DNA of 64,000 bases, from contig JAWKXB010000001.1 of NCBI GenBank assembly GCA_041397225.1, positions 431,391-495,390 of the forward strand. The letters are read 5' to 3'. This DNA is from Paracoccaceae bacterium. GTDB lineage: Bacteria > Pseudomonadota > Alphaproteobacteria > Rhodobacterales > Rhodobacteraceae. The translations under genes were made by a program, and so were the position numbers. The notes beneath the pieces were generated by a model that saw only the letters and a program-made list of their open reading frames with translations, was not told the DNA's origin and searched no databases. Position 1 is the first letter of the stretch. The number at the start of each line of letters is the position of its first letter. Positions 1 through 64,000 of this stretch are shown piece by piece.

Positions 1-1064
1 TCGGTGAACAGTCGCGGGCCGGGCGTCAGGCCCCAGATCACCATGCCGCCGAGAAGGATCGCAGTGGTGGGCGAACCGGGGATCCCCAGCGTCAGCATCG
101 GCAACATGGAGCCGGTGGAGGCGGAGTTGTTCGCGGCCTCGGGCGCGGCCACGCCGTCAGGGTTGCCCTTGCCGTAGGAATCCGGGTCTTTCGACGTCAG
201 CTTGCTGATCCCATAGGCCATGAGAGAACCCGGCGTCGCGCCCGCGGCCGGAAGGATTCCGACGAAGAAGCCGAGAAGCGAGCCGATCGACATACCCTTC
301 CAGCCCGTCCTGAATGACTCCTTGGTGTCATTCACCACGCCCTTGACGCTGATCTTGGCTTCGGTCGAGGTGATCTTGCCGCGCGTGGTGTCGATGGTCC
401 AAAGCATCTCGCCGATACCGTAGACGCCGATCGCCAGCACCAGGAAGTTGATGCCGTGAAGGAAGCCCGAGATGTCGAAGAAGACCAGCCGCGGAGCGCC
501 CGAAATCTCATCAAAACCAACCGCCGCAAAGACAAGGCCCAGGCAGATCGACAGGACCGTCTTGGGGATGTCGTCGCCGCCCAGGCCCACGAAGGTCGCG
601 AACGCCAGGAGCATCAGCGCGAAGATCTCCGGCGAGCCGAAGCTGAGCGCGACCGAAGCCAGGATCGGGGCGAACATCGTGAACAGGATGATCGAGACGG
701 AACCGCCGACGAAGGACGCGATGGCCGCCGTCACCAGAGCCAGACCGGCCTTGCCCTTCAGCGCCAGTGGCCGCCCGTCGAACGTAGTGGCCACAGCTGT
801 CGAAGCGCCCGGAATCCCCAACGTGATCGAACTTATCGCGCCGCCATACATCGCACCGTAGTAGATGGCGGCCAGAAAGATGATGGCAGAGGCGGGTGGC
901 ACCAGAAAGGTGATCGGCAAGAGGATCGCCACGCCGTTGACCGAACCCAGGCCGGGCATCATGCCGATGAACAACCCCAAAGTGACGCCCACGACGATCA
1001 GGATCAGGTTGATCGGCTGGACCGCCTCGAGAAGGCCGTCTGAGAGATGTGCGATTATTTCCAT
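1..1064 (-). CDS. tctA: Tripartite tricarboxylate transporter large permease TctA (C-terminal part runs off the window)
   Basis: Absent from the ORF track because it is open at the window edge. My minus-strand translation from ATG 1064 gives MEIIAHLSDGLLEAVQPINLILIVVGVTLGLFIGMMPGLG...LGIPGSPTTAILLGGMVIWGLTPGP, a polytopic TctA-type sequence. tctB and tctC lie immediately upstream. Confidence 0.85.
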   Translation of the reverse strand, partial: MEIIAHLSDGLLEAVQPINLILIVVGVTLGLFIGMMPGLGSVNGVAILLPITFLVPPASAIIFLAAIYYGAMYGGAISSITLGIPGASTAVATTFDGRPLALKGKAGLALVTAAIASFVGGSVSIILFTMFAPILASVALSFGSPEIFALMLLAFATFVGLGGDDIPKTVLSICLGLVFAAVGFDEISGAPRLVFFDISGFLHGINFLVLAIGVYGIGEMLWTIDTTRGKITSTEAKISVKGVVNDTKESFRTGWKGMSIGSLLGFFVGILPAAGATPGSLMAYGISKLTSKDPDSYGKGNPDGVAAPEAANNSASTGSMLPMLTLGIPGSPTTAILLGGMVIWGLTPGPRLFT

Positions 1065-1111
1065 GTTTTCAGTTCACTCCCTGGTCCACGCGGACATGCG
1101 GTTCTTGAACG

Positions 1112-1615
1112 TCAGTAGATGATGGTGTTGAGGAAGTTGAAGAACGGCTCGGTGAATCCGAGGCCCTTTGGCAGGGTCACACGCATGAGCGCCTCGAAGA
1201 AAAAGAAGAACACGACCGGGGTCAGGATCGAGATCGTCAGCGACACCCACAGGGAATGTCGCCCCAGGAACCAGAGATAGTAGAACAGAAAGACCAGCAT
1301 CGCGCCGTACATCGAGATGATGCCGACGAGCGCCACGAACACGAAAATGCCGCCGAAGACCTGCAAGAGCATCTTGCGGCCCTCGGCGTCGAGAACCGGT
1401 TCGGTGGATTGCGAAGGCGGAGAGGTCCGCCTGAACGCATTGAATGCAATCAGGGCCGTGCAGATTAGCATGATCGCCGAGAGCCAGAACGGCCACGCCC
1501 CGCCTCCCGGTCCTTCACCCCTGATATAGCCGATGTTCAACTCGGTACTCTTCCACATCATGTATATGGACAGGAGGGCCAGGATGCCCGCCGTTGTGAA
1601 CTCTCCGCGCCGCAT
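1112..1615 (-). CDS. tctB: Tripartite tricarboxylate transporter small permease TctB
   Basis: 167-aa hydrophobic protein with about 4 TM segments (MRRGEFTTAGILALLSIYMMW...). A GGGAGG SD precedes the ATG. It sits between tctC and tctA. Confidence 0.8.
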   Translation of the reverse strand: MRRGEFTTAGILALLSIYMMWKSTELNIGYIRGEGPGGGAWPFWLSAIMLICTALIAFNAFRRTSPPSQSTEPVLDAEGRKMLLQVFGGIFVFVALVGIISMYGAMLVFLFYYLWFLGRHSLWVSLTISILTPVVFFFFFEALMRVTLPKGLGFTEPFFNFLNTIIY

Positions 1616-1651
1616 TGCGACCTCCCTGAGTATCGAGTGAACGATCGGGCC

Positions 1652-2620
1652 TTATTCGCCCATTTCGGCGAGCAGTTCCTTGTGACGCGTGATCTGGGTG
1701 TCCCAGTAGGCGTGCTGCTCTTCCGGAGTCATCCAGAGCGGCGACAGGCTTTCGGTTTCCATGTAGCCCTGCCACTCCTCAGACTCGTAGATCGTCTTGA
1801 AGAGGTTCTGGTAGTACTCGGCGGCTTCGGCCGACTGCCCCGGCGCACCAACCACGGCACGCTGGTTGTAGTAGCTGAAGTCCTGGCCCTTCTCCTTCAC
1901 GGTCGGAACATCCGGGAACGCCGGCATCCGCTCGTCCGAGAAGGCAAGCAGCGGAACCACGTCGCCATTGGCATAAAAGCCCTTGGTCTCAGACGGGTTG
2001 TTCACGGTCGCCATGATCTGCTGGCCGGCGAGATCCTTGGCCACGTCGCCACCACCCTTGTACGGGATGTACTTGACCTTGATGTCGAAGGCCTTCTCCA
2101 GAAACGCGATGACGATCGAGTCTTCCTGACCCTTGCCGGTGCCGCCCATGATGTACTCGTCCGACGACTTCACGGTTTCGAGCCACTGCTCGAAGGTCGT
2201 GATGCCGCTGTCCTTGTGGACCCACAGGATGAAAGGATCGACGCCCATCATCGCGATCGGCGTGAAGGTCGTGACGTCAATGTCAAGGTCCGGCTGACGC
2301 AACGGCGTGGTGAAGAAAGAGTTGAGCGTCACGAGGATCGTGTGGTCCGGGTCGGACGCGGTGTTGAGCGCGATCAACGCCTCGGCGCCCGACCCGCCGC
2401 CCTTGTTGTTGGGAACCAGCGGACGGTTGGTCAGATCCTTCTTTTCCGCGACGGATTGAAGAAAGCGGGCGATCTGGTCAGCGCCGCCACCGGCACCGGC
2501 CATGATGACGAAATCCACGGGCTTGTTCGGTTCCCATGCCTGGGCCGCCCCCGCGATTGTCATCAGGCCAAGCGCAGCCGTACCGACAATTCTGGACAGT
2601 AGGTTTGTTGTAGTAGCCAT
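1652..2620 (-). CDS. tctC: Tripartite tricarboxylate transporter substrate-binding protein (Bug/TctC family)
   Basis: The track ORF opens at TTG 2644. ATG 2620 has a GGGAGGA SD and yields the signal peptide MATTTNLLSRIVGTAALGLMTIAGAAQA. The mature part is Bug/TctC-like (VDFVIMAGAGGGADQIARF). Confidence 0.85.
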   Translation of the reverse strand: MATTTNLLSRIVGTAALGLMTIAGAAQAWEPNKPVDFVIMAGAGGGADQIARFLQSVAEKKDLTNRPLVPNNKGGGSGAEALIALNTASDPDHTILVTLNSFFTTPLRQPDLDIDVTTFTPIAMMGVDPFILWVHKDSGITTFEQWLETVKSSDEYIMGGTGKGQEDSIVIAFLEKAFDIKVKYIPYKGGGDVAKDLAGQQIMATVNNPSETKGFYANGDVVPLLAFSDERMPAFPDVPTVKEKGQDFSYYNQRAVVGAPGQSAEAAEYYQNLFKTIYESEEWQGYMETESLSPLWMTPEEQHAYWDTQITRHKELLAEMGE

Positions 2621-2723
2621 TTGGTCCTCCCTTTGGCTTTTCAATGTGCAGCGGGAGTGTCCCGCTGGTGGTGAGACCGTTCTTGGCGCGGTCTTTGCAA
2701 TCTTTGTCGTTCCGCAACACCCT

Positions 2724-3581
2724 TCAGTGGTTCAGGAGCACCGGCAGCTTTGCGGTATCCACGATCGTCTGTGTATTGCCGCCGAAGACGGTTTCCCTTT
2801 CGTGGCTGTCGCCATAGGCGCCCATGATCATCATGTCGGCGCCAAGCTCGGCGCTGACGCGCAAAAGTTCGCCGCCCACCTTGCGGCTGGACGAGAAGTT
2901 CTCCACCGTCGCCTTGATGCCGTGCAGATCCAGATAGGCCAGCAGCTCGTCCGTCGAGGTTCCCGGTCCGGAATTCGATCCGTTGGACAGGATCCAGATC
3001 GTATCTGCCGCGCGCAGAACACTTTTGCATTGTGACAGGGCGCGCGCCGCCTCGGCGCTGCCGTTCCAGGCGATAGTGACCTTCGCAGACAGGGTTTGCG
3101 GCGGCGTCGCGGCAGGCGGACACATCAGGACCGGACGGCCCGAATGGAACAGCGCCGCCTTGAGCGTGTTGTGGCCTAGGTTCCGATCGCGATCGGGCTT
3201 GGCCACCGCGATCATGTCGGCAAGCCGTCCGCGCCGCTTGATGACATCGACCTGCCGCCCGGCCTCCTCGACGAAGGAAACCGAGGCCGCCTTGCCGATC
3301 TGCGCGCCGGTCGCATCCAGGTTCAGCTTTCCCGCCAGCGCTTCAAGCTCGGCCCGCAGTCCGGCCTCTTCCTGGTCGGCGACCTGATAGGACTGCTTGA
3401 TGATCTGATTGCGCAGGAATTCGGGGATGTGAACGCCGTAGGGCATGAGGTCTTCAGGACGAGGGCGGCAATGGACAACCTCGATATGAGCGACATGGCG
3501 ATGCGCGACCGCCGCGGCGTGGGCGAGGACGTTGTCGCCCTTGCCGTCGCCCCTGACCGGTACCAGAATCTTGCGTATCAA
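2724..3581 (-). CDS. Universal stress protein (tandem UspA domains)
   Basis: 285 aa with two Usp-like halves. The C-terminal half carries MMIMGAYGDSHERETVFGGNTQTIV. TTG start with a GAGGAG SD. It lies 12 nt downstream of fhs. Confidence 0.75.
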   Translation of the reverse strand: MIRKILVPVRGDGKGDNVLAHAAAVAHRHVAHIEVVHCRPRPEDLMPYGVHIPEFLRNQIIKQSYQVADQEEAGLRAELEALAGKLNLDATGAQIGKAASVSFVEEAGRQVDVIKRRGRLADMIAVAKPDRDRNLGHNTLKAALFHSGRPVLMCPPAATPPQTLSAKVTIAWNGSAEAARALSQCKSVLRAADTIWILSNGSNSGPGTSTDELLAYLDLHGIKATVENFSSSRKVGGELLRVSAELGADMMIMGAYGDSHERETVFGGNTQTIVDTAKLPVLLNH

Positions 3582-3593
3582 TTCGGTCTCTCC

Positions 3594-5261
3594 TCAGAAC
3601 AGGCCGTCGATCAGGCCGTCCTCGTTGATGCGGATGCTCTCGGCGGACGGAACCCTCGGCAGGCCCGGCATCGTCATGATCTCGCCGCAGATCACCACGA
3701 CAAAGCCGGCCCCGGCAGACAGCCGAACTTCGCGCACCGGCAAGGAATGCCCGCGCGGTGCGCCGCGACGGTTCGGGTCGGTCGTGAAGGAATACTGCGT
3801 CTTGGCCATGCAGACCGGCAGCTTGCCGTAGCCCTGTTCTTCCCAGGTCCTGAGCTGATCGCGGATCGATTTGTCGGCCAGCACCTCGTCGGCGCGGTAG
3901 ATGCGTTTTGCGATGGTCTCGATCTTCTCGAACAGGCCCATGTCGTCGGGATAGAGCGGCGCGAACTGCGCCGCCCCGCTTTCGACGATCGACACGACCT
4001 TCTTGGCCAGATCCTTGATCCCGGCAGACCCCTTGGCCCAGTGCTTGCAAAGCACCGCCTCCGAACCCTGAGACAAGACGTAGTTTTTGATCGCCTGCAC
4101 TTCGGCGTCGGTGTCCGACACGAAGTGGTTGATCGCCACCACCGCGGGAACCCCGAACTGCTTCACGTTCTCGATATGCTGGCCAAGATTGGCGCAGCCC
4201 TTCTTTACCGCATCCACGTTCTCGGAGCCGAGGTCGGCCTTCGCCACCCCGCCGTTCATCTTCATCGCCCGCACAGTGGCGACGATGACCACGGCCTCGG
4301 GTTTCAGTCCAGCCTTGCGGCACTTGATGTCGAAGAACTTTTCGGCGCCAAGATCGGCACCGAAGCCGGCTTCGGTGACCACGTAATCCGCCAGCTTCAG
4401 CGCCGTAGTGGTGGCCACGACCGAATTGCAGCCATGCGCGATGTTGGCGAAAGGGCCGCCATGCACGAAAGCCGGGTTGTTCTCGAGCGTCTGCACGAGA
4501 TTGGGCTGCATCGCCTGCTGCAAGAGGACCGTCATCGCGCCGTCGGCCTTGATGTCGCGGGCATAAACGGGTGACTTGTCACGGCGATAGGCGACGATGA
4601 TGTCGCCCAAGCGCTTTTCGAGATCCTTGAGGTCGGTCGCAAGGCAGAGGATCGCCATGACCTCGGAGGCGACCGTGATATCGAAGCCCGTCTGGCGCGG
4701 GAAGCCGTTTGCCACGCCGCCAAGGTTGACGACAGTATCGCGAAGCGCGCGATCGTTCATGTCCATCACGCGGCGGTAGGGAATGCGGCGGATGTCGATT
4801 TCCAGCTCGTTCCCCCAGTAGATGTGGTTGTCGAGCATCGCGGCCAGAAGGTTGTGGGCCGAGGTGATGGCGTGGAAATCGCCGGTGAAGTGGAGGTTCA
4901 TGTCCTCCATCGGCACCACCTGCGCCATGCCGCCCCCGGCTGCGCCGCCTTTCATGCCGAAGTTCGGGCCAAGCGAGGCTTCTCGAATACAGATTGCCGC
5001 CTTCTTGCCGATCGCGTTCAGCCCGTCGCCGAGGCCGACCGTAGTGGTCGTCTTGCCCTCACCCGCCGGGGTCGGGTTGATCGCCGTCACAAGGATCAGG
5101 TGGCCGTTCTTCTTCCTGGACAGCGACTTGATGAACTCTTCCGACACCTTGGCCTTGTCATGCCCGAAGGGCAGAAGATGCTCGGTCGGGATGTCCAGCT
5201 TCGCTCCGATCTCCTGGATCGGCTTCTTCTTGGCTTTGCGGGCGATTTCGATATCTGACAT
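3594..5261 (-). CDS. fhs: Formate--tetrahydrofolate ligase
   Basis: 555 aa, [25 protein letters not shown]..., with the nucleotide loop [14 protein letters not shown]. Full-length FTHFS architecture. Confidence 0.95.
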
Positions 5262-5288
5262 GAGTTTTCCTAGCCGAGCTGAATTGAT

Positions 5289-6218
5289 TCAGGTGCCGAG
5301 CACATCGCCCGCCGAAAGACCGGCGGACGCCGCCCACTCGGCGGCCGTGATCTTGCCGCCGCCGGCAGGTTTGACCCGCTTCACAAGGATGCGCCCGCCG
5401 ATGCACTGAACGGTGACGCCGTCGTCCGAGACGTCCATGATCTTGCTGGATACCCCGTCGCCGGGGACACGCGCGGAATCGTAGACCTGGACTTCTTCGC
5501 CCTTGTGCGTCGTCCATGCGCCGGGGGAGGGGTTTGTGCCGCGAATGAGGTCGTAGACCTGCCCGACCGGCTTGTTCCAGTCGATATGCGCGTGCTTCCT
5601 AGTGCAGCGTCGCTCATATGTCGCCTTGCTTTCGTCAGGCACGATGTGCGGCGGATTGCCTTTACGGAAGAGATCGCAGACCTCGAGGACGGATTCGATC
5701 GCCGAGGGGTAGATCTTCTTGAAGTAGAGGTCGATCACCGTGTCGTCGGGGCCGATCTCGCATTCCCACTGCAGAAGGCTGTCGCCCTCGTCGAGCCCGT
5801 CGGACGGATAGAACCAGCTGTAGCCGGATTTCTTCGACCCCATGATGATAGGCCAGTTCACCGCACTCGGCCCGCGGTGCAGCGGCAGGAGCGAGGGATG
5901 GAAGCAGATCGAGCCATGCCTAGGCGTATCCCGAGCGGCCTCCGGCACGAAGACGTTGACGAAGGCCATGACCATCAGGTCGGCCTTGTAGCCCGCGAGC
6001 TTGTCGAGCGTCTTTTGATCCTCGAAGTTCGCGGGCTGTTCGATCGGCAAACCCTTTTCCAGCGCGAATTCCTTGATCGGATCGGCGGGCTTGCCCTCTT
6101 TATCCGGCTCGCAATAGACGGCCACGACCTCGTCCTCGCCATGCTCGAGGATCTTCGCCAACGCGTCCTTCCCGAACGCCTGCTGGCCCATCACGATGAG
6201 GCGCATCGCATCGCTCAT
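5289..6218 (-). CDS. Stand-alone formyltransferase resembling the N-terminal domain of 10-formyl-THF dehydrogenase
   Basis: 309 aa with Formyl_trans N+C layout. Motifs [20 protein letters not shown] and SDGLDEGD. Colinear, from my memory of the sequence, with the ALDH1L1 N-terminal hydrolase domain. The start overlaps the frc stop (ATGA). Confidence 0.7.
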
Positions 6219-7489
6219 TCCGCGGCCACCTTGTTGACGTCGCCGACCGCGCCGGAGCCGATGATCCGCTCAAGCTCCTCGCCCTCGTAGCCGAGCACCT
6301 TCGACAGGATTTCCGACGTGTGCTCGCCCAGAAGCGGCGAGCGTGTCACCTCGACGGGGCTGTCGGACATCTTGATCGGACAGCCCACGGAAAGGTATTT
6401 GCCCCGCTCGGGGTGATCGACCTCGACAATGGTGCCGGTCGCGCGCAGCCCCTCGTCCTCGGCGATCTCCTTCATGCTCAGGATCGGGCCGACGGGAATG
6501 TCATGCGGGTTGCAGATATCCATGACCTCGAACTTGGTCTTGGTCATCGTCCAATCCTCGATGGCGCCGAAGATCTGGTTCAGTCGCGGCAGACGCGCTT
6601 TCGGCGTGGCGAAATCGGGATCGGACTTCCACTCGGGCTTGCCGATTACATCGCAGACCTTTTCCCATACGGCGGCCTGCGTGATGAAATAGGTGTAGGC
6701 GTTCGGGTCGGTTTCCCAGCCTTTGCACTTCAGGATGCGCCCCGGCTGGCCTCCGCCGGAATCGTTCCCGGCCCGTGGCGTCGCATCGCCGAACTCGATA
6801 CCTTCGCCGAACTGCGAGTATTCCGTCAGCGGGCCGGCTTCCAATCGCTGCTGATCCCGCAGTTTGACGCGGCAAAGGTTCAGAACCCCGTCCTGCATCG
6901 CGGCCAGCACCTTCTGGCCGCGTCCGCTTTTCTCGCGCTGGAACAAGGCCGAGACGATCCCGAGGGCAAGGTGCAGGCCAGTGCCGCTGTCGCCGATCTG
7001 TGCGCCCGTCACCAAGGGCGGTCCATCGCGGAACCCGGTGGTCGAGGCGGACCCGCCAGCGCATTGCGCCACATTCTCGTAGACCTTGCAGTCCTCGTAC
7101 TTGCCTGGGCCAAAGCCCTTTACCGAGGCGACGATGATCCGCGGATTGATCTTCTGGATATTCTCCCACGAGAACCCCATTCGGTCGAGCGCACCGGGGG
7201 CAAAGTTCTCGACCAGCACGTCGCACGTCTCGATCAGTCTGGTCAGAACTTCCTTGCCGATTTCGTTCTTCGAGTTAATCTCGATCGAGCGCTTGTTATG
7301 GTTCAGCATCGTGAAATAGAGACTGTCTGCCCCCGGCTTGTCGACCAGTTGCTTGCGCGTCGCATCACCCACGCCGGGGCGTTCCACCTTGATCACATCC
7401 GCGCCGAGCCAAGCCAGAAGCTGGGTGCAGGTCGGCCCGGACTGCACATGCGTGAAATCGAGAACCTTGATGCCTTCGAGAGCTTTCAT
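6215..7489 (-). CDS. frc: Formyl-CoA:oxalate CoA-transferase
   Basis: 424 aa, [36 protein letters not shown]..., a class III CoA-transferase. Near-colinear with O. formigenes Frc / E. coli YfdW as I recall them. Adjacent to oxc. Confidence 0.92.
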
Positions 7490-7528
7490 TACGAAATCCT
7501 GTCGTTACGGGTTTTCCTGCGCGCCTGA

Positions 7529-9280
7529 CTACTTCTTGCCAACGACGCTGACCGGGTTGAGGCTGCCGATATTGCCGCTTTCCTTGCCCGCGGCGGGGTC
7601 GATCATGGCGTTGATCAGCGTTGGCTTGCCCGAATCCATGGCTTCATTGACCGCGCGTGTCAGTTCGTCGGGATTCGTGACCTGAACGCCGACACCGCCG
7701 AAAGCCTGCATCATCACGTCGTAGCGTGCGTTCTCGACAAAGACGGTCGTCGCCACATCAGGGCCACCCGACTTGTTCACATCCGTGCCGCGGTAGATGC
7801 CGTTGTTGTTGAAGACCACGATGCAGACCGGCAGCTTGTAGCGGCAGATCGTCTCAACCTCCATGCCGGAGAAGCCGAAGGCGCTGTCGCCCTCGATCGC
7901 CAGAACCGGATGGCCGGTTTCTACCGCCGCGGCGATCGCGCTGCCCATGCCGACCCCCATCACTCCCCAGGTGCCGACATCAAGGCGCTTACGCGGCTTC
8001 GACATGTCGATGATCGACCGGGCGAAATCGAGCGTGTTGGCGCCCTCGTTCACCAGCATCGCGTCCGGACGTTCCGCGATGATCCGCTTCAGCGCGCCCA
8101 GCGCGCCTTCGTAGTCCATCGGGGAGTTATTGTTCTGAAGCTTGGTCGCCATCTTCGCGACATTCGCGTCCTTCTTGGATTTGACTGCACCGGTCCATTC
8201 CGCCGACGGCTTCTTCCAGTCCTTGCCCATGCCGTCGAGCAGCGCCGACAGCACCGATCCGATGTCGCCGACCAGCGGGGCGGCGATTTCGACGTTGCTG
8301 TCCATCTCCTTGGGCTCGATGTCGATCTGGACAAACCTGGTCGAATGCGGCTCGCCCCACTGCTTGCCTTTCCCGTGCGACAAGAGCCAGTTGAGCCGCG
8401 CACCGACCATGATCACGACGTCGGCCTCTTTCAGCACGAGCGACCGTGCCGGACTGGCCGACAGTTCATGCGTGTCGGGCAGAAGACCCTTGGCCATGCT
8501 CATCGGGAGATAGGGGATGCCGCTGGTTTCAACGAATTTCTTCACCAGATCATCCGCTTGCGCATAGGCCGCGCCCTTGCCGAGGATGATGAGCGGCTTT
8601 TTCGCGCCCCTGATCACGTCGAGCGCGCGCCTGACCGCCGCAGGTGCCGGAATTTGCGCTGGCGCCGGGTCGATCACCTTGACCAGAGACTTCTGGCCTT
8701 CGACCTCGTCGATCACCTGGCCCAGAAGTGCGCCGGGAATATCGAGATAGACGCCGCCGGGACGTCCGGAGACTGCTGCGCGGATTGCGCGTGCGACGCC
8801 GATGCCGATATCCCGTGCATGCAGAATGCGGTAGGCGGCTTTGCAAAGCGGCTTGGCGATCGCGAGTTGGTCCATCTCTTCATAGTCGCCCTGCATCAGA
8901 TCGACGATTTCGCGCTCGGACGATCCCGAAATCAGGATCATAGGCCAACAGTTCGTCGTGGCATGCGCCAGCGCCGTCAGACCATTCAGAAAACCCGGTG
9001 CCGAAACCGTGAGACAGATGCCCGGCTTCCTGGTCAGGAATCCGGCTACGGCAGCCGCGTTGCCCGCATTCTGTTCATGCCGGAACGAAAGGACGCGAAT
9101 GCCCGCCGCCTGGGCCATGCGGCCAAGATCGGTGATCGGAATGCCCGGCACGCCGTAGATCGTGCTGACGTCGTTCAGCTTGAGCGCGTCGATCAGAAGG
9201 TGAAAACCATCTGTCAGCGCCCCCGACGCGGTGTCATCTTTCTTCGCATCCAATGCGGGCGCCGTGCTGGTCGTCGTCAT
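7529..9280 (-). CDS. oxc: Oxalyl-CoA decarboxylase (ThDP-dependent)
   Basis: 583 aa. ThDP motif [33 protein letters not shown]. Directly upstream of frc. Confidence 0.9.
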
Positions 9281-9307
9281 TTTCGTCCTCGTGATGTCCG
9301 TTGGAAT

Positions 9308-10096
9308 TCAGCCGGCCATGCTTTTCAGCGAGCCGAGAGTCTCTAGTCTCGTCCATGTCTTGCTGATGTGGTCGTGCAGCCGCATCGTGTGTTCCCGCAC
9401 CCGACGGGATGCGAGGTCTGCGTCCCTCGCCATCAGCGCGTCGATGATCTGCATGTGATCGGCAACCGAACGGCGGGCACGGTCGCTTTCGCCCATCGCC
9501 CGCCGCCGCACTGCCTGCATATGGGTGAACAGGCCGTCCGCGGTCGTGCGCAGAAGCGAGCAGCCGGAAAGCTCAAGTATGGTCTGATGGAATTTGATGT
9601 TGGCGTCCGAATACTCCTCGATATCCGCCCGCTCCACATCGCTGCTGTGCTTGATCGCGAAGTTCCGCAATGCCTGAAGGTCGTGTTCGCTGGCGTTCTC
9701 GGTCGCCAGGCGCGCGGCCATGCTCTCGAGCGCGGCCCAGGTCACGACCATTTCAAGAATCTCTTCGCGCGACTTGCGGCAGACGAAGACGCCCTTGCGC
9801 GGAAGGATCTCGATCAGCCCGTCCTGCGCCAGCCGCGCCAGCGCCTCGCGGATCGGCGTCCTTGAAATCCCCAACCGCTCCGCCATCTGCCGCTCATCCA
9901 GACGGAGGTCGGCGTCGGGCTTGTAGATATCCATTTCCAGTATCGCGGCGCGGAGCACCTTGAAGGTGTGATCCTTCAGCGTGAAGTTCTCAGCGATGGG
10001 GCTAAGCTTGTCGCCGATCGACACCTGCCACGTCCTCCCACGGTACGTCGCGTCCATCATCGAGCCAGCGGAGCGCGTTCGTATGTGGTATACCAT
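9308..10096 (-). CDS. GntR-family transcriptional regulator (FadR/FCD subfamily)
   Basis: The wHTH is LDERQMAERLGISRTPIREALARLAQDGLIEILPRKGVFV, followed by an all-helical FCD-like C-terminus. The ATG at 10096 lies inside a palindromic operator, so the real start may be ATG 10060 or 10057. The gene ends 27 nt upstream of oxc. Confidence 0.85.
   Translation of the reverse strand: MVYHIRTRSAGSMMDATYRGRTWQVSIGDKLSPIAENFTLKDHTFKVLRAAILEMDIYKPDADLRLDERQMAERLGISRTPIREALARLAQDGLIEILPRKGVFVCRKSREEILEMVVTWAALESMAARLATENASEHDLQALRNFAIKHSSDVERADIEEYSDANIKFHQTILELSGCSLLRTTADGLFTHMQAVRRRAMGESDRARRSVADHMQIIDALMARDADLASRRVREHTMRLHDHISKTWTRLETLGSLKSMAG
10081..10095. promoter_or_regulatory. Candidate GntR operator, copy 1 (GTATGTGGTATACCA; core palindrome TGGTATACCA)
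   Basis: Perfect 10-bp palindrome fitting the FadR-subfamily consensus t.GT.n.AC.a. The 15-mer is repeated in inverted orientation at 10171-10185. Confidence 0.6.
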
Positions 10097-10154
10097 ACAC
10101 CTCGCGTCTTAACCGTCAAACCATTTCTTCTCCTTTGTTTCCTCGCAAAAAAGG

Positions 10155-10185
10155 TTGACAGCCGATGTTCTGGTATACCACATAC
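10155..10185. promoter_or_regulatory. Candidate promoter -35 (TTGACA, 10155-10160) plus GntR operator copy 2 (TGGTATACCACATAC, 10171-10185)
   Basis: Exact reverse complement of the 10081-10095 15-mer. It sits 10 nt downstream of a consensus TTGACA and upstream of the isochorismatase-sucCD-like operon. Confidence 0.55.
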
Positions 10186-10216
10186 CACCTAGATTTCGTT
10201 CCGGGGGACATGCGAT

Positions 10217-10759
10217 TTGCTGATCAGGGCAAACGATTCGGCGCTCATCGTCATCGATATGCAGGAGCGTTTGGTTCCCGCCATGCAGGCCCCCGCCCGC
10301 ACCATCCGCAACACCAGGCTGCTGCTTCATGCCGCTGCGAAAACCGGCGTGCCCGCGCTGCTGACGGAACAGTACCCGCAAGGGCTGGGCCCCACCGTTC
10401 CCGAGATCAGGAAAGCAGCAGGCGACAGCACTATCCTGCCGAAGATGCATTTTTCATGCATGGAGGATCAGGGCTTTGCTGCTGCGTTCCGCGCTCTCGA
10501 CCGGCGTCAGGCGATCCTGACCGGGATGGAGGCGCATATATGCGTCGTGCAGACTGCCGCCAGCCTGGTCGAAGCGGGATTCGACGTGTTCGTCGTGTCT
10601 GACGCGACAGCCTCAAGAACCATCGAAAGCGAACAGGCCTGCCTTGCCCGGCTCGGTGCGGCTGGCGTAAGCATCGTCACGACCGAGATGGTGATCTTCG
10701 AATGGCTGGGGCAGGCTGGCACCGAAGCCTTCAAGGAAATGCTGCCGCTGATAAAGTGA
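10217..10759 (+). CDS. Isochorismatase-family hydrolase
   Basis: 180 aa, ALIVIDMQERLV...ILTGMEAHICVVQTAASL (catalytic Cys region). TTG start with a GGGGGA SD. Confidence 0.8.
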   Translation: MLIRANDSALIVIDMQERLVPAMQAPARTIRNTRLLLHAAAKTGVPALLTEQYPQGLGPTVPEIRKAAGDSTILPKMHFSCMEDQGFAAAFRALDRRQAILTGMEAHICVVQTAASLVEAGFDVFVVSDATASRTIESEQACLARLGAAGVSIVTTEMVIFEWLGQAGTEAFKEMLPLIK

Positions 10760-10780
10760 CACGACGACAGGGAGAAACCG

Positions 10781-11974
10781 ATGAACATCCACGAACATCA
10801 GGCCAAGGAAGTCCTGAAGGGCTTTGGCGCACCGGTCGCGAAAGGCGTCGCCATCACCGACATTGATCAGGCAGAGGCGGCCGTGAGCGCACTTCCGGGT
10901 CCGGTCTGGGTGGTGAAGAGCCAGATTCACGCAGGTGGTCGCGGCAAGGGCAAGTTCAAGGAGCTTGGACCCGACGCGAAGGGCGGCGTTCGCGTCTCCT
11001 TCTCAGCCGAGGATGCGCTGGCTAACGTGAAGGAGATGTTCGGCAAGACGCTTGTGACCAAGCAGACCGGCCCCTCCGGCAAGCAGGTCAACCGCCTCTA
11101 TATCGAAGACGGAGCCGACATCGACCGGGAACTCTACCTGTCGATCCTCGTCGACCGCGAAACCGGCAAGACGTCCTTCGTCGCCTCGACCGAAGGCGGC
11201 ATGGATATCGAAGCGGTGGCCGAGGACACGCCCGAGAAGATCCACACCGTCGCTATCTCCGCATCGGTCGGCGTGACCAAGGCAGACGCGGAAAGACTTG
11301 CCGACGCCTACAAACTGACCGGCGACGCGCGCGATCAGGGAACGAGTCTTTTCAAGATGCTTTACGAAGCCTTCACCAGCAAGGACATGAGCCTTCTGGA
11401 GATCAACCCGCTGATCGTCACCAAGTCGAACGACATCCAGGTGCTCGACGCCAAGGTCTCGTTCGACGGCAACGCGCTTTTCCGCCATCCTGAAATCATG
11501 GCCTATCGAGACGAGAGCGAGGAGGACGCCAAGGAGATCGAAGCCTCAAGGCATGACCTCGCCTATATCGCCCTCGATGGGGAAATCGGCTGCATGGTCA
11601 ACGGCGCCGGGCTTGCCATGGCAACGATGGACATTATCAAGCTTTACGGCGCCGAGCCTGCCAACTTCCTCGACGTGGGTGGCGGTGCCAGCAGGGAAAA
11701 GGTGACGGCGGCCTTCAAGATCATCACGTCCGATCCGCAGGTCAAAGGCATCCTGGTCAACATCTTCGGCGGCATCATGCGCTGCGACGTGATCGCCGAG
11801 GGCGTGGTCGAAGCGGTGAAGGAGGTCGGACTCAAGGTGCCGCTTGTCGTGCGGCTCGAAGGCACCAGGGTCGCCGAGGGCAAGGACATCATCAACAAGA
11901 GCGGCCTCAATGTCATCGCCGCCGACGATCTGGACGACGCTGCACAGAAGATCGTCAGGGCTGTGAAAGGGTAA
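10781..11974 (+). CDS. sucC: ADP-forming succinate--CoA ligase beta-subunit family (SucC or paralogue)
   Basis: 397 aa, [19 protein letters not shown]... (ATP-grasp), [25 protein letters not shown]. There is no mdh upstream and no sucAB downstream, so substrate specificity is uncertain. Confidence 0.8.
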
Positions 11975-11979
11975 GAGGC

Positions 11980-12879
11980 ATGTCAATTCTCATCGACAGG
12001 AACACCAGGATCATTGTGCAGGGTCTGACCGGCAAAACCGGCACCTTCCACACCGAACAGGCGCTCGCCTATCACGGGACCAAGATGGTCGCCGGAACCC
12101 ATCCGAAGAAGGGCGGCACAAACTGGACCGGCTCGAACGGCGAAAGCCTGCCGATCTATGCCAGCGTCGCCGAGGCGAAGGAAGCCACCGGCGCGACGGC
12201 AAGCGTCATCTACGTGCCGCCCGCGGGCGCAGCCGCAGCGATCGAAGAGGCGATCGATGCCGGGATCGACCTCATCACCTGCATCACCGAAGGGGTGCCG
12301 GTGCTGGACATGGTCCGCGTCAAGGAAAAGCTCGACGCTTCGAAAAGCCGGCTGATCGGCCCAAACTGCCCGGGGCTTCTCACGCCGAACGAATGCAAGA
12401 TCGGCATCATGCCCGGCTCGATCTTCAAGAAGGGCTCGGTCGGTGTCCTGTCCCGCTCCGGCACGCTGACCTACGAGGCGGTCTACCAGACCTCGCAGGC
12501 CGGCCTTGGCCAGACCACCGCGGTCGGCATCGGCGGCGACCCGGTGAAGGGCACCGAGTTCATCGACGTGCTCGAACTCTTCCTGGCCGACCCCGAGACC
12601 CATTCGATCATCATGATCGGTGAAATCGGCGGTTCGGCCGAGGAGGACGCAGCGCAGTTCCTCAAGGACGAGGCGAAGAAGGGGCGATCCAAGCCGACCG
12701 TCGGCTTCATTGCCGGCCGCACTGCACCGCCGGGTCGTACGATGGGTCACGCCGGTGCCGTAATTTCCGGTGGAAAGGGCGGCGCCGAGGACAAGATCGA
12801 GGCGATGCAATCCGCGGGCATCCGGGTCTCTCCCTCACCTGCGAAACTTGGTGAAACGTTGGTCGAGCTTCTGCGATAG
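11980..12879 (+). CDS. sucD: Succinate--CoA ligase alpha-subunit family (SucD or paralogue)
   Basis: 299 aa. CoA-binding [11 protein letters not shown], the SRSGTLTYE loop, and the phospho-His motif [11 protein letters not shown]. Confidence 0.8.
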
Positions 12880-12988
12880 GACGCATCGGATCGAAGTTGG
12901 TCTATCCGGACGAAGAATGTCGGGTTTGGCGCAGAACCCGCGCGAGAGTCGGTGAAGTAACGCGGTGACAGCAGAAAGGACATGCGAA

Positions 12989-14041
12989 ATGGCCTACAGG
13001 ATCCTCATTCTCGGCGCCTCCTACGGCTCGCTGCTCGGAACCAAGTTCATCGCGGCAGGTCATGACGTCACCCTTGTCTGCCGCGCCGAAACTGCCGATC
13101 TCATCAATTCCGAGGGAACCGAGGTTCGGATCAAGCTGCGCGACGAAGACAAGCATCGCAGCTTCTTCTCCCGCGCGCTGCAGGGTGCGATGGATGCAAG
13201 AACGCCCGAAGATGCGCGTCCGGAGAACTACGACCTCATCTGCCTCGCGATGCAGGAACCGCAATATTCGCACCCTTCGCTGAAGGATCTGCTTGCGCGC
13301 ATCGCCAAGACGAAGGTCGCCTGCATGTCGATCATGAACATGCCGCCGCTTCCTTACCTCGAGCGCATCCCGGGCCTCGATTGCACAGGGTTAAGGGGTG
13401 CTTTCCTCGACCCGGCGATCTGGGATCCGTTCGATCCCGAACTGATGACGCTCTGTTCGCCCGACCCGCAGGCGTTCAGACCGCCCGAGGAAAAACCCAA
13501 CGTCCTGCATGTCGGCCTTCCGACCAATTTCAAGGTGTCGAGATTCAAGGACGCCAAACTCAACGCCATGCTCGACGCGCTTGAAGCCGATGTCGAGGCC
13601 TACCGGGTCGACGGCAACGACGTGCCGGTCAAACTGCGTGTGTTCGACTCGCTCTTCGTGCCGTTCGCGAAATGGGCGATGCTGGCGACCGGCAACTACC
13701 GCTGCATCACGAGGGACGGTCCGCGCGCCATCAAGGATGCGGTTCATGGCGATATCAAAAAATCGAAGGAAATCTATGACTTCGTGAACAGCGTCGTCGA
13801 GAGCCTTGGCGCGGACCCCGAGGACATGGTCCCGTTCGAAAAATACGCGGCGGCAGCGATGAACCTTCTGAAGCCGTCCTCGGCAGCACGCGCCGTCTAT
13901 GCGGGCGCAAAGAATATCGAGCGCGTCGACAAGCTCATCAAGCTGGTCGCCGACACGCTTGAAATGTCCCATCCCGCCATCACTGAAACGGTCGCGATCG
14001 TTGATGAGAAGCTGGAGTTGAACCAGACCGGCGGCGCGTGA
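12989..14041 (+). CDS. NAD(P)-binding oxidoreductase, distantly ketopantoate-reductase (PanE/ApbA)-like
   Basis: ATG 12989 (AAAGGA SD) gives MAYRILILGASYGSLLGTKFIAAGHDVTLVCR, a Rossmann fold. PanE-like features further on are DLICLAMQ, KWAMLATGN and SSAARA. The assignment is by eye and weak. Confidence 0.5.
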   Translation: MAYRILILGASYGSLLGTKFIAAGHDVTLVCRAETADLINSEGTEVRIKLRDEDKHRSFFSRALQGAMDARTPEDARPENYDLICLAMQEPQYSHPSLKDLLARIAKTKVACMSIMNMPPLPYLERIPGLDCTGLRGAFLDPAIWDPFDPELMTLCSPDPQAFRPPEEKPNVLHVGLPTNFKVSRFKDAKLNAMLDALEADVEAYRVDGNDVPVKLRVFDSLFVPFAKWAMLATGNYRCITRDGPRAIKDAVHGDIKKSKEIYDFVNSVVESLGADPEDMVPFEKYAAAAMNLLKPSSAARAVYAGAKNIERVDKLIKLVADTLEMSHPAITETVAIVDEKLELNQTGGA

Positions 14042-14083
14042 GCGGCTTCACGACAGACCGTCCCTGGCAATCGAGGATTTCAG

Positions 14084-14159
14084 TGGTGAGCCGGTCGGGG
14101 CTCGAACCCGAGACCTACTGATTAAAAGTCAGTTGCTCTACCAACTGAGCTACCGGCCC
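14084..14159 (-). tRNA. tRNA-Lys (anticodon UUU), CCA encoded
   Basis: The reverse complement GGGCCGGTAGCTCAGTTGGTAGAGCAACTGACTTTTAATCAGTAGGTCTCGGGTTCGAGCCCCGACCGGCTCACCA folds as a cloverleaf. The anticodon loop is CTTTTAA. Confidence 0.95.
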
Positions 14160-14172
14160 ATCACAGGGCGCC

Positions 14173-14201
14173 TCTTTATGAACCTCGCCGCGGGCGGTCA
14201 A
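14173..14201 (-). promoter_or_regulatory. Candidate sigma70-type promoter of tRNA-Lys (TTGACC - 17 nt - TAAAGA)
   Basis: On the minus strand, TTGACC (14201-14196) is followed by a 17-nt spacer and TAAAGA (14178-14173), about 13 nt upstream of the mature tRNA 5' end. Confidence 0.4.
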
Positions 14202-14254
14202 GCGAAAAGCATGCCCACTGGCAAATTCCCGCGGTCGGGGGTATATGGCAGCGC

Positions 14255-15094
14255 ATGACTGAAGCCGAGTTTCCGCGCGGCCTGCCGTTCATGAAGATGC
14301 ACGGAGCGGGCAATGACTTCGTGATCATCGATTCGCGCGGCGGCGAAGCGGTGACCACGCAGGAGCTTGCCGCGGCGCTGGGCGACCGGCACCGGGGCGT
14401 GGGGTTCGATCAGCTGGCCGAAATCCGCGATGCAAACGGCGCCGATTTCGCGCTCGACTTCTGGAATTCCGATGGCAGTCGAGCGGGTGCATGCGGCAAT
14501 GTCTCGCGGTGTGTGGCCGACATCGTCATGGCGGAGCTTGCCCGCGATTCCGTGACCTTCAAGACCGAGCGGGGAACGCTTGGCGCGGTGCGTCGCGCGG
14601 ACGGCCTCGTCAGCGTCAACATGGGGCCGCCGCTGCTCGATTGGGCCGACGTGCCGCTGTCCGAGGCGATGGACACCCTTCGCCTGCCCATCCCCGGCGA
14701 TCCGGTCGCCGTCGGCATGGGCAATCCGCATTGTGTGTTTTTTGTGGACGACGCCGAGAGCGTGGACCTGAAAAAGGATGGAGCGGCGATGGAACACCAC
14801 CCCCTTTTCCCCAAGGCCACGAATGTCGAGTTCGCGCAACTCACCGGCCCCGACCGCCTGCGCATGCGGGTCTGGGAACGCGGCGCGGGCGTCACGCTTG
14901 CCTGCGGCTCGGGCGCCTGCGCCACCGCCGTCGCGGCGCATCTGCGTGGCCTGACCGGTCGGCAGGTAACACTCGACCTCGATGGAGGCGCTCTCGGGAT
15001 CGACTGGCGCGACGATGGGGTCTGGATGGCCGGCCCGACCGCCCACGTCTATGACGGCCTCGTGGCGCCGGATTTTCTGGCCCGACACGCATGA
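14255..15094 (+). CDS. dapF: Diaminopimelate epimerase
   Basis: 279 aa. [15 protein letters not shown] plus the two catalytic Cys regions GACGNVSRC and LACGSGACA. Confidence 0.92.
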
Positions 15095-16362
15095 ACGCGC
15101 CGGTCTTCTCCACCCTCGGCTGCCGGCTCAACGCCTATGAGACCGAGGCGATGAAGGAACTCGCCGCCAAGGCGGGGATCGAAGGCGCGATCGTCGTCAA
15201 CACCTGCGCAGTCACCGCCGAAGCGGTCCGCAAAGCCAAGCAGGAAATCCGCAAACTCCGCCGTGAAAACCCCGGCGCGACGCTGATCGTCACTGGCTGC
15301 GCCGCGCAAACCGAGCCTCAGACCTTCGCCGCGATGCCCGAAGTGACCCGCGTCATCGGCAATAACGAAAAGATGCGGGCGGCGACCTGGCAAGCGCTGA
15401 AGGCACCGGACCTGATCGGCGCGACCGAGCGCATCATGGTCGACGACATCATGAGCGTGACGGAAACGGCCGGTCACCTCATCGACGGTTTCGGACGGCA
15501 CAGAGCCTATGTGCAGGTGCAGAATGGCTGCGACCACCGCTGCACCTTCTGCATCATCCCTTACGGCCGCGGCAATTCCCGTTCGGTTCCGGCAGGCGTT
15601 GTCGTCGACCAGATCAAGCGGCTCGTCGACAAGGGATTTCTGGAAGTCGTCCTGACCGGCGTCGACCTGACCTCATGGGGCGCGGATCTGCCGGGGACGC
15701 CGCGCCTCGGCGATCTGGTGATGCGCATTTTGAAACTGGTGCCCGACATAGCGCGCCTTCGCATCTCGTCCATCGACTCAATCGAGGCGGATGACATGCT
15801 GATGCAGGCGATCGCGACCGAGTCCCGCCTCATGCCGCATCTGCACCTGAGCCTGCAACACGGCGACGACCTGATCCTTAAGCGCATGAAACGCCGCCAT
15901 CTTCGCGACGACGCGATCCGCTTTTGCGAAGATGCACGGCGGCTCCGCCCCGACATGATATTCGGCGCCGACATAATCGCCGGCTTTCCGACCGAGACGG
16001 ACGCGATGTTCGAAAACTCTCTGACGCTGGTGCGCGACTGCGATCTGACATTTCTTCATGTCTTCCCCTATTCGCGCCGGACCGGCACACCCGCAGCCCG
16101 GATGCCGCAGGTAAGAGGTCCGGCAATCAAGGCCCGCGCCGCGCGGCTTCGCGCCGCTGGTGACGCCGCACTGGTTCGCCACCTCGGCGCACAGCTGGGG
16201 CTGACGCACCGCGTCCTCACGGAAGGCCCGCGCACAGGACGGACCGAGCAGTTCGCCGAAGTGGCATTCTCCGCCGACCTGCCAGAGGGCCGGATCGTCG
16301 AGGCCCGGATTCTCGGCGCGGCGGGCTCGCGTCTGCTGGCCGATCCACTTCATCTTGGCTGA
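15091..16362 (+). CDS. mtaB: tRNA methylthiotransferase MtaB (MiaB-like radical SAM)
   Basis: 423 aa. UPF0004 N-domain, radical-SAM cluster motif [17 protein letters not shown] and a TRAM-like C-terminus. Overlaps the dapF stop by 4 nt. Confidence 0.85.
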
Positions 16363-16379
16363 AATACCTTCGGGGGGTT

Positions 16380-16402
16380 GCGGGGGGCAGACAGCCCCCC
16401 GC
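16380..16402. terminator. GC-rich hairpin between convergent mtaB and ribH (GCGGGGGGC-agaca-GCCCCCCGC)
   Basis: Perfect 9-bp stem with a 5-nt loop, followed by TCCTTCTC on the + strand. It lies in the 46-nt convergent gap. Confidence 0.55.
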
Positions 16403-16408
16403 TCCTTC

Positions 16409-17074
<666 letters not shown>

Positions 17075-17188
17075 CTACACTGGCAGTCCACAACGCGGTT
17101 TACAAGACGGCTGCCTTCATTTCACTCTTGCGGCTTTGCCGCCAACCGCCTTTCCTGTGCCCAGATCCATCGACAGTCGGAGAGGCTG

Positions 17189-18703
17189 ATGCCTGACCGC
17201 CCGAACCTGCTTTTTGTCATCATTGATCAGCTGCGCGCGGACTGCCTACACGGCGCGCTTGCAGATCATGTCGATCTGCCCAACCTCCGCGCGCTGATGG
17301 GCGAGGCGGTGAGCTTCCGCCGTCATTTTTCGGTCGCAAACCCATGCGGACCGTCGCGCGCTTCGATCCTGACCGGACAGTATGCGATGAATCACCGCTC
17401 CGTCCGCAATGGCACACCGCTTTGTCACGACACGCCCAACCTCGCCTCCGAGGTTCGCAAGGCGGGCTATCTGCCGTTGTTGTTCGGGTATACCGACACG
17501 ACACCCGACCCCCGTTCCCTTCCCCCCGGCGACCCAGCCCTTCGGAGCTATGAACAGGTGATGCCGGGCTTTCAGGAAGCCGTCGAGATGCGGCTTGAGG
17601 AAAGCCTGCCGTGGCGGGCAGACCTGATCTCCAAGGGCTATGACGTGCCGCCCTACCCGGACATCTTTCGCCCCGCCGGTGCGCGCCCGGACGACCCGGC
17701 TCTCTACCGGGCCGAGGACAGCGACACCGCCTTTCTCACCGACGCGACGATCCGGGCGCTGACCGGACGGCCCGAAGGCTGGTTCGCCCATCTGACCTAT
17801 ATCCGCCCGCATCCACCGCTTGTCGCACCCGAACCTTACAACCGGATGTACGACCCCGCGTCGCTGCCCCTGCCGGTCCGGATCGCGACGGTCGATGCCG
17901 AGCGGGCGCGCCACCCGTTCATCGCGCTGAGCCACCAACGGGACAATGTCGCGTCCGTGGTCGAGGGGTTCGCCGGTCTCGAGCCGACGGATGCGAATGT
18001 CCAAACCTTGCGCGCGATCTATCTGGGGCTTGCGACCGAAGTCGACCACCACCTCGGCCGGGTCTTCGGCTTTCTCAGGGAGACCGGGCAATACGATGAC
18101 ACGCTGATCGTCGTCACCGCCGACCACGGCGAAATGCTTGGCGATCATCACGCCTGGGGCAAGTCGACGTTCTACGACGCGGCCTATCACACCCCGCTGA
18201 TCATTCGCGACCCGCGCAACCGGAGCCGCGCCAGCACCGTCATCGACCGTCCGACAGAGTCGATCGACGTCATCCCGACAATTCTCGACTGGCTCTCCCT
18301 CGACGTTCCGCAGACCATGAACGGGCGGAGCCTCATGCCGTTCCTGGCAGGCCGGTCGCCGGCAGGCTGGCGCGAATACTCCTTCTCCGAACTCGATTTC
18401 GGCGACCCGTTGACCCCGACGCCGACGCAGAAGGAGCTTGGTCTTGATGCCGATCAGACCAACCTCGCCATCCTGCGCGGCTCGACCCACACGCTCGTTC
18501 ACTTCAACGGGGGTCTGCCCCCACTGCTTTTCGATCATTGTCGGCAGGGCGAACTCGCAAACGTCGCGGGGGAAGAAACCTCACGCGAAGCGCTGATCGG
18601 CATGTATCGTGCGATGATGGATCATCGCATGCGCCATGCCGCCAGCCGGTTCATCCGGACGATGGTGACATCGGACGGCGTCAGGACTGCACCGCGTGGA
18701 TAG
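17189..18703 (+). CDS. Cys-type sulfatase family protein (no signal peptide)
   Basis: ATG 17189 gives MPDRPNLLFVIIDQLRADCL. The sulfatase signature is NPCGPSRASILTGQY (C-x-P-x-R). The upstream part of the 738-aa track ORF overlaps ribH and the riboswitch and was discarded. Confidence 0.85.
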   Translation: MPDRPNLLFVIIDQLRADCLHGALADHVDLPNLRALMGEAVSFRRHFSVANPCGPSRASILTGQYAMNHRSVRNGTPLCHDTPNLASEVRKAGYLPLLFGYTDTTPDPRSLPPGDPALRSYEQVMPGFQEAVEMRLEESLPWRADLISKGYDVPPYPDIFRPAGARPDDPALYRAEDSDTAFLTDATIRALTGRPEGWFAHLTYIRPHPPLVAPEPYNRMYDPASLPLPVRIATVDAERARHPFIALSHQRDNVASVVEGFAGLEPTDANVQTLRAIYLGLATEVDHHLGRVFGFLRETGQYDDTLIVVTADHGEMLGDHHAWGKSTFYDAAYHTPLIIRDPRNRSRASTVIDRPTESIDVIPTILDWLSLDVPQTMNGRSLMPFLAGRSPAGWREYSFSELDFGDPLTPTPTQKELGLDADQTNLAILRGSTHTLVHFNGGLPPLLFDHCRQGELANVAGEETSREALIGMYRAMMDHRMRHAASRFIRTMVTSDGVRTAPRG

Positions 18704-18776
18704 ATCCCGCCGAAACGTGTGTGGACAGCCCATCGGCGCGACCCTAGCATCGTAACGAAAGCAGAAGGAGGGTCCC

Positions 18777-19058
18777 ATGCCGCTTCCCCTTGCTCCGATC
18801 GTCGGTGTGGCGATCCGCTACGGCCTTGTTGTCGCCGCCGCCTATGGCGTCCGGCGCGCGCTTAGGCGCGGCCGCATCGACCAGCGCGCCGAGGATGCGA
18901 TGGACGCGATGGACGAGGGGGTCGCAGTGCACCGCCCGAAGGACCGCAGTCAGACCAACGCTGCAGCCCGGTTCCGGCGCGTGATTCGGCTGGGCGGCGG
19001 CCACGGCTTTGAAGTCGACGCCGCGGCACTCGCCCGCTTCCGTGTCCGCAAGGTCTGA
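18777..19058 (+). CDS. Hypothetical small protein (one N-terminal TM segment)
   Basis: 93 aa with a strong SD (GAAGGAGGG), MPLPLAPIVGVAIRYGLVVAAAYGV.... No family recognised. Confidence 0.55.
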   Translation: MPLPLAPIVGVAIRYGLVVAAAYGVRRALRRGRIDQRAEDAMDAMDEGVAVHRPKDRSQTNAAARFRRVIRLGGGHGFEVDAAALARFRVRKV

Positions 19059-19072
19059 AAGGTCCAGCCCAT

Positions 19073-19681
19073 ATGCGCCTCTACCACTCGCCGACGACGC
19101 CTTTCGGACGCAAGGTCATGGTTCTGCTGCTCGAAACCGGCCAAGCCGGCGAGGTCGAGGTCGTGTCCGCTTCCGGAACTCCGGTCGATGCGGGCACCAT
19201 GCCGCTTGGACAGAATCCTCTGGGGAAGATCCCGGTGCTGGAACTCGATGACGGGACCGCGATCTATGACAGCCGCGTCATCTGCCGGTATCTCGATGAC
19301 CGCGCCGGTGGATCTCTCTTTCCCGCGAGGCCGGGGTTGTGGCGCACATTGACGCTTGAGGCGACGGCGGACGGCATGCTCGATGCCGCAATTCTGATGG
19401 TTTACGAATCGCGCGTTCGGCCCGAGAGAATGCGCTTTGCAACATGGGTCGAGGGGCAGTGGAACAAGATCGCGCGCGCGCTCGATGCGCTTGAAGGCCA
19501 GTGGCTCGGCCATCTGAACGGCCCGCTCGACATGGGGCAGGTCGCGGTTGCCTGCGCACTTTCCTATCTCGATTTCCGTCATGCCGACCGCAACTGGCGC
19601 GAAGGGCATCCGGGACTTGCGGCATGGCAAGCGGAAATCGCTCGACGCGACAGCCTGAAAGCGACCGAGCCGCAGGGGTGA
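19073..19681 (+). CDS. Glutathione S-transferase
   Basis: 202 aa. Thioredoxin-like N-domain (YHSPTTPFGRKV, KIPVLELDDGTAIYDSRVICRYL) and a helical C-domain. Confidence 0.85.
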   Translation: MRLYHSPTTPFGRKVMVLLLETGQAGEVEVVSASGTPVDAGTMPLGQNPLGKIPVLELDDGTAIYDSRVICRYLDDRAGGSLFPARPGLWRTLTLEATADGMLDAAILMVYESRVRPERMRFATWVEGQWNKIARALDALEGQWLGHLNGPLDMGQVAVACALSYLDFRHADRNWREGHPGLAAWQAEIARRDSLKATEPQG

Positions 19682-20316
19682 GCCTCCCGCCTGGTCCCTT
19701 CTTGACGGTCTGGGCGCTGCTGGCGGTGAACATTGCATCGCCCGGTCCGAACGTTCTGAACACGATCACAACCGCGATGGGGTCCGGGCGCGGTCCGGCA
19801 CTCGCATCGGCGCTTGGCGTGGCGCTTGGGATCGGACTCTGGTGCCTTGGCATGACGCTTGGCATGTCGGCGTTGTTTCAGGCCTTTCCAGCCGCGCGTA
19901 CCTTGATGACGCTGGTTGCTGCGGGTCTTCTTCTTTGGTTCGCGGCGCGGTTTCTGCGCGCCGCATGGCGCGGCTTTCACCGCCGCGTGGGCACGCTTTC
20001 GGGCGAAACCGGTCTGAGCTTCCGCATGGCCTTTTTTCGCTCGCTCGCAGTGAACGCGACCAATCCGAAAGCCCTGACCACTTGGGTGGTGATCCTTTCG
20101 CTCTTTCCCGTCGCCCGGGCGAACGCGGTGGATGTTGCAACACTAGGCGTCGGCGCATCGGCGATCGGTTTTCTCATTCACGCGCTTTACGGCGTGGCCT
20201 TTTCGACGGCACCCGCCGCGCGCGCCTATCTGCGCCTTGCACCGGTCATCAATGCCGCAGTCGGGCTTTTCTTCGCGGGGTTCGCGATCCGGTTGCTTGC
20301 AGGACTTGCACCCTGA
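19678..20316 (+). CDS. LysE/RhtB-family amino-acid exporter
   Basis: GTG 19678 overlaps the GST stop (GTGA). About 6 TM segments. Family motifs ASPGPNVL and ATNPKAL. The track ORF start at 19501 lies inside the GST gene. Confidence 0.8.
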   Translation: MSLPPGPFLTVWALLAVNIASPGPNVLNTITTAMGSGRGPALASALGVALGIGLWCLGMTLGMSALFQAFPAARTLMTLVAAGLLLWFAARFLRAAWRGFHRRVGTLSGETGLSFRMAFFRSLAVNATNPKALTTWVVILSLFPVARANAVDVATLGVGASAIGFLIHALYGVAFSTAPAARAYLRLAPVINAAVGLFFAGFAIRLLAGLAP

Positions 20317-20506
20317 ACCTGGCCGCCGCCGGGATCGTCCGGTTGTCGCAACGCAGCAGCACAGTGTGACCATCGGCACACTGCGCCCGATTGTCCGCTG
20401 GACGGGCCGGAAATTGACCGCTAATAACCGCCCCTGAAGGCTGCGGGCAACCGTGGCCCATCCGTCGCAGGGCCGGGCTGCCGGTCGAAGATAGGGAGAA
20501 TGTTTC

Positions 20507-21070
20507 GTGTCCCACGCAGAAGACCATGCCGGCACCCGGAGGGATTTCCTCTACTACGCCACCGCCGGGGCGGGCACCGTCGCAAGCGGCGCCGCGGTCT
20601 GGGCCCTCGCCGATCAGATGAACCCTTCGGCCGATGTGCAGGCGCTGTCCTCGATCTTTGTCGATGTTTCAGGCGTCGAGAGCGGCACCCAACTGACCGT
20701 GAAATGGCGCGGCAAGCCGGTCTTCGTCCGCCGTCGCACCGAGAAAGAGATCGAGGAAGGCAGGGCCGTTCAGCTGTCCGATCTGGTCGACACCAACGCC
20801 GAGAACGCGAACTTGCCCGCCGGGGCAGAGGCGACCGACCAGAACCGCACGCTTGACGAAGCCGGCGAATGGCTGGTGATGATCGGAGTATGTACTCATC
20901 TCGGCTGCGTGCCGCTCGGCAACAATGCCGGCGACTTCGACGGCTGGTTCTGCCCCTGCCACGGGTCACACTATGATACGGCGGGCCGCATTCGGAAAGG
21001 ACCGGCGCCGCGGAATCTTGATGTTCCGCTTGCGGCCTTTACCGACGACACCACGATCAAACTGGGCTGA
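20507..21070 (+). CDS. petA: Ubiquinol-cytochrome c reductase Rieske iron-sulfur subunit
   Basis: 187 aa. Tat-type RRDFLYY and the Rieske boxes CTHLGCVP and CPCHGSHYD. Confidence 0.95.
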
Positions 21071-21081
21071 GGGGACTGAGC

Positions 21082-22404
21082 ATGGCTGGTATTCCGCACG
21101 ACCACTACGAGCCGAAGTCAGGCTTTGAGCAGTGGCTCCATCGTCGCCTTCCGATCGTGAGTCTTGCGTATGACACCCTGATGATCCCGACACCGAAGAA
21201 CCTGAACTGGTGGTGGATCTGGGGCATTGTCCTCGCGTTCTGCCTGGTTCTGCAAATAGCGACCGGCATCGTCCTGGCGATGCACTACACGCCGAGTGTG
21301 GATCACGCGTTTGCCTCGGTCGAACACATCATGCGCGACGTGCGGGGCGGCTATATGCTGCGTTACATTCACGCGAACGGGGCGTCGCTGTTCTTCCTGG
21401 CCGTATACATCCACATCTTCCGCGGCCTCTTCTACGGTTCCTACAAGGCCCCGCGCGAGATCACCTGGATCATCGGCATGCTGATCTACCTCGCGATGAT
21501 GGCGACCGCTTTCATGGGCTACGTGCTGCCCTGGGGGCAGATGTCGTTCTGGGGCGCCACCGTCATCACCGGCCTCTTCGGCGCGATCCCCGGCATAGGT
21601 GAGCCGATCCAGACCTGGCTTCTGGGCGGGCCTGCCGTCGACAACCCGACGCTGAACCGTTTCTTCTCGCTCCACTACCTGCTGCCCTTCGTCATCGCAG
21701 CGCTGGTAGCCGTCCATATCTGGGCGTTCCACACCACCGGCAACAACAACCCGACGGGCGTCGAGGTCCGGCGCGGGTCGAAGGCTGAAGCCGAGAAGGA
21801 CACGCTGCCGTTCTGGCCCTATTTCGTGATGAAGGACCTTTTCGCGCTGTCGCTCATTCTGGTGGTCTTCTTTGCAATCGTCGGTTTCATGCCGAACTAT
21901 CTTGGCCACCCCGACAACTACACCCAGGCCAACCCGCTCGTGACACCCGCACATATCGTGCCCGAATGGTATTTCCTGCCCTTCTACGCCATCCTGCGCG
22001 CCTTCACCGGCGATGTCTGGCTGGTGCAGTTCGTGCAGTTCATCACCTTCGGCATCGTCGACGCCAAGTTCTTCGGGGTCATCGCGATGTTCGGTTCGAT
22101 CGCGGTGATGGCGATCGTGCCGTGGCTCGACACCTCGTCGGTGCGCTCGGGCCAGTACCGGCCCATGTTTCGCTGGTGGTTCTACCTGCTCATCATCGAC
22201 TTCATCGTCCTGATGTGGGTGGGCGCCCAGCCGGCCGAGGGGATCTATACCTGGATCTCGCTTATCGCGGCGGCCTACTGGTTCGCCTATTTCCTCGTGA
22301 TCCTGCCGCTTCTCGGCGTGATCGAGAAACCGCTGCCGCAGCCGGCGACGATCGAGGACGACTTCAACGCGCATTACGGCGCCGACGCCCACGCGGCGGA
22401 ATGA
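21082..22404 (+). CDS. petB: Cytochrome b
   Basis: 440-aa polytopic protein, [32 protein letters not shown]...RYIHANGAS, with heme-ligand His pairs. Confidence 0.95.
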
Positions 22405-22424
22405 GACGGAAAGGATCGATTGAG

Positions 22425-23210
22425 ATGCTGAGAAAAATCGCAATCACGGCCGCTTCCGTCCTGGTCCTGTCGGGCGGCGCGGCGCTTGCGGCCGAGAGTG
22501 GGCACATCGAGGACGTCGCTTTCTCGTTCGAAGGTCCGTTTGGCACCTATGACGAACACCAGCTCCAGCGCGGACTTCAGGTCTATACCGAGGTCTGTTC
22601 ATCCTGCCACGGCATGAAATTCGTGCCGATCCGCTCACTTGCGGACGAAGGCGGCCCGCATCTGCCAGAGGATCAGGTCCGTGCCTATGCCACGCAGTTC
22701 ACCGTCACCGACAAGGAGACCGGCGAGGACCGCGACGGCAAGGAGACGGATTTCTTCCCGCATTCCTCGCTTGAAAACGCCCCCGATCTCAGCCTGATGG
22801 CCAAGGCCCGCGCCGGGTTCCACGGCCCTTACGGCACCGGGATCAACCAGTTCTTCAAAGGCATCGGCGGGCCGGAATACATCGTGGCGATCCTCACCGG
22901 CTATACCGGCGAGGAAGTCGAACAGGCCGGAACCACCTTCTATGAAAACCACGCCTTCCCCGGCGGCCTGATCGCGATGAACCCGCCGCTCAGCGACGGG
23001 CTTGTCGAATATGCCGACGGCCACGAAGCCACGGTCCATCACATGGCCGAAGACGTCGCCGCCTTCCTGATGTGGGCGGCTGAGCCGAAGATGATGGCGC
23101 GCAAGCAGGCCGGGTTCCTCGGTGTCCTGTTCCTTGGACTCCTGACCGTGCTGCTTTACCTCACGAACAAGAGGCTCTGGGCGCCTTACAAGGGCAAGAC
23201 GGCGGTCTGA
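22425..23210 (+). CDS. petC: Cytochrome c1
   Basis: ATG 22425 gives [22 protein letters not shown] (signal peptide), the heme motif CSSCHGM and a C-terminal TM anchor. The track ORF start at 21966 lies inside petB. Confidence 0.92.
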
Positions 23211-23235
23211 GTTGGTCCGGAACGCCGAATCGCGA

Positions 23236-23267
23236 AGACCCCGCCAGGCTGCGGGGTCTTTCGTTTT
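23236..23267 (+). terminator. Rho-independent terminator after petC
   Basis: AGACCCCGC-caggct-GCGGGGTCT, a 9-bp stem, followed by TTCGTTTT. Confidence 0.75.
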
Positions 23268-23282
23268 CCGGCGGCCTTCGGA

Positions 23283-23717
23283 CTACCCAAGTTCGATCCG
23301 CTCGCATACGATGACCAAGGTCTCGATCGCGACCTCGTTGCCGGTGGCGGCCAGCATCGGTCCTGCATACTTGGCGGGCCAGGCCTCAAAGAGGTTCCAG
23401 CGCATCACTTCCGCCCGCGCCTCGTCCAGAAGGATGATCGACACGCCGCGCCGTTCGATCTGACCGTCCACGACCTGCTTGCGCCACTGCCAGATGCCGT
23501 TCGACCCGGTTATGCCCCGCTTGAGCGTGACGTCCCCGAACTTGTGCAGGCCGGGGATTTTCCGAACGGACGGGTTCACATCGTTTCCGGCGCGGTACTC
23601 GATGACCTCGGTTTCGGAATCGAGGCCGGATACCTCGGAAAACGCGCCGTTTCCGACGCCATCGATCTCGACGATGAAGTTGTAGTTCCCGACGGGGTCT
23701 GTCGCGCGACGGGGCAT
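23283..23717 (-). CDS. Phage tail tube family protein (T4 gp19 / eCIS tube-like), orphan
   Basis: 144 aa from ATG 23717 (AAGGGAGG SD): MPRRATDPVGNYNFIVEIDGVGNGAFSEVSGLDSETEVIEYRAGND...VTLKRGIT...WPAKY...VAIETL. This is the typical pattern of the 'conserved hypothetical phage tail region protein' family. Confidence 0.75.
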   Translation of the reverse strand: MPRRATDPVGNYNFIVEIDGVGNGAFSEVSGLDSETEVIEYRAGNDVNPSVRKIPGLHKFGDVTLKRGITGSNGIWQWRKQVVDGQIERRGVSIILLDEARAEVMRWNLFEAWPAKYAGPMLAATGNEVAIETLVIVCERIELG

Positions 23718-23824
23718 GTTCGGCCTCCCTTTTTTGCTCGGCAAGTCTAGCGGTTTTCGCGACCCCGCGCGAGAGGCGGGCGAAATCGGGTGCTGCTTCG
23801 GCGCGCATTTGATAGACTCGGTCC

Positions 23825-24217
23825 ATGGCACGCGCGCCGAAAACGCCCCGAAAGACGACGGATCCGATGGTGATCCTCGACGTCGAACTGCGCGACCGCG
23901 TTCTTTACCTGCGCCTTGTCAATCGCGATGACCGTCCGGTGCGCGATGTCGTCGTCGCATTCCGGCGCAAGCTGATGGGGCTTGGCGGATCGGTCGATAT
24001 CGCCGCTCTGCCGATCTGGAAAAGGCTGACATTCATGCCGCCCGGCAAGGCGATCGAGGTGCCGCTTGACCGGGTCGAAGTATTCCTTGCGAACGATCGC
24101 GGCACACCGCTTGAGGCGACGATCCGCTACACCGATGCCGACGGCTCAGCCGCTTTAGCGACGATCACGCATGATTTCGGCGCATATCGCGACTTTCCGG
24201 GCATCATCTGTCGCTGA
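23825..24217 (+). CDS. Hypothetical protein, predicted beta-rich
   Basis: 130-aa ORF divergent from the tail-tube gene. No recognisable motif. The start could also be the internal Met (MVILDVEL...). Confidence 0.45.
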   Translation: MARAPKTPRKTTDPMVILDVELRDRVLYLRLVNRDDRPVRDVVVAFRRKLMGLGGSVDIAALPIWKRLTFMPPGKAIEVPLDRVEVFLANDRGTPLEATIRYTDADGSAALATITHDFGAYRDFPGIICR

Positions 24218-24917
24218 GGCCGCCCCGCCCTAGATATGCGGCGAGCGCGGGGGGCGGATCGGCGAAAAGCGCTGCGGTCGATCGCGGCGGGTGCGCCTTG
24301 CCCTCAGCGACAAGAATCGTCTGGTCGGCAAGGCGGTGGGCGTCATCCGGGTCATGGCTGACCATCAGCACGGTCGCACCGGTTTCGCTGGCGATCCCGG
24401 CGACCAGGGCCAGCATCTCAGCCTTTAGGGCGGGGCCAAGGGCAGAGAACGGTTCATCCAGCAGCATGAGCGGCCGGGCGCGCAGAAGCGTGCGGGCCAG
24501 CGCCACGCGGCTTTGCTGTCCACCGGACAGTGTCGCCGGCTTGCGGCCTTCCAACCCGGCAAGCCCGGTACGGCGCAGCGCCTCGTCGACCGACGCTTGT
24601 TGCGCTGCCGAAAGCCGGAGGTCGGCTCGGAGCCCGAGACCGACATTCTGCCCAACGGTGAGGTGCGGGAAGAGGTTCTGATCCTGAAACAGGATGGAAA
24701 GCGGCCTTTCGCCCGGCGCCGTGTCCGTGATGTCCTCGTCGTTCCAGAGAACACGACCCGAGGCGGCCGCGAAGAAGCCCGCGATCACCGACAGAAGCGT
24801 CGATTTGCCCGCACCCGAAGGGCCGATCACCGCGGTCAGCGCGCCCGCCGCGACGGAAAAGTCCGCTGTCAGCCGGAAATCGTCCTGCGTGATGACAAGG
24901 TTTTCAAGCGTCAGCAT
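24204..24917 (-). CDS. thiQ: Thiamine ABC transporter ATP-binding protein
   Basis: 237 aa. Walker A GPSGAGKST, signature LSGGQQSRVALAR, Walker B LMLLDEP. Last gene of a TPP-riboswitch-led operon. Confidence 0.85.
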   Translation of the reverse strand: MLTLENLVITQDDFRLTADFSVAAGALTAVIGPSGAGKSTLLSVIAGFFAAASGRVLWNDEDITDTAPGERPLSILFQDQNLFPHLTVGQNVGLGLRADLRLSAAQQASVDEALRRTGLAGLEGRKPATLSGGQQSRVALARTLLRARPLMLLDEPFSALGPALKAEMLALVAGIASETGATVLMVSHDPDDAHRLADQTILVAEGKAHPPRSTAALFADPPPALAAYLGRGGLSDR

Positions 24918-26451
24918 CGGCGCGGCCTCCTCTGTCGAAAGCCCAGAACAGAAGCAGGCTCAACGCCAGCAGCAGCACCGCCGCAGCGGCGGCATCCGCC
25001 ATCCGGTAGGCGCCCATCAGCCGGTAGAGCTGAAGTGGAAGCGTCGTCGTTTCACCATCGGCGAAAAGCGCGATGACACCGAGATCGCCCATAGACAGCG
25101 CGGCCGCCAGTCCACCGGCGAAGCCCAGCGGGCGCCGCAGCCTTGGCAGGGTCAGGTACCTAAGCCTAGCGCGCCCCCGCAGCCCAAGGCTTTGCGCAAG
25201 ACGGCCATAACCCGTCTCAAGGTCGCGAGCCGCCGGGATCAGCGCGCGCAGACAAAAGGGGAGCGCCATCGCGGCATTGACGACGACCGTCACCGGAAGC
25301 GCCAGCGAAGCCGGACTCGCCATCGGTCGCAGGATCAGAAAGAGTCCGGTCCCCAGCACCAATGACGATGCCACGATGGGCAACATTCCGACCAGTTCGA
25401 ACAGCTTGCCGCGCACGGCCGCGAGTGCGAGCGGCAGCGCGAGGATGAGAGCAAGTGCTGTCGACCCTGCTGCAACCGCGAGAGAGCGGAGCGCCGCCAG
25501 CCACACCGATGCGGGCAGCGACGCGACTCCCGGCAGGCCGGCCATCACCACTGCCGCGAGCGGAGCGATCAGGAACCCAGCCGCCAGAATGAGGAAAAGA
25601 CCGTCTTGCAATCGTAGCAGCCTTGCGCCGGCGTCCCAGCGCGCCACTGGCCGATCCAATCCCGCGCCGAACGCCGCCGGGATCGCGAACCGCGTGGCCA
25701 GCAGAATCGCCGCAGCGCACAGCATTAGCTGGAGCGTCGCCATGGTGGCCGCGCGGCCCGGATCGAAATCGAAGCGGAATGCCTGGTAGATGGCAAGCTC
25801 AACGGTCGTTGCCTTCGGTCCTCCGCCAAGGGTCAGTGCGACGGCAAAGCTCGTCAGGCAGATCAGGAAGATCGTGACGAAGATGCCGGGCGCCAGCGCA
25901 CGCAGCATCGGACGCTCAAGAAGACACATGATCTCGGATGGGCCGAGACCAAGCGACGCGGCAAGGCGGAACCGTTCCGTGGGGATCGCGAGCCAGCCTT
26001 GCAGAAGAAGGCGCACCGCCAGCGGCAGGTTGAAGAAGACATGCGCGAGAACGACGCCTTCAAAGCCGTAAATGGACACCCGGCCCAGCCCCAGTGCGGC
26101 AAGTCCGTCGTTGAGCACCCCGGCCCGCCCGAAGATGGCCAGGATACCCATGACGGCGACGATCACCGGCAGGATGAACGGCGCGCCGAGAAGCGTGATC
26201 AGTATCCCGCGCCCCGGAAAGCGCCGACGCGCCAGCGCGCGCGCGACTGGAACAGCCAGAACGAGACTGACCAGAGCCGAAACCAATGCCTGCGTCACGG
26301 TGAACCGCACCGCCGCCCAGTCGGCAGGTCCAAGCGCCGCGAACCCATCGGCGTGCCAAAGGACGGCGCCAAGTGTCCCGAGTACCAGCGCAAGCACCAA
26401 CCCTGCGGCGGCAATCCCGCCAGGGTTCAGCGGCTGAGCGCGGCTTGCCAT
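24904..26451 (-). CDS. thiP: Thiamine ABC transporter permease (duplicated)
   Basis: 515 aa, about 12 TM segments, two permease halves. It sits between thiB and thiQ with overlapping stops and starts. Confidence 0.85.
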   Translation of the reverse strand: MASRAQPLNPGGIAAAGLVLALVLGTLGAVLWHADGFAALGPADWAAVRFTVTQALVSALVSLVLAVPVARALARRRFPGRGILITLLGAPFILPVIVAVMGILAIFGRAGVLNDGLAALGLGRVSIYGFEGVVLAHVFFNLPLAVRLLLQGWLAIPTERFRLAASLGLGPSEIMCLLERPMLRALAPGIFVTIFLICLTSFAVALTLGGGPKATTVELAIYQAFRFDFDPGRAATMATLQLMLCAAAILLATRFAIPAAFGAGLDRPVARWDAGARLLRLQDGLFLILAAGFLIAPLAAVVMAGLPGVASLPASVWLAALRSLAVAAGSTALALILALPLALAAVRGKLFELVGMLPIVASSLVLGTGLFLILRPMASPASLALPVTVVVNAAMALPFCLRALIPAARDLETGYGRLAQSLGLRGRARLRYLTLPRLRRPLGFAGGLAAALSMGDLGVIALFADGETTTLPLQLYRLMGAYRMADAAAAAVLLLALSLLLFWAFDRGGRADADA

Positions 26452-27416
26452 TCGGCCAATGCCTCATCCCGGATCTTCGCCGCTTCGCCTGCCGGATAGA
26501 AAAGCACCTTCTCGGGCGCGATCAGCGTCTCGAACTCTGTCGGCAAGCCGCCCGGCGGGGTGACGGCCGGGTACATCCAGTTGGTTTCCGGAATCACCTT
26601 CTGGAAATCAGCCGAGATGACGAAGGACAGAAACCGGTCGGCAAGCTCACCCTCGTCCGACGAGGCGACCTTGGCTGCAACTTCGACCTGAAGATAGTGG
26701 CCCTCAGCAAACGCGGCAGCGGCCTTGCTGCCGTCGCCTTCGGCGATAAGGTGATAGGCGGGCGACGTCGTGTAGGACAGGACCATGTCCGCCTCGCCTT
26801 CAAGGAACATGCCGTAGGCTTCGGACCATCCCGGCGTCACGGTGACGATGTTGCCGGCCAGCGCTTCCCAGATGTCGCTTGCGCGTTCGCCATAGGCGGA
26901 CTTGACCCACAGAAGAAGCCCCAGTCCGGGCGTCGATGAACGAGGATCTTCGATGACGATCCGGAGGTCGGAAGCCGCCAGAGCCTCGAAATCCGCTGGA
27001 ACGCTCTCGATCTTCGTCTTGTCGTAGACAAAGGCGAAGTAGCCCCAATCATAGGGAACAAAGACCGGATCGTCCCATGCGAGCGGCAGGTCGTACTCAA
27101 CATCGCCAAGCCCGTGATCGGCGAAAAGACCGCTCTCGGCTGCAGCATCCGTGAGGTTGGTATCGAGGCCGAGCACGACATCGGCATCGGTATCGGCCCC
27201 CTCAAGCAGAAGCCGCGACAGAAGCGCCGCCCCGTCCCCCGAGGCAACGAACTTCAGATCGCAGCCGCAATAGCTTTCGAATGCCGCCTCCACCCGCGGC
27301 CCCGGCCCCCATTCGGAAACGAAGCTGTCATAGGTGTAGACAGTGAGGACAGGTTTGTCCGCAGCGCCCGCTGCCGACGCGCAAAGCAGACCCGCGATCA
27401 TCAGGGAGTGTCTCAT
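26427..27416 (-). CDS. thiB: Thiamine ABC transporter periplasmic binding protein
   Basis: 329 aa. Signal peptide MRHSLMIAGLLCASAAGAADKP, GGAGGA SD, immediately 3' of a TPP riboswitch. Confidence 0.85.
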   Translation of the reverse strand: MRHSLMIAGLLCASAAGAADKPVLTVYTYDSFVSEWGPGPRVEAAFESYCGCDLKFVASGDGAALLSRLLLEGADTDADVVLGLDTNLTDAAAESGLFADHGLGDVEYDLPLAWDDPVFVPYDWGYFAFVYDKTKIESVPADFEALAASDLRIVIEDPRSSTPGLGLLLWVKSAYGERASDIWEALAGNIVTVTPGWSEAYGMFLEGEADMVLSYTTSPAYHLIAEGDGSKAAAAFAEGHYLQVEVAAKVASSDEGELADRFLSFVISADFQKVIPETNWMYPAVTPPGGLPTEFETLIAPEKVLFYPAGEAAKIRDEALAEWQAALSR

Positions 27417-27465
27417 CTCTCATCCTCCAATTGTCAGGTGGTCGGAGATGGGGTGGCATGTGAGC

Positions 27466-27552
27466 CGAACCTTCCCTCCGCCGGTCTTAACCGGTTCAGG
27501 TTCAACGGGTTCGCGTGTCGCATCTCAGCCCTGACGCCAGAGCACCCCGAGG
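27466..27552 (-). promoter_or_regulatory. TPP riboswitch (THI element)
   Basis: The minus strand reads GGGGTGCTCTGGCGTCAGGGCTGAGATGCGACACGCGAACCCGTTGAACCTGAACCGGTTAAGACCGGCGGAGGGAAGG, which contains the conserved CTGAGA, ACCC..GAACCTGA and GGGA elements. Confidence 0.9.
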
Positions 27553-27589
27553 TAAGTGCAACTTAACCATCGGTGCAGATGTCCGCAAG

Positions 27590-28408
27590 TCAGGCCGGGT
27601 CAGGCGCCCCGAGACTGCGCGAAACCTTTGCCGCAGCCTCCCTGACGAGCGCGCCGATCCGGTCGATCTCGCTTTCGGTCATGCGGTGGGTCGGGCCGGA
27701 AACCGAAATCCCCGCGACAGCTTCGCCATGCGCGTTGAGGATGGGTGCGGCGACGCAGCGCATGCCGGTGTTCTTTTCCTCGTCATCGACGGCAAAGCCC
27801 CTGACGCGCGCGACCTGAAGCTCCTCCTTCAGCCGCTCGACCGTGCCGATCGTCTTGGCGGTGAACCGCTCCAGGGGGTTGTTCCGCAGGAACCGGTCGA
27901 TGCGCCCCTCGTCGTAAAGACTCAGGAGCGCCTTGCCGATCCCCGAGGCGTGCATCGGCGACAGCGTTCCCGGCGGAAAGAACGCGCGGATCGATTCCTG
28001 CGTCTCGATCTGGCTGACGAACATTATATCGCCATCCTTCTCGATCCCGAGATTGGAGGTTTCACCCGTCGCGTCGGTCAACTCACGCATGACCGGGCGG
28101 CTCTTGTCGGCAACGCCGCTGCGGCGCAGGAAAGCGGAACCCAGACGAAACGCCGTGGGGCCGATGTGCCAGCCTTGGGTCCGCGGGTCGGTCTCGACGA
28201 ATTCCCGCGCTTCGAGCGTAGAAAGCACACGATACATCGTCGCCGGCGACTGGTTCAGTGCTTCGGATACCTCCGTGAGCGTCAGCCCGTTGCCCGATGC
28301 CAGCGCCTCAAGAACGGTGAGAGCCCGGTCCAGCGACTGGATCGTTGTCTCGGACGGCTCATGGTCGAAACCTTTTGGTCGACCCTTGCGTCGCGCGGCA
28401 GGTTGCAT
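27590..28408 (-). CDS. bhcR: IclR-family transcriptional regulator (BhcR-type)
   Basis: ATG 28408 gives MQPAARRKGRPKG...IQSLDRALTVLEALASGNGLTLTEVSEALNQSPATMYRVLSTLE (IclR HTH) followed by an effector domain. Divergent from bhcA. Confidence 0.85.
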   Translation of the reverse strand: MQPAARRKGRPKGFDHEPSETTIQSLDRALTVLEALASGNGLTLTEVSEALNQSPATMYRVLSTLEAREFVETDPRTQGWHIGPTAFRLGSAFLRRSGVADKSRPVMRELTDATGETSNLGIEKDGDIMFVSQIETQESIRAFFPPGTLSPMHASGIGKALLSLYDEGRIDRFLRNNPLERFTAKTIGTVERLKEELQVARVRGFAVDDEEKNTGMRCVAAPILNAHGEAVAGISVSGPTHRMTESEIDRIGALVREAAAKVSRSLGAPDPA

Positions 28409-28522
28409 TCTTCCATCCCGGACAGGAAAACGAATACTCTTTCTGACTAAGCATGAAAAACAAGTCCGGCCAATGAAAAAATGCAAGAGATTGTAAAATA
28501 ACTAAAATCTGTCATCCTCACA

Positions 28523-28545
28523 TTTTTGAAAAAACATTTCAAAAA
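28523..28545. promoter_or_regulatory. Inverted repeat TTTTTGAAA-aaaca-TTTCAAAAA in the AT-rich bhcR/bhcA control region (candidate BhcR operator)
   Basis: Perfect 9-bp arms with a 5-bp spacer, inside a roughly 110-bp AT-rich island (28441-28550) in an otherwise GC-rich window. Confidence 0.5.
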
Positions 28546-28605
28546 AATTGGGAATCGCTGCGGCTTGCTCTATGGTCAGTGCAACCGTCACAGGAGGGCA
28601 CGAAC

Positions 28606-29793
28606 ATGAGCTTCCAGAACCCCGTCTTCATCCCCGGCCCCACCAACATGCCCGAGGTCGTCCGTCAGGCCTGCTACATGCCGACGATCGACCACCGTTC
28701 ACCGGTCTTCGGCAAGATCCTCAATCCGTGCCTTGAAGGTGTCCGGAAGGTTCTGAAATCCGACAGCGCAAAGATCTTCATCTTCCCCTCGACCGGCACG
28801 GGCGGCTGGGAAACGGCGCTGACCAACACCCTTTCGCCCGGCGACAAGGTGCTTGCGGCGCGGAACGGCATGTTCTCCCACCGGTGGATCGACATGTGCC
28901 AGCGGCACGGACTGACGGTCGACGTGGTTGAGGCCCCGTGGGGTGCCGGCATCCCCGCCGACCGCTACGAGGAGATCCTGACCGCGGACAAGAACCACGA
29001 AATCAAGGTGGTTCTGGCCACGCACAACGAAACTGCAACCGGCGTCAAGTCCGACATCGCCGCCGTACGCCGCGCGATGGACAAGGCCAAGCATCCCGCG
29101 ATGCTCTTTGTCGATGGCGTCTCTTCCATCGCGTCGATGGATTTCCGCATGGACGAATGGAGCGTCGACATCGCCGTGACAGGGTCGCAAAAGGGCTTCA
29201 TGCTGCCCGCCGGCCTCGCCATTGTCGGGTTCTCGGAAAAGGCGATGTCGGCGGTCGAGAGCGCCAAGCTTCCGCGCACCTTCTTCGACGTCCGCGACAT
29301 GGCCAAGGGCTATGCCAACAACGCCTTCCCCTACACGCCGCCGGTCGGCCTCATGAACGGGCTGAAACTGTCGCTCGACATGCTGCTGTCCGAGGGGCTG
29401 GACAACGTCTTCGCGCGCCACACCCGCATCGCCGAAGGCGTGCGCCGCGCGGTTGATGCCTGGGGGCTGGAGCTGTGCGCCAAAAGCCCGCAGGTCTATT
29501 CCGACACCGTGAGTGCCATCCGCACGCCCGAGGGCTTCAACGCGACCGACATCGTCACCCGTGCAGCCAGCGACTACGGCATGGCTTTCGGCGTCGGACT
29601 TGGCGAGGTTGCGGGCAAGGTGTTCAGGATCGGCCATCTGGGCATGCTCACCGACGCGCTGATGCTGTCGGGGCTGGCAACGGCCGAGATGGTGATGGTA
29701 GACCTTGGATTGCCGGTCAGGCTCGGCTCGGGCGTCGCGGCGGCTCAGGAATTCTACCGGCACGGCAGCGCAAAGAAAAAGGCGGCCGCGTGA
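28606..29793 (+). CDS. bhcA: Class V aminotransferase; aspartate-glyoxylate aminotransferase (BhcA-type)
   Basis: ATG 28606 (AGGAGGG SD) gives MSFQNPVFIPGPTNMPEVVRQA.... The PLP-Lys region is TGSQKGFMLPAG. First gene of the bhc-type operon. Confidence 0.8.
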   Translation: MSFQNPVFIPGPTNMPEVVRQACYMPTIDHRSPVFGKILNPCLEGVRKVLKSDSAKIFIFPSTGTGGWETALTNTLSPGDKVLAARNGMFSHRWIDMCQRHGLTVDVVEAPWGAGIPADRYEEILTADKNHEIKVVLATHNETATGVKSDIAAVRRAMDKAKHPAMLFVDGVSSIASMDFRMDEWSVDIAVTGSQKGFMLPAGLAIVGFSEKAMSAVESAKLPRTFFDVRDMAKGYANNAFPYTPPVGLMNGLKLSLDMLLSEGLDNVFARHTRIAEGVRRAVDAWGLELCAKSPQVYSDTVSAIRTPEGFNATDIVTRAASDYGMAFGVGLGEVAGKVFRIGHLGMLTDALMLSGLATAEMVMVDLGLPVRLGSGVAAAQEFYRHGSAKKKAAA

Positions 29794-30758
29794 TGAAGGG
29801 CGCAAGTGAGATGTACATTCCGACCCTTGCCGACATGCTCGTCGCGCACGAACGCATCAAGCCGCATATTCATCGCACGCCTGTCCTGACCTCTCGCTTC
29901 ATCAACGACCTGACTGGGGCGGAGTTGTTCTTCAAGTGCGAGAACCTGCAAAAGGCGGGGGCGTTCAAGGCGCGCGGGGCGTCGAATGCGGTTTTCGGAC
30001 TGACGGACGAGCAGGCCAGTAAGGGTGTCGCGACCCATTCCAGCGGCAATCATGGCACGTGCCTCAGCTATGCCGCCGGGCGCAGGGGCATTCCCTGCAC
30101 CGTCGTGATGCCTCGCACAGCGCCGCAGGCCAAGAAGGATGCCGTGAAGGGTTATGGGGGCAAGGTTGTGGAGTGTGAACCCTCGACCACCAGCCGTGAG
30201 GCGGTCTTTGCCGAGGTCGTCGCCAAGACCGGCGCCGAGTTCGTGCATCCTTACAACGATCATCGCGTGATCGCCGGGCAAGGCACGTGCTCAAAGGAAA
30301 TGATCGAGCAGGTGGCCAGTCTTGATGCCGCGATCGCGCCCATCGGCGGCGGCGGCATGGTGTCGGGCACGTGCCTTACGCTCTCCAATCTCGCGCCGAA
30401 CGTGAAGATCTATGCCGCCGAGCCGGAGCAGGCCGATGATGCCTATCGGAGTTTCAAGGCCGGCCACATCATCGCCGACGACGCGCCCGAAACGGTTGCC
30501 GACGGCCTCAAGGTGCCGCTCAAGGACTTGACCTGGCACTTCGTCAAGAATCATGTGACTGACATCCTCACCGCTTCCGAGGAAGAGATCGTCGATGCGA
30601 TGAAACTCATCTGGAAGCGCATGAAGATCGTCATGGAACCGTCGAGCGCCGTGCCGCTCGCGACGATCCTGAAGAACAAGAACGTCTTTGCCGGCAAGCG
30701 TGTCGGCGTCATCGTTACCGGCGGCAATGTCGATCTCGACAAACTGCCCTGGATGTAA
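29793..30758 (+). CDS. bhcB: Serine/threonine-dehydratase-fold PLP enzyme; beta-hydroxyaspartate dehydratase (BhcB-type)
   Basis: The start overlaps the bhcA stop (TGATG); ATG 29811 is an alternative. The PLP-Lys motif is FFKCENLQKAGAFKARGA, with HSSGNHG nearby. The track ORF start at 29475 lies inside bhcA. Confidence 0.8.
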   Translation: MKGASEMYIPTLADMLVAHERIKPHIHRTPVLTSRFINDLTGAELFFKCENLQKAGAFKARGASNAVFGLTDEQASKGVATHSSGNHGTCLSYAAGRRGIPCTVVMPRTAPQAKKDAVKGYGGKVVECEPSTTSREAVFAEVVAKTGAEFVHPYNDHRVIAGQGTCSKEMIEQVASLDAAIAPIGGGGMVSGTCLTLSNLAPNVKIYAAEPEQADDAYRSFKAGHIIADDAPETVADGLKVPLKDLTWHFVKNHVTDILTASEEEIVDAMKLIWKRMKIVMEPSSAVPLATILKNKNVFAGKRVGVIVTGGNVDLDKLPWM

Positions 30759-30773
30759 GCCAAGGAGGCCAAA

Positions 30774-31937
30774 ATGAACGCTCCCGTGAACCTCAACGCC
30801 CTTGAAGTCGGCTACGACATTCCGGCCAAGCCCGGCATGGACGAAAAGGACATCCAGACGCCTTGCCTGATACTCGACCTCGACGCGCTTGAGCGCAATG
30901 TCAAGAAGATGGGCGACTTCGCCAAGAAGATGGGTGTGCGCCATCGGTCGCATGGCAAGATGCACAAGTCCGTGGATGTGCAGAAGCTTCAGGAAAGCCT
31001 TGGCGGCGCCTGCGGCGTCTGCTGCCAGAAAGTTTCCGAGGCGGAAGTCTTTGTGCGCGGCGGCATCAAGGATGTGCTGGTGTCCAACCAGGTCCGCGAT
31101 GCGGCAAAGATCGACCGTCTCGCGCGCCTGCCCAAGCTTGGCGCGCGCATCCTCGTCTGCGTCGACGATGCGGATAACGTGAAGGATCTCTCGGCGGCGG
31201 CGGAAAAGCATGGCACCGAAATCGAGTGCCTCGTGGAGATCGACTGTGGCGCAGGCCGCTGCGGCGTCACCACGACGCAGGATGTCGTGAACATCGCCAA
31301 GGCCATCGACGCCGCGCCGGGCCTGAAGTTCGGTGGCATCCAGGCCTACCAGGGCGCGATGCAGCATCTCGACAAGTATGAGGACCGCAAGGCCAAGCTC
31401 GACATCGCCATCGACATGGTGCGTGACGCGGTCCAGGGGTTGAAGGCGCAGGGCCTTGACTGCGACATTGTCGGCGGCGGTGGCACCGGAAGCTACTATT
31501 TCGAAGGCAATTCAGGTGTTTACAACGAGCTTCAGTGCGGCTCCTATGCCTTCATGGATGCCGACTACGGCCGCATCCTCGACAAGGATGGCAAGCGGAT
31601 CGACCAGGGCGAATGGGAGAATGCGCTTTTCATCCTGACGTCGGTCATGTCCCATGCCAAGGACAACAAGGCCATCGTCGATGCCGGCCTCAAGGCCCAG
31701 TCGGTCGATAGCGGCCTGCCGTTCGTCTATGGCCGCGACGATGTGAAGTACGTCAAATGCTCGGACGAACATGGCGTCGTCGAGGATCCGAACGGGGTGC
31801 TGAAGATCAACGAAAAGCTCCGTCTGGTGCCGGGTCATTGCGATCCGACCTGCAATGTTCATGACTGGTATGTCGGCGTCCGGAACGGCAAGGTTGAAAC
31901 CGTCTGGCCGGTCTCGGCCCGCGGCAAGGCGTATTGA
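30774..31937 (+). CDS. bhcC: Alanine-racemase-fold / D-threonine-aldolase-like PLP enzyme; beta-hydroxyaspartate aldolase (BhcC-type)
   Basis: 387 aa. TPCLILDLDALERNVKKM...HGKMHKS (PLP-Lys) and a C-terminal D-serine-dehydratase-like domain (VPGHCDPTCN). Confidence 0.8.
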   Translation: MNAPVNLNALEVGYDIPAKPGMDEKDIQTPCLILDLDALERNVKKMGDFAKKMGVRHRSHGKMHKSVDVQKLQESLGGACGVCCQKVSEAEVFVRGGIKDVLVSNQVRDAAKIDRLARLPKLGARILVCVDDADNVKDLSAAAEKHGTEIECLVEIDCGAGRCGVTTTQDVVNIAKAIDAAPGLKFGGIQAYQGAMQHLDKYEDRKAKLDIAIDMVRDAVQGLKAQGLDCDIVGGGGTGSYYFEGNSGVYNELQCGSYAFMDADYGRILDKDGKRIDQGEWENALFILTSVMSHAKDNKAIVDAGLKAQSVDSGLPFVYGRDDVKYVKCSDEHGVVEDPNGVLKINEKLRLVPGHCDPTCNVHDWYVGVRNGKVETVWPVSARGKAY

Positions 31938-32025
31938 GGCCGCCCCCGCATCCGTCCCGAACGCGTAGGGCTTCTGTAGGTTATCTGTAGCTACAGAGCG
32001 CCCGCCCCTTTAGGAAAGACTTGAC

Positions 32026-32988
32026 ATGCTCATCGTTCCCGAAAACCTCATCGCGGGGCTTGTCACCGCTGACGACGCCTTCGCCGCAATCGAGGCGACC
32101 TTCGCCGCCATGGCGCGGGATGAGGCCTACAACTTCCCTGTCGTGCGCGAAGCCCTGGGCGAGGGGCGGCAATACGGGTTCAAGTCGGGCCTCGACCGGA
32201 CAGGATCGGTGCTTGGCGTCAAGGCGGGGGGCTACTTTCCCGGCAATGCCGACAAGGGCATCACCAATCACCAGTCAACGGTCTTTCTTTTCAACCCCGA
32301 CACCGGGCGTCCGACCGCGATGGTCGGCGGCAACCTTCTGACGGCCTTGCGCACCGCGGCCTCGTCGGCAATTTCCATCGACCGGCTGGCGCGGAAGGAT
32401 GCCAGCGTGCTCGGCATGGTCGGGGCGGGCCATCAGGCGGGGTTCCAGCTTCGCGCCGCCGCCCGCGTGCGCAAGTTCGAACGGGTCGTGGCCTGGAACC
32501 TGCATCCCGAAATGCTGCCGAAGCTCGGCGAGGTCGCGGAAGAGCTGGGCCTGCCGTTCGAGGCGGTGAGCCTCGATCAGCTCGGCGCCGAGGCGGACGT
32601 GATCATCACCATCACCTCCTCGCCGAAAGCCTCGCTGATGGACGGCCATATCCGCCCCGGCACCCACCTTGCCTGCATGGGCACCGACACCAAGGGCAAA
32701 CAGGAGGTGGAGCCCGCCCTGTTCTCGCGCGCCCGCATCTTCACCGACGAGGTTGCGCAATCCATTTCGATCGGCGAGGCGCAGCACGCCATCGCTGCCG
32801 ACCTGATCAGGGAAAAAGACATCACCCCGATCGGCAAGGTCATCGCCGGGATGGACCAGGGCCGGCGCAGCCAAGACGAGATCACGCTTTTCGACGGCAC
32901 CGGCGTGGGGCTTCAGGACCTGGCCGTGGCGAACGAGGCGGTCCGGCTGGCCGTGGAAAAGGGCATCGCCGTCGAGGTGGACGTCTAA
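32026..32988 (+). CDS. bhcD: Ornithine cyclodeaminase/mu-crystallin-family reductase; iminosuccinate reductase (BhcD-type)
   Basis: 320 aa. OCD-family layout with LTALRTAASSAISI and the Rossmann motif MVGAGHQAGFQL. Last gene of the operon. Confidence 0.8.
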   Translation: MLIVPENLIAGLVTADDAFAAIEATFAAMARDEAYNFPVVREALGEGRQYGFKSGLDRTGSVLGVKAGGYFPGNADKGITNHQSTVFLFNPDTGRPTAMVGGNLLTALRTAASSAISIDRLARKDASVLGMVGAGHQAGFQLRAAARVRKFERVVAWNLHPEMLPKLGEVAEELGLPFEAVSLDQLGAEADVIITITSSPKASLMDGHIRPGTHLACMGTDTKGKQEVEPALFSRARIFTDEVAQSISIGEAQHAIAADLIREKDITPIGKVIAGMDQGRRSQDEITLFDGTGVGLQDLAVANEAVRLAVEKGIAVEVDV

Positions 32989-33058
32989 CCACAGCGGAGT
33001 GTGATGTGACTGGGCCGCCGCGCCGCGGACCCGATCCCGGTGGCGTGGCCAGCTCGGC

Positions 33059-34678
33059 TCAATCGTCCCAGACAAACCCTGCCGGAAACTCTTCCGGCAG
33101 CGCGCAGAGCGCCAGCACGCCGCCCTTTGCCCCGACCCTGCGGCAGACCCTGCCATCGGCTTCGGCCATGCGGTAGAAACGGTCGAGGCCGTCTTCGGTC
33201 ATGGCCTCGGGCCAGTAATGCGCGAAGAGAAGCCAGATCGGCCCGGTCCCGGCAAGTTCGGTGGCCGCGCGTTCGTAGTAGGCTTCGCTCGTCAGGTGGT
33301 TTTCTCTGCCGCGCGCCTGCGTCGTCCAGGACGACATCGTTGTTTCATGGCGCAGCAGGCCGAGCGTCCGCGGCGCGCCGCGCGCGATCAGTTCGGGCCG
33401 AAGGGCGCGCACGCTGGGCTGGGCGCCGTAGTAGATCCAGAGTGGCGCATCGTACTTCGCCACGCGGTCGAGATGCGCGGAGACCTCGGTGTTTTCCAGA
33501 TCGGCGGCGCGAAGGACCGCCGCCGCGCCGATGGCGAGCGTGATGGCCGCTATCGCTGGTGTGAGCAATGAGAGTCTAATCCGCCTGAAAACCGCCTGCA
33601 GGATCGCGACTACCCCAAGCGCGAAGCTCGGAACAGCGAAGGGCGCGAGGAACATGAAATGGCGGGTCGAGGCGATCGGCAGGAGATGTGCCGCGTTCAA
33701 CACCAGAATCGCCGCGCCGCCGACCAGAAGCCCGCCCGCCAGCAGTTTCGACCTGCGGAAATAGGCGGGCAAGCCGACGAGCGCGATGAAGGCGAAGATC
33801 GCATAGAGGGCCGGCAGCCCTGAAATCAACCCGGCACGGAAGAGAATGGCGTCCAGATAGGACGGGGCAACCATGAGGAAGAGAACCCGGAGGATGTTCT
33901 CAGCCGCCTCGGCGTTCCCGGCTGACCGCAGGTTCCAAAGATCGACGAACGTCGTCGCGTAGCGGTCCGCATAGGCGCTTTGGTCCGGCATGGTCACGAT
34001 GCGGGTGAAGAAAAGGTAGAACAGGGCGCTCAGGCCGAGGGCAGGCAGGGCAAGGCCTGCAAGCCTTGCAGTTTCGCGCGATGCGCCCGGGCCGTTGCGC
34101 AAAAGCGTGGCGACGGCAAGCCCCCCGCCGGCGGCGACCAGAAGCACCGGCGCGAGGAAGGAAAAGACGCAGGCCAACAGGCTGGCGGCCAAAAAGGCCA
34201 GAACGCCCGTCACGTCCGGCTTTCGCAGACAGCGCGCGGCGGCCGCGATCAGAAGGCAGGCCGCCAGAAATTCGTTGACGTAGTTCTTGGGGTTGGTGGT
34301 GAACAGCAGCGTTTCCTGCGGCGAAGCCATCAGGATCAGGATGAGCGCGATCTCCGCGCTGCGGAAACTTGGCCGCATGACGCGGTAGAGGAGGTAGTAG
34401 CCGAGGCAGGCGGCCATCGCCGCAAGGATACGGACGCCGGTGAACCGGGCGAGCCCTTCGGCGCCGAAGATGCGCGAGACAAGGTCAAGCTCCATGACCG
34501 AACCCAATGCCGTCGCCTGCTCAAAATAGGGCAGCGGACGGAAATACTGCGCAAGGGAATCCAGCGGGAAGTTCGACATCAGCATGGCCTGATCGAAACC
34601 GGGATCGCGCCCGTCCGCGATCGCGATGACGCGGCTTGCGATGATAAGCGCCAATGCCCCGAGAGGCAGGCGTGACAT
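33059..34678 (-). CDS. Polytopic integral membrane protein with a C-terminal soluble domain (function unknown; GT-C-like topology is only a guess)
   Basis: About 540 aa, at least 10 hydrophobic segments, and a roughly 150-aa hydrophilic C-terminus. The start is taken at MSRLPLGALALII (34678); ATG 34705 is also possible. Confidence 0.6.
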   Translation of the reverse strand: MSRLPLGALALIIASRVIAIADGRDPGFDQAMLMSNFPLDSLAQYFRPLPYFEQATALGSVMELDLVSRIFGAEGLARFTGVRILAAMAACLGYYLLYRVMRPSFRSAEIALILILMASPQETLLFTTNPKNYVNEFLAACLLIAAAARCLRKPDVTGVLAFLAASLLACVFSFLAPVLLVAAGGGLAVATLLRNGPGASRETARLAGLALPALGLSALFYLFFTRIVTMPDQSAYADRYATTFVDLWNLRSAGNAEAAENILRVLFLMVAPSYLDAILFRAGLISGLPALYAIFAFIALVGLPAYFRRSKLLAGGLLVGGAAILVLNAAHLLPIASTRHFMFLAPFAVPSFALGVVAILQAVFRRIRLSLLTPAIAAITLAIGAAAVLRAADLENTEVSAHLDRVAKYDAPLWIYYGAQPSVRALRPELIARGAPRTLGLLRHETTMSSWTTQARGRENHLTSEAYYERAATELAGTGPIWLLFAHYWPEAMTEDGLDRFYRMAEADGRVCRRVGAKGGVLALCALPEEFPAGFVWDD

Positions 34679-34859
34679 ATTGCGTTCAAGATGGTCTGGA
34701 ACCAATTTGACACCTTCGACCAGCGCGACACATGCCCGCGGCAGAGGTTTGATCGCAGGTCAGGGGTCTTTCGGCAAGATCGTGCCTTCGCCGGAAGGCA
34801 GACCATGCTTGAGCGGAGGCCCCGGCTTCGCTATGCCGCTAGCTTAAAGGAGCAGCAGC

Positions 34860-35963
34860 ATGAGCCTCAACACCTTCGGCCACCTCTTCCGCGTCACGAC
34901 ATGGGGCGAAAGCCACGGCCCGGCATTGGGCGCGACCGTCGACGGCTGCCCGCCCGGCGTGGCGGTGGACGAGGCGATGCTGCAGCACTGGCTCGACCGG
35001 CGAAAGCCCGGGCAGAGCAAGTACACGACGCAGCGGAAGGAGGCTGACGCAGTGCGCATCCTTTCGGGCGTTCACGAAGGCCGCACGACCGGCACGCCTA
35101 TCCAGTTGATGATCGAGAATACCGACCAGCGGTCGAAGGACTACGGCGACATCGCCGAAAAGTTCCGCCCTGGCCACGCCGACATCACCTATTGGCAGAA
35201 ATACGGCCATCGCGACCCGCGCGGTGGCGGCCGCTCTTCGGCGCGCGAGACCGCGGCGCGGGTGGCGGCCGGCGGCGTAGCGCGCGCGGGTCTGGGGGCG
35301 CTTGCACCCGAGTTGAAGATCACCGGCTACATGGTTCAGATGGGCCGCCTCAGGGCCGACCGCGACCGCTTCGACATGGAGGAAATCGGGTGCAATCCGT
35401 TCTGGTGCCCGGATGCTGCGTCGGCCGCGATCTGGGCGGAACACCTGGACGAGCTGCGCAAGAGCGGCAACAGCGTCGGCGCTGTGATCGAGGTTGTCGC
35501 AAGCGGCGTGCCCGTGGGTTTGGGGGCGCCGGTTTATGGCAAGCTGGACACTGATCTGGCCGCCGCGATGATGTCGATCAACGCCGTCAAAGGGGTCGAG
35601 ATCGGCGCGGGGATGGGTGCGGCGGAGCTGACGGGGGTCGAGAATGCCGATGAGATATTCATGGGAAATGACGGCAAGCCCCGGTTCAGCTCGAACCACG
35701 CGGGCGGCATCCTCGGCGGCATCTCGACCGGGCAGGATGTGGTTGTGCGCTTTGCCGTCAAGCCGACCTCGTCGATCCTGACGCCGCGCAGGACCATCAC
35801 GGTCAAGGGCGAGGAAACCGAGATCGTCACCAAGGGCCGCCACGATCCCTGCGTGGGCATCCGCGCGGTGCCGGTCGGCGAGGCGATGATGGCTTGCGTG
35901 CTCCTTGATCACATGCTTCTGCATCGCGGCCAGATCGGCGATGCGGGCGGGCGGATCGGGTGA
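34860..35963 (+). CDS. aroC: Chorismate synthase
   Basis: 367 aa, [33 protein letters not shown]...GRHDPCVG. Confidence 0.95.
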
Positions 35964-36219
35964 TGCGCCGGCATCGTCAAACCCGCGGCGCAGACCGACC
36001 TGGCGGTCATGGACGTGCCTGACGCCATCGCGGTGTCGGTCATCGGCAGCAGCGCGGAAATCCGGAGGTCGATGGCCGGCATGAGACGCGTGCATCGTTG
36101 AAGTATCGGGCCATATCTTCGTGGTTGTCGCGCCCGATTGTCTGGATCGAACCGATTTCACTCCCCACGCCACCCCATCATGTCGTGGATGAGACCGAGT
36201 TATCCTTCGTGTTGCGGAC

Positions 36220-37317
36220 TTATCCGGGCCGGAAGCTGGTTCGCAGCAGATCCGCAAGCGCCCCATGATCAATGGCGCGCACTTTCATGCCAACGGGCTT
36301 GATCGCGATGCGGTCCTCGGCGGCGATCATCGCGTTGACGACCGCTTCTTCCGTCGCCTGCACCGCCGCGGCGTAGAACACGTCCAGATGCGTGTCCTTC
36401 AGCGCCTGCAGCTCCATGATATCGGGCGCGTGCCAGGGATTGTCGACGCCGTTGGCGGTGCTGAAGGCGAGGAAGATGTCGCCCGAACCGTGCCCGCCCT
36501 TGGTGCCGTTCCGCCCGATCCCGATTGCGCCCCGCCGGGCGAGGCGGTTGAGCTGGTGCGGCAGGAGCGGCGCGTCGGTGGCGATCACCACGATGATCGA
36601 CCCGAGGTCGCGGGGAAAGACCAGATCGTCGCGCATGTGGCGGCCGACCGGCACGCCCGAAATCTCCAGCCAGTCGCGCGTGCCGTGGTTGGCCTGCACG
36701 AGAACGCCAAGATCATAGCTTTCCCCCGCCACCTCTACCCGGCGGGAAGCGGTACCGGTCCCACCCTTGAACTCGTAGGCGATCATGCCCGTGCCGCCGC
36801 CCACATTGCCTTCGGCCACGGGTCCGGGTTTCGCGCCTTGCAGCGCCTCGAGCGCATGCTCTTCGCGGATGCCACGCGCGTTGATGTCATTCAAGACGCC
36901 GTCATAGGTCTCTCCGACCACGGGCAGGCACCAGAGATGATCACGCTGGAACGCGTCGCCATGGCGGTCGATCATCCAGCCGACGGTGGCGTGGCTGACC
37001 ATGCCCACGGAATGCGAATTGGTCAGCATGACGGGTCCGGAGAACCAGCCGAGATCGGCGATGTGATGGCCGCCGGTCAGCTCTCCATTGCCGTTGAAGG
37101 AATGAAGCCCCGCCCAGACCGGCAGCATGCTGCCCGACACTCCGCGCGGGATGATCGCCGTGACGCCGGTGCAGAGCCCCTTGTGAGCGCCCTCTTGCGC
37201 AGGCTCGATCACCGTCGAGAATCCGACCGTGATGCCGGTCACATCGGTGATCGCGTTGTTCGGGCCCGGCGTCCCGTCAAAGTGAAGCCCCAGATCGCGG
37301 GCGCGCGGTCTTGTCAT
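36220..37317 (-). CDS. Peptidase S58 (DmpA-type L-aminopeptidase / D-Ala esterase-amidase)
   Basis: 365 aa, GPNNAITDVTGITVG...GGTGMIAYEFKGGTGTAS...GSIIVVIATDAPL, which are DmpA/P1-family hallmarks. Overlaps the rpiR stop by 4 nt. Confidence 0.8.
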   Translation of the reverse strand: MTRPRARDLGLHFDGTPGPNNAITDVTGITVGFSTVIEPAQEGAHKGLCTGVTAIIPRGVSGSMLPVWAGLHSFNGNGELTGGHHIADLGWFSGPVMLTNSHSVGMVSHATVGWMIDRHGDAFQRDHLWCLPVVGETYDGVLNDINARGIREEHALEALQGAKPGPVAEGNVGGGTGMIAYEFKGGTGTASRRVEVAGESYDLGVLVQANHGTRDWLEISGVPVGRHMRDDLVFPRDLGSIIVVIATDAPLLPHQLNRLARRGAIGIGRNGTKGGHGSGDIFLAFSTANGVDNPWHAPDIMELQALKDTHLDVFYAAAVQATEEAVVNAMIAAEDRIAIKPVGMKVRAIDHGALADLLRTSFRPG

Positions 37318-38234
37318 GTCCGTTTGTCCTTTCGCTGGCGCACCGGGCGCGATTGCGAACCGGGCTCGTAGGCGTAGGCATCGAAATGCGCGCCAAGGTC
37401 ATTCATCTGTTTCAAACGCGCGCGCGCCGGAGCGCCGATCCGCGCGGCAACGCCGTTCAGGAACAGCCCCAGAAGCGCCGACAGGGCGGACGTGCTGTCC
37501 CAGAATGTGCCGATGTCGGTGTCCACCGCCAGAACATGCGGCGTGTACTTGCGTGGCCACGGACTGAACTTGTCGGTGATCATCACAAGCGGGATGTCGC
37601 GGCGCAGGCAGAGTTCGGCGATCCTGAATGTGGTTTGCGAATAGGCCGCGGTGTCCACAAGGACGAGGCAGGACCGGTCGGGGCTTTCGGCGAAAAGCTC
37701 GGACCAATTGCCGCTCGTTCCCTCGGCGAAGCGGACGCCGGGGCGGGCGTATTTCAGGCGCGTGGCGAAATCCAGCGCAAGACCCTTCGACGCCTGAAAG
37801 CCGGTAACATTGACGAGGGCGGCTTTGTCCACGACATCGAGCGCGGCCTGCCATGCCGCGGTTCGGGCCAGTTCGTAGACGCTGAGAACCGACGCAACCT
37901 CTCGCTGCATCTGCTGGTCGAGCTCGTCTCCGGTTCCCTCGGGAATCGCGAAGCGGCGCCCGCGGTCCGTCGCCGGATGGCCTGAGTCGTCACGCAGTTC
38001 GGCGTTCAGGCTTTGCTTGAAGGTCTTGAAGTTGGCATAGCCAAGCCGCCGCACGAAGCGAATGACCGTCATCTCGCTGATGCCGGCCCCTTTTGCCACG
38101 TTGGCGGCGCTGACGAAGGGCACCTCGTGAAGATGGCTTTCGAACCAGGTGGCTACGGCGCTTTCGGCCGCCGACAGGTTGCGGCAAGCGCCGAGCCGTT
38201 CGCGAGGCGTGCCTCTGGGGGCGGCTTCGGTCAT
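37314..38234 (-). CDS. RpiR/MurR-family transcriptional regulator (HTH_6 + SIS)
   Basis: ATG 38234 overlaps the ABC ATPase stop (ATGA). The HTH is VSAANVAKGAGISEMTVIRFVRRLGY, followed by a SIS-like C-terminal half. Confidence 0.8.
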   Translation of the reverse strand: MTEAAPRGTPRERLGACRNLSAAESAVATWFESHLHEVPFVSAANVAKGAGISEMTVIRFVRRLGYANFKTFKQSLNAELRDDSGHPATDRGRRFAIPEGTGDELDQQMQREVASVLSVYELARTAAWQAALDVVDKAALVNVTGFQASKGLALDFATRLKYARPGVRFAEGTSGNWSELFAESPDRSCLVLVDTAAYSQTTFRIAELCLRRDIPLVMITDKFSPWPRKYTPHVLAVDTDIGTFWDSTSALSALLGLFLNGVAARIGAPARARLKQMNDLGAHFDAYAYEPGSQSRPVRQRKDKRT

Positions 38235-39847
38235 GTCGTCCCTCGTGCCGGATGGGCGCCCAGATGCGGAATGGCGTCGATCAGGGCGCGCGTGTAGGGG
38301 TCTCGCGGCGCGTCGAAGACCTGCGAGGTCGGGCCGGATTCGACGATCTGCCCGGCGCGCATGACGATCACCGAATTGCACAGACGCCGGATCACGGCGA
38401 GATCATGGCTGATGAAGATCATCGTCAAGCCGCGCTCTTTCTGGAGCCGGATCAAAAGTTCCATGACCTGGGCCTGCAAGGTCACGTCGAGCGCCGATGT
38501 CACCTCATCCGCGATCAGGACGCGAGGGTCCAGCGCCAGTGCGCGGGCGATCGCGACCCGCTGGCATTGTCCGCCGGACAGCTCCGCCGGCAGACGGCCG
38601 GCCAGGTTCGGCGCAAGATCGACCTGGCCCATCAGGTCGGCCACCCGCCGCGGGATATCGGAAGGGGGGCAGAGCCGATGCCGCCGCAGCGGCTCGGCGA
38701 TGGCGGATCGGACGTTCATCCGGGGCGACAGCGCCTCGTACGGATGCTGATAGACCAGTTGCACGTCGCGCAGATAGGCGACGCGACCCGGCCCGACCGG
38801 CTCCGCCGGTTTGCCGTCGAAACATATCTCGCCCCGCGATGGCTTCACGAGGCCGACCAGCGTCTTGGCCAGCGTCGACTTGCCCGACCCGCTTTCGCCG
38901 ACGATACCCAGAGCTTCGCCGGGGCGGACGGCGAAGTCTGCTTCTTTCACGGCCGTGAACCCGCCTCGGCGGCCCATCACGAGATCGGCGAGGGTCCTGC
39001 CGCCATAGCGGACCTGCACGCCGCGGGCCTCGACCAGGGGGGCGCCGGCGGTGGCCGCGCCCACCGCGCGCAGAGTCAGCCGATCGGGATGGGAGGCGAT
39101 CAGCATCTTCGTGTATTCGTGCGCCGGATCGGCGAGGATGCGCGCGACCGGCCCAGCCTCAACCACTTTCGAGCGGCGCATGACCAGAAGATCGTCGCAG
39201 ACCGCCGACACCGCGCCGAGGTCATGGCTGACGAAGATCATCGACAGGCCGCGATCGCGGCGCAACTGCGCCAGAAGGTCGAGAACGCTTTTCTGCACAG
39301 TGGCGTCGAGCGCGGTTGTCGGTTCATCGGCAAGCAGCAGGTCGGGCTGGCAGGCCAGCGCGCCCGCGATCATCGCGCGCTGTTTCATGCCGCCTGAAAG
39401 CTGATGCGGGTAGGCGCGCGCCCACCGTCGCGGCTCGGGGATGCGCACGACGTCGAGAAGCCGCAGCACCTCGTCCCCCACCGCGCGGCCGGGCATGTCG
39501 GTATGCCTGCGCAAGGTTTCGGCGACCTGATCGCCGATCCGCATGAGCGGGTCGAGATGCGAGGCAGGGCTTTGGAAGATCATGGCGATGCGCTTGCCGC
39601 GGATGGTGTCAAGCGCCGCTCCGGAAGCGGCGAGCATGTCCTGCCCGTCGAACGCCACCGATCCGGTGATCCGCGCGGTCTTCGGCAGAAGCCGGACGAG
39701 CGCGCGGCAGGTCACAGACTTGCCCGATCCGGACTCGCCAACGATCCCGAGGGCCGCGCCCTTTTCCAGGTCGAACGACACGCCATCGACGGCCGTCACC
39801 CCGCCGAAGCGGACGCCAAGGTCGCGCACGGACAGAAGCGCGCTCAT
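38231..39847 (-). CDS. Peptide/nickel-type ABC transporter, fused double ATPase (DppD-DppF-like)
   Basis: 538 aa from ATG 39847 (ATGA overlap with the permease stop). Two cassettes: GESGSGKSV/LSGGMKQR and GESGSGKST/LSGGQCQR. Confidence 0.9.
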   Translation of the reverse strand: MSALLSVRDLGVRFGGVTAVDGVSFDLEKGAALGIVGESGSGKSVTCRALVRLLPKTARITGSVAFDGQDMLAASGAALDTIRGKRIAMIFQSPASHLDPLMRIGDQVAETLRRHTDMPGRAVGDEVLRLLDVVRIPEPRRWARAYPHQLSGGMKQRAMIAGALACQPDLLLADEPTTALDATVQKSVLDLLAQLRRDRGLSMIFVSHDLGAVSAVCDDLLVMRRSKVVEAGPVARILADPAHEYTKMLIASHPDRLTLRAVGAATAGAPLVEARGVQVRYGGRTLADLVMGRRGGFTAVKEADFAVRPGEALGIVGESGSGKSTLAKTLVGLVKPSRGEICFDGKPAEPVGPGRVAYLRDVQLVYQHPYEALSPRMNVRSAIAEPLRRHRLCPPSDIPRRVADLMGQVDLAPNLAGRLPAELSGGQCQRVAIARALALDPRVLIADEVTSALDVTLQAQVMELLIRLQKERGLTMIFISHDLAVIRRLCNSVIVMRAGQIVESGPTSQVFDAPRDPYTRALIDAIPHLGAHPARGTT

Positions 39848-40647
39848 CGCTCGATCCGCAACATGCGGGCCAGACCGTCGCCGATCAGCGCGAAGCCGAT
39901 CCCGATCAGCACCATCGCGAGGCCGGGGAAGAAGCTGATCCACCACGCGGTGGAGATGTAGGTCTGCCCCTCGGCGATCATGACGCCCCATTCGGCGGCG
40001 GGCGGCGAGGCGCCCATGCCGAGAAACCCGAGCGCGGCACCGAAAAGGATCACCAAGGTCACATCCGTCATCATGTAGACGACGATGGGCGACAGCGCGT
40101 TCGGCAACACATGACGCAGAATGATGTAGGGATGCGAAAACCCCATCGTGCGGGCCGCCAGCACAAACTCCGCCTGCCGAAGCACGATCGCTTCGGCCCG
40201 CGCGAGCCGGGCATAGCCGACCCAGCCGACGAGGGCGAGGGCGATGAAGTAGTTCTCGATCCCCGGCCCCAGCACCGCGACGATGGCGAGGACCAGGACG
40301 AAGAAGGGAAAAGGCACGGTGATGTCGAGAAGGCGCATCGCCAGCACCTCGACCCAGCCGCCGAAATAGCCCGCCAGCAGTCCGATCGTCAGGCCGATCA
40401 GCATCGGCGCGATGACCCCCAGAAGCCCGATGTAAAGCGCAAGTCGCGCGCCATAGACGACGCGGCTATAGGTGTCGCGGCCGACATTGTCCGTCCCGAA
40501 CCAATGCCCGGCCCCAGGTCCCTGAAGGATTGCCCCGAAGTCGATGGCGTAGGGATCGTGGGTCGCGAGATAGGGCGCAGCCGCTGCGATCAGCGCCCAC
40601 ACCGCCACGAGCGTCACGCCCCAGAGGAACATTGGCGATGGTCTCAC
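39844..40647 (-). CDS. Peptide ABC transporter permease (DppC-like)
   Basis: 267 aa, 6 TM segments, BPD_transp_1-type. Overlapping stop/start with both neighbours. Confidence 0.88.
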   Translation of the reverse strand: MRPSPMFLWGVTLVAVWALIAAAAPYLATHDPYAIDFGAILQGPGAGHWFGTDNVGRDTYSRVVYGARLALYIGLLGVIAPMLIGLTIGLLAGYFGGWVEVLAMRLLDITVPFPFFVLVLAIVAVLGPGIENYFIALALVGWVGYARLARAEAIVLRQAEFVLAARTMGFSHPYIILRHVLPNALSPIVVYMMTDVTLVILFGAALGFLGMGASPPAAEWGVMIAEGQTYISTAWWISFFPGLAMVLIGIGFALIGDGLARMLRIER

Positions 40648-41582
40648 GGCGCCACCCTTGGGTCGATCAGGGCCGAAAGGAGATCGACCGCCATCATCAC
40701 GAGGATCGTCGTCAGCGCAAAGACGAGCGTGGCACCCTGCACGACGAAGTAGTCGCGGGCGAGGATGCTGTCGACCATCAGCTTGCCCATGCCGGGCACG
40801 GCATAGACGGTTTCGACGATCACCGATCCGCCAAGCAGATAGGCCACGATCACGGCAAAGAGGTTCAGCGTCGGCAGGATCGAGTTGGGAAAGACATGGG
40901 TGCGGAAGACCTGCCGCTCGCCCAGCCCCTTGGACAGCCCCGCGAGCACGTAGTCGCGGTTCATCTCATCCAGAAGCGCCGAGCGCAGGTTGCGTACGAG
41001 GATGGGCACGACCCATATCATCGTGGACAGTGCCGGAAGGAAGAGGTGCCGGAAATGCTCCGGCACCGTATTGCCGAATCCGCTGACCGGAAACCAGCCG
41101 AGCGTCACCCCGAAGAATCGCGCGAAGAGAAGGGCGAGCCAGAAGACCGGCACGGCAAGCCCGAATACCCCGATCAGGCGGATGATCTGGTCTGCAAGAC
41201 CGTTCTGCCGTCGCGCCGACCAGACCGATAGCGCGATGACCGGCGGCAGGGTCAGGACGATCGTGTAGACCACGAGGAACAGCGTGACCGGATAATACTG
41301 CGCAATGAGCGATGAGACCGGCACGCGGTAGCGCAGCGACGATCCCAGGTCGCCCGCCAGCAGGTTCTTCAGATAGGTGAAGTATTGCGACAGGATCGGT
41401 TCATCCAGCCCGTAGCGGTCGCGGATCGCCGCGATCGTCTCGGGCGAAGCACGGTCGCCGACCAGAAGCCGGATCGGATCGCCGGGTGTCGCGGCCATCA
41501 GGACGAAGGTCACGAGGCTGACGCCAAGCAGGACCGGTACCGCCTGCAAAAGGCGCAGCGCAATGAATCTCAGGGTTTTCAC
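40644..41582 (-). CDS. Peptide ABC transporter permease (DppB-like)
   Basis: 312 aa, MKTLRFIALRLLQAVPVLLGVSLVTFVLM...PGDP, the typical N-terminus of the family. Confidence 0.88.
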   Translation of the reverse strand: MKTLRFIALRLLQAVPVLLGVSLVTFVLMAATPGDPIRLLVGDRASPETIAAIRDRYGLDEPILSQYFTYLKNLLAGDLGSSLRYRVPVSSLIAQYYPVTLFLVVYTIVLTLPPVIALSVWSARRQNGLADQIIRLIGVFGLAVPVFWLALLFARFFGVTLGWFPVSGFGNTVPEHFRHLFLPALSTMIWVVPILVRNLRSALLDEMNRDYVLAGLSKGLGERQVFRTHVFPNSILPTLNLFAVIVAYLLGGSVIVETVYAVPGMGKLMVDSILARDYFVVQGATLVFALTTILVMMAVDLLSALIDPRVAP

Positions 41583-41646
41583 GTCTGTGCTCCGCCCTCG
41601 GAGGTCTCGGCGGCCGGGACACGCCCGGCCGCCGGGGCCTTGCCCG

Positions 41647-43149
41647 TCAGCCGCCCGTGATCTCTGCTTCCTCGAGCGTCCATTGCAGCGAGGGCGTCAG
41701 CGTCAGCCCCTTGATCCGGCTCGAATAGGCGTTTGCATAGGGCGTGTAGTAGAGCGGGATCTGCGCCAGTTCTTCGGTCGAGATCTTCTGGATCTCGTGA
41801 TACATCTCGCCGCGCTTAGTATCGTCCTGCTCGCGGAGCGCCGCTTCGGTCAGTTCGTTGACGCGTTCGTTGTTGTAGTTGGTGTAGTAGGAATTGTTCC
41901 CGCAGGCGCCGCAGACCGCCCAGCGCACCGCAAGGTCGGGGTCTTCGGTCTCATTGTACCACCACGATACCGTCGCTTCGTAGTCACCCTTGACCAGACG
42001 GTCCCACCAGAGGCCCGCATCCACCCGCTCCACGTTGGTCTTGAAGCCCACTGCGTCCCACTGGGCCTTCAGGAGCGTCGCGACCTGTTCGTTGCTGGGC
42101 GTGATCATCAGCGTGACCTCGGTGCCGACCGCGCCCTCATCCTCCAGAAGTTGTCGCGCCGCGGCCGGGTCGTAGGCGGGCGGGCTCACGTCCTTGGCGT
42201 GGTAGGTCAGTGCGGCCGGCAGCGTGCTGTTCGCGACCTCGGCCTTGCCAAGCGTCACCGCGTTGGTGATCGCCGCCCGGTCAAGCGCCATCGCGGCGGC
42301 CTTCAGGACATTGAGGTTATCAAATGGCGGCTTGGCGTGATTGGGCATGACGCCATAGACGACCGTTGAAGGCTCCAGCGGCACCGACACGGTATCGCTC
42401 GCGTCCATCTCGTCCACCTGGGCGAATGGCACGCCGCGGTTTGCGTCGATCTCGCCCGCCATCATCATCGTGGCGCGCGCATTGTCGTCGGCGACCTCGA
42501 TCAGATCGGCCCCCGCGACCTTGGGATAACCCTCGCGCCAGTAATTCGGATTGGCCTTGAGCGTGAGACGATCGTTCGGCTTCCATGCCTCGACCATGAA
42601 GGGGCCTGAGGTCACGGGATCGGCGGCGAAGGCCGCCTCGCCGCGCGCCTCGACATCGTCCTTGCTGACGATGCCGGCGTTGAAGATCTCCATGTAAGAC
42701 AGCATCGGCGCGCTGGGATATTCCAGATGCAGTTCGACCGTATCCTCATCCACCGCCACGAAGTCCTTCACGGGCGCATAGGCCGCCGGGTAGGCCGAGG
42801 CTTCGTCCTTGGCCACCCGGTTGAGGCTGAAGGCCACATCCTCAGCCGTGATGTCGCTGCCGTCCGAGAATTTTGCATCCCTGAGTTCGAACGTATAGGT
42901 CAGGCCGTCTTCCGAAATGGTCCAGCTTTCGGCGAGACCGGGCTCCAGATTTCCGTCGCGGTCCTTGCGCAGAAGCCGCGCGTAGAGCTGGCCGAACGCC
43001 TCGATATTGCCCGCTGCCGCCGAGGCAATCGGGTCAAGCGTCGTGACCTTGTTGGGCGACGCGATGCGCAAGATGTCCTGCGCGCCCGCCACCGTCGCGG
43101 ACAGGGCCAGCGCGGAAGTCAGCAGCGCAAGGTGTTTTAAGTTCTTCAT
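41647..43149 (-). CDS. Peptide/opine/nickel ABC substrate-binding protein (family 5)
   Basis: 500 aa. Signal peptide MKNLKHLALLTSALALSATVAGA, SBP_bac_5-like body. Confidence 0.88.
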   Translation of the reverse strand: MKNLKHLALLTSALALSATVAGAQDILRIASPNKVTTLDPIASAAAGNIEAFGQLYARLLRKDRDGNLEPGLAESWTISEDGLTYTFELRDAKFSDGSDITAEDVAFSLNRVAKDEASAYPAAYAPVKDFVAVDEDTVELHLEYPSAPMLSYMEIFNAGIVSKDDVEARGEAAFAADPVTSGPFMVEAWKPNDRLTLKANPNYWREGYPKVAGADLIEVADDNARATMMMAGEIDANRGVPFAQVDEMDASDTVSVPLEPSTVVYGVMPNHAKPPFDNLNVLKAAAMALDRAAITNAVTLGKAEVANSTLPAALTYHAKDVSPPAYDPAAARQLLEDEGAVGTEVTLMITPSNEQVATLLKAQWDAVGFKTNVERVDAGLWWDRLVKGDYEATVSWWYNETEDPDLAVRWAVCGACGNNSYYTNYNNERVNELTEAALREQDDTKRGEMYHEIQKISTEELAQIPLYYTPYANAYSSRIKGLTLTPSLQWTLEEAEITGG

Positions 43150-43194
43150 GGTTTCCCCCCGGAATGTCGGCTCAGATTCGCCTGTGTTGAAAAG

Positions 43195-43220
43195 CTATCA
43201 TTTTTCTTCGAAAATGATAG
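43195..43220. promoter_or_regulatory. Perfect inverted repeat CTATCATTTT-tcttcg-AAAATGATAG in the divergent SBP / M55-peptidase control region
   Basis: 10-bp arms with a 6-bp spacer in an AT-rich patch of the 103-bp intergenic region. Candidate operator, possibly for the RpiR regulator. Confidence 0.5.
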
Positions 43221-43252
43221 TAACTTGTTAGCAAATCGGGAGGGGGCCGCGG

Positions 43253-44047
43253 ATGAAGGTCTACATCAGTGTCGATATCGAAGGGATCGCCGGGATTTCC
43301 CATTGGGACGAGGCGCTGAAAAGCGGGCCGGACCACGCCGAGTTCCGCACTTTGATGACCAACGAGGCAATCGCCGCCTGCGAGGCAGCGATTGCCGCCG
43401 GCGCGAGCGATATCTATCTGCGCGACGCGCATGAGACCGCCCGCAATCTGGAGATAGGGCGCATCCCGTCGGGTGTGCGCCTGATCCGGGGCTGGTCAGG
43501 CCATCCGTACAAGATGATCCAGGAACTGGACGACAGCTTCGACGCCTTGGTGATGGTCGGCTGGCACGGCCCAGCCGCCGACGGGGGGAATCCCTTGTCC
43601 CACACCATGACGGGCACCTACGCCAACATCACGCTGAACGGCGTGCCGCTGTCGGAGTTCGGGATACACGCGCTTCTCGCCGCGACACATCGCGTTCCGG
43701 TGGTGTTTCTGTCCGGCGACGCGGCGGTCTGCGCCGAGGCGCGGCAGACCAACCCGGCGATCACGACGGTCGAGACGAAGTACGGGCACGGCGCCTCGAT
43801 TATCTCGCTGACGCCGGCGGACTCCTGCGAGCGCATCAGGCAAGATGTGGCAAGGGCCCTGAAAACCGATCCCGCCGAACAGGTTCTGCCCCGCCACGAT
43901 CGCTACAGGCTGGACCTGCGCTTTTCCCATCACGAAATGGCCTACCGGCGCGCGTTCTATCCGGGGGCGTCCCTGATTGCCGCCGACACCATCCGGGTCG
44001 AAAGCGACACGCCGTTCGAAATCGCCCGCGCCTTGTGTTTCATGTGA
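43253..44047 (+). CDS. M55-family D-aminopeptidase (B. subtilis DppA-type)
   Basis: 264 aa, MKVYISVDIEGIAGISHWDE...RDAHETARN...MVGWHGPA, the characteristic M55 N-terminus. Confidence 0.85.
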   Translation: MKVYISVDIEGIAGISHWDEALKSGPDHAEFRTLMTNEAIAACEAAIAAGASDIYLRDAHETARNLEIGRIPSGVRLIRGWSGHPYKMIQELDDSFDALVMVGWHGPAADGGNPLSHTMTGTYANITLNGVPLSEFGIHALLAATHRVPVVFLSGDAAVCAEARQTNPAITTVETKYGHGASIISLTPADSCERIRQDVARALKTDPAEQVLPRHDRYRLDLRFSHHEMAYRRAFYPGASLIAADTIRVESDTPFEIARALCFM

Positions 44048-44176
44048 GTTCGGCGGCCCAAGCACTTTCCCTGCCGCCGCGCTCATCCTCGGCCTCTCAG
44101 AGATCCTCGGCGCGCGCGGCGTTGCGTTGGTGCGTCCTGCATGGCGCCCGCATGATCTTTCGGCAAGATTGCAGAT

Positions 44177-45678
44177 GTGACACGGGCCCCGTTTCCTGAG
44201 CGGCGGCGTCACACCGATCCTCCGATGGTCAGGATCGCGAAGCGCGGGTCCGTCGCCAGGCGCCGGTGGCTCTCCGGCATTGCCCTTGAACGCGCGGTTG
44301 AACGAGACTTCCGCGTGGAGTGGGCCGAGATTTACGCCGCCGTCGCCAAGGCGGGGCTTGTCGCGGTCCCGATCAACTTTCGGCTCACCGGATCGGAGGC
44401 GCGGTTTATCTGCGAGGATTGCGCGGTGGCGGCGGTCATCGTCGAGGACGCTCTTGCCGGGATCGCTGAAAATGTACGCGACACGCTTCCCGTTCCGTCG
44501 GGTCGATTCATCCGTATCGGCGACAGCGCCCCGCCCGGTTGGCGCGCATATGAAACGCTGATTGCGGACGCATCCGATACCGAGCCGGCGTGGCCGTCAC
44601 GCCCGAGGACCCCTGGTGCCTCATGTACACCTCCGGAACAACGGGCAACCCCAAGGGCGCGATCCGCAGCCATCGCGGCATGGCGATGGTCGCTTTCATG
44701 ACCGATGTCGAGCTTGGCCTGAAGCGCAAGGACGATGCGCTTCTCGTCATGCCGATGTGCCATGCCAACTCGCTCAACTTCTTCACCGCCTTCCTTTATA
44801 TCGGCGCCCGCGTGACGATCTTCTCGCGCCCAAGCTTCGATCCGGCACTGTGCCTGCGCACGATCGGCGAGATGGGGGTGACGTTCTCGTCGCTGGTGCC
44901 GACGCACTATGCGATGATGCTTGACGTACCCGAAACCGAGCGGGGCGACGCCGGCTTCGGGCAGGTCGAAAAGCTGATGATCTCCTCGGCCCCCGCGCGC
45001 GTGGAAACGAAGCGGGCGGTGATGGAGATGTTCCCGAATTCCGGCCTCTTCGAGCTTTATGGCTCCACCGAGGCGGGATGGGTGACGATGCTGCATCCGG
45101 ACGAGCAGTTCGACCACCTGGGTACCGTGGGACGCGAGGTCGTGGGGTCCGCTCCGATCCGGCTCTTGGACGAAGGCGGCAACGAGGTGCCCGATGGTGA
45201 GGTCGGCGAGCTCTACTCCTGCGGTCCCTACGCCTTCGAGGGCTACTGGAACCTGCCCGCGAAGACCGCCGAAGCGTTCCGGGGAAACTACCTGTCGGTG
45301 GGCGACATGGCGCTGCGCGACGCCGACGGATTCATCAGGCTCATCGACCGCAAGAAGAACATGATCATCTCGGGCGGCGAGAACGTCTATCCGACCGAGG
45401 TCGAGGCTGTGCTCGCGCAGCATCCCGAGGTGAAGGACGTAGCCGTGATTGGCCAGCCCGACGCCAAGTGGGGTGAGCGCGTCGCGGCAGCGGTGGTCCT
45501 GCGCGAAGGCTCGGCGCTGACGGCGACCGACCTGATCGCCTGGTCCAAGGAACGGCTGGCCGGACACAAGCGCCCCCGCGCGATCACGTTCCTACGGTCC
45601 GACGAAATGCCACGCAACGCTACCGGCAAGATTCTTCACCGCGTTCTCAGGGACATGCTTGCTGAGCGTGCGTCATGA
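44177..45678 (+). pseudogene. AMP-dependent acyl-CoA synthetase/ligase, disrupted (frameshift near 44570-44592; 5' region scrambled)
   Basis: ORF 44177-44701 ends in ...GLVAVPINFRL...ETLIADASDTEPA. The family sequence then continues in another frame from 44590 (VAVTPEDPWCLMYTSGTTGNPKGAIRSH...). No intact N-terminus or start codon. N-terminal-like fragments (LSEILGAR..., SFGKIAD...) lie in different frames at about 44090-44200. Confidence 0.7.
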
Positions 45679-45718
45679 TGAGCCGCCTACGGGACAAGCC
45701 ACATTCAGGAGACACCCG

Positions 45719-47266
45719 ATGACTGATCAGCAGGACCTGAACCGCGACGAGGACAGCGTCGCCGCCTGGATCGCGCATGTACTTCAAGCGCGTGGGATCG
45801 ACCGCATCTTCGGCCTGCAAGGCGGGCATATACAGCCGATCTGGGACAGCCTCGCCAAGCGCGGCATCCGCATCGTCGATGTGCGCGATGAGGGCGCAGC
45901 AGTGCACATGGCCCATGCCCATGCGGAACTCACCGGCCAGCTTGGCGTCGCGATGGTGACGGCCGGGCCCGGTGTCACCAACTGCGTTACCGGGATGGCC
46001 AACGCCTCGCTCGCCCGTGCGCCGGTCCTTCTGATCGGCGGCTGCACCTCGCGCCCGCAAGCCAACATGGGGCCGTTGCAGGACATCCCGCATGTGGAGA
46101 TCCTGCGCCCGGTGACGCGCTATTGCCGGACAGCTCGCGTCCCCGAACAGGTCCTGCGCGAACTTGACGAGGCGATCGCCCGCGCCGAGGGGGACATGGG
46201 CGAACCCGGCCCCGTCTATATCGAGGTGCCGACCGATGTGCTGCGCACCCGCGTGTCGGCAAACCTTATTCCCGGGGACTGGATAGCCCCGAAACCGCAG
46301 CGCCGACCGCTGCCGGACCCGGCCCGCGTGGCCGAGGCGGCGCAGGCGATGCGTGAAGCACGGCGCCCGCTCGTCGTCAGCGGCCGGGGCGCGCGCGGGG
46401 CCGGCAAGGCGCTGACGCACTTCCTCGATGCGACCGATGCCCTCTATCTCGACACGCAGGAAAGCCGCGGACTGGTCCCGGCCGATCATCCGTCGGTCGT
46501 CGGCGCGGTGCGTGCCGCCGCGATGGCGCAGGCCGACCTCGTCATCACCCTCGGCCGCAAGCTCGACTACCAGCTCGGCTTTGGCTCTCCCGCCGTATTT
46601 CCCGAAGCGCGGTTCCTGCGCATCGCCGACACCGCGGGCGAACTCGTGGACAACCGTCGCGGAACGCCTGAGATTTTCGCCTCGGTCCAACTTGCCCTCG
46701 ATGCGTTGACCGAAGCGCTCGGCAACAATGCCGGCACCCGTGACGAAGGCTGGCTTGAAAGTCTGCGCAAGAAACACAGGGAACGCATCACCAAGGGCGA
46801 GAACGCAACCGCTCCGCAGGCCGGACCGGATGGCAAGATCCATCCGATGGCGATCTTCGACGCTTTGCGGCAGGTGGCCGATCCCGACTACATCGCCGTC
46901 GCAGATGGCGGCGACCTTCTCAGCTTCGCGCGCGTCGGTCTTGCCGCGCGGACCTATCTCGATGCGGGCGCCTTCGGTTGCCTTGGTGTCGGCGTGCCTT
47001 TCGCCATCGCCGCCGCTTTGGCTTTTCCCGATCGGCAGGTCGTCTCGGTCAACGGCGACGGCGCCTATGGCATCAACGCGATGGAGATCGACACCGCCGT
47101 CCGCCATGGCGCGAAGGCCCTCTTCATCATCTCCAACAACGCCGCCTGGAACATCGAGCGCTTCGATCAGGAGTTCAACTACGGCGGCCGGGTCGTCGGC
47201 ACCACGCTCCGCCATTCGGACTATGCCGCGATGGCGCGCGCTCTGGGCGCGCACGGCGAACGGGTG
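45719..47266 (+). pseudogene. ThDP-dependent enzyme (acetolactate-synthase / 2-hydroxyacyl-CoA-lyase-like), 3'-truncated and fused in frame to the next fragment
   Basis: ATG 45719 (AGGAG SD). The ThDP motif [33 protein letters not shown] is present. The sequence stops looking like the family after ...[11 protein letters not shown], about 40-50 aa short of a usual C-terminus. Confidence 0.6.
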
Positions 47267-48079
47267 CTCGAAGCGCTTTACCCGACCGATGTGCCCGTCC
47301 CGCGGCCGGTGCTCTATCACGCCGATGCGAACCTTGTCAGCACACCCTTCTATTTGATGGAGCGGGTCGACGGCCGGCTCTTCACCGACATCTCGCTTGC
47401 AGAGCTTCCGGCCAGCGAGCGGCGCGGCATCTGGATGGCGGTGGCCGATGCAGTGGCGGTGATGCATGCTATCCGCCCCGATGCGGTGGGCCTTGGCGAT
47501 TTCGGCAGGCCCGGCAACTACTTCGAACGCCAGATCGCGCGCTGGGACCGGCAGTAACGGGCCTCCCCCTCGAGTCCGATCGGGTCGATCGAACGGCTCT
47601 ACGATTGGCTCGTCACGCATCAGCCTCCCGACGACGGGCTGGTCTCGCTCTGCCACGGCGATTTCCGGCTCGGCAATCTCATCTTCCATCCGACCCAGCC
47701 CCGGATCACGGCCATTCTCGACTGGGAGCTCTCTACCCTCGGCCATCCGCTCGCCGATCTCGGCTTCTGCGCGATGCCTTGGCACACCGCGCCCGAGGAG
47801 TATGGCGGCCTGCTCGGCCTCGACCTCTCGGCGCTGCAATTGCCTGCCGAGGAAGAGTTCGTGTCGCGCTATATGATGGCCTGCCCGTCCGCGCCGCCGC
47901 TCCTGCCTTTTCACAAGGCTTTCGCGCTCTTCCGGTTCGCGGTGATTTTCGTCGGCATCGCCGACCGGGCAAGGGCCGGCATCGCGGCCGATCCAGAGGC
48001 CGCGACCCTCGCCCCTCTCGCCGAACGGTTCGCTGAACGGGCGCTGGAAATCGCCTGGAACAGGCCTAACGCAGCGTGA
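47267..48079 (+). pseudogene. APH/ACAD10-like phosphotransferase fragment: 5'-deleted, with an in-frame TAA at 47555-47557
   Basis: It starts mid-domain ([37 protein letters not shown]). The TAA interrupts ...[16 protein letters not shown]..., where the family has Tyr as I recall. The same frame then continues IERLYDWL...LCHGDFRLGNLIFHP...ILDWELSTLGHPLADLG to stop 48079. Confidence 0.65.
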
Positions 48080-48335
48080 TACGCGGCAGCGCTGTCCGAA
48101 GCAGTACACCGCGCCGCTCGAAAAAGGGGGGTGGAGGTCATCAGCTATAGTGGCCACGAATTGAGGTTTGCCGAGGGGAGTCATGGCGGCTTATTCGGTT
48201 GTTCAAGCCCGATCCTGAAATCCTCTGGGGGGTCATCTCGGTGTGGCGTCGAAGTCGGACATCGAGGCGGAGTTTCGCATCGTCGGCGTCGACCGGCGTG
48301 AGGGCGACAAGTCGGTGGAGAACGGTTCCAGGCTG

Positions 48336-48977
48336 TCAGTCGCTCAGGATTACGTCAGCCGGCAGGCGGGAGGTGGCGATCCGCCGTGCGTTGGCAAGGT
48401 CGTTGCCCTCGGCACGTGCGCGGGCGCTTTCCGGCGTGTGGCCGTGATCGAGCCAGCGTTGCACGCATCGGTCCAGCAGGACCGAATGCGGTGTTTCAAG
48501 CCAGACGGAGATGCCCCAAAGCGGCTGCAGCGCGCGCCAGGGATCCTCGTCCAGCAACAGATAATTTCCTTCGACGATTGCGATGTCGCAATCGGCCTCG
48601 ATGACTGCAGCTCCGGCGATGGCGATGTCACGCTCGCGGTCGAAGAGCGGATAGACGACTTCACCACCTTCGTTCAGCCTGCGTATCAGCGCAACGAACC
48701 CCTCGGCATCGAAGGTTTCCGGAGCACCCTTTCGGGCGAGTTGCCCGCGGGCGTCAAGAACGCGGTTGTCGAGGTGGAAGCCGTCCATGGGCACGGCGCG
48801 CGCAGGGCGACCCGACCGGTTCACGGCCGCGCAGAGATCACGCGCCAGGACCGATTTGCCGCTGGCCGGAGCGCCCGCGACCGCGATCAACCGGCGACCG
48901 TTACCCTTCGGCAAAGCGACGATACGTCGGGTCAGCGCCGCAAAGGCCGATGTCTTCAACGACTCAGGCGACAGCAT
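48336..48977 (-). CDS. frcK: P-loop kinase of the uridine-kinase/PRK family (FrcK-like)
   Basis: 213 aa. Walker A AGAPASGKSV. Last gene of the sugar ABC operon, as in S. meliloti frcBCAK. Confidence 0.65.
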   Translation of the reverse strand: MLSPESLKTSAFAALTRRIVALPKGNGRRLIAVAGAPASGKSVLARDLCAAVNRSGRPARAVPMDGFHLDNRVLDARGQLARKGAPETFDAEGFVALIRRLNEGGEVVYPLFDRERDIAIAGAAVIEADCDIAIVEGNYLLLDEDPWRALQPLWGISVWLETPHSVLLDRCVQRWLDHGHTPESARARAEGNDLANARRIATSRLPADVILSD

Positions 48978-49743
48978 CCGCCACCTCTGGCGGCTCTTTC
49001 GCGCCCGTCATGAAGGCCACCGCGTCGGACATGGAGTAGTCGCCCGGCCGGATCACGGCCAGCCGCTTACCCAGCCGGTGAATGTGGATGCGGTCGGCGA
49101 CCTCGAACACATGCGGCATGTTGTGGCTGATCAGGATGATGGGGATGTCGCGCGCCTTCACGTCCTGGATCAGGTCCAGAACCTTGCGGCTTTCCTTGAC
49201 GCCCAACGCGGCGGTCGGCTCATCGAGGATGATCACCTTGGAGCCGAAAGCAGCGGCGCGGGCCACGGCGACGCCCTGCCGCTGCCCGCCCGACAGCGTC
49301 TCGACCGCCTGATTGATATTCTGGATCGTCGTCAGCCCCAGATCGTTCAGCTTCTGCCGCGCGAACTCGGCCATGGCGGGCTTGTCCAGCTGCCGCAGCC
49401 ACTTGCCCATGAAACCGCGTTTGCGGATCTCGCGGCCCATGAACATGTTGTCGGTGATCGACAGCGCCGGCGACATGGCGAGCGTCTGATAGACCGTTTC
49501 GATCCCGGCGTTGCGCGCGTCGATGGGTGACGAGAACAAGACCTTCCTGCCGTCGAGCCAAACCTCGCCCTCATCGGGAATCACCGCGCCGGAGACCGCC
49601 TTGATGAGGCTCGACTTGCCGGCGCCGTTGTCGCCAATCACCGCCAGAATCTCGCCCGGCATCAGATCAAAATCGCAGTGATCGAGCGCCGTGACTCTAC
49701 CATAGCGCTTGACCAGGTTTCGTGCCTTGAGAATGGGTTCCAT
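48964..49743 (-). CDS. frcA: Sugar ABC transporter ATP-binding protein, single cassette (FrcA-like)
   Basis: 259 aa from ATG 49743: MEPILKARNLVKRYG...GDNGAGKSS...LSGGQRQGVAVARA...ILDEPTAALG. Confidence 0.85.
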   Translation of the reverse strand: MEPILKARNLVKRYGRVTALDHCDFDLMPGEILAVIGDNGAGKSSLIKAVSGAVIPDEGEVWLDGRKVLFSSPIDARNAGIETVYQTLAMSPALSITDNMFMGREIRKRGFMGKWLRQLDKPAMAEFARQKLNDLGLTTIQNINQAVETLSGGQRQGVAVARAAAFGSKVIILDEPTAALGVKESRKVLDLIQDVKARDIPIILISHNMPHVFEVADRIHIHRLGKRLAVIRPGDYSMSDAVAFMTGAKEPPEVADAVA

Positions 49744-50816
49744 TACGCCGACACCTTTCTGATCCACTGGTCGACCGCAACCGCGGCGATGATGAGAAGG
49801 CCGATCAGCAGGTACGTCCACTGCGCATCCGCCCCCATGAGACGCAGGCCAAGGGTGAACACGCCTACGATCAGTGCCCCGAACAGCGTGCCAAGGATCG
49901 AACCGCGCCCGCCGAAAAGCGAGATGCCACCGATCACCACGGCAGTGATGCTTTCGATGTTGGCCAGTTGCCCCGAGGTCGGCGAAACCGAACCGATGCG
50001 CCCGATCAGCGCCCAGCCGGCGAAGGCGCAGATGAGGCCCGACAGCACATATACCGACATCAGCGTCCTGTGAACGTTGACACCTGACAGTTCTGCCGCG
50101 TCGGGGTCGTCGCCGACCGCGTAGACGTGCCTCCCCCAGGCCGTATGCTTCAACGCGTAAGCAAGCACCAGGATCAGCGCCAGCATGAAGACGACGCCGA
50201 CGGTAAGCACAGCCCCGCCGAGATTGAACTTGGCGCCGAAGAGTTGCAGTAGGGGCGCCCGACTTTCAATGTCCTGGCTGCGGATTGTCTCGTTGGCCGA
50301 ATAGAGGAAATTGGCCGCCAGCACGACCTGCCACATGCCCAGCGTGACGATGAATGGCGGTAGCTTCACGCGGCTCACCAGCCAGCCGTTGACCGAACCC
50401 AGCAGCGCGCCGCAGGCAAGCCCGCACAGGATCGCCAGTGGGGCAGGGATGCCGTAGCGAAAGGTGAACTGGCCCATCACCACCGACGACATCACCATGA
50501 TCGCGCCGACGCTCAGGTCGATGCCGGCCGTCAGGATCACCAAGCTTTGTGCCGCCGCCACGATGCCGACGATCTGGACCTGCTGCAGGATCAGCGTCAA
50601 CGCGAAGGGCGAGAAGAATTTCGAACCCAGAAGCGCGCCGAAAACCAGGATGGCCGCGACAAGGACGATCAGCGGGACCAGCGATGGATTGACATGCAAG
50701 ACGTGCTGCAACTTGCCGACGAACCCGGCGTGATGATCCTCGAACTCGGCCACCTGCTGCGGACTCGTGGCCGCCGCCAGTTCGTAGTTGTCGGTATTGC
50801 TGTTCGGTTTGGACAT
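49743..50816 (-). CDS. frcC: Sugar ABC transporter permease (CUT2 family, FrcC-like)
   Basis: 357 aa from ATG 50816 (MSKPNSNTDNYE...), about 10 TM segments. The upstream part of the track ORF is Arg/Ser-rich and overlaps frcB. Confidence 0.85.
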   Translation of the reverse strand: MSKPNSNTDNYELAAATSPQQVAEFEDHHAGFVGKLQHVLHVNPSLVPLIVLVAAILVFGALLGSKFFSPFALTLILQQVQIVGIVAAAQSLVILTAGIDLSVGAIMVMSSVVMGQFTFRYGIPAPLAILCGLACGALLGSVNGWLVSRVKLPPFIVTLGMWQVVLAANFLYSANETIRSQDIESRAPLLQLFGAKFNLGGAVLTVGVVFMLALILVLAYALKHTAWGRHVYAVGDDPDAAELSGVNVHRTLMSVYVLSGLICAFAGWALIGRIGSVSPTSGQLANIESITAVVIGGISLFGGRGSILGTLFGALIVGVFTLGLRLMGADAQWTYLLIGLLIIAAVAVDQWIRKVSA

Positions 50817-50949
50817 GACGAACCCTTTCTTGCAAACGGGCGCCCGATACTTTCCCGGCCAGTCGAGCGGATGGCAACTGCGCACTGTCTTGCCATCGGC
50901 CCGGCTCCCCAGGGGCGGCGCACCGTCCCCGGGGGCACTCAGACGGGGA

Positions 50950-52029
50950 TCAACCCCAGCAGAGATCCTTGCCTTCGGCGACCGAGATAGACTCGACGCC
51001 GTCGACCGGCTTGTCAGTGACCAGCGCAACGCCCGTGTCGGTAAAGTCCTTGCCCGGCGTCGGCTCGGGCTTGACGCCTTCGTCGGCCCATTTCTTGACT
51101 GCCTCGACACCTAGCGAGGCCATCAGCAGCGGATATTGCTGCGACGTCGCGCCGATGACGCCCGCCTCGACGTTCTGGATGCCGGGGCAACCCCCGTCAA
51201 CGGAGACGATCAGCACATCGCCCTCGCGCCCGATGGCCTTGAGCGCCTCATAGGCACCGGCGGCGGCAGGTTCGTTGATCGTGTGTACGACGTTGATGGA
51301 TGGGTCCTTGGCAAGGAGGTTTTCCATTGCGCGACGCCCCCCCTCTTCGTTTCCGTCGGTGACATCGCTGCCGACGAGCCGCGGATCGGTTTCATCGCCA
51401 ATCACCTTCGGATCGGCCAGATCGACGCCGAAGCCCTCGAGGAATCCCTGGTTGCGCAACACGTCGACCGTCGGCTGGCTCACGTTGAGATCGAGCGTCG
51501 CGATCTTGGCGTCCGCTGCCGCATCGCCAAGTGTCTGCCGCGCCCATTGCCCGATCAGCAGGCCGGCCTGGTAGTTGTCGGTCGCGAACGTAGCGTCCGC
51601 CGCGTCGATAGGATCGAGCGGCGTGTCAAGCGCGATCACCAGAACACCCGCATCCCGCGCCTGCTGGACAGCCGAGACGATGGACGAGGTGTCCGAGGCG
51701 GTTAGCAGGATGCCCTTGGCGCCGTCCAGAATGCAGGTCTCGATGGCCTGAACCTGCGTTTCATGGTCGCCGTCGATCTTGCCGGCAAACGCCTTGAGCG
51801 TCATGCCAAGCTCTTCCGCCTTCGCGGCCGCACCCTCCTTCATCTTGACGAAGAAGGGATTGGTGTCGGTCTTGGTGATCAGGCACACGGTTTCGCCTTC
51901 GGCCAGCGCCGGTCCGGCAAAAGCGGTGGTCAAAAGTGCTATGGTGGCACCAGCACACAGTGATTTCATGGTCGTTCCTCCTGCAACTGTCGTTTTCATG
52001 GTCGTTCTCCCTGCGGTCTTCGAAATCAT
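50950..52029 (-). CDS. frcB: Sugar ABC transporter periplasmic binding protein (FrcB-like)
   Basis: Peripla_BP-type body and the signal peptide [23 protein letters not shown]. There are three in-frame ATGs 30 nt apart (52029, 51999, 51969), each with its own SD, so the true start is ambiguous. Confidence 0.85.
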
Positions 52030-52266
52030 GACTTTCCTCCTTGTCGGCTCCAGATCAAACCCGGCCTTCCCTTCGCCTTGATTGAACTCCGCGTCTTGGT
52101 TCCCGGTATGGCCGCCCGCAAGTACGCTGGCGTCCGGCGAAGCCTCTATTGCGTCTGATGAAGCGTCGCTTTGCCTGGAGCACCCCGCGCCCCTCCCCCG
52201 TCAGCGGATGGATTCGTCCACCGGAATGCGGTGTTTGTAGTGGGTTCACAGACGGTCTGTCAATAA

Positions 52267-52285
52267 TTACTTCCAAATGAAGTAA
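52267..52285. promoter_or_regulatory. Palindrome TTACTTC-caaat-GAAGTAA in the AT-rich patch between frcB and the ROK regulator (candidate operator)
   Basis: Perfect 7-bp arms with a 5-bp spacer. It lies in the only AT-rich stretch (52260-52300) of the 420-bp divergent region. Confidence 0.45.
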
Positions 52286-52450
52286 GTAGTAGATATACTG
52301 GAACCCGACCGCAGCGTTCACCATCCTGACGACGATCCTGCATCAAGCGCCGCGGCGGGCCACGCGCGCCGGAAGCCCTTCGTTTTGGGCCTGAGGCCGT
52401 GATCGGCGGGAAGCGGGCGAGCGCTTCGAACCACAGCAAGGGCAAAAGAC

Positions 52451-53659
52451 ATGGCGGACACAGGCAGAGACCGGCAATTGCAGAAAAGCCCGAATCGCGG
52501 GTCCAACCAGATCGCCGTGCGAAGCTACAACGAACGCCTGATCCTGCAATTGGTCCGACGGCATGGAAACCTGACAAAGCCGGAAGCCTCGCGGGCGACG
52601 GGCCTGTCGGCCAATGCCGTCTCAGTCATCTTTCGGGCCTTGGAGGATGAAGACCTTCTCATCCGGGAGGCGCCGCTCCGCGGGCAGATCGGCCAACCCT
52701 CGACCCCTATGCGCCTGAACCCCGATGCGCGCCATTACTTCGGACTTAAGATCGGGCGCAGAAGCGCCGATCTGGTGCTGATCAATTTCGTGGGAGTGGT
52801 GCTGTCTTCGATTTCGATCGCATATCCCTATCCCATGCCCGACGACATCCTGGAGTTCGTGAAGACAGGCACGCGGCAACTGCTGAAGGACACCCGCATG
52901 ACCAGAAAACGCGTCTTTGGCTTCGGCATAGCGATGCCTTTCGAATTCTGGAAGTGGACGGACGAGACCGATATGCCCAGGGATGCGATGGACGAATGGC
53001 GTACGGTCGACTTTCCCGCCCTGATTTCGCAGATCGTCCCCTGGCAGGTCGAAGTCGCCAACGACGCAACCGCCGCCTGCGGGGCGGAACTGACCTTCTC
53101 GATGTCGGACGAAACGCAGGACAGCATCTACATTTTCGTCGGCACCCTGGTCGGGGGTGGGGTCGTGCTGAACGGGAGCGTCTTTTTCGGGCGCAGTGGC
53201 AACGCCGGCGGCTTCGGACCGCTCCGAGTGCCATTCGGTCCGGAAGGCGCCAACCGACTGATCGACCACGCCTCACTGTTTGTGCTCGAGCGCATGCTGC
53301 GCGAGGCGGGATGCGAAGCCGCAGACCTATTGGCCGATCCCGGACTGTGGTCGGCGCATGCCGACATCGTCGATCGCTGGCTCGACCGCGCGGCGCTCGC
53401 GATCGCCTATGCCATCGCGTCGTCGCTATCCGTCATCGACTTTGAGGCCGTCGTGATTGACGGCAGCTTCCCGGAGGATGTCCGCTCGGCGCTTGTGTCA
53501 AAGGTCACGTCGGCGTTCTTCGCAATGGATTTGCGGGGCTTGCCGATTCCGTCGATTTCCGCCGGACGCTGGGGCGCCATTGCCCGCGCGGTCGGCGCAG
53601 CGGCGCTGCCGTTAAATGAAAGCTACTCGATCAACCAGAACACGCTGCTCCGGCACTGA
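52451..53659 (+). CDS. ROK-family transcriptional regulator
   Basis: 402 aa. N-terminal wHTH (NERLILQLVRRHGNLTKPEASRATGLSANAVSVIFRALEDEDLL) and a ROK sugar-kinase-like fold. Divergent from frcB. Confidence 0.85.
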   Translation: MADTGRDRQLQKSPNRGSNQIAVRSYNERLILQLVRRHGNLTKPEASRATGLSANAVSVIFRALEDEDLLIREAPLRGQIGQPSTPMRLNPDARHYFGLKIGRRSADLVLINFVGVVLSSISIAYPYPMPDDILEFVKTGTRQLLKDTRMTRKRVFGFGIAMPFEFWKWTDETDMPRDAMDEWRTVDFPALISQIVPWQVEVANDATAACGAELTFSMSDETQDSIYIFVGTLVGGGVVLNGSVFFGRSGNAGGFGPLRVPFGPEGANRLIDHASLFVLERMLREAGCEAADLLADPGLWSAHADIVDRWLDRAALAIAYAIASSLSVIDFEAVVIDGSFPEDVRSALVSKVTSAFFAMDLRGLPIPSISAGRWGAIARAVGAAALPLNESYSINQNTLLRH

Positions 53660-54180
53660 GCGCTGGCGCGCCATTCAATGTCCGGGCTGGCGCTTTCGTC
53701 GGGAAGACGCTCCAGGAGATTTCTGCGTATTCTCTAAACACCCGTCCGCGTCACTCAGGTCACTGGTGCCCAAGGCGCGGACAAGCTCCCTTTCGCCCAC
53801 CGCGTCTTGTAGCCCGGAAAACGCGAAGTATCCAAAGGCGTAACTATCTTCGAACCCAATTGAACTTGGGGAGACCGACGGCTGCCGAGCAAGTGGCCCT
53901 GAATGCCGGTCTCGAGGTCGCCAAAGGACGTCTTCCCACCGTCGAAGCGGACCAGTGCCACCGCAGCGACGCATCCTGCTCCACGCTGAACATCCTTGTT
54001 GCGCAGGACATCCACCGCCGGATGACTGAAAAGCTCTGCCGCTGAAGCGCCGAAACCGGCCGCAGAAGGTCTCGGGACGCGCGTGAGCGGATTGATGGGT
54101 CTTTCGCGGTCTGGCCGCATCACCCGATGCGGCGCCGTGCCGCCGCACCGGGTGCGCGATCACGGTCGTGGGACCGGCGC

Positions 54181-55830
54181 CTAAGCGTCGATCCACACGT
54201 TCGAGAGATCCTGGATGAGGTCCGGGCGAATGGTCACGTTCTGGATCGCCGGCCGGCTGTGGATGAACACCTTGCGCCAGAACGGCTGGACGATCACGCC
54301 GGAATCCTGAAGCCTGGCCTCGATCTTCGCCATCAGTTCCCGACGCTTCTCGACATCGACGATGGTAAGCGCCTCGTTCACCATCGCGTCGAACTCGGGA
54401 TCGGAATAGCCGGATTCGTTCCATGCCTCGCCGGAACGATAGGCCAGCGCCAGGACTTGGACGCCAAGCGGCCGCTGCGCCCATTGGGTCAGCGAGAACG
54501 GATACTTGGTCCAGTCGTTCCAGAAGGTCGAACCCGGCAGGATCGTGCGTTTGACCTTGAGGCCCGCGTCGCGCAACTGGGCCGCCACCGCATCGCCGGT
54601 GTTCAGGTTGAAGCCGTCGTCGAGCGAGATGATCTCGTGCTCGAAGTCGGCCTGGCCGGCTTCCTCCATGAGAGTGCGGGCCTTCTCCACGTCGCGTTCG
54701 ATCTTCGGAAGCTCGGCATATTCGGGGTGGATGGGGCAGACATGATGGTTCTCGGCGATCGACCCCGCGCCGTTGTAGCCGAGTTCGAGGATGACGTTGT
54801 TGTCGACGGCAAGCTGCACCGCGTTGCGCACGCGCTTGTCGTCGTAGGGCGGGCTGTTCACGTTCATGCGCGCGACGATGGTGCTTGCGGTGATGGTATC
54901 GTGCTGGGTCAGCCCTGCGGCTTGCAGAGCCTCCGCGAATTCCGGCGCGGTTTCATAGTTCATGTCGACTTCCTCCGCCTCGAAGGCAGAGACTACGGCC
55001 GATGGATCGGTTCCCGTGTCGACGAATTCGATCCCGTCGAGGGGCGCTTCGCCGCCCCACCACGGGCCGTTCTCGCGCCGCTTCACGACGGCCTTGATGC
55101 CGACGTCGAGCGATACGAACTCGAACGGGCCGGTTCCGACCGGATGCGCGGCGTAGTCGCCGCCGGCCGCGTCGAAACCCTTGTGGACCATCAACGCCGG
55201 ATAGTCCGACATGCCGGGAATGAGCGTGATGTCCGATTGCGCAGGCACCAGCCTGACGGTGTAATCGTCCACCTTCCCGATCGCCCCGGCCCGCGCCTTG
55301 CCGCTCTCTGGATCGACGAGCGAGGCCATCCGCGCGGCCATCGAGTTGCCCTCGACCGACTTGTCGCACCAGCGTTCGAGGTTGAAGACGACATCGTCGG
55401 CGGTGAAATCCTCGCCCGTGGTCCAGGTCGCGCCCTTGCGGACGTGAAGGATGTATTCGGTCGCGTCGTCGTTCGCTTCCCAGGATTCAAGCAGAACCGG
55501 CCGGAAGGTTCCGTCCGGGTTGGAACTGATGAGGGGTTCGAGGAATGTCCGCGCGATGTTGCCCATTTCCGTCCAGTCGAACGTCCGCGGATCCTTGGGC
55601 TGATGCACGGTCATGGCGACGCGCAGCGTGCCGCCCTTCTTCGGTGTGGACGTCTGCGCGCTGGCCGGCACCGGCAGTCCGGCCAGGGCGAAGGCCGAGG
55701 CCGTTGTCACGCCAAGCGCGCTTGCCGTGGCAAGGAACTCGCGCCGGCTGAGCTTGCCGGCCCGCGTCGCTTCGGCGAGGTCGAGGACGAAAGAGGAAAC
55801 GCTGGATCCGTTCCGATTCAGAGGTCGCAT
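54181..55830 (-). CDS. ABC substrate-binding protein, family 5 (peptide/opine-type), Tat-type signal
   Basis: 549 aa from ATG 55830 (AAGGGAGAA SD): MRPLNRNG...[31 protein letters not shown]. The 302-aa upstream extension of the track ORF overlaps the M20 gene and is Arg/Gly-rich. Confidence 0.85.
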
Positions 55831-55904
55831 GTGATTTTCTCCCTTGGTTGCATCAGACTTGTCGTTGGGCCAGGCGCCGTTCGCCGACTGGCCGGTTTCA
55901 TCGC

Positions 55905-57044
55905 TCACACTCGTCCCGGATCGGCCATCAGCCCCGCCAGCACCTTCGTGCGCGGGACGAGGGACGATATCAGGATACGTTCTTCGGTCGTATGCGCCCC
56001 GTGCCCCATCGCGCCGAGGCCATCGAGGGTGGGCACGCCGAGCACGCCGGTGAAGTTGCCGTCCGATCCGCCGCCATGCTGGCCGTGCGGAAGGTCGAAG
56101 CCGATCTCGCCCGCGATGGCGCGGGCGCGTTCGTAGAGCGCGAGCGTGCCCTTTCCCGCCGTCCAGAGCGGGCGGACAGGGCCCTTCTCGACGCTGATCC
56201 GCACGCCGTGCCGCTCGCCTTCCAGCTCGGCCATGACGCGCCCGATCTCGGCCGACTTCTCGTCGCTGCGGGCGACGCAGAGCACCTCGGCGCGGCAGGA
56301 TTTCGGGACGCAGTTCACCCATCGACCGCCGCCGACGACGCCCACGGAATAGGTCGGGCCGGCCTCGAAGTCCGAGCGGTCCTCGAGCGCCTCGATGATC
56401 TGCGCCATCACCCGGATCGCCGAGCGGCCTTCCTTGTTGGTCCAGCCGGAATGGGCCGGGCGGCCGTGCGTCTCGATGGTGTAGCGGTGGAAGGCGTGGC
56501 GGCCGGTCGTCACCTCTCCGGTCTCCAGGAAGGCGGGCTCGGGGATCAGCACATGGGCGTGCCGCCGCGCCTCGCGCTCGATCAGGGCGCGCGAGACCGG
56601 GGAGCCGACCTCCTCGTCGCCGTTCAGCAGCACCGTGACCGACCGGTCGAGTCGACCCTGGGCGACGAGCGCCTTCAGCGCGGCGAAGGCCATGACGATT
56701 CCAGCCTTCATGTCGTAGATGCCCGGCCCGTAGCATCGGTCGCCCTCGCGGCGGATCGGCAGCGGACCGTCGAGGGTGCCGACCGGATGGACGGTGTCGA
56801 GATGGCCGATGACCAGGAGCGCCGGCGCATCCCCCGACCCCGGCCTCCGGCAGACGGTGCAGCCGGCAAGGCCGTTCCCGCCCGGCAGCCGCTCTACCGA
56901 AAAGCCCAGAGGCCGGAGGCTGTCGGCGGCGTGGGCCTGCATCCGCTCCACCCGCTCGGGCGCGAAGGTCGGGCTTTCGATGCGCACCCAGTCGAGGATC
57001 TCGCCCAGCAAGTCTGCTTCGGAGAAGTCGGGAAGGGTGTTCAT
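55905..57044 (-). CDS. M20-family metallopeptidase (carboxypeptidase G2-like)
   Basis: 379 aa, [14 protein letters not shown]...[17 protein letters not shown]...NGDEEVGS, which are M20 metal-ligand motifs. Confidence 0.8.
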
Positions 57045-57062
57045 CGGGGTCGCGTCTCCGTC

Positions 57063-58622
57063 TCAGGTTTCCGGCGGGGCGCCGCCCTCGCGGGTGCGGC
57101 GGGCGATGTAGTCCTCGACGGCCTCGATCCGCGCCGGATCGACGGGCGGCGGCTCGAAGTCGGCGATCACACGTTTCCAGATCCGGTTGGCCCGCTCCGT
57201 CGCCGTCAGGGCGCCGTCATCGGTCCACTGGCCGAAATTGCGCCAGTCCGAGACGAGTGGTTCGTAGAACGCCGTCTCGTAGCGCGCGAGCGTATGGGCC
57301 GAGCCGAAGAAATGCCCGCCGGGGCCCACCTCGGCGATGGCCTCGAAAAGGCCGTCCGTCTCCTGCTCTGCCGACAGGAACAGATGCGCGAACATCTGCA
57401 ACATCTCGACATCGAGCACGAACTTGTCCAGCGAGGCCGAGAGGCCGCTTTCCAGCCAGCCGGCCGCATGCAACATCACGTTGACGCCGCCAAGCAGCGT
57501 GCCCCAGGCGGAGTTCATGAACTCGTAGGCCGATTGCGCGTCGGGCGCGTTCGACGCGGTGGCCCCCGATCCGCGCCAGGGCAGGTTCACGTGCCGGGCA
57601 AGCTGGCCCGCGCCGAAGGCCGCGCGGACGAATTCGGGCGTGCCAAAGGCCGGAGAGCCGGATTTCATGTCGACGTTCGAGGTGAACGAGCCATAGACGA
57701 CCGGGGCGCCGGGGCGCGCCAGTTGCGACAGCGCGATGCCCGCCAGCGCCTCGGCATGTTGTAGGGTCAGCGCGCCCGCGATCGTGACCGGGGCCATCGC
57801 GCCCATCAGCGTGAAGGGCGTGATGATGGTCGCCTGACCCGCTTCGGCAAAGTCGATGATGCCGTTGCACATCGGCCCGTCGAGCTGGCGCGGCGAGTTT
57901 GTGTTGATGACGGTAAAGCACCAGGGGCGCGCCTGGAACGCTTCAGCCGAAAGGCCTCGCCCCAGGCGGATCATCTGCCAGGTGTCCTCGGCCTGCGCGG
58001 TGCCGCGCGCATAGGCGAACATGGGCTTGTCGCTCAGCCGAAGCTGCCCGAGCATCTGCGCGTAGTGGCGGAGATGCACCGGCACGTCCTGCGGCTCGAC
58101 ACTCGAGCCCTGCATGTGCAGCACCTCGAAATGCTGCGACAGGCGGAAGAAATCCAGCATGTCCGCCTCGGTGCCCGACCGCCGACCCCGGTCGAGGTCG
58201 ATGACGTTCGGCGGGCCGCCGACGCAGGCGAAGGCCGCCGACCTTCCGCCGATCGCCACGTCGCGCTCCGGACTGCCGCCGCCGATGGTGAAGCTGGCCG
58301 GCGCGCTGGCAAGCGCATTGGCGACGAGGCCGCGGTCGATGAAGACCATGCCCTCCGCCTCGTCGATGCGCGCGCCGGCTCGGCGGAAAAGCTCGATGGC
58401 GCGGTCGTTGAGCACGCGGATGCCAAGCTCCTCGAGTACCCGCAGGGCGGAGTCGTGGATGGCGGCGATCTGGTCATCCGAAAAGGCGCGCTGAGGCTCG
58501 AGCGGATTCGTGAGATGCCGCCAGGTCTGCTTTCCGCCCGAGATCCCCCCGCCGGCTTCGCGACGCGCCCGCCTGCCGGCGCGCTGGGACCGTTCCGAGG
58601 ATCGGGTTTCAAGCACCGTCAT
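57063..58622 (-). CDS. MttB-superfamily methyltransferase, non-pyrrolysine type
   Basis: 519 aa with no internal stop. The N-terminus ...[26 protein letters not shown] and TIM-barrel body are typical of the trimethylamine-methyltransferase family. The start overlaps the upstream stop (ATGA). Confidence 0.8.
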
Positions 58623-61042
58623 CCCCGCATCCTCGCGCCCGAGGGATCGTGCGGCGAGGCCGGAATGATCCGCGCAGGCCGCGGCTGGCCGATCACGTCC
58701 ACGGTCAGCGGGGGCTGGTCATCCACGACCGCGCTGTCGACATAGCCCATGGCAAGACTCTTTCCCAAGGTATGCCCGTAGGTCCCCGAGGTCACATAGC
58801 CGACGAACTGGCCGTCCGCGAAGATCGGCTCGAACCCGCCCGCATCGGCATCGGTCGCCTCCACCTCGAGCGTGACGAGCCGCCGCGCAGGCGCGCCCTT
58901 CTCGCGCTCGGCCAGGCCCGCGTCGCGGCCGATGAACCCCTCCTTGTCCCAGGCGACGAAGCGGTCGAGCCCGCTCATCGCCGGGGTATAGGCCCGCGAG
59001 AACTCGCGCGACCAGATGCCGAAGCTCTTCTCGACCCGAAGCGAGCCCATCGCGTAGAAGCCGACCTGCACCAGCCCGTGATCCCGCCCTGCATCCAGCA
59101 GCGTGCGATAAAGCTGCCGGTGCTCGACCGAGGGCAGGTTGATCTCGTAGCCCAGCTCGCCCATCACAGACAGCCGCGCCACCCGCGCCCGGTGCCGTCC
59201 GATATCCATTTCGGTGCAGGCCATGAACGGCATCGCCGCGTTCGAAAGGTCGGCCCCGGTCAGCGTCTGCAGGAAGTCGCGCGATTTCGGACCAGTGACG
59301 GCCAGGCCCGGCATCGCATCGGACACATCAAGGACCGAGACGCCGGTCGCCGGCATATGTTCGTCAAACCAGCGCATGTGCCAGGCGCGCAGGTAATATG
59401 ACCCCATCAGCCAGAACCGCGCGTCATCCCAGTTCAGCACGGTCAGATCGCCCATCAGCCGGCCCGCCGGCGTCAGCATGGGGGCGAGCTTCACCCGGCC
59501 TGGCGCGGGCAGGCGGCAGACCAGTATCCGGTCGAGGAAGGCGCGCGCGCCGGGCCCCGTGACCTCATAGCGCGAGAAGGCCGAGGTATCGAGCAGCGTC
59601 ACCCCCTCTCGCACGGCGCGACATTCCGCGGCGACGATGTCGAAGGCGTTCGAGCGTTTCAGGGTTGGCGTCTCGACAAAATCCTCGCCCCTGGGCGCGA
59701 AGTAGAGGGGCGCCTCCATCCCCCAGGACACGCCCCAGGCGCAGCCCTCGCCGGTCATCACGTCATAGGCGGGAGGTGTCTTCAGCGGCCGCCCGGCGGG
59801 CAACTGTTCGTTCGGATAGCTGATCAGGTAGCGGCGGGCATAGAACTGCCGTGTCGTGGCCTTGAGATAGGCATCGTTCGACGCGAAGGCGCCATAACGC
59901 GCCACGTCCATGCCGAAGATGTCCGCCTGCGGCTCGCCCGAGACGATCCATTCCGCCAAGGCCAGACCGACGCCGCCGCCCTGGCTGAAGCCGGCCATCA
60001 CGCCGCAGGCACACCAGAAGTTGCGCAGGCCGGGCACAGGTCCGACCAGCGGGTTGCCATCGGGCGTGAAGGTGAAGGCGCCGTTGACCCAGCGCTTGAT
60101 GCCGACATTCTGCAACACCGGATAGCGCTGGAACCCCATCGAAAGCTCGGGCGCGATCCGGTCCACGTCCTCGGGGATCAGGTCCATGCCGTAATCCCAG
60201 GGCGCGCCCTCCGGGCTCCAGTGGCGGGGGTCCGTCTCGTAGACGCCAAGCAGCAGGCCCTTGCCCTCCTGCCGGGCATAGGTGAAGCCTTCGAGGTCCA
60301 CCACGGTCGGAATTTCGTCGTCGAGCGCGGCGAGTTCCTCGATCCGATCCGTGACGAGATAGTGGTGCTGCATCGGCATCACCGGCAGATCGACGCCCAC
60401 CATGCGACCCACCCGCCGCGCCCAGAGACCCGCCGCGTTGATCACGTGTTCGGCGGTGCAGGTCCCCTTTTCGGTTACGACGGTCCAGCCGCCATCAGGA
60501 TTGGCATGTAACTCCAGCACAGCGTTGCGCAGGATCACCTCGGCCCCGCGCTTGCGGGCGGCTTCGGCGAAGGCATGGGTGGTGCCGTAGGGGTCCATGT
60601 AGCCGTCATTGGGATCCCACAGCCCGCCGAGGACGCCGGTCGTGTCGACGATCGGGCAGAGGTCGCGGATCTCGTCCGGGCCGATCAGGCAGGGATCGGT
60701 CAGCCCGATGGTTCGGAAGCCCGACAGCGCGCCCTGCAACCATTCCCACCGCTCCGGCGTACTGGCGTAGGTGATTGCGCCCCGCACCTTCATGCCTAGC
60801 GACTGCGTGGTCTCGGCCTGAAGCTCGTTGTACAACCCGATCGTGTAGGTTTGCAGCGCCGCGATGTTCGGGTCGGCGTTCACAGCGTGAAATCCCCCGG
60901 CTGCATGCCACGTTGATCCGGCCGTCAGCTCGCGCCGCTCGATCAGGGCTACATCGCTCCACCCGAGCTTGGCCAGATGATAGAGCACGCTCGTTCCCAC
61001 GATGCCGCCGCCGATCACCACAGCGCGATAGTGCGATTTCAT
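58619..61042 (-). CDS. Dimethylglycine/sarcosine-dehydrogenase-family flavoprotein (FAD oxidoreductase + GcvT folate-binding domains)
   Basis: 807 aa from ATG 61042: MKSHYRAVVIGGGIVGTSVLYHLAKLGW (FAD fold). The C-terminal half is aminomethyltransferase-like. Confidence 0.85.
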   Translation of the reverse strand: MKSHYRAVVIGGGIVGTSVLYHLAKLGWSDVALIERRELTAGSTWHAAGGFHAVNADPNIAALQTYTIGLYNELQAETTQSLGMKVRGAITYASTPERWEWLQGALSGFRTIGLTDPCLIGPDEIRDLCPIVDTTGVLGGLWDPNDGYMDPYGTTHAFAEAARKRGAEVILRNAVLELHANPDGGWTVVTEKGTCTAEHVINAAGLWARRVGRMVGVDLPVMPMQHHYLVTDRIEELAALDDEIPTVVDLEGFTYARQEGKGLLLGVYETDPRHWSPEGAPWDYGMDLIPEDVDRIAPELSMGFQRYPVLQNVGIKRWVNGAFTFTPDGNPLVGPVPGLRNFWCACGVMAGFSQGGGVGLALAEWIVSGEPQADIFGMDVARYGAFASNDAYLKATTRQFYARRYLISYPNEQLPAGRPLKTPPAYDVMTGEGCAWGVSWGMEAPLYFAPRGEDFVETPTLKRSNAFDIVAAECRAVREGVTLLDTSAFSRYEVTGPGARAFLDRILVCRLPAPGRVKLAPMLTPAGRLMGDLTVLNWDDARFWLMGSYYLRAWHMRWFDEHMPATGVSVLDVSDAMPGLAVTGPKSRDFLQTLTGADLSNAAMPFMACTEMDIGRHRARVARLSVMGELGYEINLPSVEHRQLYRTLLDAGRDHGLVQVGFYAMGSLRVEKSFGIWSREFSRAYTPAMSGLDRFVAWDKEGFIGRDAGLAEREKGAPARRLVTLEVEATDADAGGFEPIFADGQFVGYVTSGTYGHTLGKSLAMGYVDSAVVDDQPPLTVDVIGQPRPARIIPASPHDPSGARMRG

Positions 61043-61108
61043 CAATTCCGCCCGCGTTCGAAGCCTGTTCCGAGAACAAAGGCTAGGAGATCGGGCATGA
61101 TCTTTGTA

Positions 61109-61123
61109 TTGAATGTTGGTCAA
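61109..61123. promoter_or_regulatory. LysR-type box TTGA-N7-TCAA (contains T-N11-A) between dmgdh and the LysR gene
   Basis: TTGAATGTTGGTCAA, a dyad in the 129-bp divergent region. Confidence 0.4.
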
Positions 61124-61171
61124 CTCTAGTTTGAGTGTTCTTCAAATCATGACTGCTGCAGGAGGCGAACA

Positions 61172-61777
61172 GTGGCTTGGCACATTACCGCGCGGATGCT
61201 GCGCACGATCGTCGCGGTCGCGGATGCCCCGTCGATGACTGCCGCTGCGGCGCAGTTGAACGTCACGCCCTCCGCCCTTAGCCATCAGGTTCGCGATGCC
61301 GAGGCCGCGGCGCGCGTGGCGCTGTTCAACCGTACGAAGCGCAGGCTGACGCTGACGCCGCTCGGCCAGCAGCTTCTCGCCTCGGCCCGGATCATACTCG
61401 AGGAACTGGACCGCGCCGAAGAAGTGCTCGAGCGGTCCCGCAAGGGCGAGCAACCGGTCATACGGCTGGGCGGCGGCGCCTATCCGATCCACCGCTGGTT
61501 TCTGACGCGAAGACGGGTGCTGCCCGACGCCCATGTCGACTACATCTCGCGCACCAGCAACTTTCCCCTGGCCCGCGCCGTGGCGCAAGGCGAACTCGAC
61601 ATCGCCTTCGCGCCGGGTGAAACGCATGAACGCGGGGTCAGCGCGCTGCCGCTGTTCGACGACGACCTGGTCGCCGTCGTTTCGGCAAAACATGCGTTCG
61701 GTGCGGTGCCTTACCTTGAGGCCCGTGACCTAGGGTCAGGACCCATTCATTTACTTGAGGCCGCTCGGCCTGCATGA
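61172..61777 (+). pseudogene. LysR-family regulator truncated by IS insertion (native sequence ends about 61732; the last 14 codons are IS-encoded)
   Basis: GTG start with an AGGAGG SD. The HTH is LRTIVAVADAPSMTAAAAQLNVTPSALSHQVRD. Only about 187 of the roughly 300 aa expected for the family are present before the IS left end. Confidence 0.75.
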
Positions 61778-62596
61778 TTCAAGTCCCCGAACTGACGGGG
61801 GTGATGATGAGCAATCTATACTGGCTGACGGGCGAGCAGATGGAGCGGTTGAAGCCGTTCTTTCCGAAGAGCCATGGCAAGCCGCGGGTCGATGATCAGC
61901 GCGTGCTGAGCGGGATAATCTTTATCAATCGCAATGGCTTGCGGTGGTGCGACGCTCCGCGTGAGTATGGGCCGCCGAAGACGCTCTACAACCGTTGGAA
62001 GCGGTGGGGTGAGATGGGGGTCTTCGCTCGTATGATGGAGGGGCTGGCCTCCGAGGGCACCGAGCATAAGACGGTCATGATCGATGCGACCTACCTGAAG
62101 GCGCACCGCACGGCTTCAAGCCTGCGGGCGAAAAAGGGGGGGCCGACGACCAGCGCGGACGCCTGATTGGGCGCACGAAGGGTGGATTGAACACCAAGCT
62201 GCATGCCGTCACCGACGCCAAGGGGCGTCCGCTGAAGTTCTTCATGACCGCAGGCCAGGTCAGTGACTACACCGGTGCCGCCGCGTTGCTGGGCAGTCTG
62301 CCTGCTGCCGAATGGATGATCGCAGACCGGGGATATGACGCCGACTGGTTCCGGGAAGCGTTGAAAGACAAGGGGATACGACCATGCATCCCCGGTCGGA
62401 AGTCGCGCGGCAAGGCGGTCCGTTACGACAAGCGCCGCTACAAGCGACGCAATCGCATCGAGATCATGTTCGGTCGTTTGAAGGACTGGCGCCGGATCGC
62501 CACCCGTTACGACAGGTGCGCCAAGACCTTTCTCTCAGCCGTCGCACTCGCGGCAACCGTCATGTTCTGGCTTTGACGATCAATGAGTCTGGAGCC
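61733..62596 (+). mobile_element. IS5-family insertion sequence (IS427 group), about 0.86 kb
   Basis: Imperfect terminal inverted repeats GGGTCAGGACCCATTCATT / GGCTCCAGACTCATTGATC (13/19 identical by eye). CTAG is present at both junctions. The internal transposase is in two frames. Confidence 0.8.
61804..62576 (+). CDS. IS5/IS427-group transposase, OrfA-OrfB joined by a programmed -1 frameshift
   Basis: OrfA is MSNLYWLTGEQMERLKPFFPKSHGKPRVDDQRVLSGIIFINRNGLRWCDAP..., stopping at 62166. OrfB, in the -1 frame, reads ...GRLIGRTKGGLNTKLHAVTDAKG...ADRGYDADWFR...RNRIEIMFGRLKDWRRIATRYDR (DDE). The slippery AAAAAG is at 62131-62136. Confidence 0.85.
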
Positions 62597-62865
62597 TAGA
62601 TGATCTCGGTCTGTGATCCGACCGAACATGCACTTGGTCGGCGCGGAGCCAATCTCTGAAAGAGCCGTTCCACAGCCACTTTCGTACGGCTGTACTCTCC
62701 CGCAGGGCCGGCCTTCGCGAAGCCCCACTGTCGTGGCGTCGCTTAGGCACGCGATCACCTCTACCGTCGAACCGCTACGAGTACTCGGCGGACGGCGCGT
62801 CGGTATCGGCGGCGGCTTCCTGTTCGGGCGCCTTGATTCAGTCGATGCCGACGAAGGTCATGTCG

Positions 62866-63828
62866 TCACCCCTGATGCAGCAGGATCTGCTTCCACACAT
62901 GCACCTCGTCGAACAGGATGTAGTCGCGGCGCAGCCCCCAGGGGGACCATTCGGCGTGGGAGGTACCGCGCAGGTGGACCGTCGCGCCCGTGGGTGGGCC
63001 GAACATGCCGCGCCCCTCGTGCTTGCCAATCAGCGAAAAGCGCACCGCCGAGCGCGGCGGCATGCCGGCATCCTCGCGGCCGATGCGATGCTCGATCTCG
63101 AGTCTCGCCGAAGGAAAGGCGGCCCGCAGATTGACCCAGAACCGATCGGCCGCCGTCACGCCGTGGTCGGTCCGGCCACCCGGAAGTTCCAGATGGACGG
63201 CGCGGTCGTAGATGCCCGGCAGGGCCGCAAAGTCGGCCGCCATGACACGGCGCAGCATGTCCTCATAGCGCTGGCCCCATTCACCGTCGTTGCCCTTGCC
63301 GGTGTAGGGGCCGGCGCGGTCGTCCTTCCAGGTGAAGGGGCGGCGCGCCTTCTCCGGCCCGCCCTCGGCAGCGATCTCGCTCGCCGCCGCCTCGCGCGGG
63401 GTCAGGCCGCGCTGGCGCGCCGATGCGCCCCGGTCGTAGACGAGCCATTCGTCGGTGATCTGGTCGGCGATGCAGTAGCAGTCCGCGATCACCCGTTCCA
63501 CGATCCGCCGCCCGGTTGGGCGGCCATCATCATCGAGATCCGAGAATATCTCGAGCACGCGGTGCGATGAGAGGTACCCGTCATCCTCGTTGCCCGACCA
63601 GATCACATCTTCGCCCAGAAGCTGAAGGTCCGGCGCATGGGCGATGGACTGATTGGTCTCGTCGATGACGGCTTGGGCGCCAACGACAATGCCGTGCGAC
63701 CCCCGCTTGAGCATATCCTTGCCATACCAGTGATGCAGTTTTGCGACGCCGCGTTCCTCCCAGATCTCCTTGGTGATTCCGAGGATGTAGTCAGGCAGGT
63801 CAGTCCAGCGCGGATCGAAGCCTTTCAT
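62866..63828 (-). CDS. Tandem SnoaL/NTF2-like (ester-cyclase-like) protein
   Basis: 320 aa from ATG 63828, with two halves of similar pattern (ITKEIWEERG... and GQRYEDMLRRVMAADFAAL...). Family assignment is by eye only. Confidence 0.5.
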   Translation of the reverse strand: MKGFDPRWTDLPDYILGITKEIWEERGVAKLHHWYGKDMLKRGSHGIVVGAQAVIDETNQSIAHAPDLQLLGEDVIWSGNEDDGYLSSHRVLEIFSDLDDDGRPTGRRIVERVIADCYCIADQITDEWLVYDRGASARQRGLTPREAAASEIAAEGGPEKARRPFTWKDDRAGPYTGKGNDGEWGQRYEDMLRRVMAADFAALPGIYDRAVHLELPGGRTDHGVTAADRFWVNLRAAFPSARLEIEHRIGREDAGMPPRSAVRFSLIGKHEGRGMFGPPTGATVHLRGTSHAEWSPWGLRRDYILFDEVHVWKQILLHQG

Positions 63829-64000
63829 GCGAATTCCCTCTTGTTCCAGCCCCGTTTGCATGTTTGCATACGAAGTCGCCGCTTCCAGTCAAGCCCGGAT
63901 TGCTACTTGTAACGAAACATAAAGTATGGTTCTGATTGGATTGCAAGCGTCTGCAATCAAAATTAGCGGCGCAGCCATTGCTCTCAACAGTCGAGGTTCC

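Follow-up and report, generated by a model that had tools for sequence, protein, structure and literature searches.

We describe a stand-alone formyltransferase of 309 amino acids (FT) which is encoded between frc and fhs in the oxalate gene cluster of a Paracoccaceae bacterium (assembly GCA_041397225.1) and which belongs with the N-terminal domain of 10-formyl-THF dehydrogenase (FDH, ALDH1L1). Genes of this type are tightly linked to frc, and in other bacteria the protein is fused to formate-tetrahydrofolate ligase (Fhs). It is reasonably probable that FT reversibly moves formyl groups between the N10 position of THF and the thiol group of free CoA; a more tentative proposal is that net transfer is towards formyl-CoA, which would prime and replenish the Frc/Oxc cycle. 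Both the role of CoA as second substrate and the direction in which net flux runs are inferred. The literature searched gave no assigned role for such a gene in oxalate operons, in agreement with the initial annotation of this DNA.

Gene organization of the oxalate cluster

The window, i.e. the whole stretch of 64,000 nucleotides that was analysed (contig JAWKXB010000001.1, positions 431,391 to 495,390), carries the following features, given in the order of transcription:

9308..10096, minus strand: GntR/FCD-family regulator, with which the cluster begins (Pfam GntR and FCD; position kept in related loci)
7529..9280, minus strand: oxc, oxalyl-CoA decarboxylase (TIGR03254, 980 bits vs a cut-off of 739)
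6215..7489, minus strand: frc, formyl-CoA:oxalate CoA-transferase (TIGR03253, 709 bits vs a cut-off of 504)
6226..6232, minus strand: AAGGTGG, Shine-Dalgarno-like motif 7 nt 5' of the FT ATG and within the 3' end of frc (direct sequence reading)
5289..6218, minus strand: FT (P0001), candidate 10-formyl-THF:CoA formyltransferase, stand-alone FDH-N-terminal-like ORF, 309 aa
3594..5261, minus strand: fhs, formate-tetrahydrofolate ligase, operon copy (NF010030, 926 bits vs a cut-off of 652)
2724..3581, minus strand: universal stress protein (Pfam Usp match in two stretches; kept downstream in related loci)
1652..2644, minus strand: tctC (Pfam TctC)
1112..1615, minus strand: tctB (Pfam TctB)
3..1064, minus strand: tctA, continuing beyond the window edge (Pfam TctA)

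The initial annotation placed the FT reading frame between frc and fhs, overlapping the former by ATGA and 27 nt away from the latter, and the sequence bears this out: the ATG of FT (6218-6216) overlaps the TGA stop codon of frc (6217-6215), and its own stop codon (5291-5289) is separated by a 27-nt gap from the fhs ATG at 5261. The translational coupling with frc that had been proposed is matched by the overlap in this genome, but the 4-nt overlap is not kept among 74 related loci, where the frc-FT gap has a median of 38 nt with extremes of -21 and +136 nt, and an overlap occurs in about 17. Many FT homologues start at the residue matching Met5. The conserved feature is the tight frc-FT linkage, not translational coupling as such.

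The tctCBA genes (3..2644, minus strand) encode a transporter of the tripartite tricarboxylate type and are kept in related loci; the substrate taken up is presumed to be oxalate. The genome has two fhs copies, the second on another contig and 85% identical to the operon copy. Scanning positions 1-11000 for promoters and terminators gave no more sites than shuffled sequence. In the metatranscriptome of the same wastewater study, contigs cover oxc, frc, fhs and tctC in small pieces and FT hardly at all, which speaks neither for expression nor for silence.

Assignment to the FDH-type formyltransferases

Pfam searches identified Formyl_trans_N (4.8e-25) and Formyl_trans_C (2.8e-19) in FT and no further domain; an ACT domain was absent from these matches, and the PurU model TIGR00655 did not match P0001 at E 1e-5. 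The best PDB match by sequence is the FDH N-terminal domain (E 1e-54, vs 3e-35 for Fmt). The stretches HPSLLP..HRG.SA.NW, DGLD.GD and ECE..PDDTV..LY, from which an FDH-like protein had originally been recognized, are present and align with the human and rat FDH N-domains at that E-value. The AF2 model (pLDDT 96) gave 4qpd as top Foldseek match (E 5e-36), but TM-scores in this fold search did not tell FDH and Fmt apart, the values for Fmt folds (0.91-0.93) being even higher than those for FDH.

The codons of three active-site positions lie as follows:

5904..5906, minus strand: codon of Cys105; FDH has Ile104 at this site, and Fmt, ArnA and PurN have their catalytic Asn here
5898..5900, minus strand: codon of His107 (FDH His106), the catalytic His within HxSLLPxxxG; no variation in alignments A1, A2 and A4
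5790..5792, minus strand: codon of Asp143 (FDH Asp142), catalytic Asp, invariant in alignments A1 and A4

The catalytic roles of His106 and Asp142 were described for FDH, of which the I104N mutant lost hydrolase activity (PMC4388273). In alignment A1 the Cys105 column holds Asn in the Fmt and ArnA rows and another residue in FT, the FDH-like rows and HypX, so that FT reads Cys105-Phe-His107 rather than the N-x-H of Fmt. FT has the active-site marks of an FDH N-domain: His107, Ser109, Asp143, a non-Asn residue at position 105 and the HxSLLPxxxG motif. When the folate pocket of FDH was mapped by hand on a pairwise alignment, F90, V91, F136, G141, L142 and Y201 proved to be kept, and M92 and I95 to be replaced by E and R. 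No CoA-specific motif was identified in FT.

That FT is a second methionyl-tRNA formyltransferase, the name its family carries in public databases, is very improbable even though the fold is equally close to that of Fmt. The score on TIGR00460 (NCBIfam fmt) is 133.4 bits, below the cut-off of 201.5, whereas the def-linked fmt gene found elsewhere in the genome, as the initial annotation had asked, scores 266.5 bits; a purM-purN pair is also present, separate from FT. The basic insertion loop after β2 of Fmt serves tRNA recognition. The corresponding loop of FT is 5 residues shorter than in the Fmt rows of A1 and lacks RGKK, and the Asn of N-x-H is missing as well. As a test for tRNA binding, net charge and pI were also compared for the C-terminal subdomains of FT, FDH and Fmt, but their values overlap and do not discriminate. 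Phylogenetic analysis placed FT within a 41-row clade that includes the eukaryotic FDH N-domains (SH-aLRT 99), with the Fmt group apart; in a tree without HypX and PurU a single branch still sets off each of the two groups, FDH-like and Fmt (SH-aLRT 99-100). An AU test rejected FT and Fmt as a single clade (p 0.029, for a group that was named only after the tree had been seen). In the sampled family, moreover, FT is confined to frc-positive genomes. Profile scores, best PDB match, residues, tree and AU test together uphold the original classification of FT as an FDH/ALDH1L1 N-terminal type protein and not an Fmt, PurN or PurU. The public label, borne by thousands of database entries of the FT family, is almost certainly wrong.

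In the tree FT and the eukaryotic FDH group are not sisters; they share only the larger clade. This clade is functionally diverse, since many of its stand-alone members lie in unrelated gene contexts. The diversity leaves some room for an enzyme which dispenses with folate and acts as a formyl-CoA thioesterase, or which formylates another acceptor, for instance the thiol of a carrier protein or one of the small amines in oxalate metabolism; linkage to frc in itself says only that the substrate relates to formyl-CoA. We regard such functions as quite improbable. The FDH folate-pocket residues are largely kept, the linkage and fusion to Fhs suggest a folate substrate, a carrier-protein gene was not found in the operon, the Asn for amine acceptors is absent, and formyl-CoA hydrolyses spontaneously anyway.

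Linkage to frc and distribution among genomes

Among 76 related loci, which come from several orders of alphaproteobacteria and from some gammaproteobacteria, 74 have frc directly upstream of FT. Culturable carriers include Roseovarius mucosus DSM 17069 and Sedimentitalea nanhaiensis DSM 24252. The order gntR-oxc-frc-FT-(fhs)-usp-tctCBA, with all genes co-directional, was seen in 80 loci, and likewise in loci with the fused form described below. A homologue of 41% identity is located in a differently ordered tct-oxc-frc locus. Within the family (n=151), FT is present in 13 of the 16 frc-positive genomes and in none of the 135 that lack frc. In a phylum-wide sample of 400 genomes (21 with frc, 379 without), all seven FT-like genes belong to frc-positive genomes, five of them adjoining frc, and the 379 others have none; 14 of the 21 frc-positive genomes do without FT. 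The frc/oxc linkage that was put forward as a check on the sequence reading is thus conserved. A predicted complex of Frc (alignment A3) and FT (alignment A4) scored 0.00, calculated with a single Frc chain though Frc is an interlocked dimer, and counts neither for nor against an interaction.

The copy number of frc and the presence of FT showed no clear complementarity. Beside frc in the three family genomes with frc and without FT we found no YfdE-like transferase or oxalate-CoA ligase; an NAD-dependent formate dehydrogenase gene adjoins frc in two of the three.

Fhs is not obligatory for FT, because fhs is missing from about a quarter of the FT operons and because three genomes (G394, G454 and G412) contain an FT-like gene together with purU and no fhs anywhere. 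In such organisms 10-formyl-THF would need FolD as its source.

Fusion of FT with Fhs

A search for longer relatives of FT revealed fusions with Fhs near this clade and none with acyl carrier protein (ACP) or aldehyde dehydrogenase (ALDH) domains. The FT::Fhs proteins have 878-898 amino acids with Pro/Ala/Ser/Lys-rich linkers and form about 13 protein clusters at 90% identity. One of them, P0274, was found on at least 24 contigs, is shown here in three samples, and has the context gntR-oxc-frc-[FT::Fhs]. The fusion is new here; it is evolutionarily maintained and occupies the FT operon slot in other bacteria. It points to FT working in series with Fhs via 10-formyl-THF rather than bypassing Fhs.

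Several other candidates were rejected. The contig with an apparent Frc::FT fusion (P0285) is full of split and merged genes, which marks it as an assembly frameshift artefact, and several Fhs fusions whose linkers are Arg-rich junk (P0271, P0290 and P0292) are probably artefacts too. The 610-aa ORF of G412 has an N-terminal part of 296 amino acids without a domain, a spurious extension. Eleven genome contig loci matched the fused query over its full length, but each has a stop codon between the two parts and is unfused.

The fusion also bears on the proposal that FT is a 10-formyl-THF hydrolase, a non-orthologous counterpart of PurU that would free THF when oxalate-derived formate drives Fhs to trap folate as 10-formyl-THF. 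The isolated FDH N-domain is indeed known as a hydrolase, although this in vitro activity requires millimolar β-mercaptoethanol (PMC4388273). A hydrolase role would also account for the distribution of purU: the gene is absent from the genome of the window, from all 13 FT-positive genomes of the family (vs 40/151 overall) and from 12 further FT-positive alphaproteobacterial genomes (0/25 in all). With 22% among fhs-positive genomes, the naive chance of 0/13 is about 0.04, uncorrected for phylogeny. However, the three frc-positive family genomes without FT likewise have no purU, so absence of purU does not go specifically with FT, and G394, G454 and G412 have both genes. As a hydrolase, an FT::Fhs fusion would be a formate-dependent ATPase, and co-induction with fhs in one operon would be a futile cycle. 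The strict dependence on frc (0/135 and 0/379 genomes without frc) would also be unexpected of a general folate valve. We therefore consider a hydrolase improbable, and the PurU-like valve opposite Fhs that the initial annotation offered as its alternative is disfavoured, in particular by the fusion and by the co-occurrence with purU in the three fhs-less genomes.

Proposed reaction and energetics

The exchange of formyl groups between THF (at N10) and CoA (at its thiol), which the initial annotation regarded as chemically plausible, has precedents in the fold: the FDH N-domain hands its formyl group to a 4'-phosphopantetheine thiol (PMC8748788), and the transfer to CoA itself has been shown experimentally for the HypX N-domain (PMC6802093, PMC12134894) and for LctF (PMC11730586). 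The proposed sequence would start with Fhs (formate + ATP + THF to 10-formyl-THF + ADP + Pi), continue with FT (10-formyl-THF + CoA to THF + formyl-CoA, reversible) and end with Frc (formyl-CoA + oxalate to oxalyl-CoA + formate). In sum, oxalate would be activated at the expense of one ATP in an ADP-forming manner, with formate and THF as mere carriers, and the resulting thioester would start the autocatalytic Frc/Oxc cycle. This cycle requires a primer, for which E. coli has YfdE, and it runs on labile formyl-CoA, whose half-life in quenched reaction mixtures was 1.9 h (PMC3720670). Fhs and FT could make good the thioester that is lost by this lability or by withdrawal of oxalyl-CoA. Whether separate or fused, the two proteins may tentatively be viewed as a folate-mediated, ADP-forming formyl-CoA synthetase (formate + ATP + CoA to formyl-CoA + ADP + Pi), in which THF would shuttle formyl groups between the Fhs and FT active sites. 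Together with Frc they would constitute a previously undescribed one-ATP route of oxalate activation that keeps the Frc/Oxc cycle charged.

On our own estimate from textbook hydrolysis energies, transfer towards formyl-CoA is uphill by about +10 to +18 kJ/mol and would therefore need a high 10-formyl-THF/THF ratio or the pull of Frc; the literature searched gave no value for the free energy of formyl-CoA hydrolysis. The reverse direction is downhill by the same estimate. FT would then draw off the formyl-CoA that Oxc makes and pass its formyl group into folate as 10-formyl-THF, supplying C1 units for biosynthesis or serine-type assimilation while avoiding free formate and a low-affinity Fhs. 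Linkage and active-site evidence apply equally to both directions, and where an FT-like gene lies beside frc in an fhs-less genome, this would be the sole route from oxalate carbon to formyl-THF. We nevertheless hold drainage to be rather unlikely. By stoichiometry it removes the CoA donor of Frc, and re-activation costs at least one ATP equivalent, with no gain over Fhs; the operon holds no other oxalate-activating enzyme. Fusion of FT and Fhs is expected of consecutive steps, not of parallel makers of one product. Furthermore, the fhs-less genomes have purU, and FT followed by PurU would merely hydrolyse formyl-CoA. The ATP-free entry of oxalate-derived C1 units suggested in the initial annotation would, on the same stoichiometric reasoning, bring no net saving, because Frc uses formyl-CoA as CoA donor and each formyl group passed on to THF has to be paid for by activating oxalate anew; the fusions, too, argue for FT in series with Fhs.

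If FT does catalyse the proposed reaction, it connects two pools of activated formate in central metabolism, one bound to folate and one to CoA. The Frc/Oxc cycle is not self-starting, and the reaction would explain how it is set going and kept running in many aerobic degraders of oxalate. Conversion of formate to formyl-CoA is a bottleneck in synthetic one-carbon assimilation, where such an activity is sought, and the Fhs/FT pair would be useful for synthetic formyl-CoA-based C1 pathways.

Comparison with known systems

PurU and Fmt share with FT the Formyl_trans_N catalytic core and the substrate 10-formyl-THF. PurU differs by its ACT domain and the lack of Formyl_trans_C, Fmt by its catalytic Asn and basic insertion. 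A functional analogue in the proposed priming role is YfdE, the acetyl-CoA:oxalate CoA-transferase encoded in the yfdXWUVE operon of E. coli (PMC3720670), which unlike FT has a class III CoA-transferase fold and uses acetyl-CoA instead of a folate-bound formyl group.

The N-domain of HypX/HoxX (PDB 6j0p) has the Formyl_trans fold with His and Asp, similar to FT (PMC6802093, PMC12134894), and in the tree HypX falls inside the FDH-like clade on a long branch; the sequence match to FT reaches only E 4e-8. From the HypX trio His74, Asp80 and Asp109, FT keeps the His and the second Asp, with His114 at the Asp80 column (as placed by eye from the C. necator HypX sequence in A1). HypX is fused to an enoyl-CoA-hydratase (ECH)-like decarbonylase and binds CoA as a prosthetic group without releasing formyl-CoA, whereas FT has no C-terminal ECH-like domain. 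The reaction proposed for FT is the one described for LctF from Streptomyces lactacystinicus (LC830955), a stand-alone protein of the formyltransferase family which in vitro converts 10-formyl-THF and CoA to formyl-CoA (PMC11730586). In contrast to FT, it belongs to the PKS/NRPS cluster for lactacystin and feeds an acyltransferase domain.

Closest to FT by sequence and fold is the N-domain of ALDH1L1/FDH (PDB 1s3i, 2bw0 and 4qpd; 33-34% identity in structural alignments). Both consist of two subdomains with a total of ca. 310 amino acids, both have the His, Ser and Asp and no Asn before the His, and their folate pockets are similar. The eukaryotic enzyme, however, carries ACP-like and ALDH domains, while FT is a stand-alone bacterial protein encoded in an oxalate operon with no carrier-protein gene nearby. 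The natural acceptor of the FDH domain is the pantetheine thiol; for FT it would be free CoA. FT suggests a bacterial origin for the first domain of animal ALDH1L1, from enzymes already acting on a pantetheine thiol.

The formyltransferase gene and its operon

The formyltransferase studied here (FT, P0001) is encoded in a cluster in which all genes run in one direction, in the order gntR/FCD-oxc-frc-FT-fhs-usp-tctC-tctB-tctA. The adjoining genes for formyl-CoA:oxalate CoA-transferase (frc), oxalyl-CoA decarboxylase (oxc) and formate-tetrahydrofolate ligase (fhs) all give good profile scores (Pfam, NCBIfam).

5289-6218, minus strand: FT open reading frame, 309 amino acids
6218-6216, minus strand: FT start codon ATG, overlapping the TGA (6217-6215) of the upstream gene frc
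7 nt 5' of the FT ATG, minus strand: AAGGTGG motif

Between the FT stop codon and the following gene lie 27 nt, and the ORF coordinates and neighbour scores thus bear out the position of FT between frc and fhs described in the initial annotation. The 4-nt ATG/TGA overlap, read there as translational coupling, is present in the window but is not conserved, since the frc-FT gap in 74 related loci has a median of 38 nt and ranges from -21 to +136 nt.

The gntR ORF (9308-10119, minus strand, 262 amino acids) matches the second half of the GntR model only, from residue 65, and its actual start codon may therefore be located downstream of 10096. At 10119-10092 there is a sigma-70-like site (TTGACG, 16 nt, TATGGT); such sites are not more frequent than in shuffled sequence. 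Divergent from the gntR-oxc operon are sucC and sucD for an ADP-forming succinyl-CoA synthetase (10781-12879, plus strand, above cut-offs). Pfam gave no hit at E 1e-5 for three ORFs: 12965-14041 (plus strand, 358 amino acids), 18950-19738 (minus strand, 262 amino acids) and 24904-26451 (minus strand, 515 amino acids). For 3594-9280, 94% of sampled words occur in two DNA runs of one wastewater-metagenome study, probably the assembly source.

Family placement and active site

FT consists of Formyl_trans_N and Formyl_trans_C domains (Pfam). It scores 133 bits against the NCBIfam Fmt equivalog (cut-off 201.5), lies far under the ArnA and PurN cut-offs and gives no match to the PurU model. When compared by sequence with solved structures, FT is closest to the N-terminal domain of 10-formyl-THF dehydrogenase from human, rat and zebrafish (FDH-Nt; E 1e-54 to 1e-52), followed by Fmt (3e-35), ArnA (2e-21), HypX (4e-8) and PurN (3e-4). 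Zebrafish FDH-Nt is also the top Foldseek match (E 5e-36) of an AF2 model of FT with pLDDT 96, but the TM-scores of Fmt are just as good, and the fold therefore does not tell FDH and Fmt apart. In an 80-row tree FT falls within a 41-row clade (SH-aLRT 99) that also holds the N-domains of eukaryotic FDH, HypX-N on a long branch and numerous further stand-alone proteins of ca. 310 amino acids. The Fmt of E. coli and that of the window's genome fall in another group; the eukaryotic FDH group is not the direct sister of FT. With long branches left out the three groups are still one-sided (SH-aLRT 99-100), and a single clade of FT and Fmt is rejected by the AU test (p 0.029). Profiles, sequence matches to solved structures and phylogeny thus agree with the original assignment to the FDH-N-terminal type rather than to Fmt or PurN. 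Formyl_trans_N genes number only three in the window's genome (3.4 Mb in 3 contigs, 92% complete): FT, purN after purM and fmt after def (266 bits); a separate, def-linked fmt is therefore present.

Alignment of FT with FDH-like, Fmt, ArnA and HypX proteins showed that His107, Ser109, the SLLP turn, Arg115-Gly116 and Asp143 are kept, with His107, Ser109 and Asp143 corresponding to the FDH catalytic set His106, Ser108 and Asp142 (PMC4388273). By manual mapping in a pairwise alignment, most folate-pocket residues of FDH are the same or similar in FT, which also lacks a 5-residue basic insertion of two Fmt sequences. Two residues before the His, FT has Cys105 at the position of the Asn that in Fmt, ArnA and PurN activates the formyl group towards amine nucleophiles; FDH-like proteins have Ile, Val or Cys here and HypX has Val. 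In FDH the I104N mutation nearly abolishes hydrolase activity (PMC4388273). In the FDH N-domain the acceptor of the formyl group is a 4'-phosphopantetheine thiol (PMC8748788), and the in vitro 'hydrolase' activity of FDH-Nt requires millimolar beta-mercaptoethanol; in the rat structure beta-mercaptoethanol takes the place of the formyl (PMC4388273). Since the catalytic Asn is lacking, the FDH acceptor is a pantetheine thiol and the FDH 'hydrolase' needs a thiol, the branch to which FT belongs is thiol-directed.

Linkage to oxalate genes

In species-representative genomes 462 stretches encoded relatives, of which the best 80 (77-89% identity; 51 from Rhodobacterales, 11 from Hyphomicrobiales, 6 from Rhodospirillales, 3 from Geminicoccales and a few from gammaproteobacteria) were surveyed. 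Among these 80, 76 loci had enough flank, and frc is located directly 5' of FT in 74 of them; the gene directly 3' is fhs in 49 of 67 loci and usp in 15 of the 67. In the window's family, sampled at 150 genera, FT occurs in 13 of 16 frc-positive genomes, the window's included, and in 0 of 135 frc-negative ones, leaving out one 34%-identity match (G145). A 400-genome phylum sample gave seven FT-like matches (41-78% identity), all among the 21 frc-positive genomes (0 of 379 frc-negative) and five adjoining frc. The linkage to frc/oxc thus holds in gene order and genome-wide co-occurrence. Metagenomic homologs of 48-50% identity also lie between a CoA-transferase and an FTHFS gene, and a 41%-identical homolog has the order TauE-FT-tctCBA-regulator-oxc-frc. 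More distant members of the FDH-like clade occur in unrelated contexts, so the oxalate link is a trait of a sub-clade, not of the whole clade. Full-text literature searches found no paper giving this gene a role in oxalate operons.

In several otherwise syntenic loci (L022:2900-4579, L033:2854-4539, L055:2124-3788, L088:6113-7846) the position preceding frc is taken by a TPP enzyme with only ca. 25% identity to the window's Oxc, possibly a divergent decarboxylase or an enzyme akin to 2-hydroxyacyl-CoA lyase. One metagenome-assembled locus (L048:6001-6921) has an internal stop in FT, due to a pseudogene or an assembly error.

Fusion of FT to Fhs

New evidence from the present analysis is the fusion of FT to Fhs. 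A search for longer proteins found polypeptides of 878-898 amino acids with Formyl_trans_N, Formyl_trans_C and FTHFS domains, 49-54% identical to FT. In P0274, an FT part (residues 1-300, 54% identity, with the His and Asp conserved) is followed by a Ser/Gly/Thr-rich linker and then by a complete Fhs (residues 325-878, 74% identity). The identical protein was recovered from at least 24 contigs, the longest of 623 kb, and is documented in three samples, with the layout gntR-oxc-frc-[FT::Fhs] and divergent tctBCA; this layout recurs in a second fused lineage, P0277. Linkers of 20-45 residues rich in Pro, Ala, Ser and Lys occur in some 13 fusion clusters and vary from lineage to lineage, as expected of genuine inter-domain linkers; a few other fusions look like frameshift read-through. 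In a close unfused relative (L111) FT and fhs are in the same frame, with a single stop codon between them.

An apparent Frc::FT fusion was an assembly artefact. Eukaryote-labelled data contain apparent Oxc+FT (P0287, 920 amino acids, transcriptome) and FT+Fhs proteins (P0299, 977 amino acids, amphipod record), probably from bacterial contamination or polycistronic-transcript read-through.

Distribution of fhs and purU

A second fhs lies on another contig of the window's genome, and the operon gene is thus an extra, dedicated copy there.

G000:C2:520324-521988 (L106:6325-7989): second fhs gene, sharing 85% identity with the operon copy
L106:7992-8903: folD-sized ORF of 303 amino acids directly after the second fhs
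G394:C1:450798-454366 (L103) and G454:C1:1303046-1307134 (L104): in two non-alphaproteobacterial genomes, two tandem frc, then an FT-like gene (42-44% identity)

Nearly all family genomes have fhs (134 of 151); in several the operon copy is the only one, and five genomes without fhs in the oxalate operon have one each elsewhere. The gene purU is found in 40 of the 151, but is absent from all 13 with FT, from the three with frc only and from 12 further FT-positive alphaproteobacterial genomes. This absence would be accounted for if FT were a PurU-like 10-formyl-THF hydrolase, a valve opposite Fhs as the initial annotation alternatively suggested, and is left unaccounted for by a formyl-CoA reaction. 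Such a hydrolase would, however, turn the FT::Fhs fusion into a formate-dependent ATPase and the operon into a futile cycle, and leaves the dependence on frc unexplained; we consider it improbable. Three non-alphaproteobacterial genomes have purU, no fhs and an FT-like gene near frc, directly after it in G394 and G454 (complete small genomes, 1.7-1.9 Mb) and 8 kb off in G412.

Proposed reaction and comparison with known systems

The fusion and tight linkage imply a metabolite common to FT and Fhs, which can only be 10-formyl-THF/THF, and the strict dependence on frc implies that the other substrate comes from Frc chemistry, i.e. formyl-CoA/CoA. We therefore lean towards 10-formyl-THF + CoA <-> THF + formyl-CoA as the reaction that FT would catalyze, with CoA as putative ligand.

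The direction first proposed, from formyl-CoA into the folate pool as an ATP-free entry of oxalate-derived C1 units, appears unlikely: it would take away the CoA donor of Frc, and no ATP is saved once oxalate has to be re-activated. The Frc/Oxc cycle keeps one thioester per turn and makes none, so it cannot start itself, and it decays through hydrolysis of formyl-CoA, which has a half-life of 1.9 h (PMC3720670). In E. coli the acetyl-CoA:oxalate CoA-transferase YfdE is the primer (PMC3720670). Tentatively, Fhs, FT and Frc may form a coherent unit with net flow from folate to formyl-CoA: Fhs would make 10-formyl-THF, FT would pass the formyl group to CoA, and Frc would use the formyl-CoA, in sum oxalate + ATP + CoA -> oxalyl-CoA + ADP + Pi. 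By our own estimate the FT step would be uphill by ca. 10-18 kJ/mol; at cellular ATP/ADP ratios and millimolar formate, Fhs could keep 10-formyl-THF/THF high enough for at least micromolar formyl-CoA. Where fhs is lacking, FolD could provide the 10-formyl-THF instead.

Two members of the fold of FT have the proposed reaction: formyl transfer between 10-formyl-THF and CoA was shown for HypX-N, as stated in a passage of PMC12134894 that cites Schulz et al., and for the stand-alone LctF (PMC11730586). FDH, HypX and LctF all run in the direction proposed for FT, away from 10-formyl-THF.

Follow-up and report, generated by a model that had tools for sequence, protein, structure and literature searches.

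A bhcR-bhcABCD locus of a Paracoccaceae bacterium predicted to encode the β-hydroxyaspartate cycle, with two candidate BhcR boxes in the bhcR-bhcA spacer

The closest described relative of the locus considered here is the bhc cluster of Paracoccus denitrificans, which P. denitrificans needs in order to grow on glycolate and glyoxylate (PMC11323563). Its regulator, BhcR, is an activator with a palindromic site upstream of the −35 element of bhcA, and a second site near bhcR has been proposed (PMC11323563). By contrast, E. coli IclR and AllR, which share the fold of BhcR, act as repressors. Another route leading glyoxylate to central metabolism is the glycerate pathway (gcl, hyi, glxR, glxK). 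It employs enzymes unrelated to those of the bhc cluster and loses one CO2 per two molecules of glyoxylate.

In the window, that is, the whole 64-kb stretch of DNA that was analyzed, five intact genes at 27590–32988 are the same as in P. denitrificans and have the same order and orientation, with bhcR divergent from bhcA, bhcB, bhcC, and bhcD (Table 1). Also as in P. denitrificans, a palindromic box is situated directly upstream of the putative −35 element of bhcA, and a second candidate site is found near bhcR. Differences include the host, which is another member of Paracoccaceae, the genomic neighborhood, and the distal box, which is degenerate here. We estimate the probability that this region is a functional ortholog of the P. 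denitrificans bhcR-bhcABCD cluster, encoding the β-hydroxyaspartate cycle, at about 95%.

Table 1. Genes and candidate regulatory sites of the bhc locus, and genes of the oxalate-degradation cluster, in window coordinates.
Feature	Description	Coordinates	Strand	Basis
fhs		3594–5261	−	926 bits
frc		6215–7489	−	715 bits
oxc		7529–9280	−	1000 bits
bhcR	IclR-family regulator, 272 aa from ATG 28408	27590–28408	−	NF045644 and Pfam
Distal BhcR-box-like site	TGAAAAACAAGTCCG, two mismatches to TGRAA-N5-TTYCA	28454–28468		Motif match
Half-site	TGAAAAA	28474–28480		Columns ~90–99% conserved in the alignment of 66 spacers
Proximal putative BhcR box	TGAAAAAACATTTCA (TGAAA-AAACA-TTTCA), perfect palindrome, 15 bp	28527–28541		Inverted-repeat search
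Putative bhcA promoter	−35-like TTGGGA 28548–28553, 17-nt spacer, −10-like TATGGT 28571–28576	28548–28576	+	Inferred
bhcA	L-aspartate:glyoxylate aminotransferase, 395 aa	28606–29793	+	NF045640 and Pfam Aminotran_5
bhcB	β-hydroxyaspartate dehydratase, 321 aa	29793–30758	+	NF045641
bhcC	3-hydroxy-D-aspartate aldolase, 387 aa	30774–31937	+	NF045642 and identity to 6QKB
bhcD	Iminosuccinate reductase, 320 aa	32026–32988	+	NF045643 and identity to 6RQA

The bhcR ORF can be extended to a TTG at 28486; the alignment with the BhcR profile begins at residue 4 of the version starting from the ATG. The start codon of bhcA is preceded by AGGAGG at 28592–28597, and the profile alignment covers residues 1–394 of the protein. 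The stop codon of bhcA overlaps an ATG (gTGATGaag at 29791–29795), and this ATG is likely the true start of bhcB, because the N-terminal peptide MK(D/G)xxEMYIP is conserved among homologs, some of which have no internal methionine. The HMM aligns only from residue 9 of BhcB, which prompted us to consider ATG 29811 as a start instead; we rejected it on the same grounds (conserved MKDxxEMYIP N-terminus, internal methionine absent in some homologs). Both the positions of the ORFs and the TGATG overlap had been given in the initial annotation, and both are seen in the sequence. The successive intergenic gaps in bhcABCD are −1, 15, and 88 nt, and the four genes probably constitute a single operon. 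A terminator scan of 28300–33300 yielded terminator-like sites at the chance level and no canonical intrinsic terminator on the plus strand after bhcD.

To assign the proteins, we used the NCBIfam equivalog models NF045640–NF045644, dedicated to BhcA, BhcB, BhcC, BhcD, and BhcR, respectively, with their curated cut-offs. All five proteins score above these cut-offs and far ahead of the next-best family. In particular, BhcA scores 753.8 bits (cut-off 650; 182 bits for the runner-up family), BhcB 610.9 (cut-off 550), BhcC 770.9 (cut-off 690), and BhcD 555.8 (cut-off 500). The runner-up for BhcB is PRK07048, threo-3-hydroxy-L-aspartate ammonia-lyase, with 370 bits, which is below its own cut-off of 452. 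BhcC is 79.8% identical to PDB 6QKB (D-3-hydroxyaspartate aldolase) across all 387 residues, and BhcD shares 66.1% identity with PDB 6RQA (iminosuccinate reductase); going by the PDB molecule names, we take both structures to be those of P. denitrificans proteins. BhcA, BhcB, and BhcR were related to the P. denitrificans proteins via HMMs and via orthologs from other Paracoccus, to which they are 76–79%, 75–76%, and 51–52% identical, respectively; in P. denitrificans, bhcA is Pden_3921 and bhcR is Pden_3922. The active-site motifs are present: the SQK PLP-lysine motif of BhcA aligns with that of Arabidopsis serine-glyoxylate aminotransferase 6PK1, the AFKARG PLP-lysine motif of BhcB is aligned to SFK in serine racemase 6LUT, and BhcD retains the Rossmann motif GAGHQ. 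The Pfam domains are HTH_IclR (the IclR HTH) and IclR_C in BhcR, Aminotran_5 in BhcA, PALP in BhcB, Ala_racemase_N and D-ser_dehydrat in BhcC, and OCD_Mu_crystall in BhcD. These are the families that had been named for the five genes initially, and the identification of the locus as a β-hydroxyaspartate-cycle cluster is borne out by the HMM comparison proposed along with it, all five proteins passing their equivalog models, and by the match of BhcC and BhcD to solved structures.

BhcR scores 407.8 bits with its own model (cut-off 350), whereas the scores with other regulator models, each under its own cut-off, are 182 bits for IclR (cut-off 380), 160 for AllR (cut-off 406), 155 for PcaR, and 150 for KdgR. 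The fold in common with the E. coli regulators is reflected in E-values of 2e-30 for the C-terminal domain of IclR (2O99) and 1e-28 for AllR (1TF1). The effector pocket was read from the alignment to E. coli IclR 2O99 and compared with Table 1 of PMC11323563. It comprises Ser143, Ala146, Ser154, Gly160, Ile161, Asp212, Met220, Ser239, and Ser241 (E. coli IclR numbering). Eight of the nine are the same as in the signature published for P. denitrificans, in which position 143 is threonine and not serine. The oxygen-binding residues Gly160, Asp212, Ser239, and Ser241 are common to BhcR, IclR, and AllR. Unlike IclR and AllR, BhcR has the diagnostic Ile161 and lacks the hydrophobic patch for the methyl group of pyruvate, positions 143, 146, 154, and 220 being polar or small.

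The spacer between bhcR and bhcA is AT-rich and contains two candidate BhcR boxes, a finding that goes beyond the initial annotation. The proximal box lies inside a 9-nt inverted repeat (28523–28531/28537–28545), and its center is 72 nt upstream of the bhcA ATG. This is the sole exact match to TGRAA-N5-TTYCA in the window; four matches with one mismatch, compared with 3.35 expected, are at the chance level, and none of them is near the oxalate genes listed in Table 1. An exact box is found at the proximal position in half of the orthologous spacers (33/66), and a box with at most one mismatch in 50/66, compared with 0.4 expected from shuffles. The distal site, which lies 46–60 nt before the start codon of bhcR, is degenerate here; among orthologous spacers, 35/66 have a box with no more than one mismatch at this position, compared with 0.6 expected from shuffles. 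The half-sites are TGAAA/TTTCA here and TGGAA/TTCCA in both of the sampled Paracoccus species (L058 and L070). The 5-N5-5 geometry of the 15-bp palindrome is the same as in the operators of E. coli IclR and AllR, whose consensus we take to be TGGAAATNATTTCCA.

The hexamers of the putative bhcA promoter match 8 of 12 consensus positions. A σ70 promoter scan of 28300–33300, with a threshold of 9/12, produced no hits. In the alignment of 66 spacers, the conserved columns of the promoter region are TTGC and TA...T. Transcription would probably start from this weak σ70-type promoter, whose −35 element is 6 nt downstream of the 15-bp IclR-type palindrome; the predicted start point is near 28583. The two-box layout is consistent with the model in the literature in which BhcR activates in response to glyoxylate and possibly represses its own gene. 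By analogy with P. denitrificans, BhcR bound to the proximal palindrome would activate transcription in the presence of glyoxylate, while the second, weaker box near the start of bhcR may serve for autoregulation. Conserved across ~66 species, this layout provides sequence-level support for the activator/autorepressor model proposed for BhcR (PMC11323563), and precise targets for mutagenesis.

The work on P. denitrificans also suggests the enzyme activities. BhcA would transfer the amino group from aspartate to glyoxylate, yielding glycine and oxaloacetate; BhcC would condense glycine with a second glyoxylate into erythro-3-hydroxyaspartate; BhcB would dehydrate the latter to iminosuccinate; and BhcD would reduce iminosuccinate with NADH, regenerating aspartate. 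As a net result, two molecules of glyoxylate would be converted to oxaloacetate with no loss of CO2. Among ~60 ORFs scanned across the window (leaving out a few short gaps), we found no gcl, malate synthase, tartronate-semialdehyde reductase, or glcDEF, and the genes of the glycerate pathway are absent. This agrees with the earlier statement that gcl, malate synthase, and tartronate-semialdehyde genes are missing from the window. With no glycolate oxidase (glcDEF), the window does not show where the glyoxylate would come from.

A cluster for oxalate degradation is located on the minus strand 18 kb upstream of the bhc genes and is accompanied by a GntR regulator and a TctABC transporter. The same Bhc enzymes might be fed differently, with glyoxylate obtained mainly from oxalate via oxalyl-CoA, or from some other source, rather than from glycolate, and with oxalate as a physiologically relevant ligand of BhcR. 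This would fit the vicinity of oxc, frc, and fhs and the absence of glcDEF. Moreover, oxalate reinforces the binding of BhcR to DNA in vitro, an effect set aside solely on the grounds that oxalate does not support growth of P. denitrificans (PMC11323563). However, no candidate oxalyl-CoA reductase was found in the window, Oxc and Frc by themselves yield formate and CO2 and no glyoxylate, and the sole exact BhcR box is the one at bhc. Nor is the linkage between bhc and oxalate genes conserved, since oxc, frc, and fhs are all missing from the 8 kb around bhc in each of the 80 related loci. We consider such a feed unlikely, and it is slightly less likely still that the β-hydroxyaspartate cycle is the assimilatory arm of oxalate metabolism here (from oxalate to oxalyl-CoA, to glyoxylate, and into the cycle). 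If this were the case, the effect of oxalate on BhcR-DNA binding, dismissed for P. denitrificans, would be physiologically meaningful.

Of the 80 related genome loci in the survey of synteny that had been suggested together with the initial annotation, 60 have the same arrangement, bhcR on one strand and bhcABCD on the other; most of the others are cut by contig ends. The flanks are not conserved: comparison of 30 neighbor proteins with 80 bhc loci showed essentially none in common, and therefore the neighbors give no functional context. Catabolism of external 3-hydroxyaspartate as a nutrient, instead of glyoxylate cycling, is a very improbable role for the cluster. Judging from the reactions, hydroxyaspartate could conceivably be broken down by BhcB together with BhcD or by BhcC on its own, but no transporter is linked to the cluster, the neighbors being thiBPQ and an uncharacterized membrane protein; the regulator has the glyoxylate-binding residues of the IclR/AllR/BhcR group; and the growth requirement in P. 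denitrificans is for glycolate and glyoxylate (PMC11323563). Even less plausible is a chance set of four unrelated housekeeping enzymes (serine-glyoxylate aminotransferase, threonine/serine dehydratase, D-threonine aldolase/D-serine dehydratase, and ornithine cyclodeaminase): the Pfam-level families are indeed generic and the nearest non-Bhc structures are plant serine-glyoxylate aminotransferase, serine racemases, D-threonine aldolases, and archaeal alanine dehydrogenase, but the Bhc-specific models outscore the generic ones by far, the latter staying under their own cut-offs, the five-gene layout is retained between unconserved flanks, and BhcA is 61–87% identical to its orthologs and only 47% identical to a serine-glyoxylate-aminotransferase-like paralog (in L018).

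The cluster is already characterized, widespread, and recognized by current annotation pipelines. The claim that pipelines usually mislabel these genes is outdated, given the dedicated NCBI models and the bhc names on RefSeq plasmid records. The β-hydroxyaspartate-cycle locus has little significance beyond correct annotation, and its modest added value is comparative. It adds one member of Paracoccaceae to the numerous Alpha- and Gammaproteobacteria with carbon-conserving glyoxylate assimilation, a route that matters for the turnover of glycolate in the sea. Relatives of BhcC are encoded at no fewer than 588 genome loci, and the closest BhcC match among 185,579 species genomes is 89%. In addition, 91 RefSeq plasmid records match the region, and the 15 of them that were listed, with nucleotide identity of ~74–80%, all carry bhc product names.

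Five long ORFs occupy positions 27590-32988, with bhcR on the minus strand and bhcA, bhcB, bhcC and bhcD on the plus strand, as the initial annotation had proposed. All five have the high third-position GC of real genes (the window is ~63% GC), and their Pfam families are exactly those originally given. NCBIfam has a protein-specific (equivalog) model with a curated cut-off for each of the five Bhc proteins, and every product scores above its own cut-off (see table). The runner-up families have far lower scores, under their own cut-offs: for example, 182 bits for IclR, 370 bits vs. a cut-off of 452 for threo-3-hydroxy-L-aspartate ammonia-lyase, and 194 bits for archaeal alanine dehydrogenase. 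Among solved structures, BhcC matches D-3-hydroxyaspartate aldolase (6QKB; E = 4.5e-214, 79.8% identity over all 387 residues), and BhcD matches iminosuccinate reductase (6RQA; E = 3e-130, 66.1% identity). Structure alignments show intact PLP-lysine motifs in BhcA (SQK), BhcB (AFK) and BhcC (HGKMHK) and an intact dinucleotide-binding motif in BhcD (GAGHQ), all with known catalytic roles in these folds. The interpretation of the cluster as bhcR-bhcABCD is supported.

Coordinates of the bhc genes, their neighbours and the oxalate cluster, with NCBIfam equivalog scores
Feature	Position	Strand	Score (bits)	Cut-off (bits)	Remark
tctABC (TctA/B/C transporter)	3-2644	-			oxalate cluster
usp (Usp)	2724-3581	-			oxalate cluster
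fhs (formate-THF ligase)	3594-5261	-			oxalate cluster
Fmt-family formyltransferase	5289-6218	-			Formyl_trans_N + Formyl_trans_C; between frc and fhs
frc (formyl-CoA transferase)	6215-7489	-			oxalate cluster
oxc (oxalyl-CoA decarboxylase)	7529-9280	-			oxalate cluster
GntR regulator	9308-10096	-			oxalate cluster
thiBPQ	24204-27416	-			bhc neighbour, unrelated
bhcR	27590-28408	-	407.8	350	long ORF
bhcA	28606-29793	+	753.8	650	long ORF
bhcB	29793-30758	+	610.9	550	long ORF
bhcC	30774-31937	+	770.9	690	long ORF
bhcD	32026-32988	+	555.8	500	long ORF
548-aa membrane protein	33059-34705	-			bhc neighbour, unrelated
aroC; S58 peptidase; peptide ABC transporter					further bhc neighbours, unrelated

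The predicted overlap of the bhcA stop and the bhcB start is present at 29791-29795 (gTGATGaag). As the BhcB model alignment begins only at residue 9, we examined an alternative start at 29811. It was rejected in favour of the overlapping ATG as the likely start, since the N-terminal MKDxxEMYIP is kept in homologues, several of which lack the internal Met.

By analogy with the characterised orthologues, BhcA would transfer the amino group of aspartate to glyoxylate, yielding oxaloacetate and glycine; BhcC would condense glycine with glyoxylate to erythro-3-hydroxyaspartate, BhcB would dehydrate the latter to iminosuccinate, and BhcD would use NADH to reduce iminosuccinate to aspartate. Overall, the cycle makes one oxaloacetate from two glyoxylate without CO2 loss (PMC11323563). 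No window ORF scanned encodes gcl, malate synthase or tartronate-semialdehyde reductase, as previously noted, or glcDEF.

The AT-rich bhcR-bhcA spacer is 197 bp long (28409-28605); orthologous spacers have a mean GC of 0.42 (n = 66). Within the 197 bp, TTTTTGAAA and TTTCAAAAA form a perfect inverted repeat whose arms are 5 nt apart; the core of the repeat, TGAAAAAACATTTCA (28527-28541), is the sole exact TGRAA-N5-TTYCA match in the 64-kb window. This proximal box, a candidate BhcR site, is exact in 33 of the 66 spacers and has at most one mismatch in 50, vs. 0.4 expected from shuffled sequences; in most spacers its centre precedes the bhcA ATG by ~67-78 nt (maximum 93). A distal box closer to bhcR, centred mostly ~140-165 nt upstream of the same ATG, has at most one mismatch in 35/66 spacers (0.6 expected), and two in the window (28454-28468). 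Also conserved in the spacer alignment are a half-site TGAAAAA (28474-28480), an A-tract 3' of the proximal box, a TTGC element (TTGGGA at 28548-28553 in the window) and, 17 nt beyond it, TA...T (TATGGT at 28571-28576). The two hexamers match 8 of 12 consensus positions and were not called by a consensus promoter scan; such weak putative hexamers would look like those expected of an activator-dependent promoter.

In Paracoccus denitrificans, growth on glycolate and glyoxylate requires BhcR, which activates Pbhc; a palindrome has been placed upstream of the bhcA -35 element, and a second, autoregulatory site near bhcR has been proposed (PMC11323563). The window spacer, with its palindrome upstream of the putative -35 element and a further candidate site near bhcR, agrees with this model. 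When the window BhcR was aligned to the E. coli IclR effector domain and compared with Table 1 of PMC11323563, the effector pocket was identical to that of P. denitrificans BhcR at Gly160, Ile161, Asp212, Ser239, Ser241, Ala146, Ser154 and Met220, and differed at position 143 (Ser instead of Thr). By the same analogy, glyoxylate-sensing BhcR probably acts at the proximal box to turn on the operon.

Because oxalate strengthens the binding of P. denitrificans BhcR to DNA in vitro (PMC11323563), we considered whether the oxalate-degradation cluster at 3-10096 (-), 18 kb upstream of bhc, feeds the cycle. This is improbable, as we found no oxalyl-CoA reductase in the window and no BhcR box near the oxalate cluster in a 64-kb scan, and 80 other genomes lack oxc, frc and fhs up to 8 kb from bhc. 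Slightly less probable still is the stronger form, with the cycle as the assimilatory arm of oxalate metabolism and a physiologically meaningful oxalate effect on BhcR. Within the oxalate cluster, the Fmt-family gene and the frc stop region share 4 nt, and the Fmt-family product reaches 133 bits against the model for methionyl-tRNA formyltransferase, under the 201.5 cut-off.

Scanning one genome per species gave no fewer than 588 loci that encode a BhcC relative; the best, from a Paracoccaceae metagenome-assembled genome (MAG), has 89% identity. The full arrangement, bhcR (-) and bhcA, B, C, D (+), is present in 60 of the 80 loci fetched, and contig ends interrupt most of the others. None of 30 window neighbour proteins is syntenic with these loci; therefore, the five genes behave as a self-contained module. 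In a plasmid collection, 91 records match the bhc stretch at ~74-80% nucleotide identity, and 15 listed among them name bhcA, bhcB, bhcC and bhcD, three also bhcR; hence the earlier remark on mislabelling by pipelines is out of date. This is a known system: it has been characterised experimentally, is widespread and is annotated automatically.

One related locus, L053 (Neomegalonema MAG, 7007-10223), has bhcBCD with neither bhcA nor bhcR in the 7 kb upstream. In another, L018 (Roseinatronobacter MAG, 118-9745), a BhcA paralogue (47% identity) is found downstream of bhcBCD, as is a pair resembling the SucC/SucD-like CoA-ligase genes of the window (46-48% identity). The window pair looks like a second copy (552.7 and 448.3 bits) and shares 10217-14041 (+) with the genes of an isochorismatase-family hydrolase and a 358-aa protein that matches no family; these genes diverge from the regulator gene of the oxalate cluster.

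The gene for the very hydrophobic, polytopic 548-aa protein converges with bhcD, and its last codons contain a perfect 9-bp hairpin (33079-33100); the protein matches no Pfam or NCBIfam family, and none of the 80 related loci has a homologue of it beside bhc. A lone T4 gp19-like tail-tube or contractile-injection-system tube protein (PF06841, TIGR02241) is encoded at 23283-23831 (-), between cytochrome bc1 genes and thiQ, with no other phage or injection-system genes seen nearby. What looks like a decaying gene pair occupies 44156-47557 (+): an acyl-CoA synthetase lacking its N-terminus is split over two frames (44156-44698 and 44590-45678), and the following 2-hydroxyacyl-CoA lyase (NF058623, 967.7 bits) matches its model up to position 517 of 575, its ORF running on into an APH-family phosphotransferase fragment (residues 535-631). 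At 61172-62576 (+), a LysR-family ORF stops after 201 aa, matching about the first two-thirds of ~300-position LysR models, and is directly followed by an IS5-family transposase in two frames (61774-62166, 62187-62576), an element that probably inserted into the regulator gene and disrupted it. Finally, at 57063-61123 (-) an MttB-family (trimethylamine methyltransferase-like) protein adjoins an 834-aa FAD-oxidase/GcvT-type fusion, which suggests a methylated-amine demethylation module.
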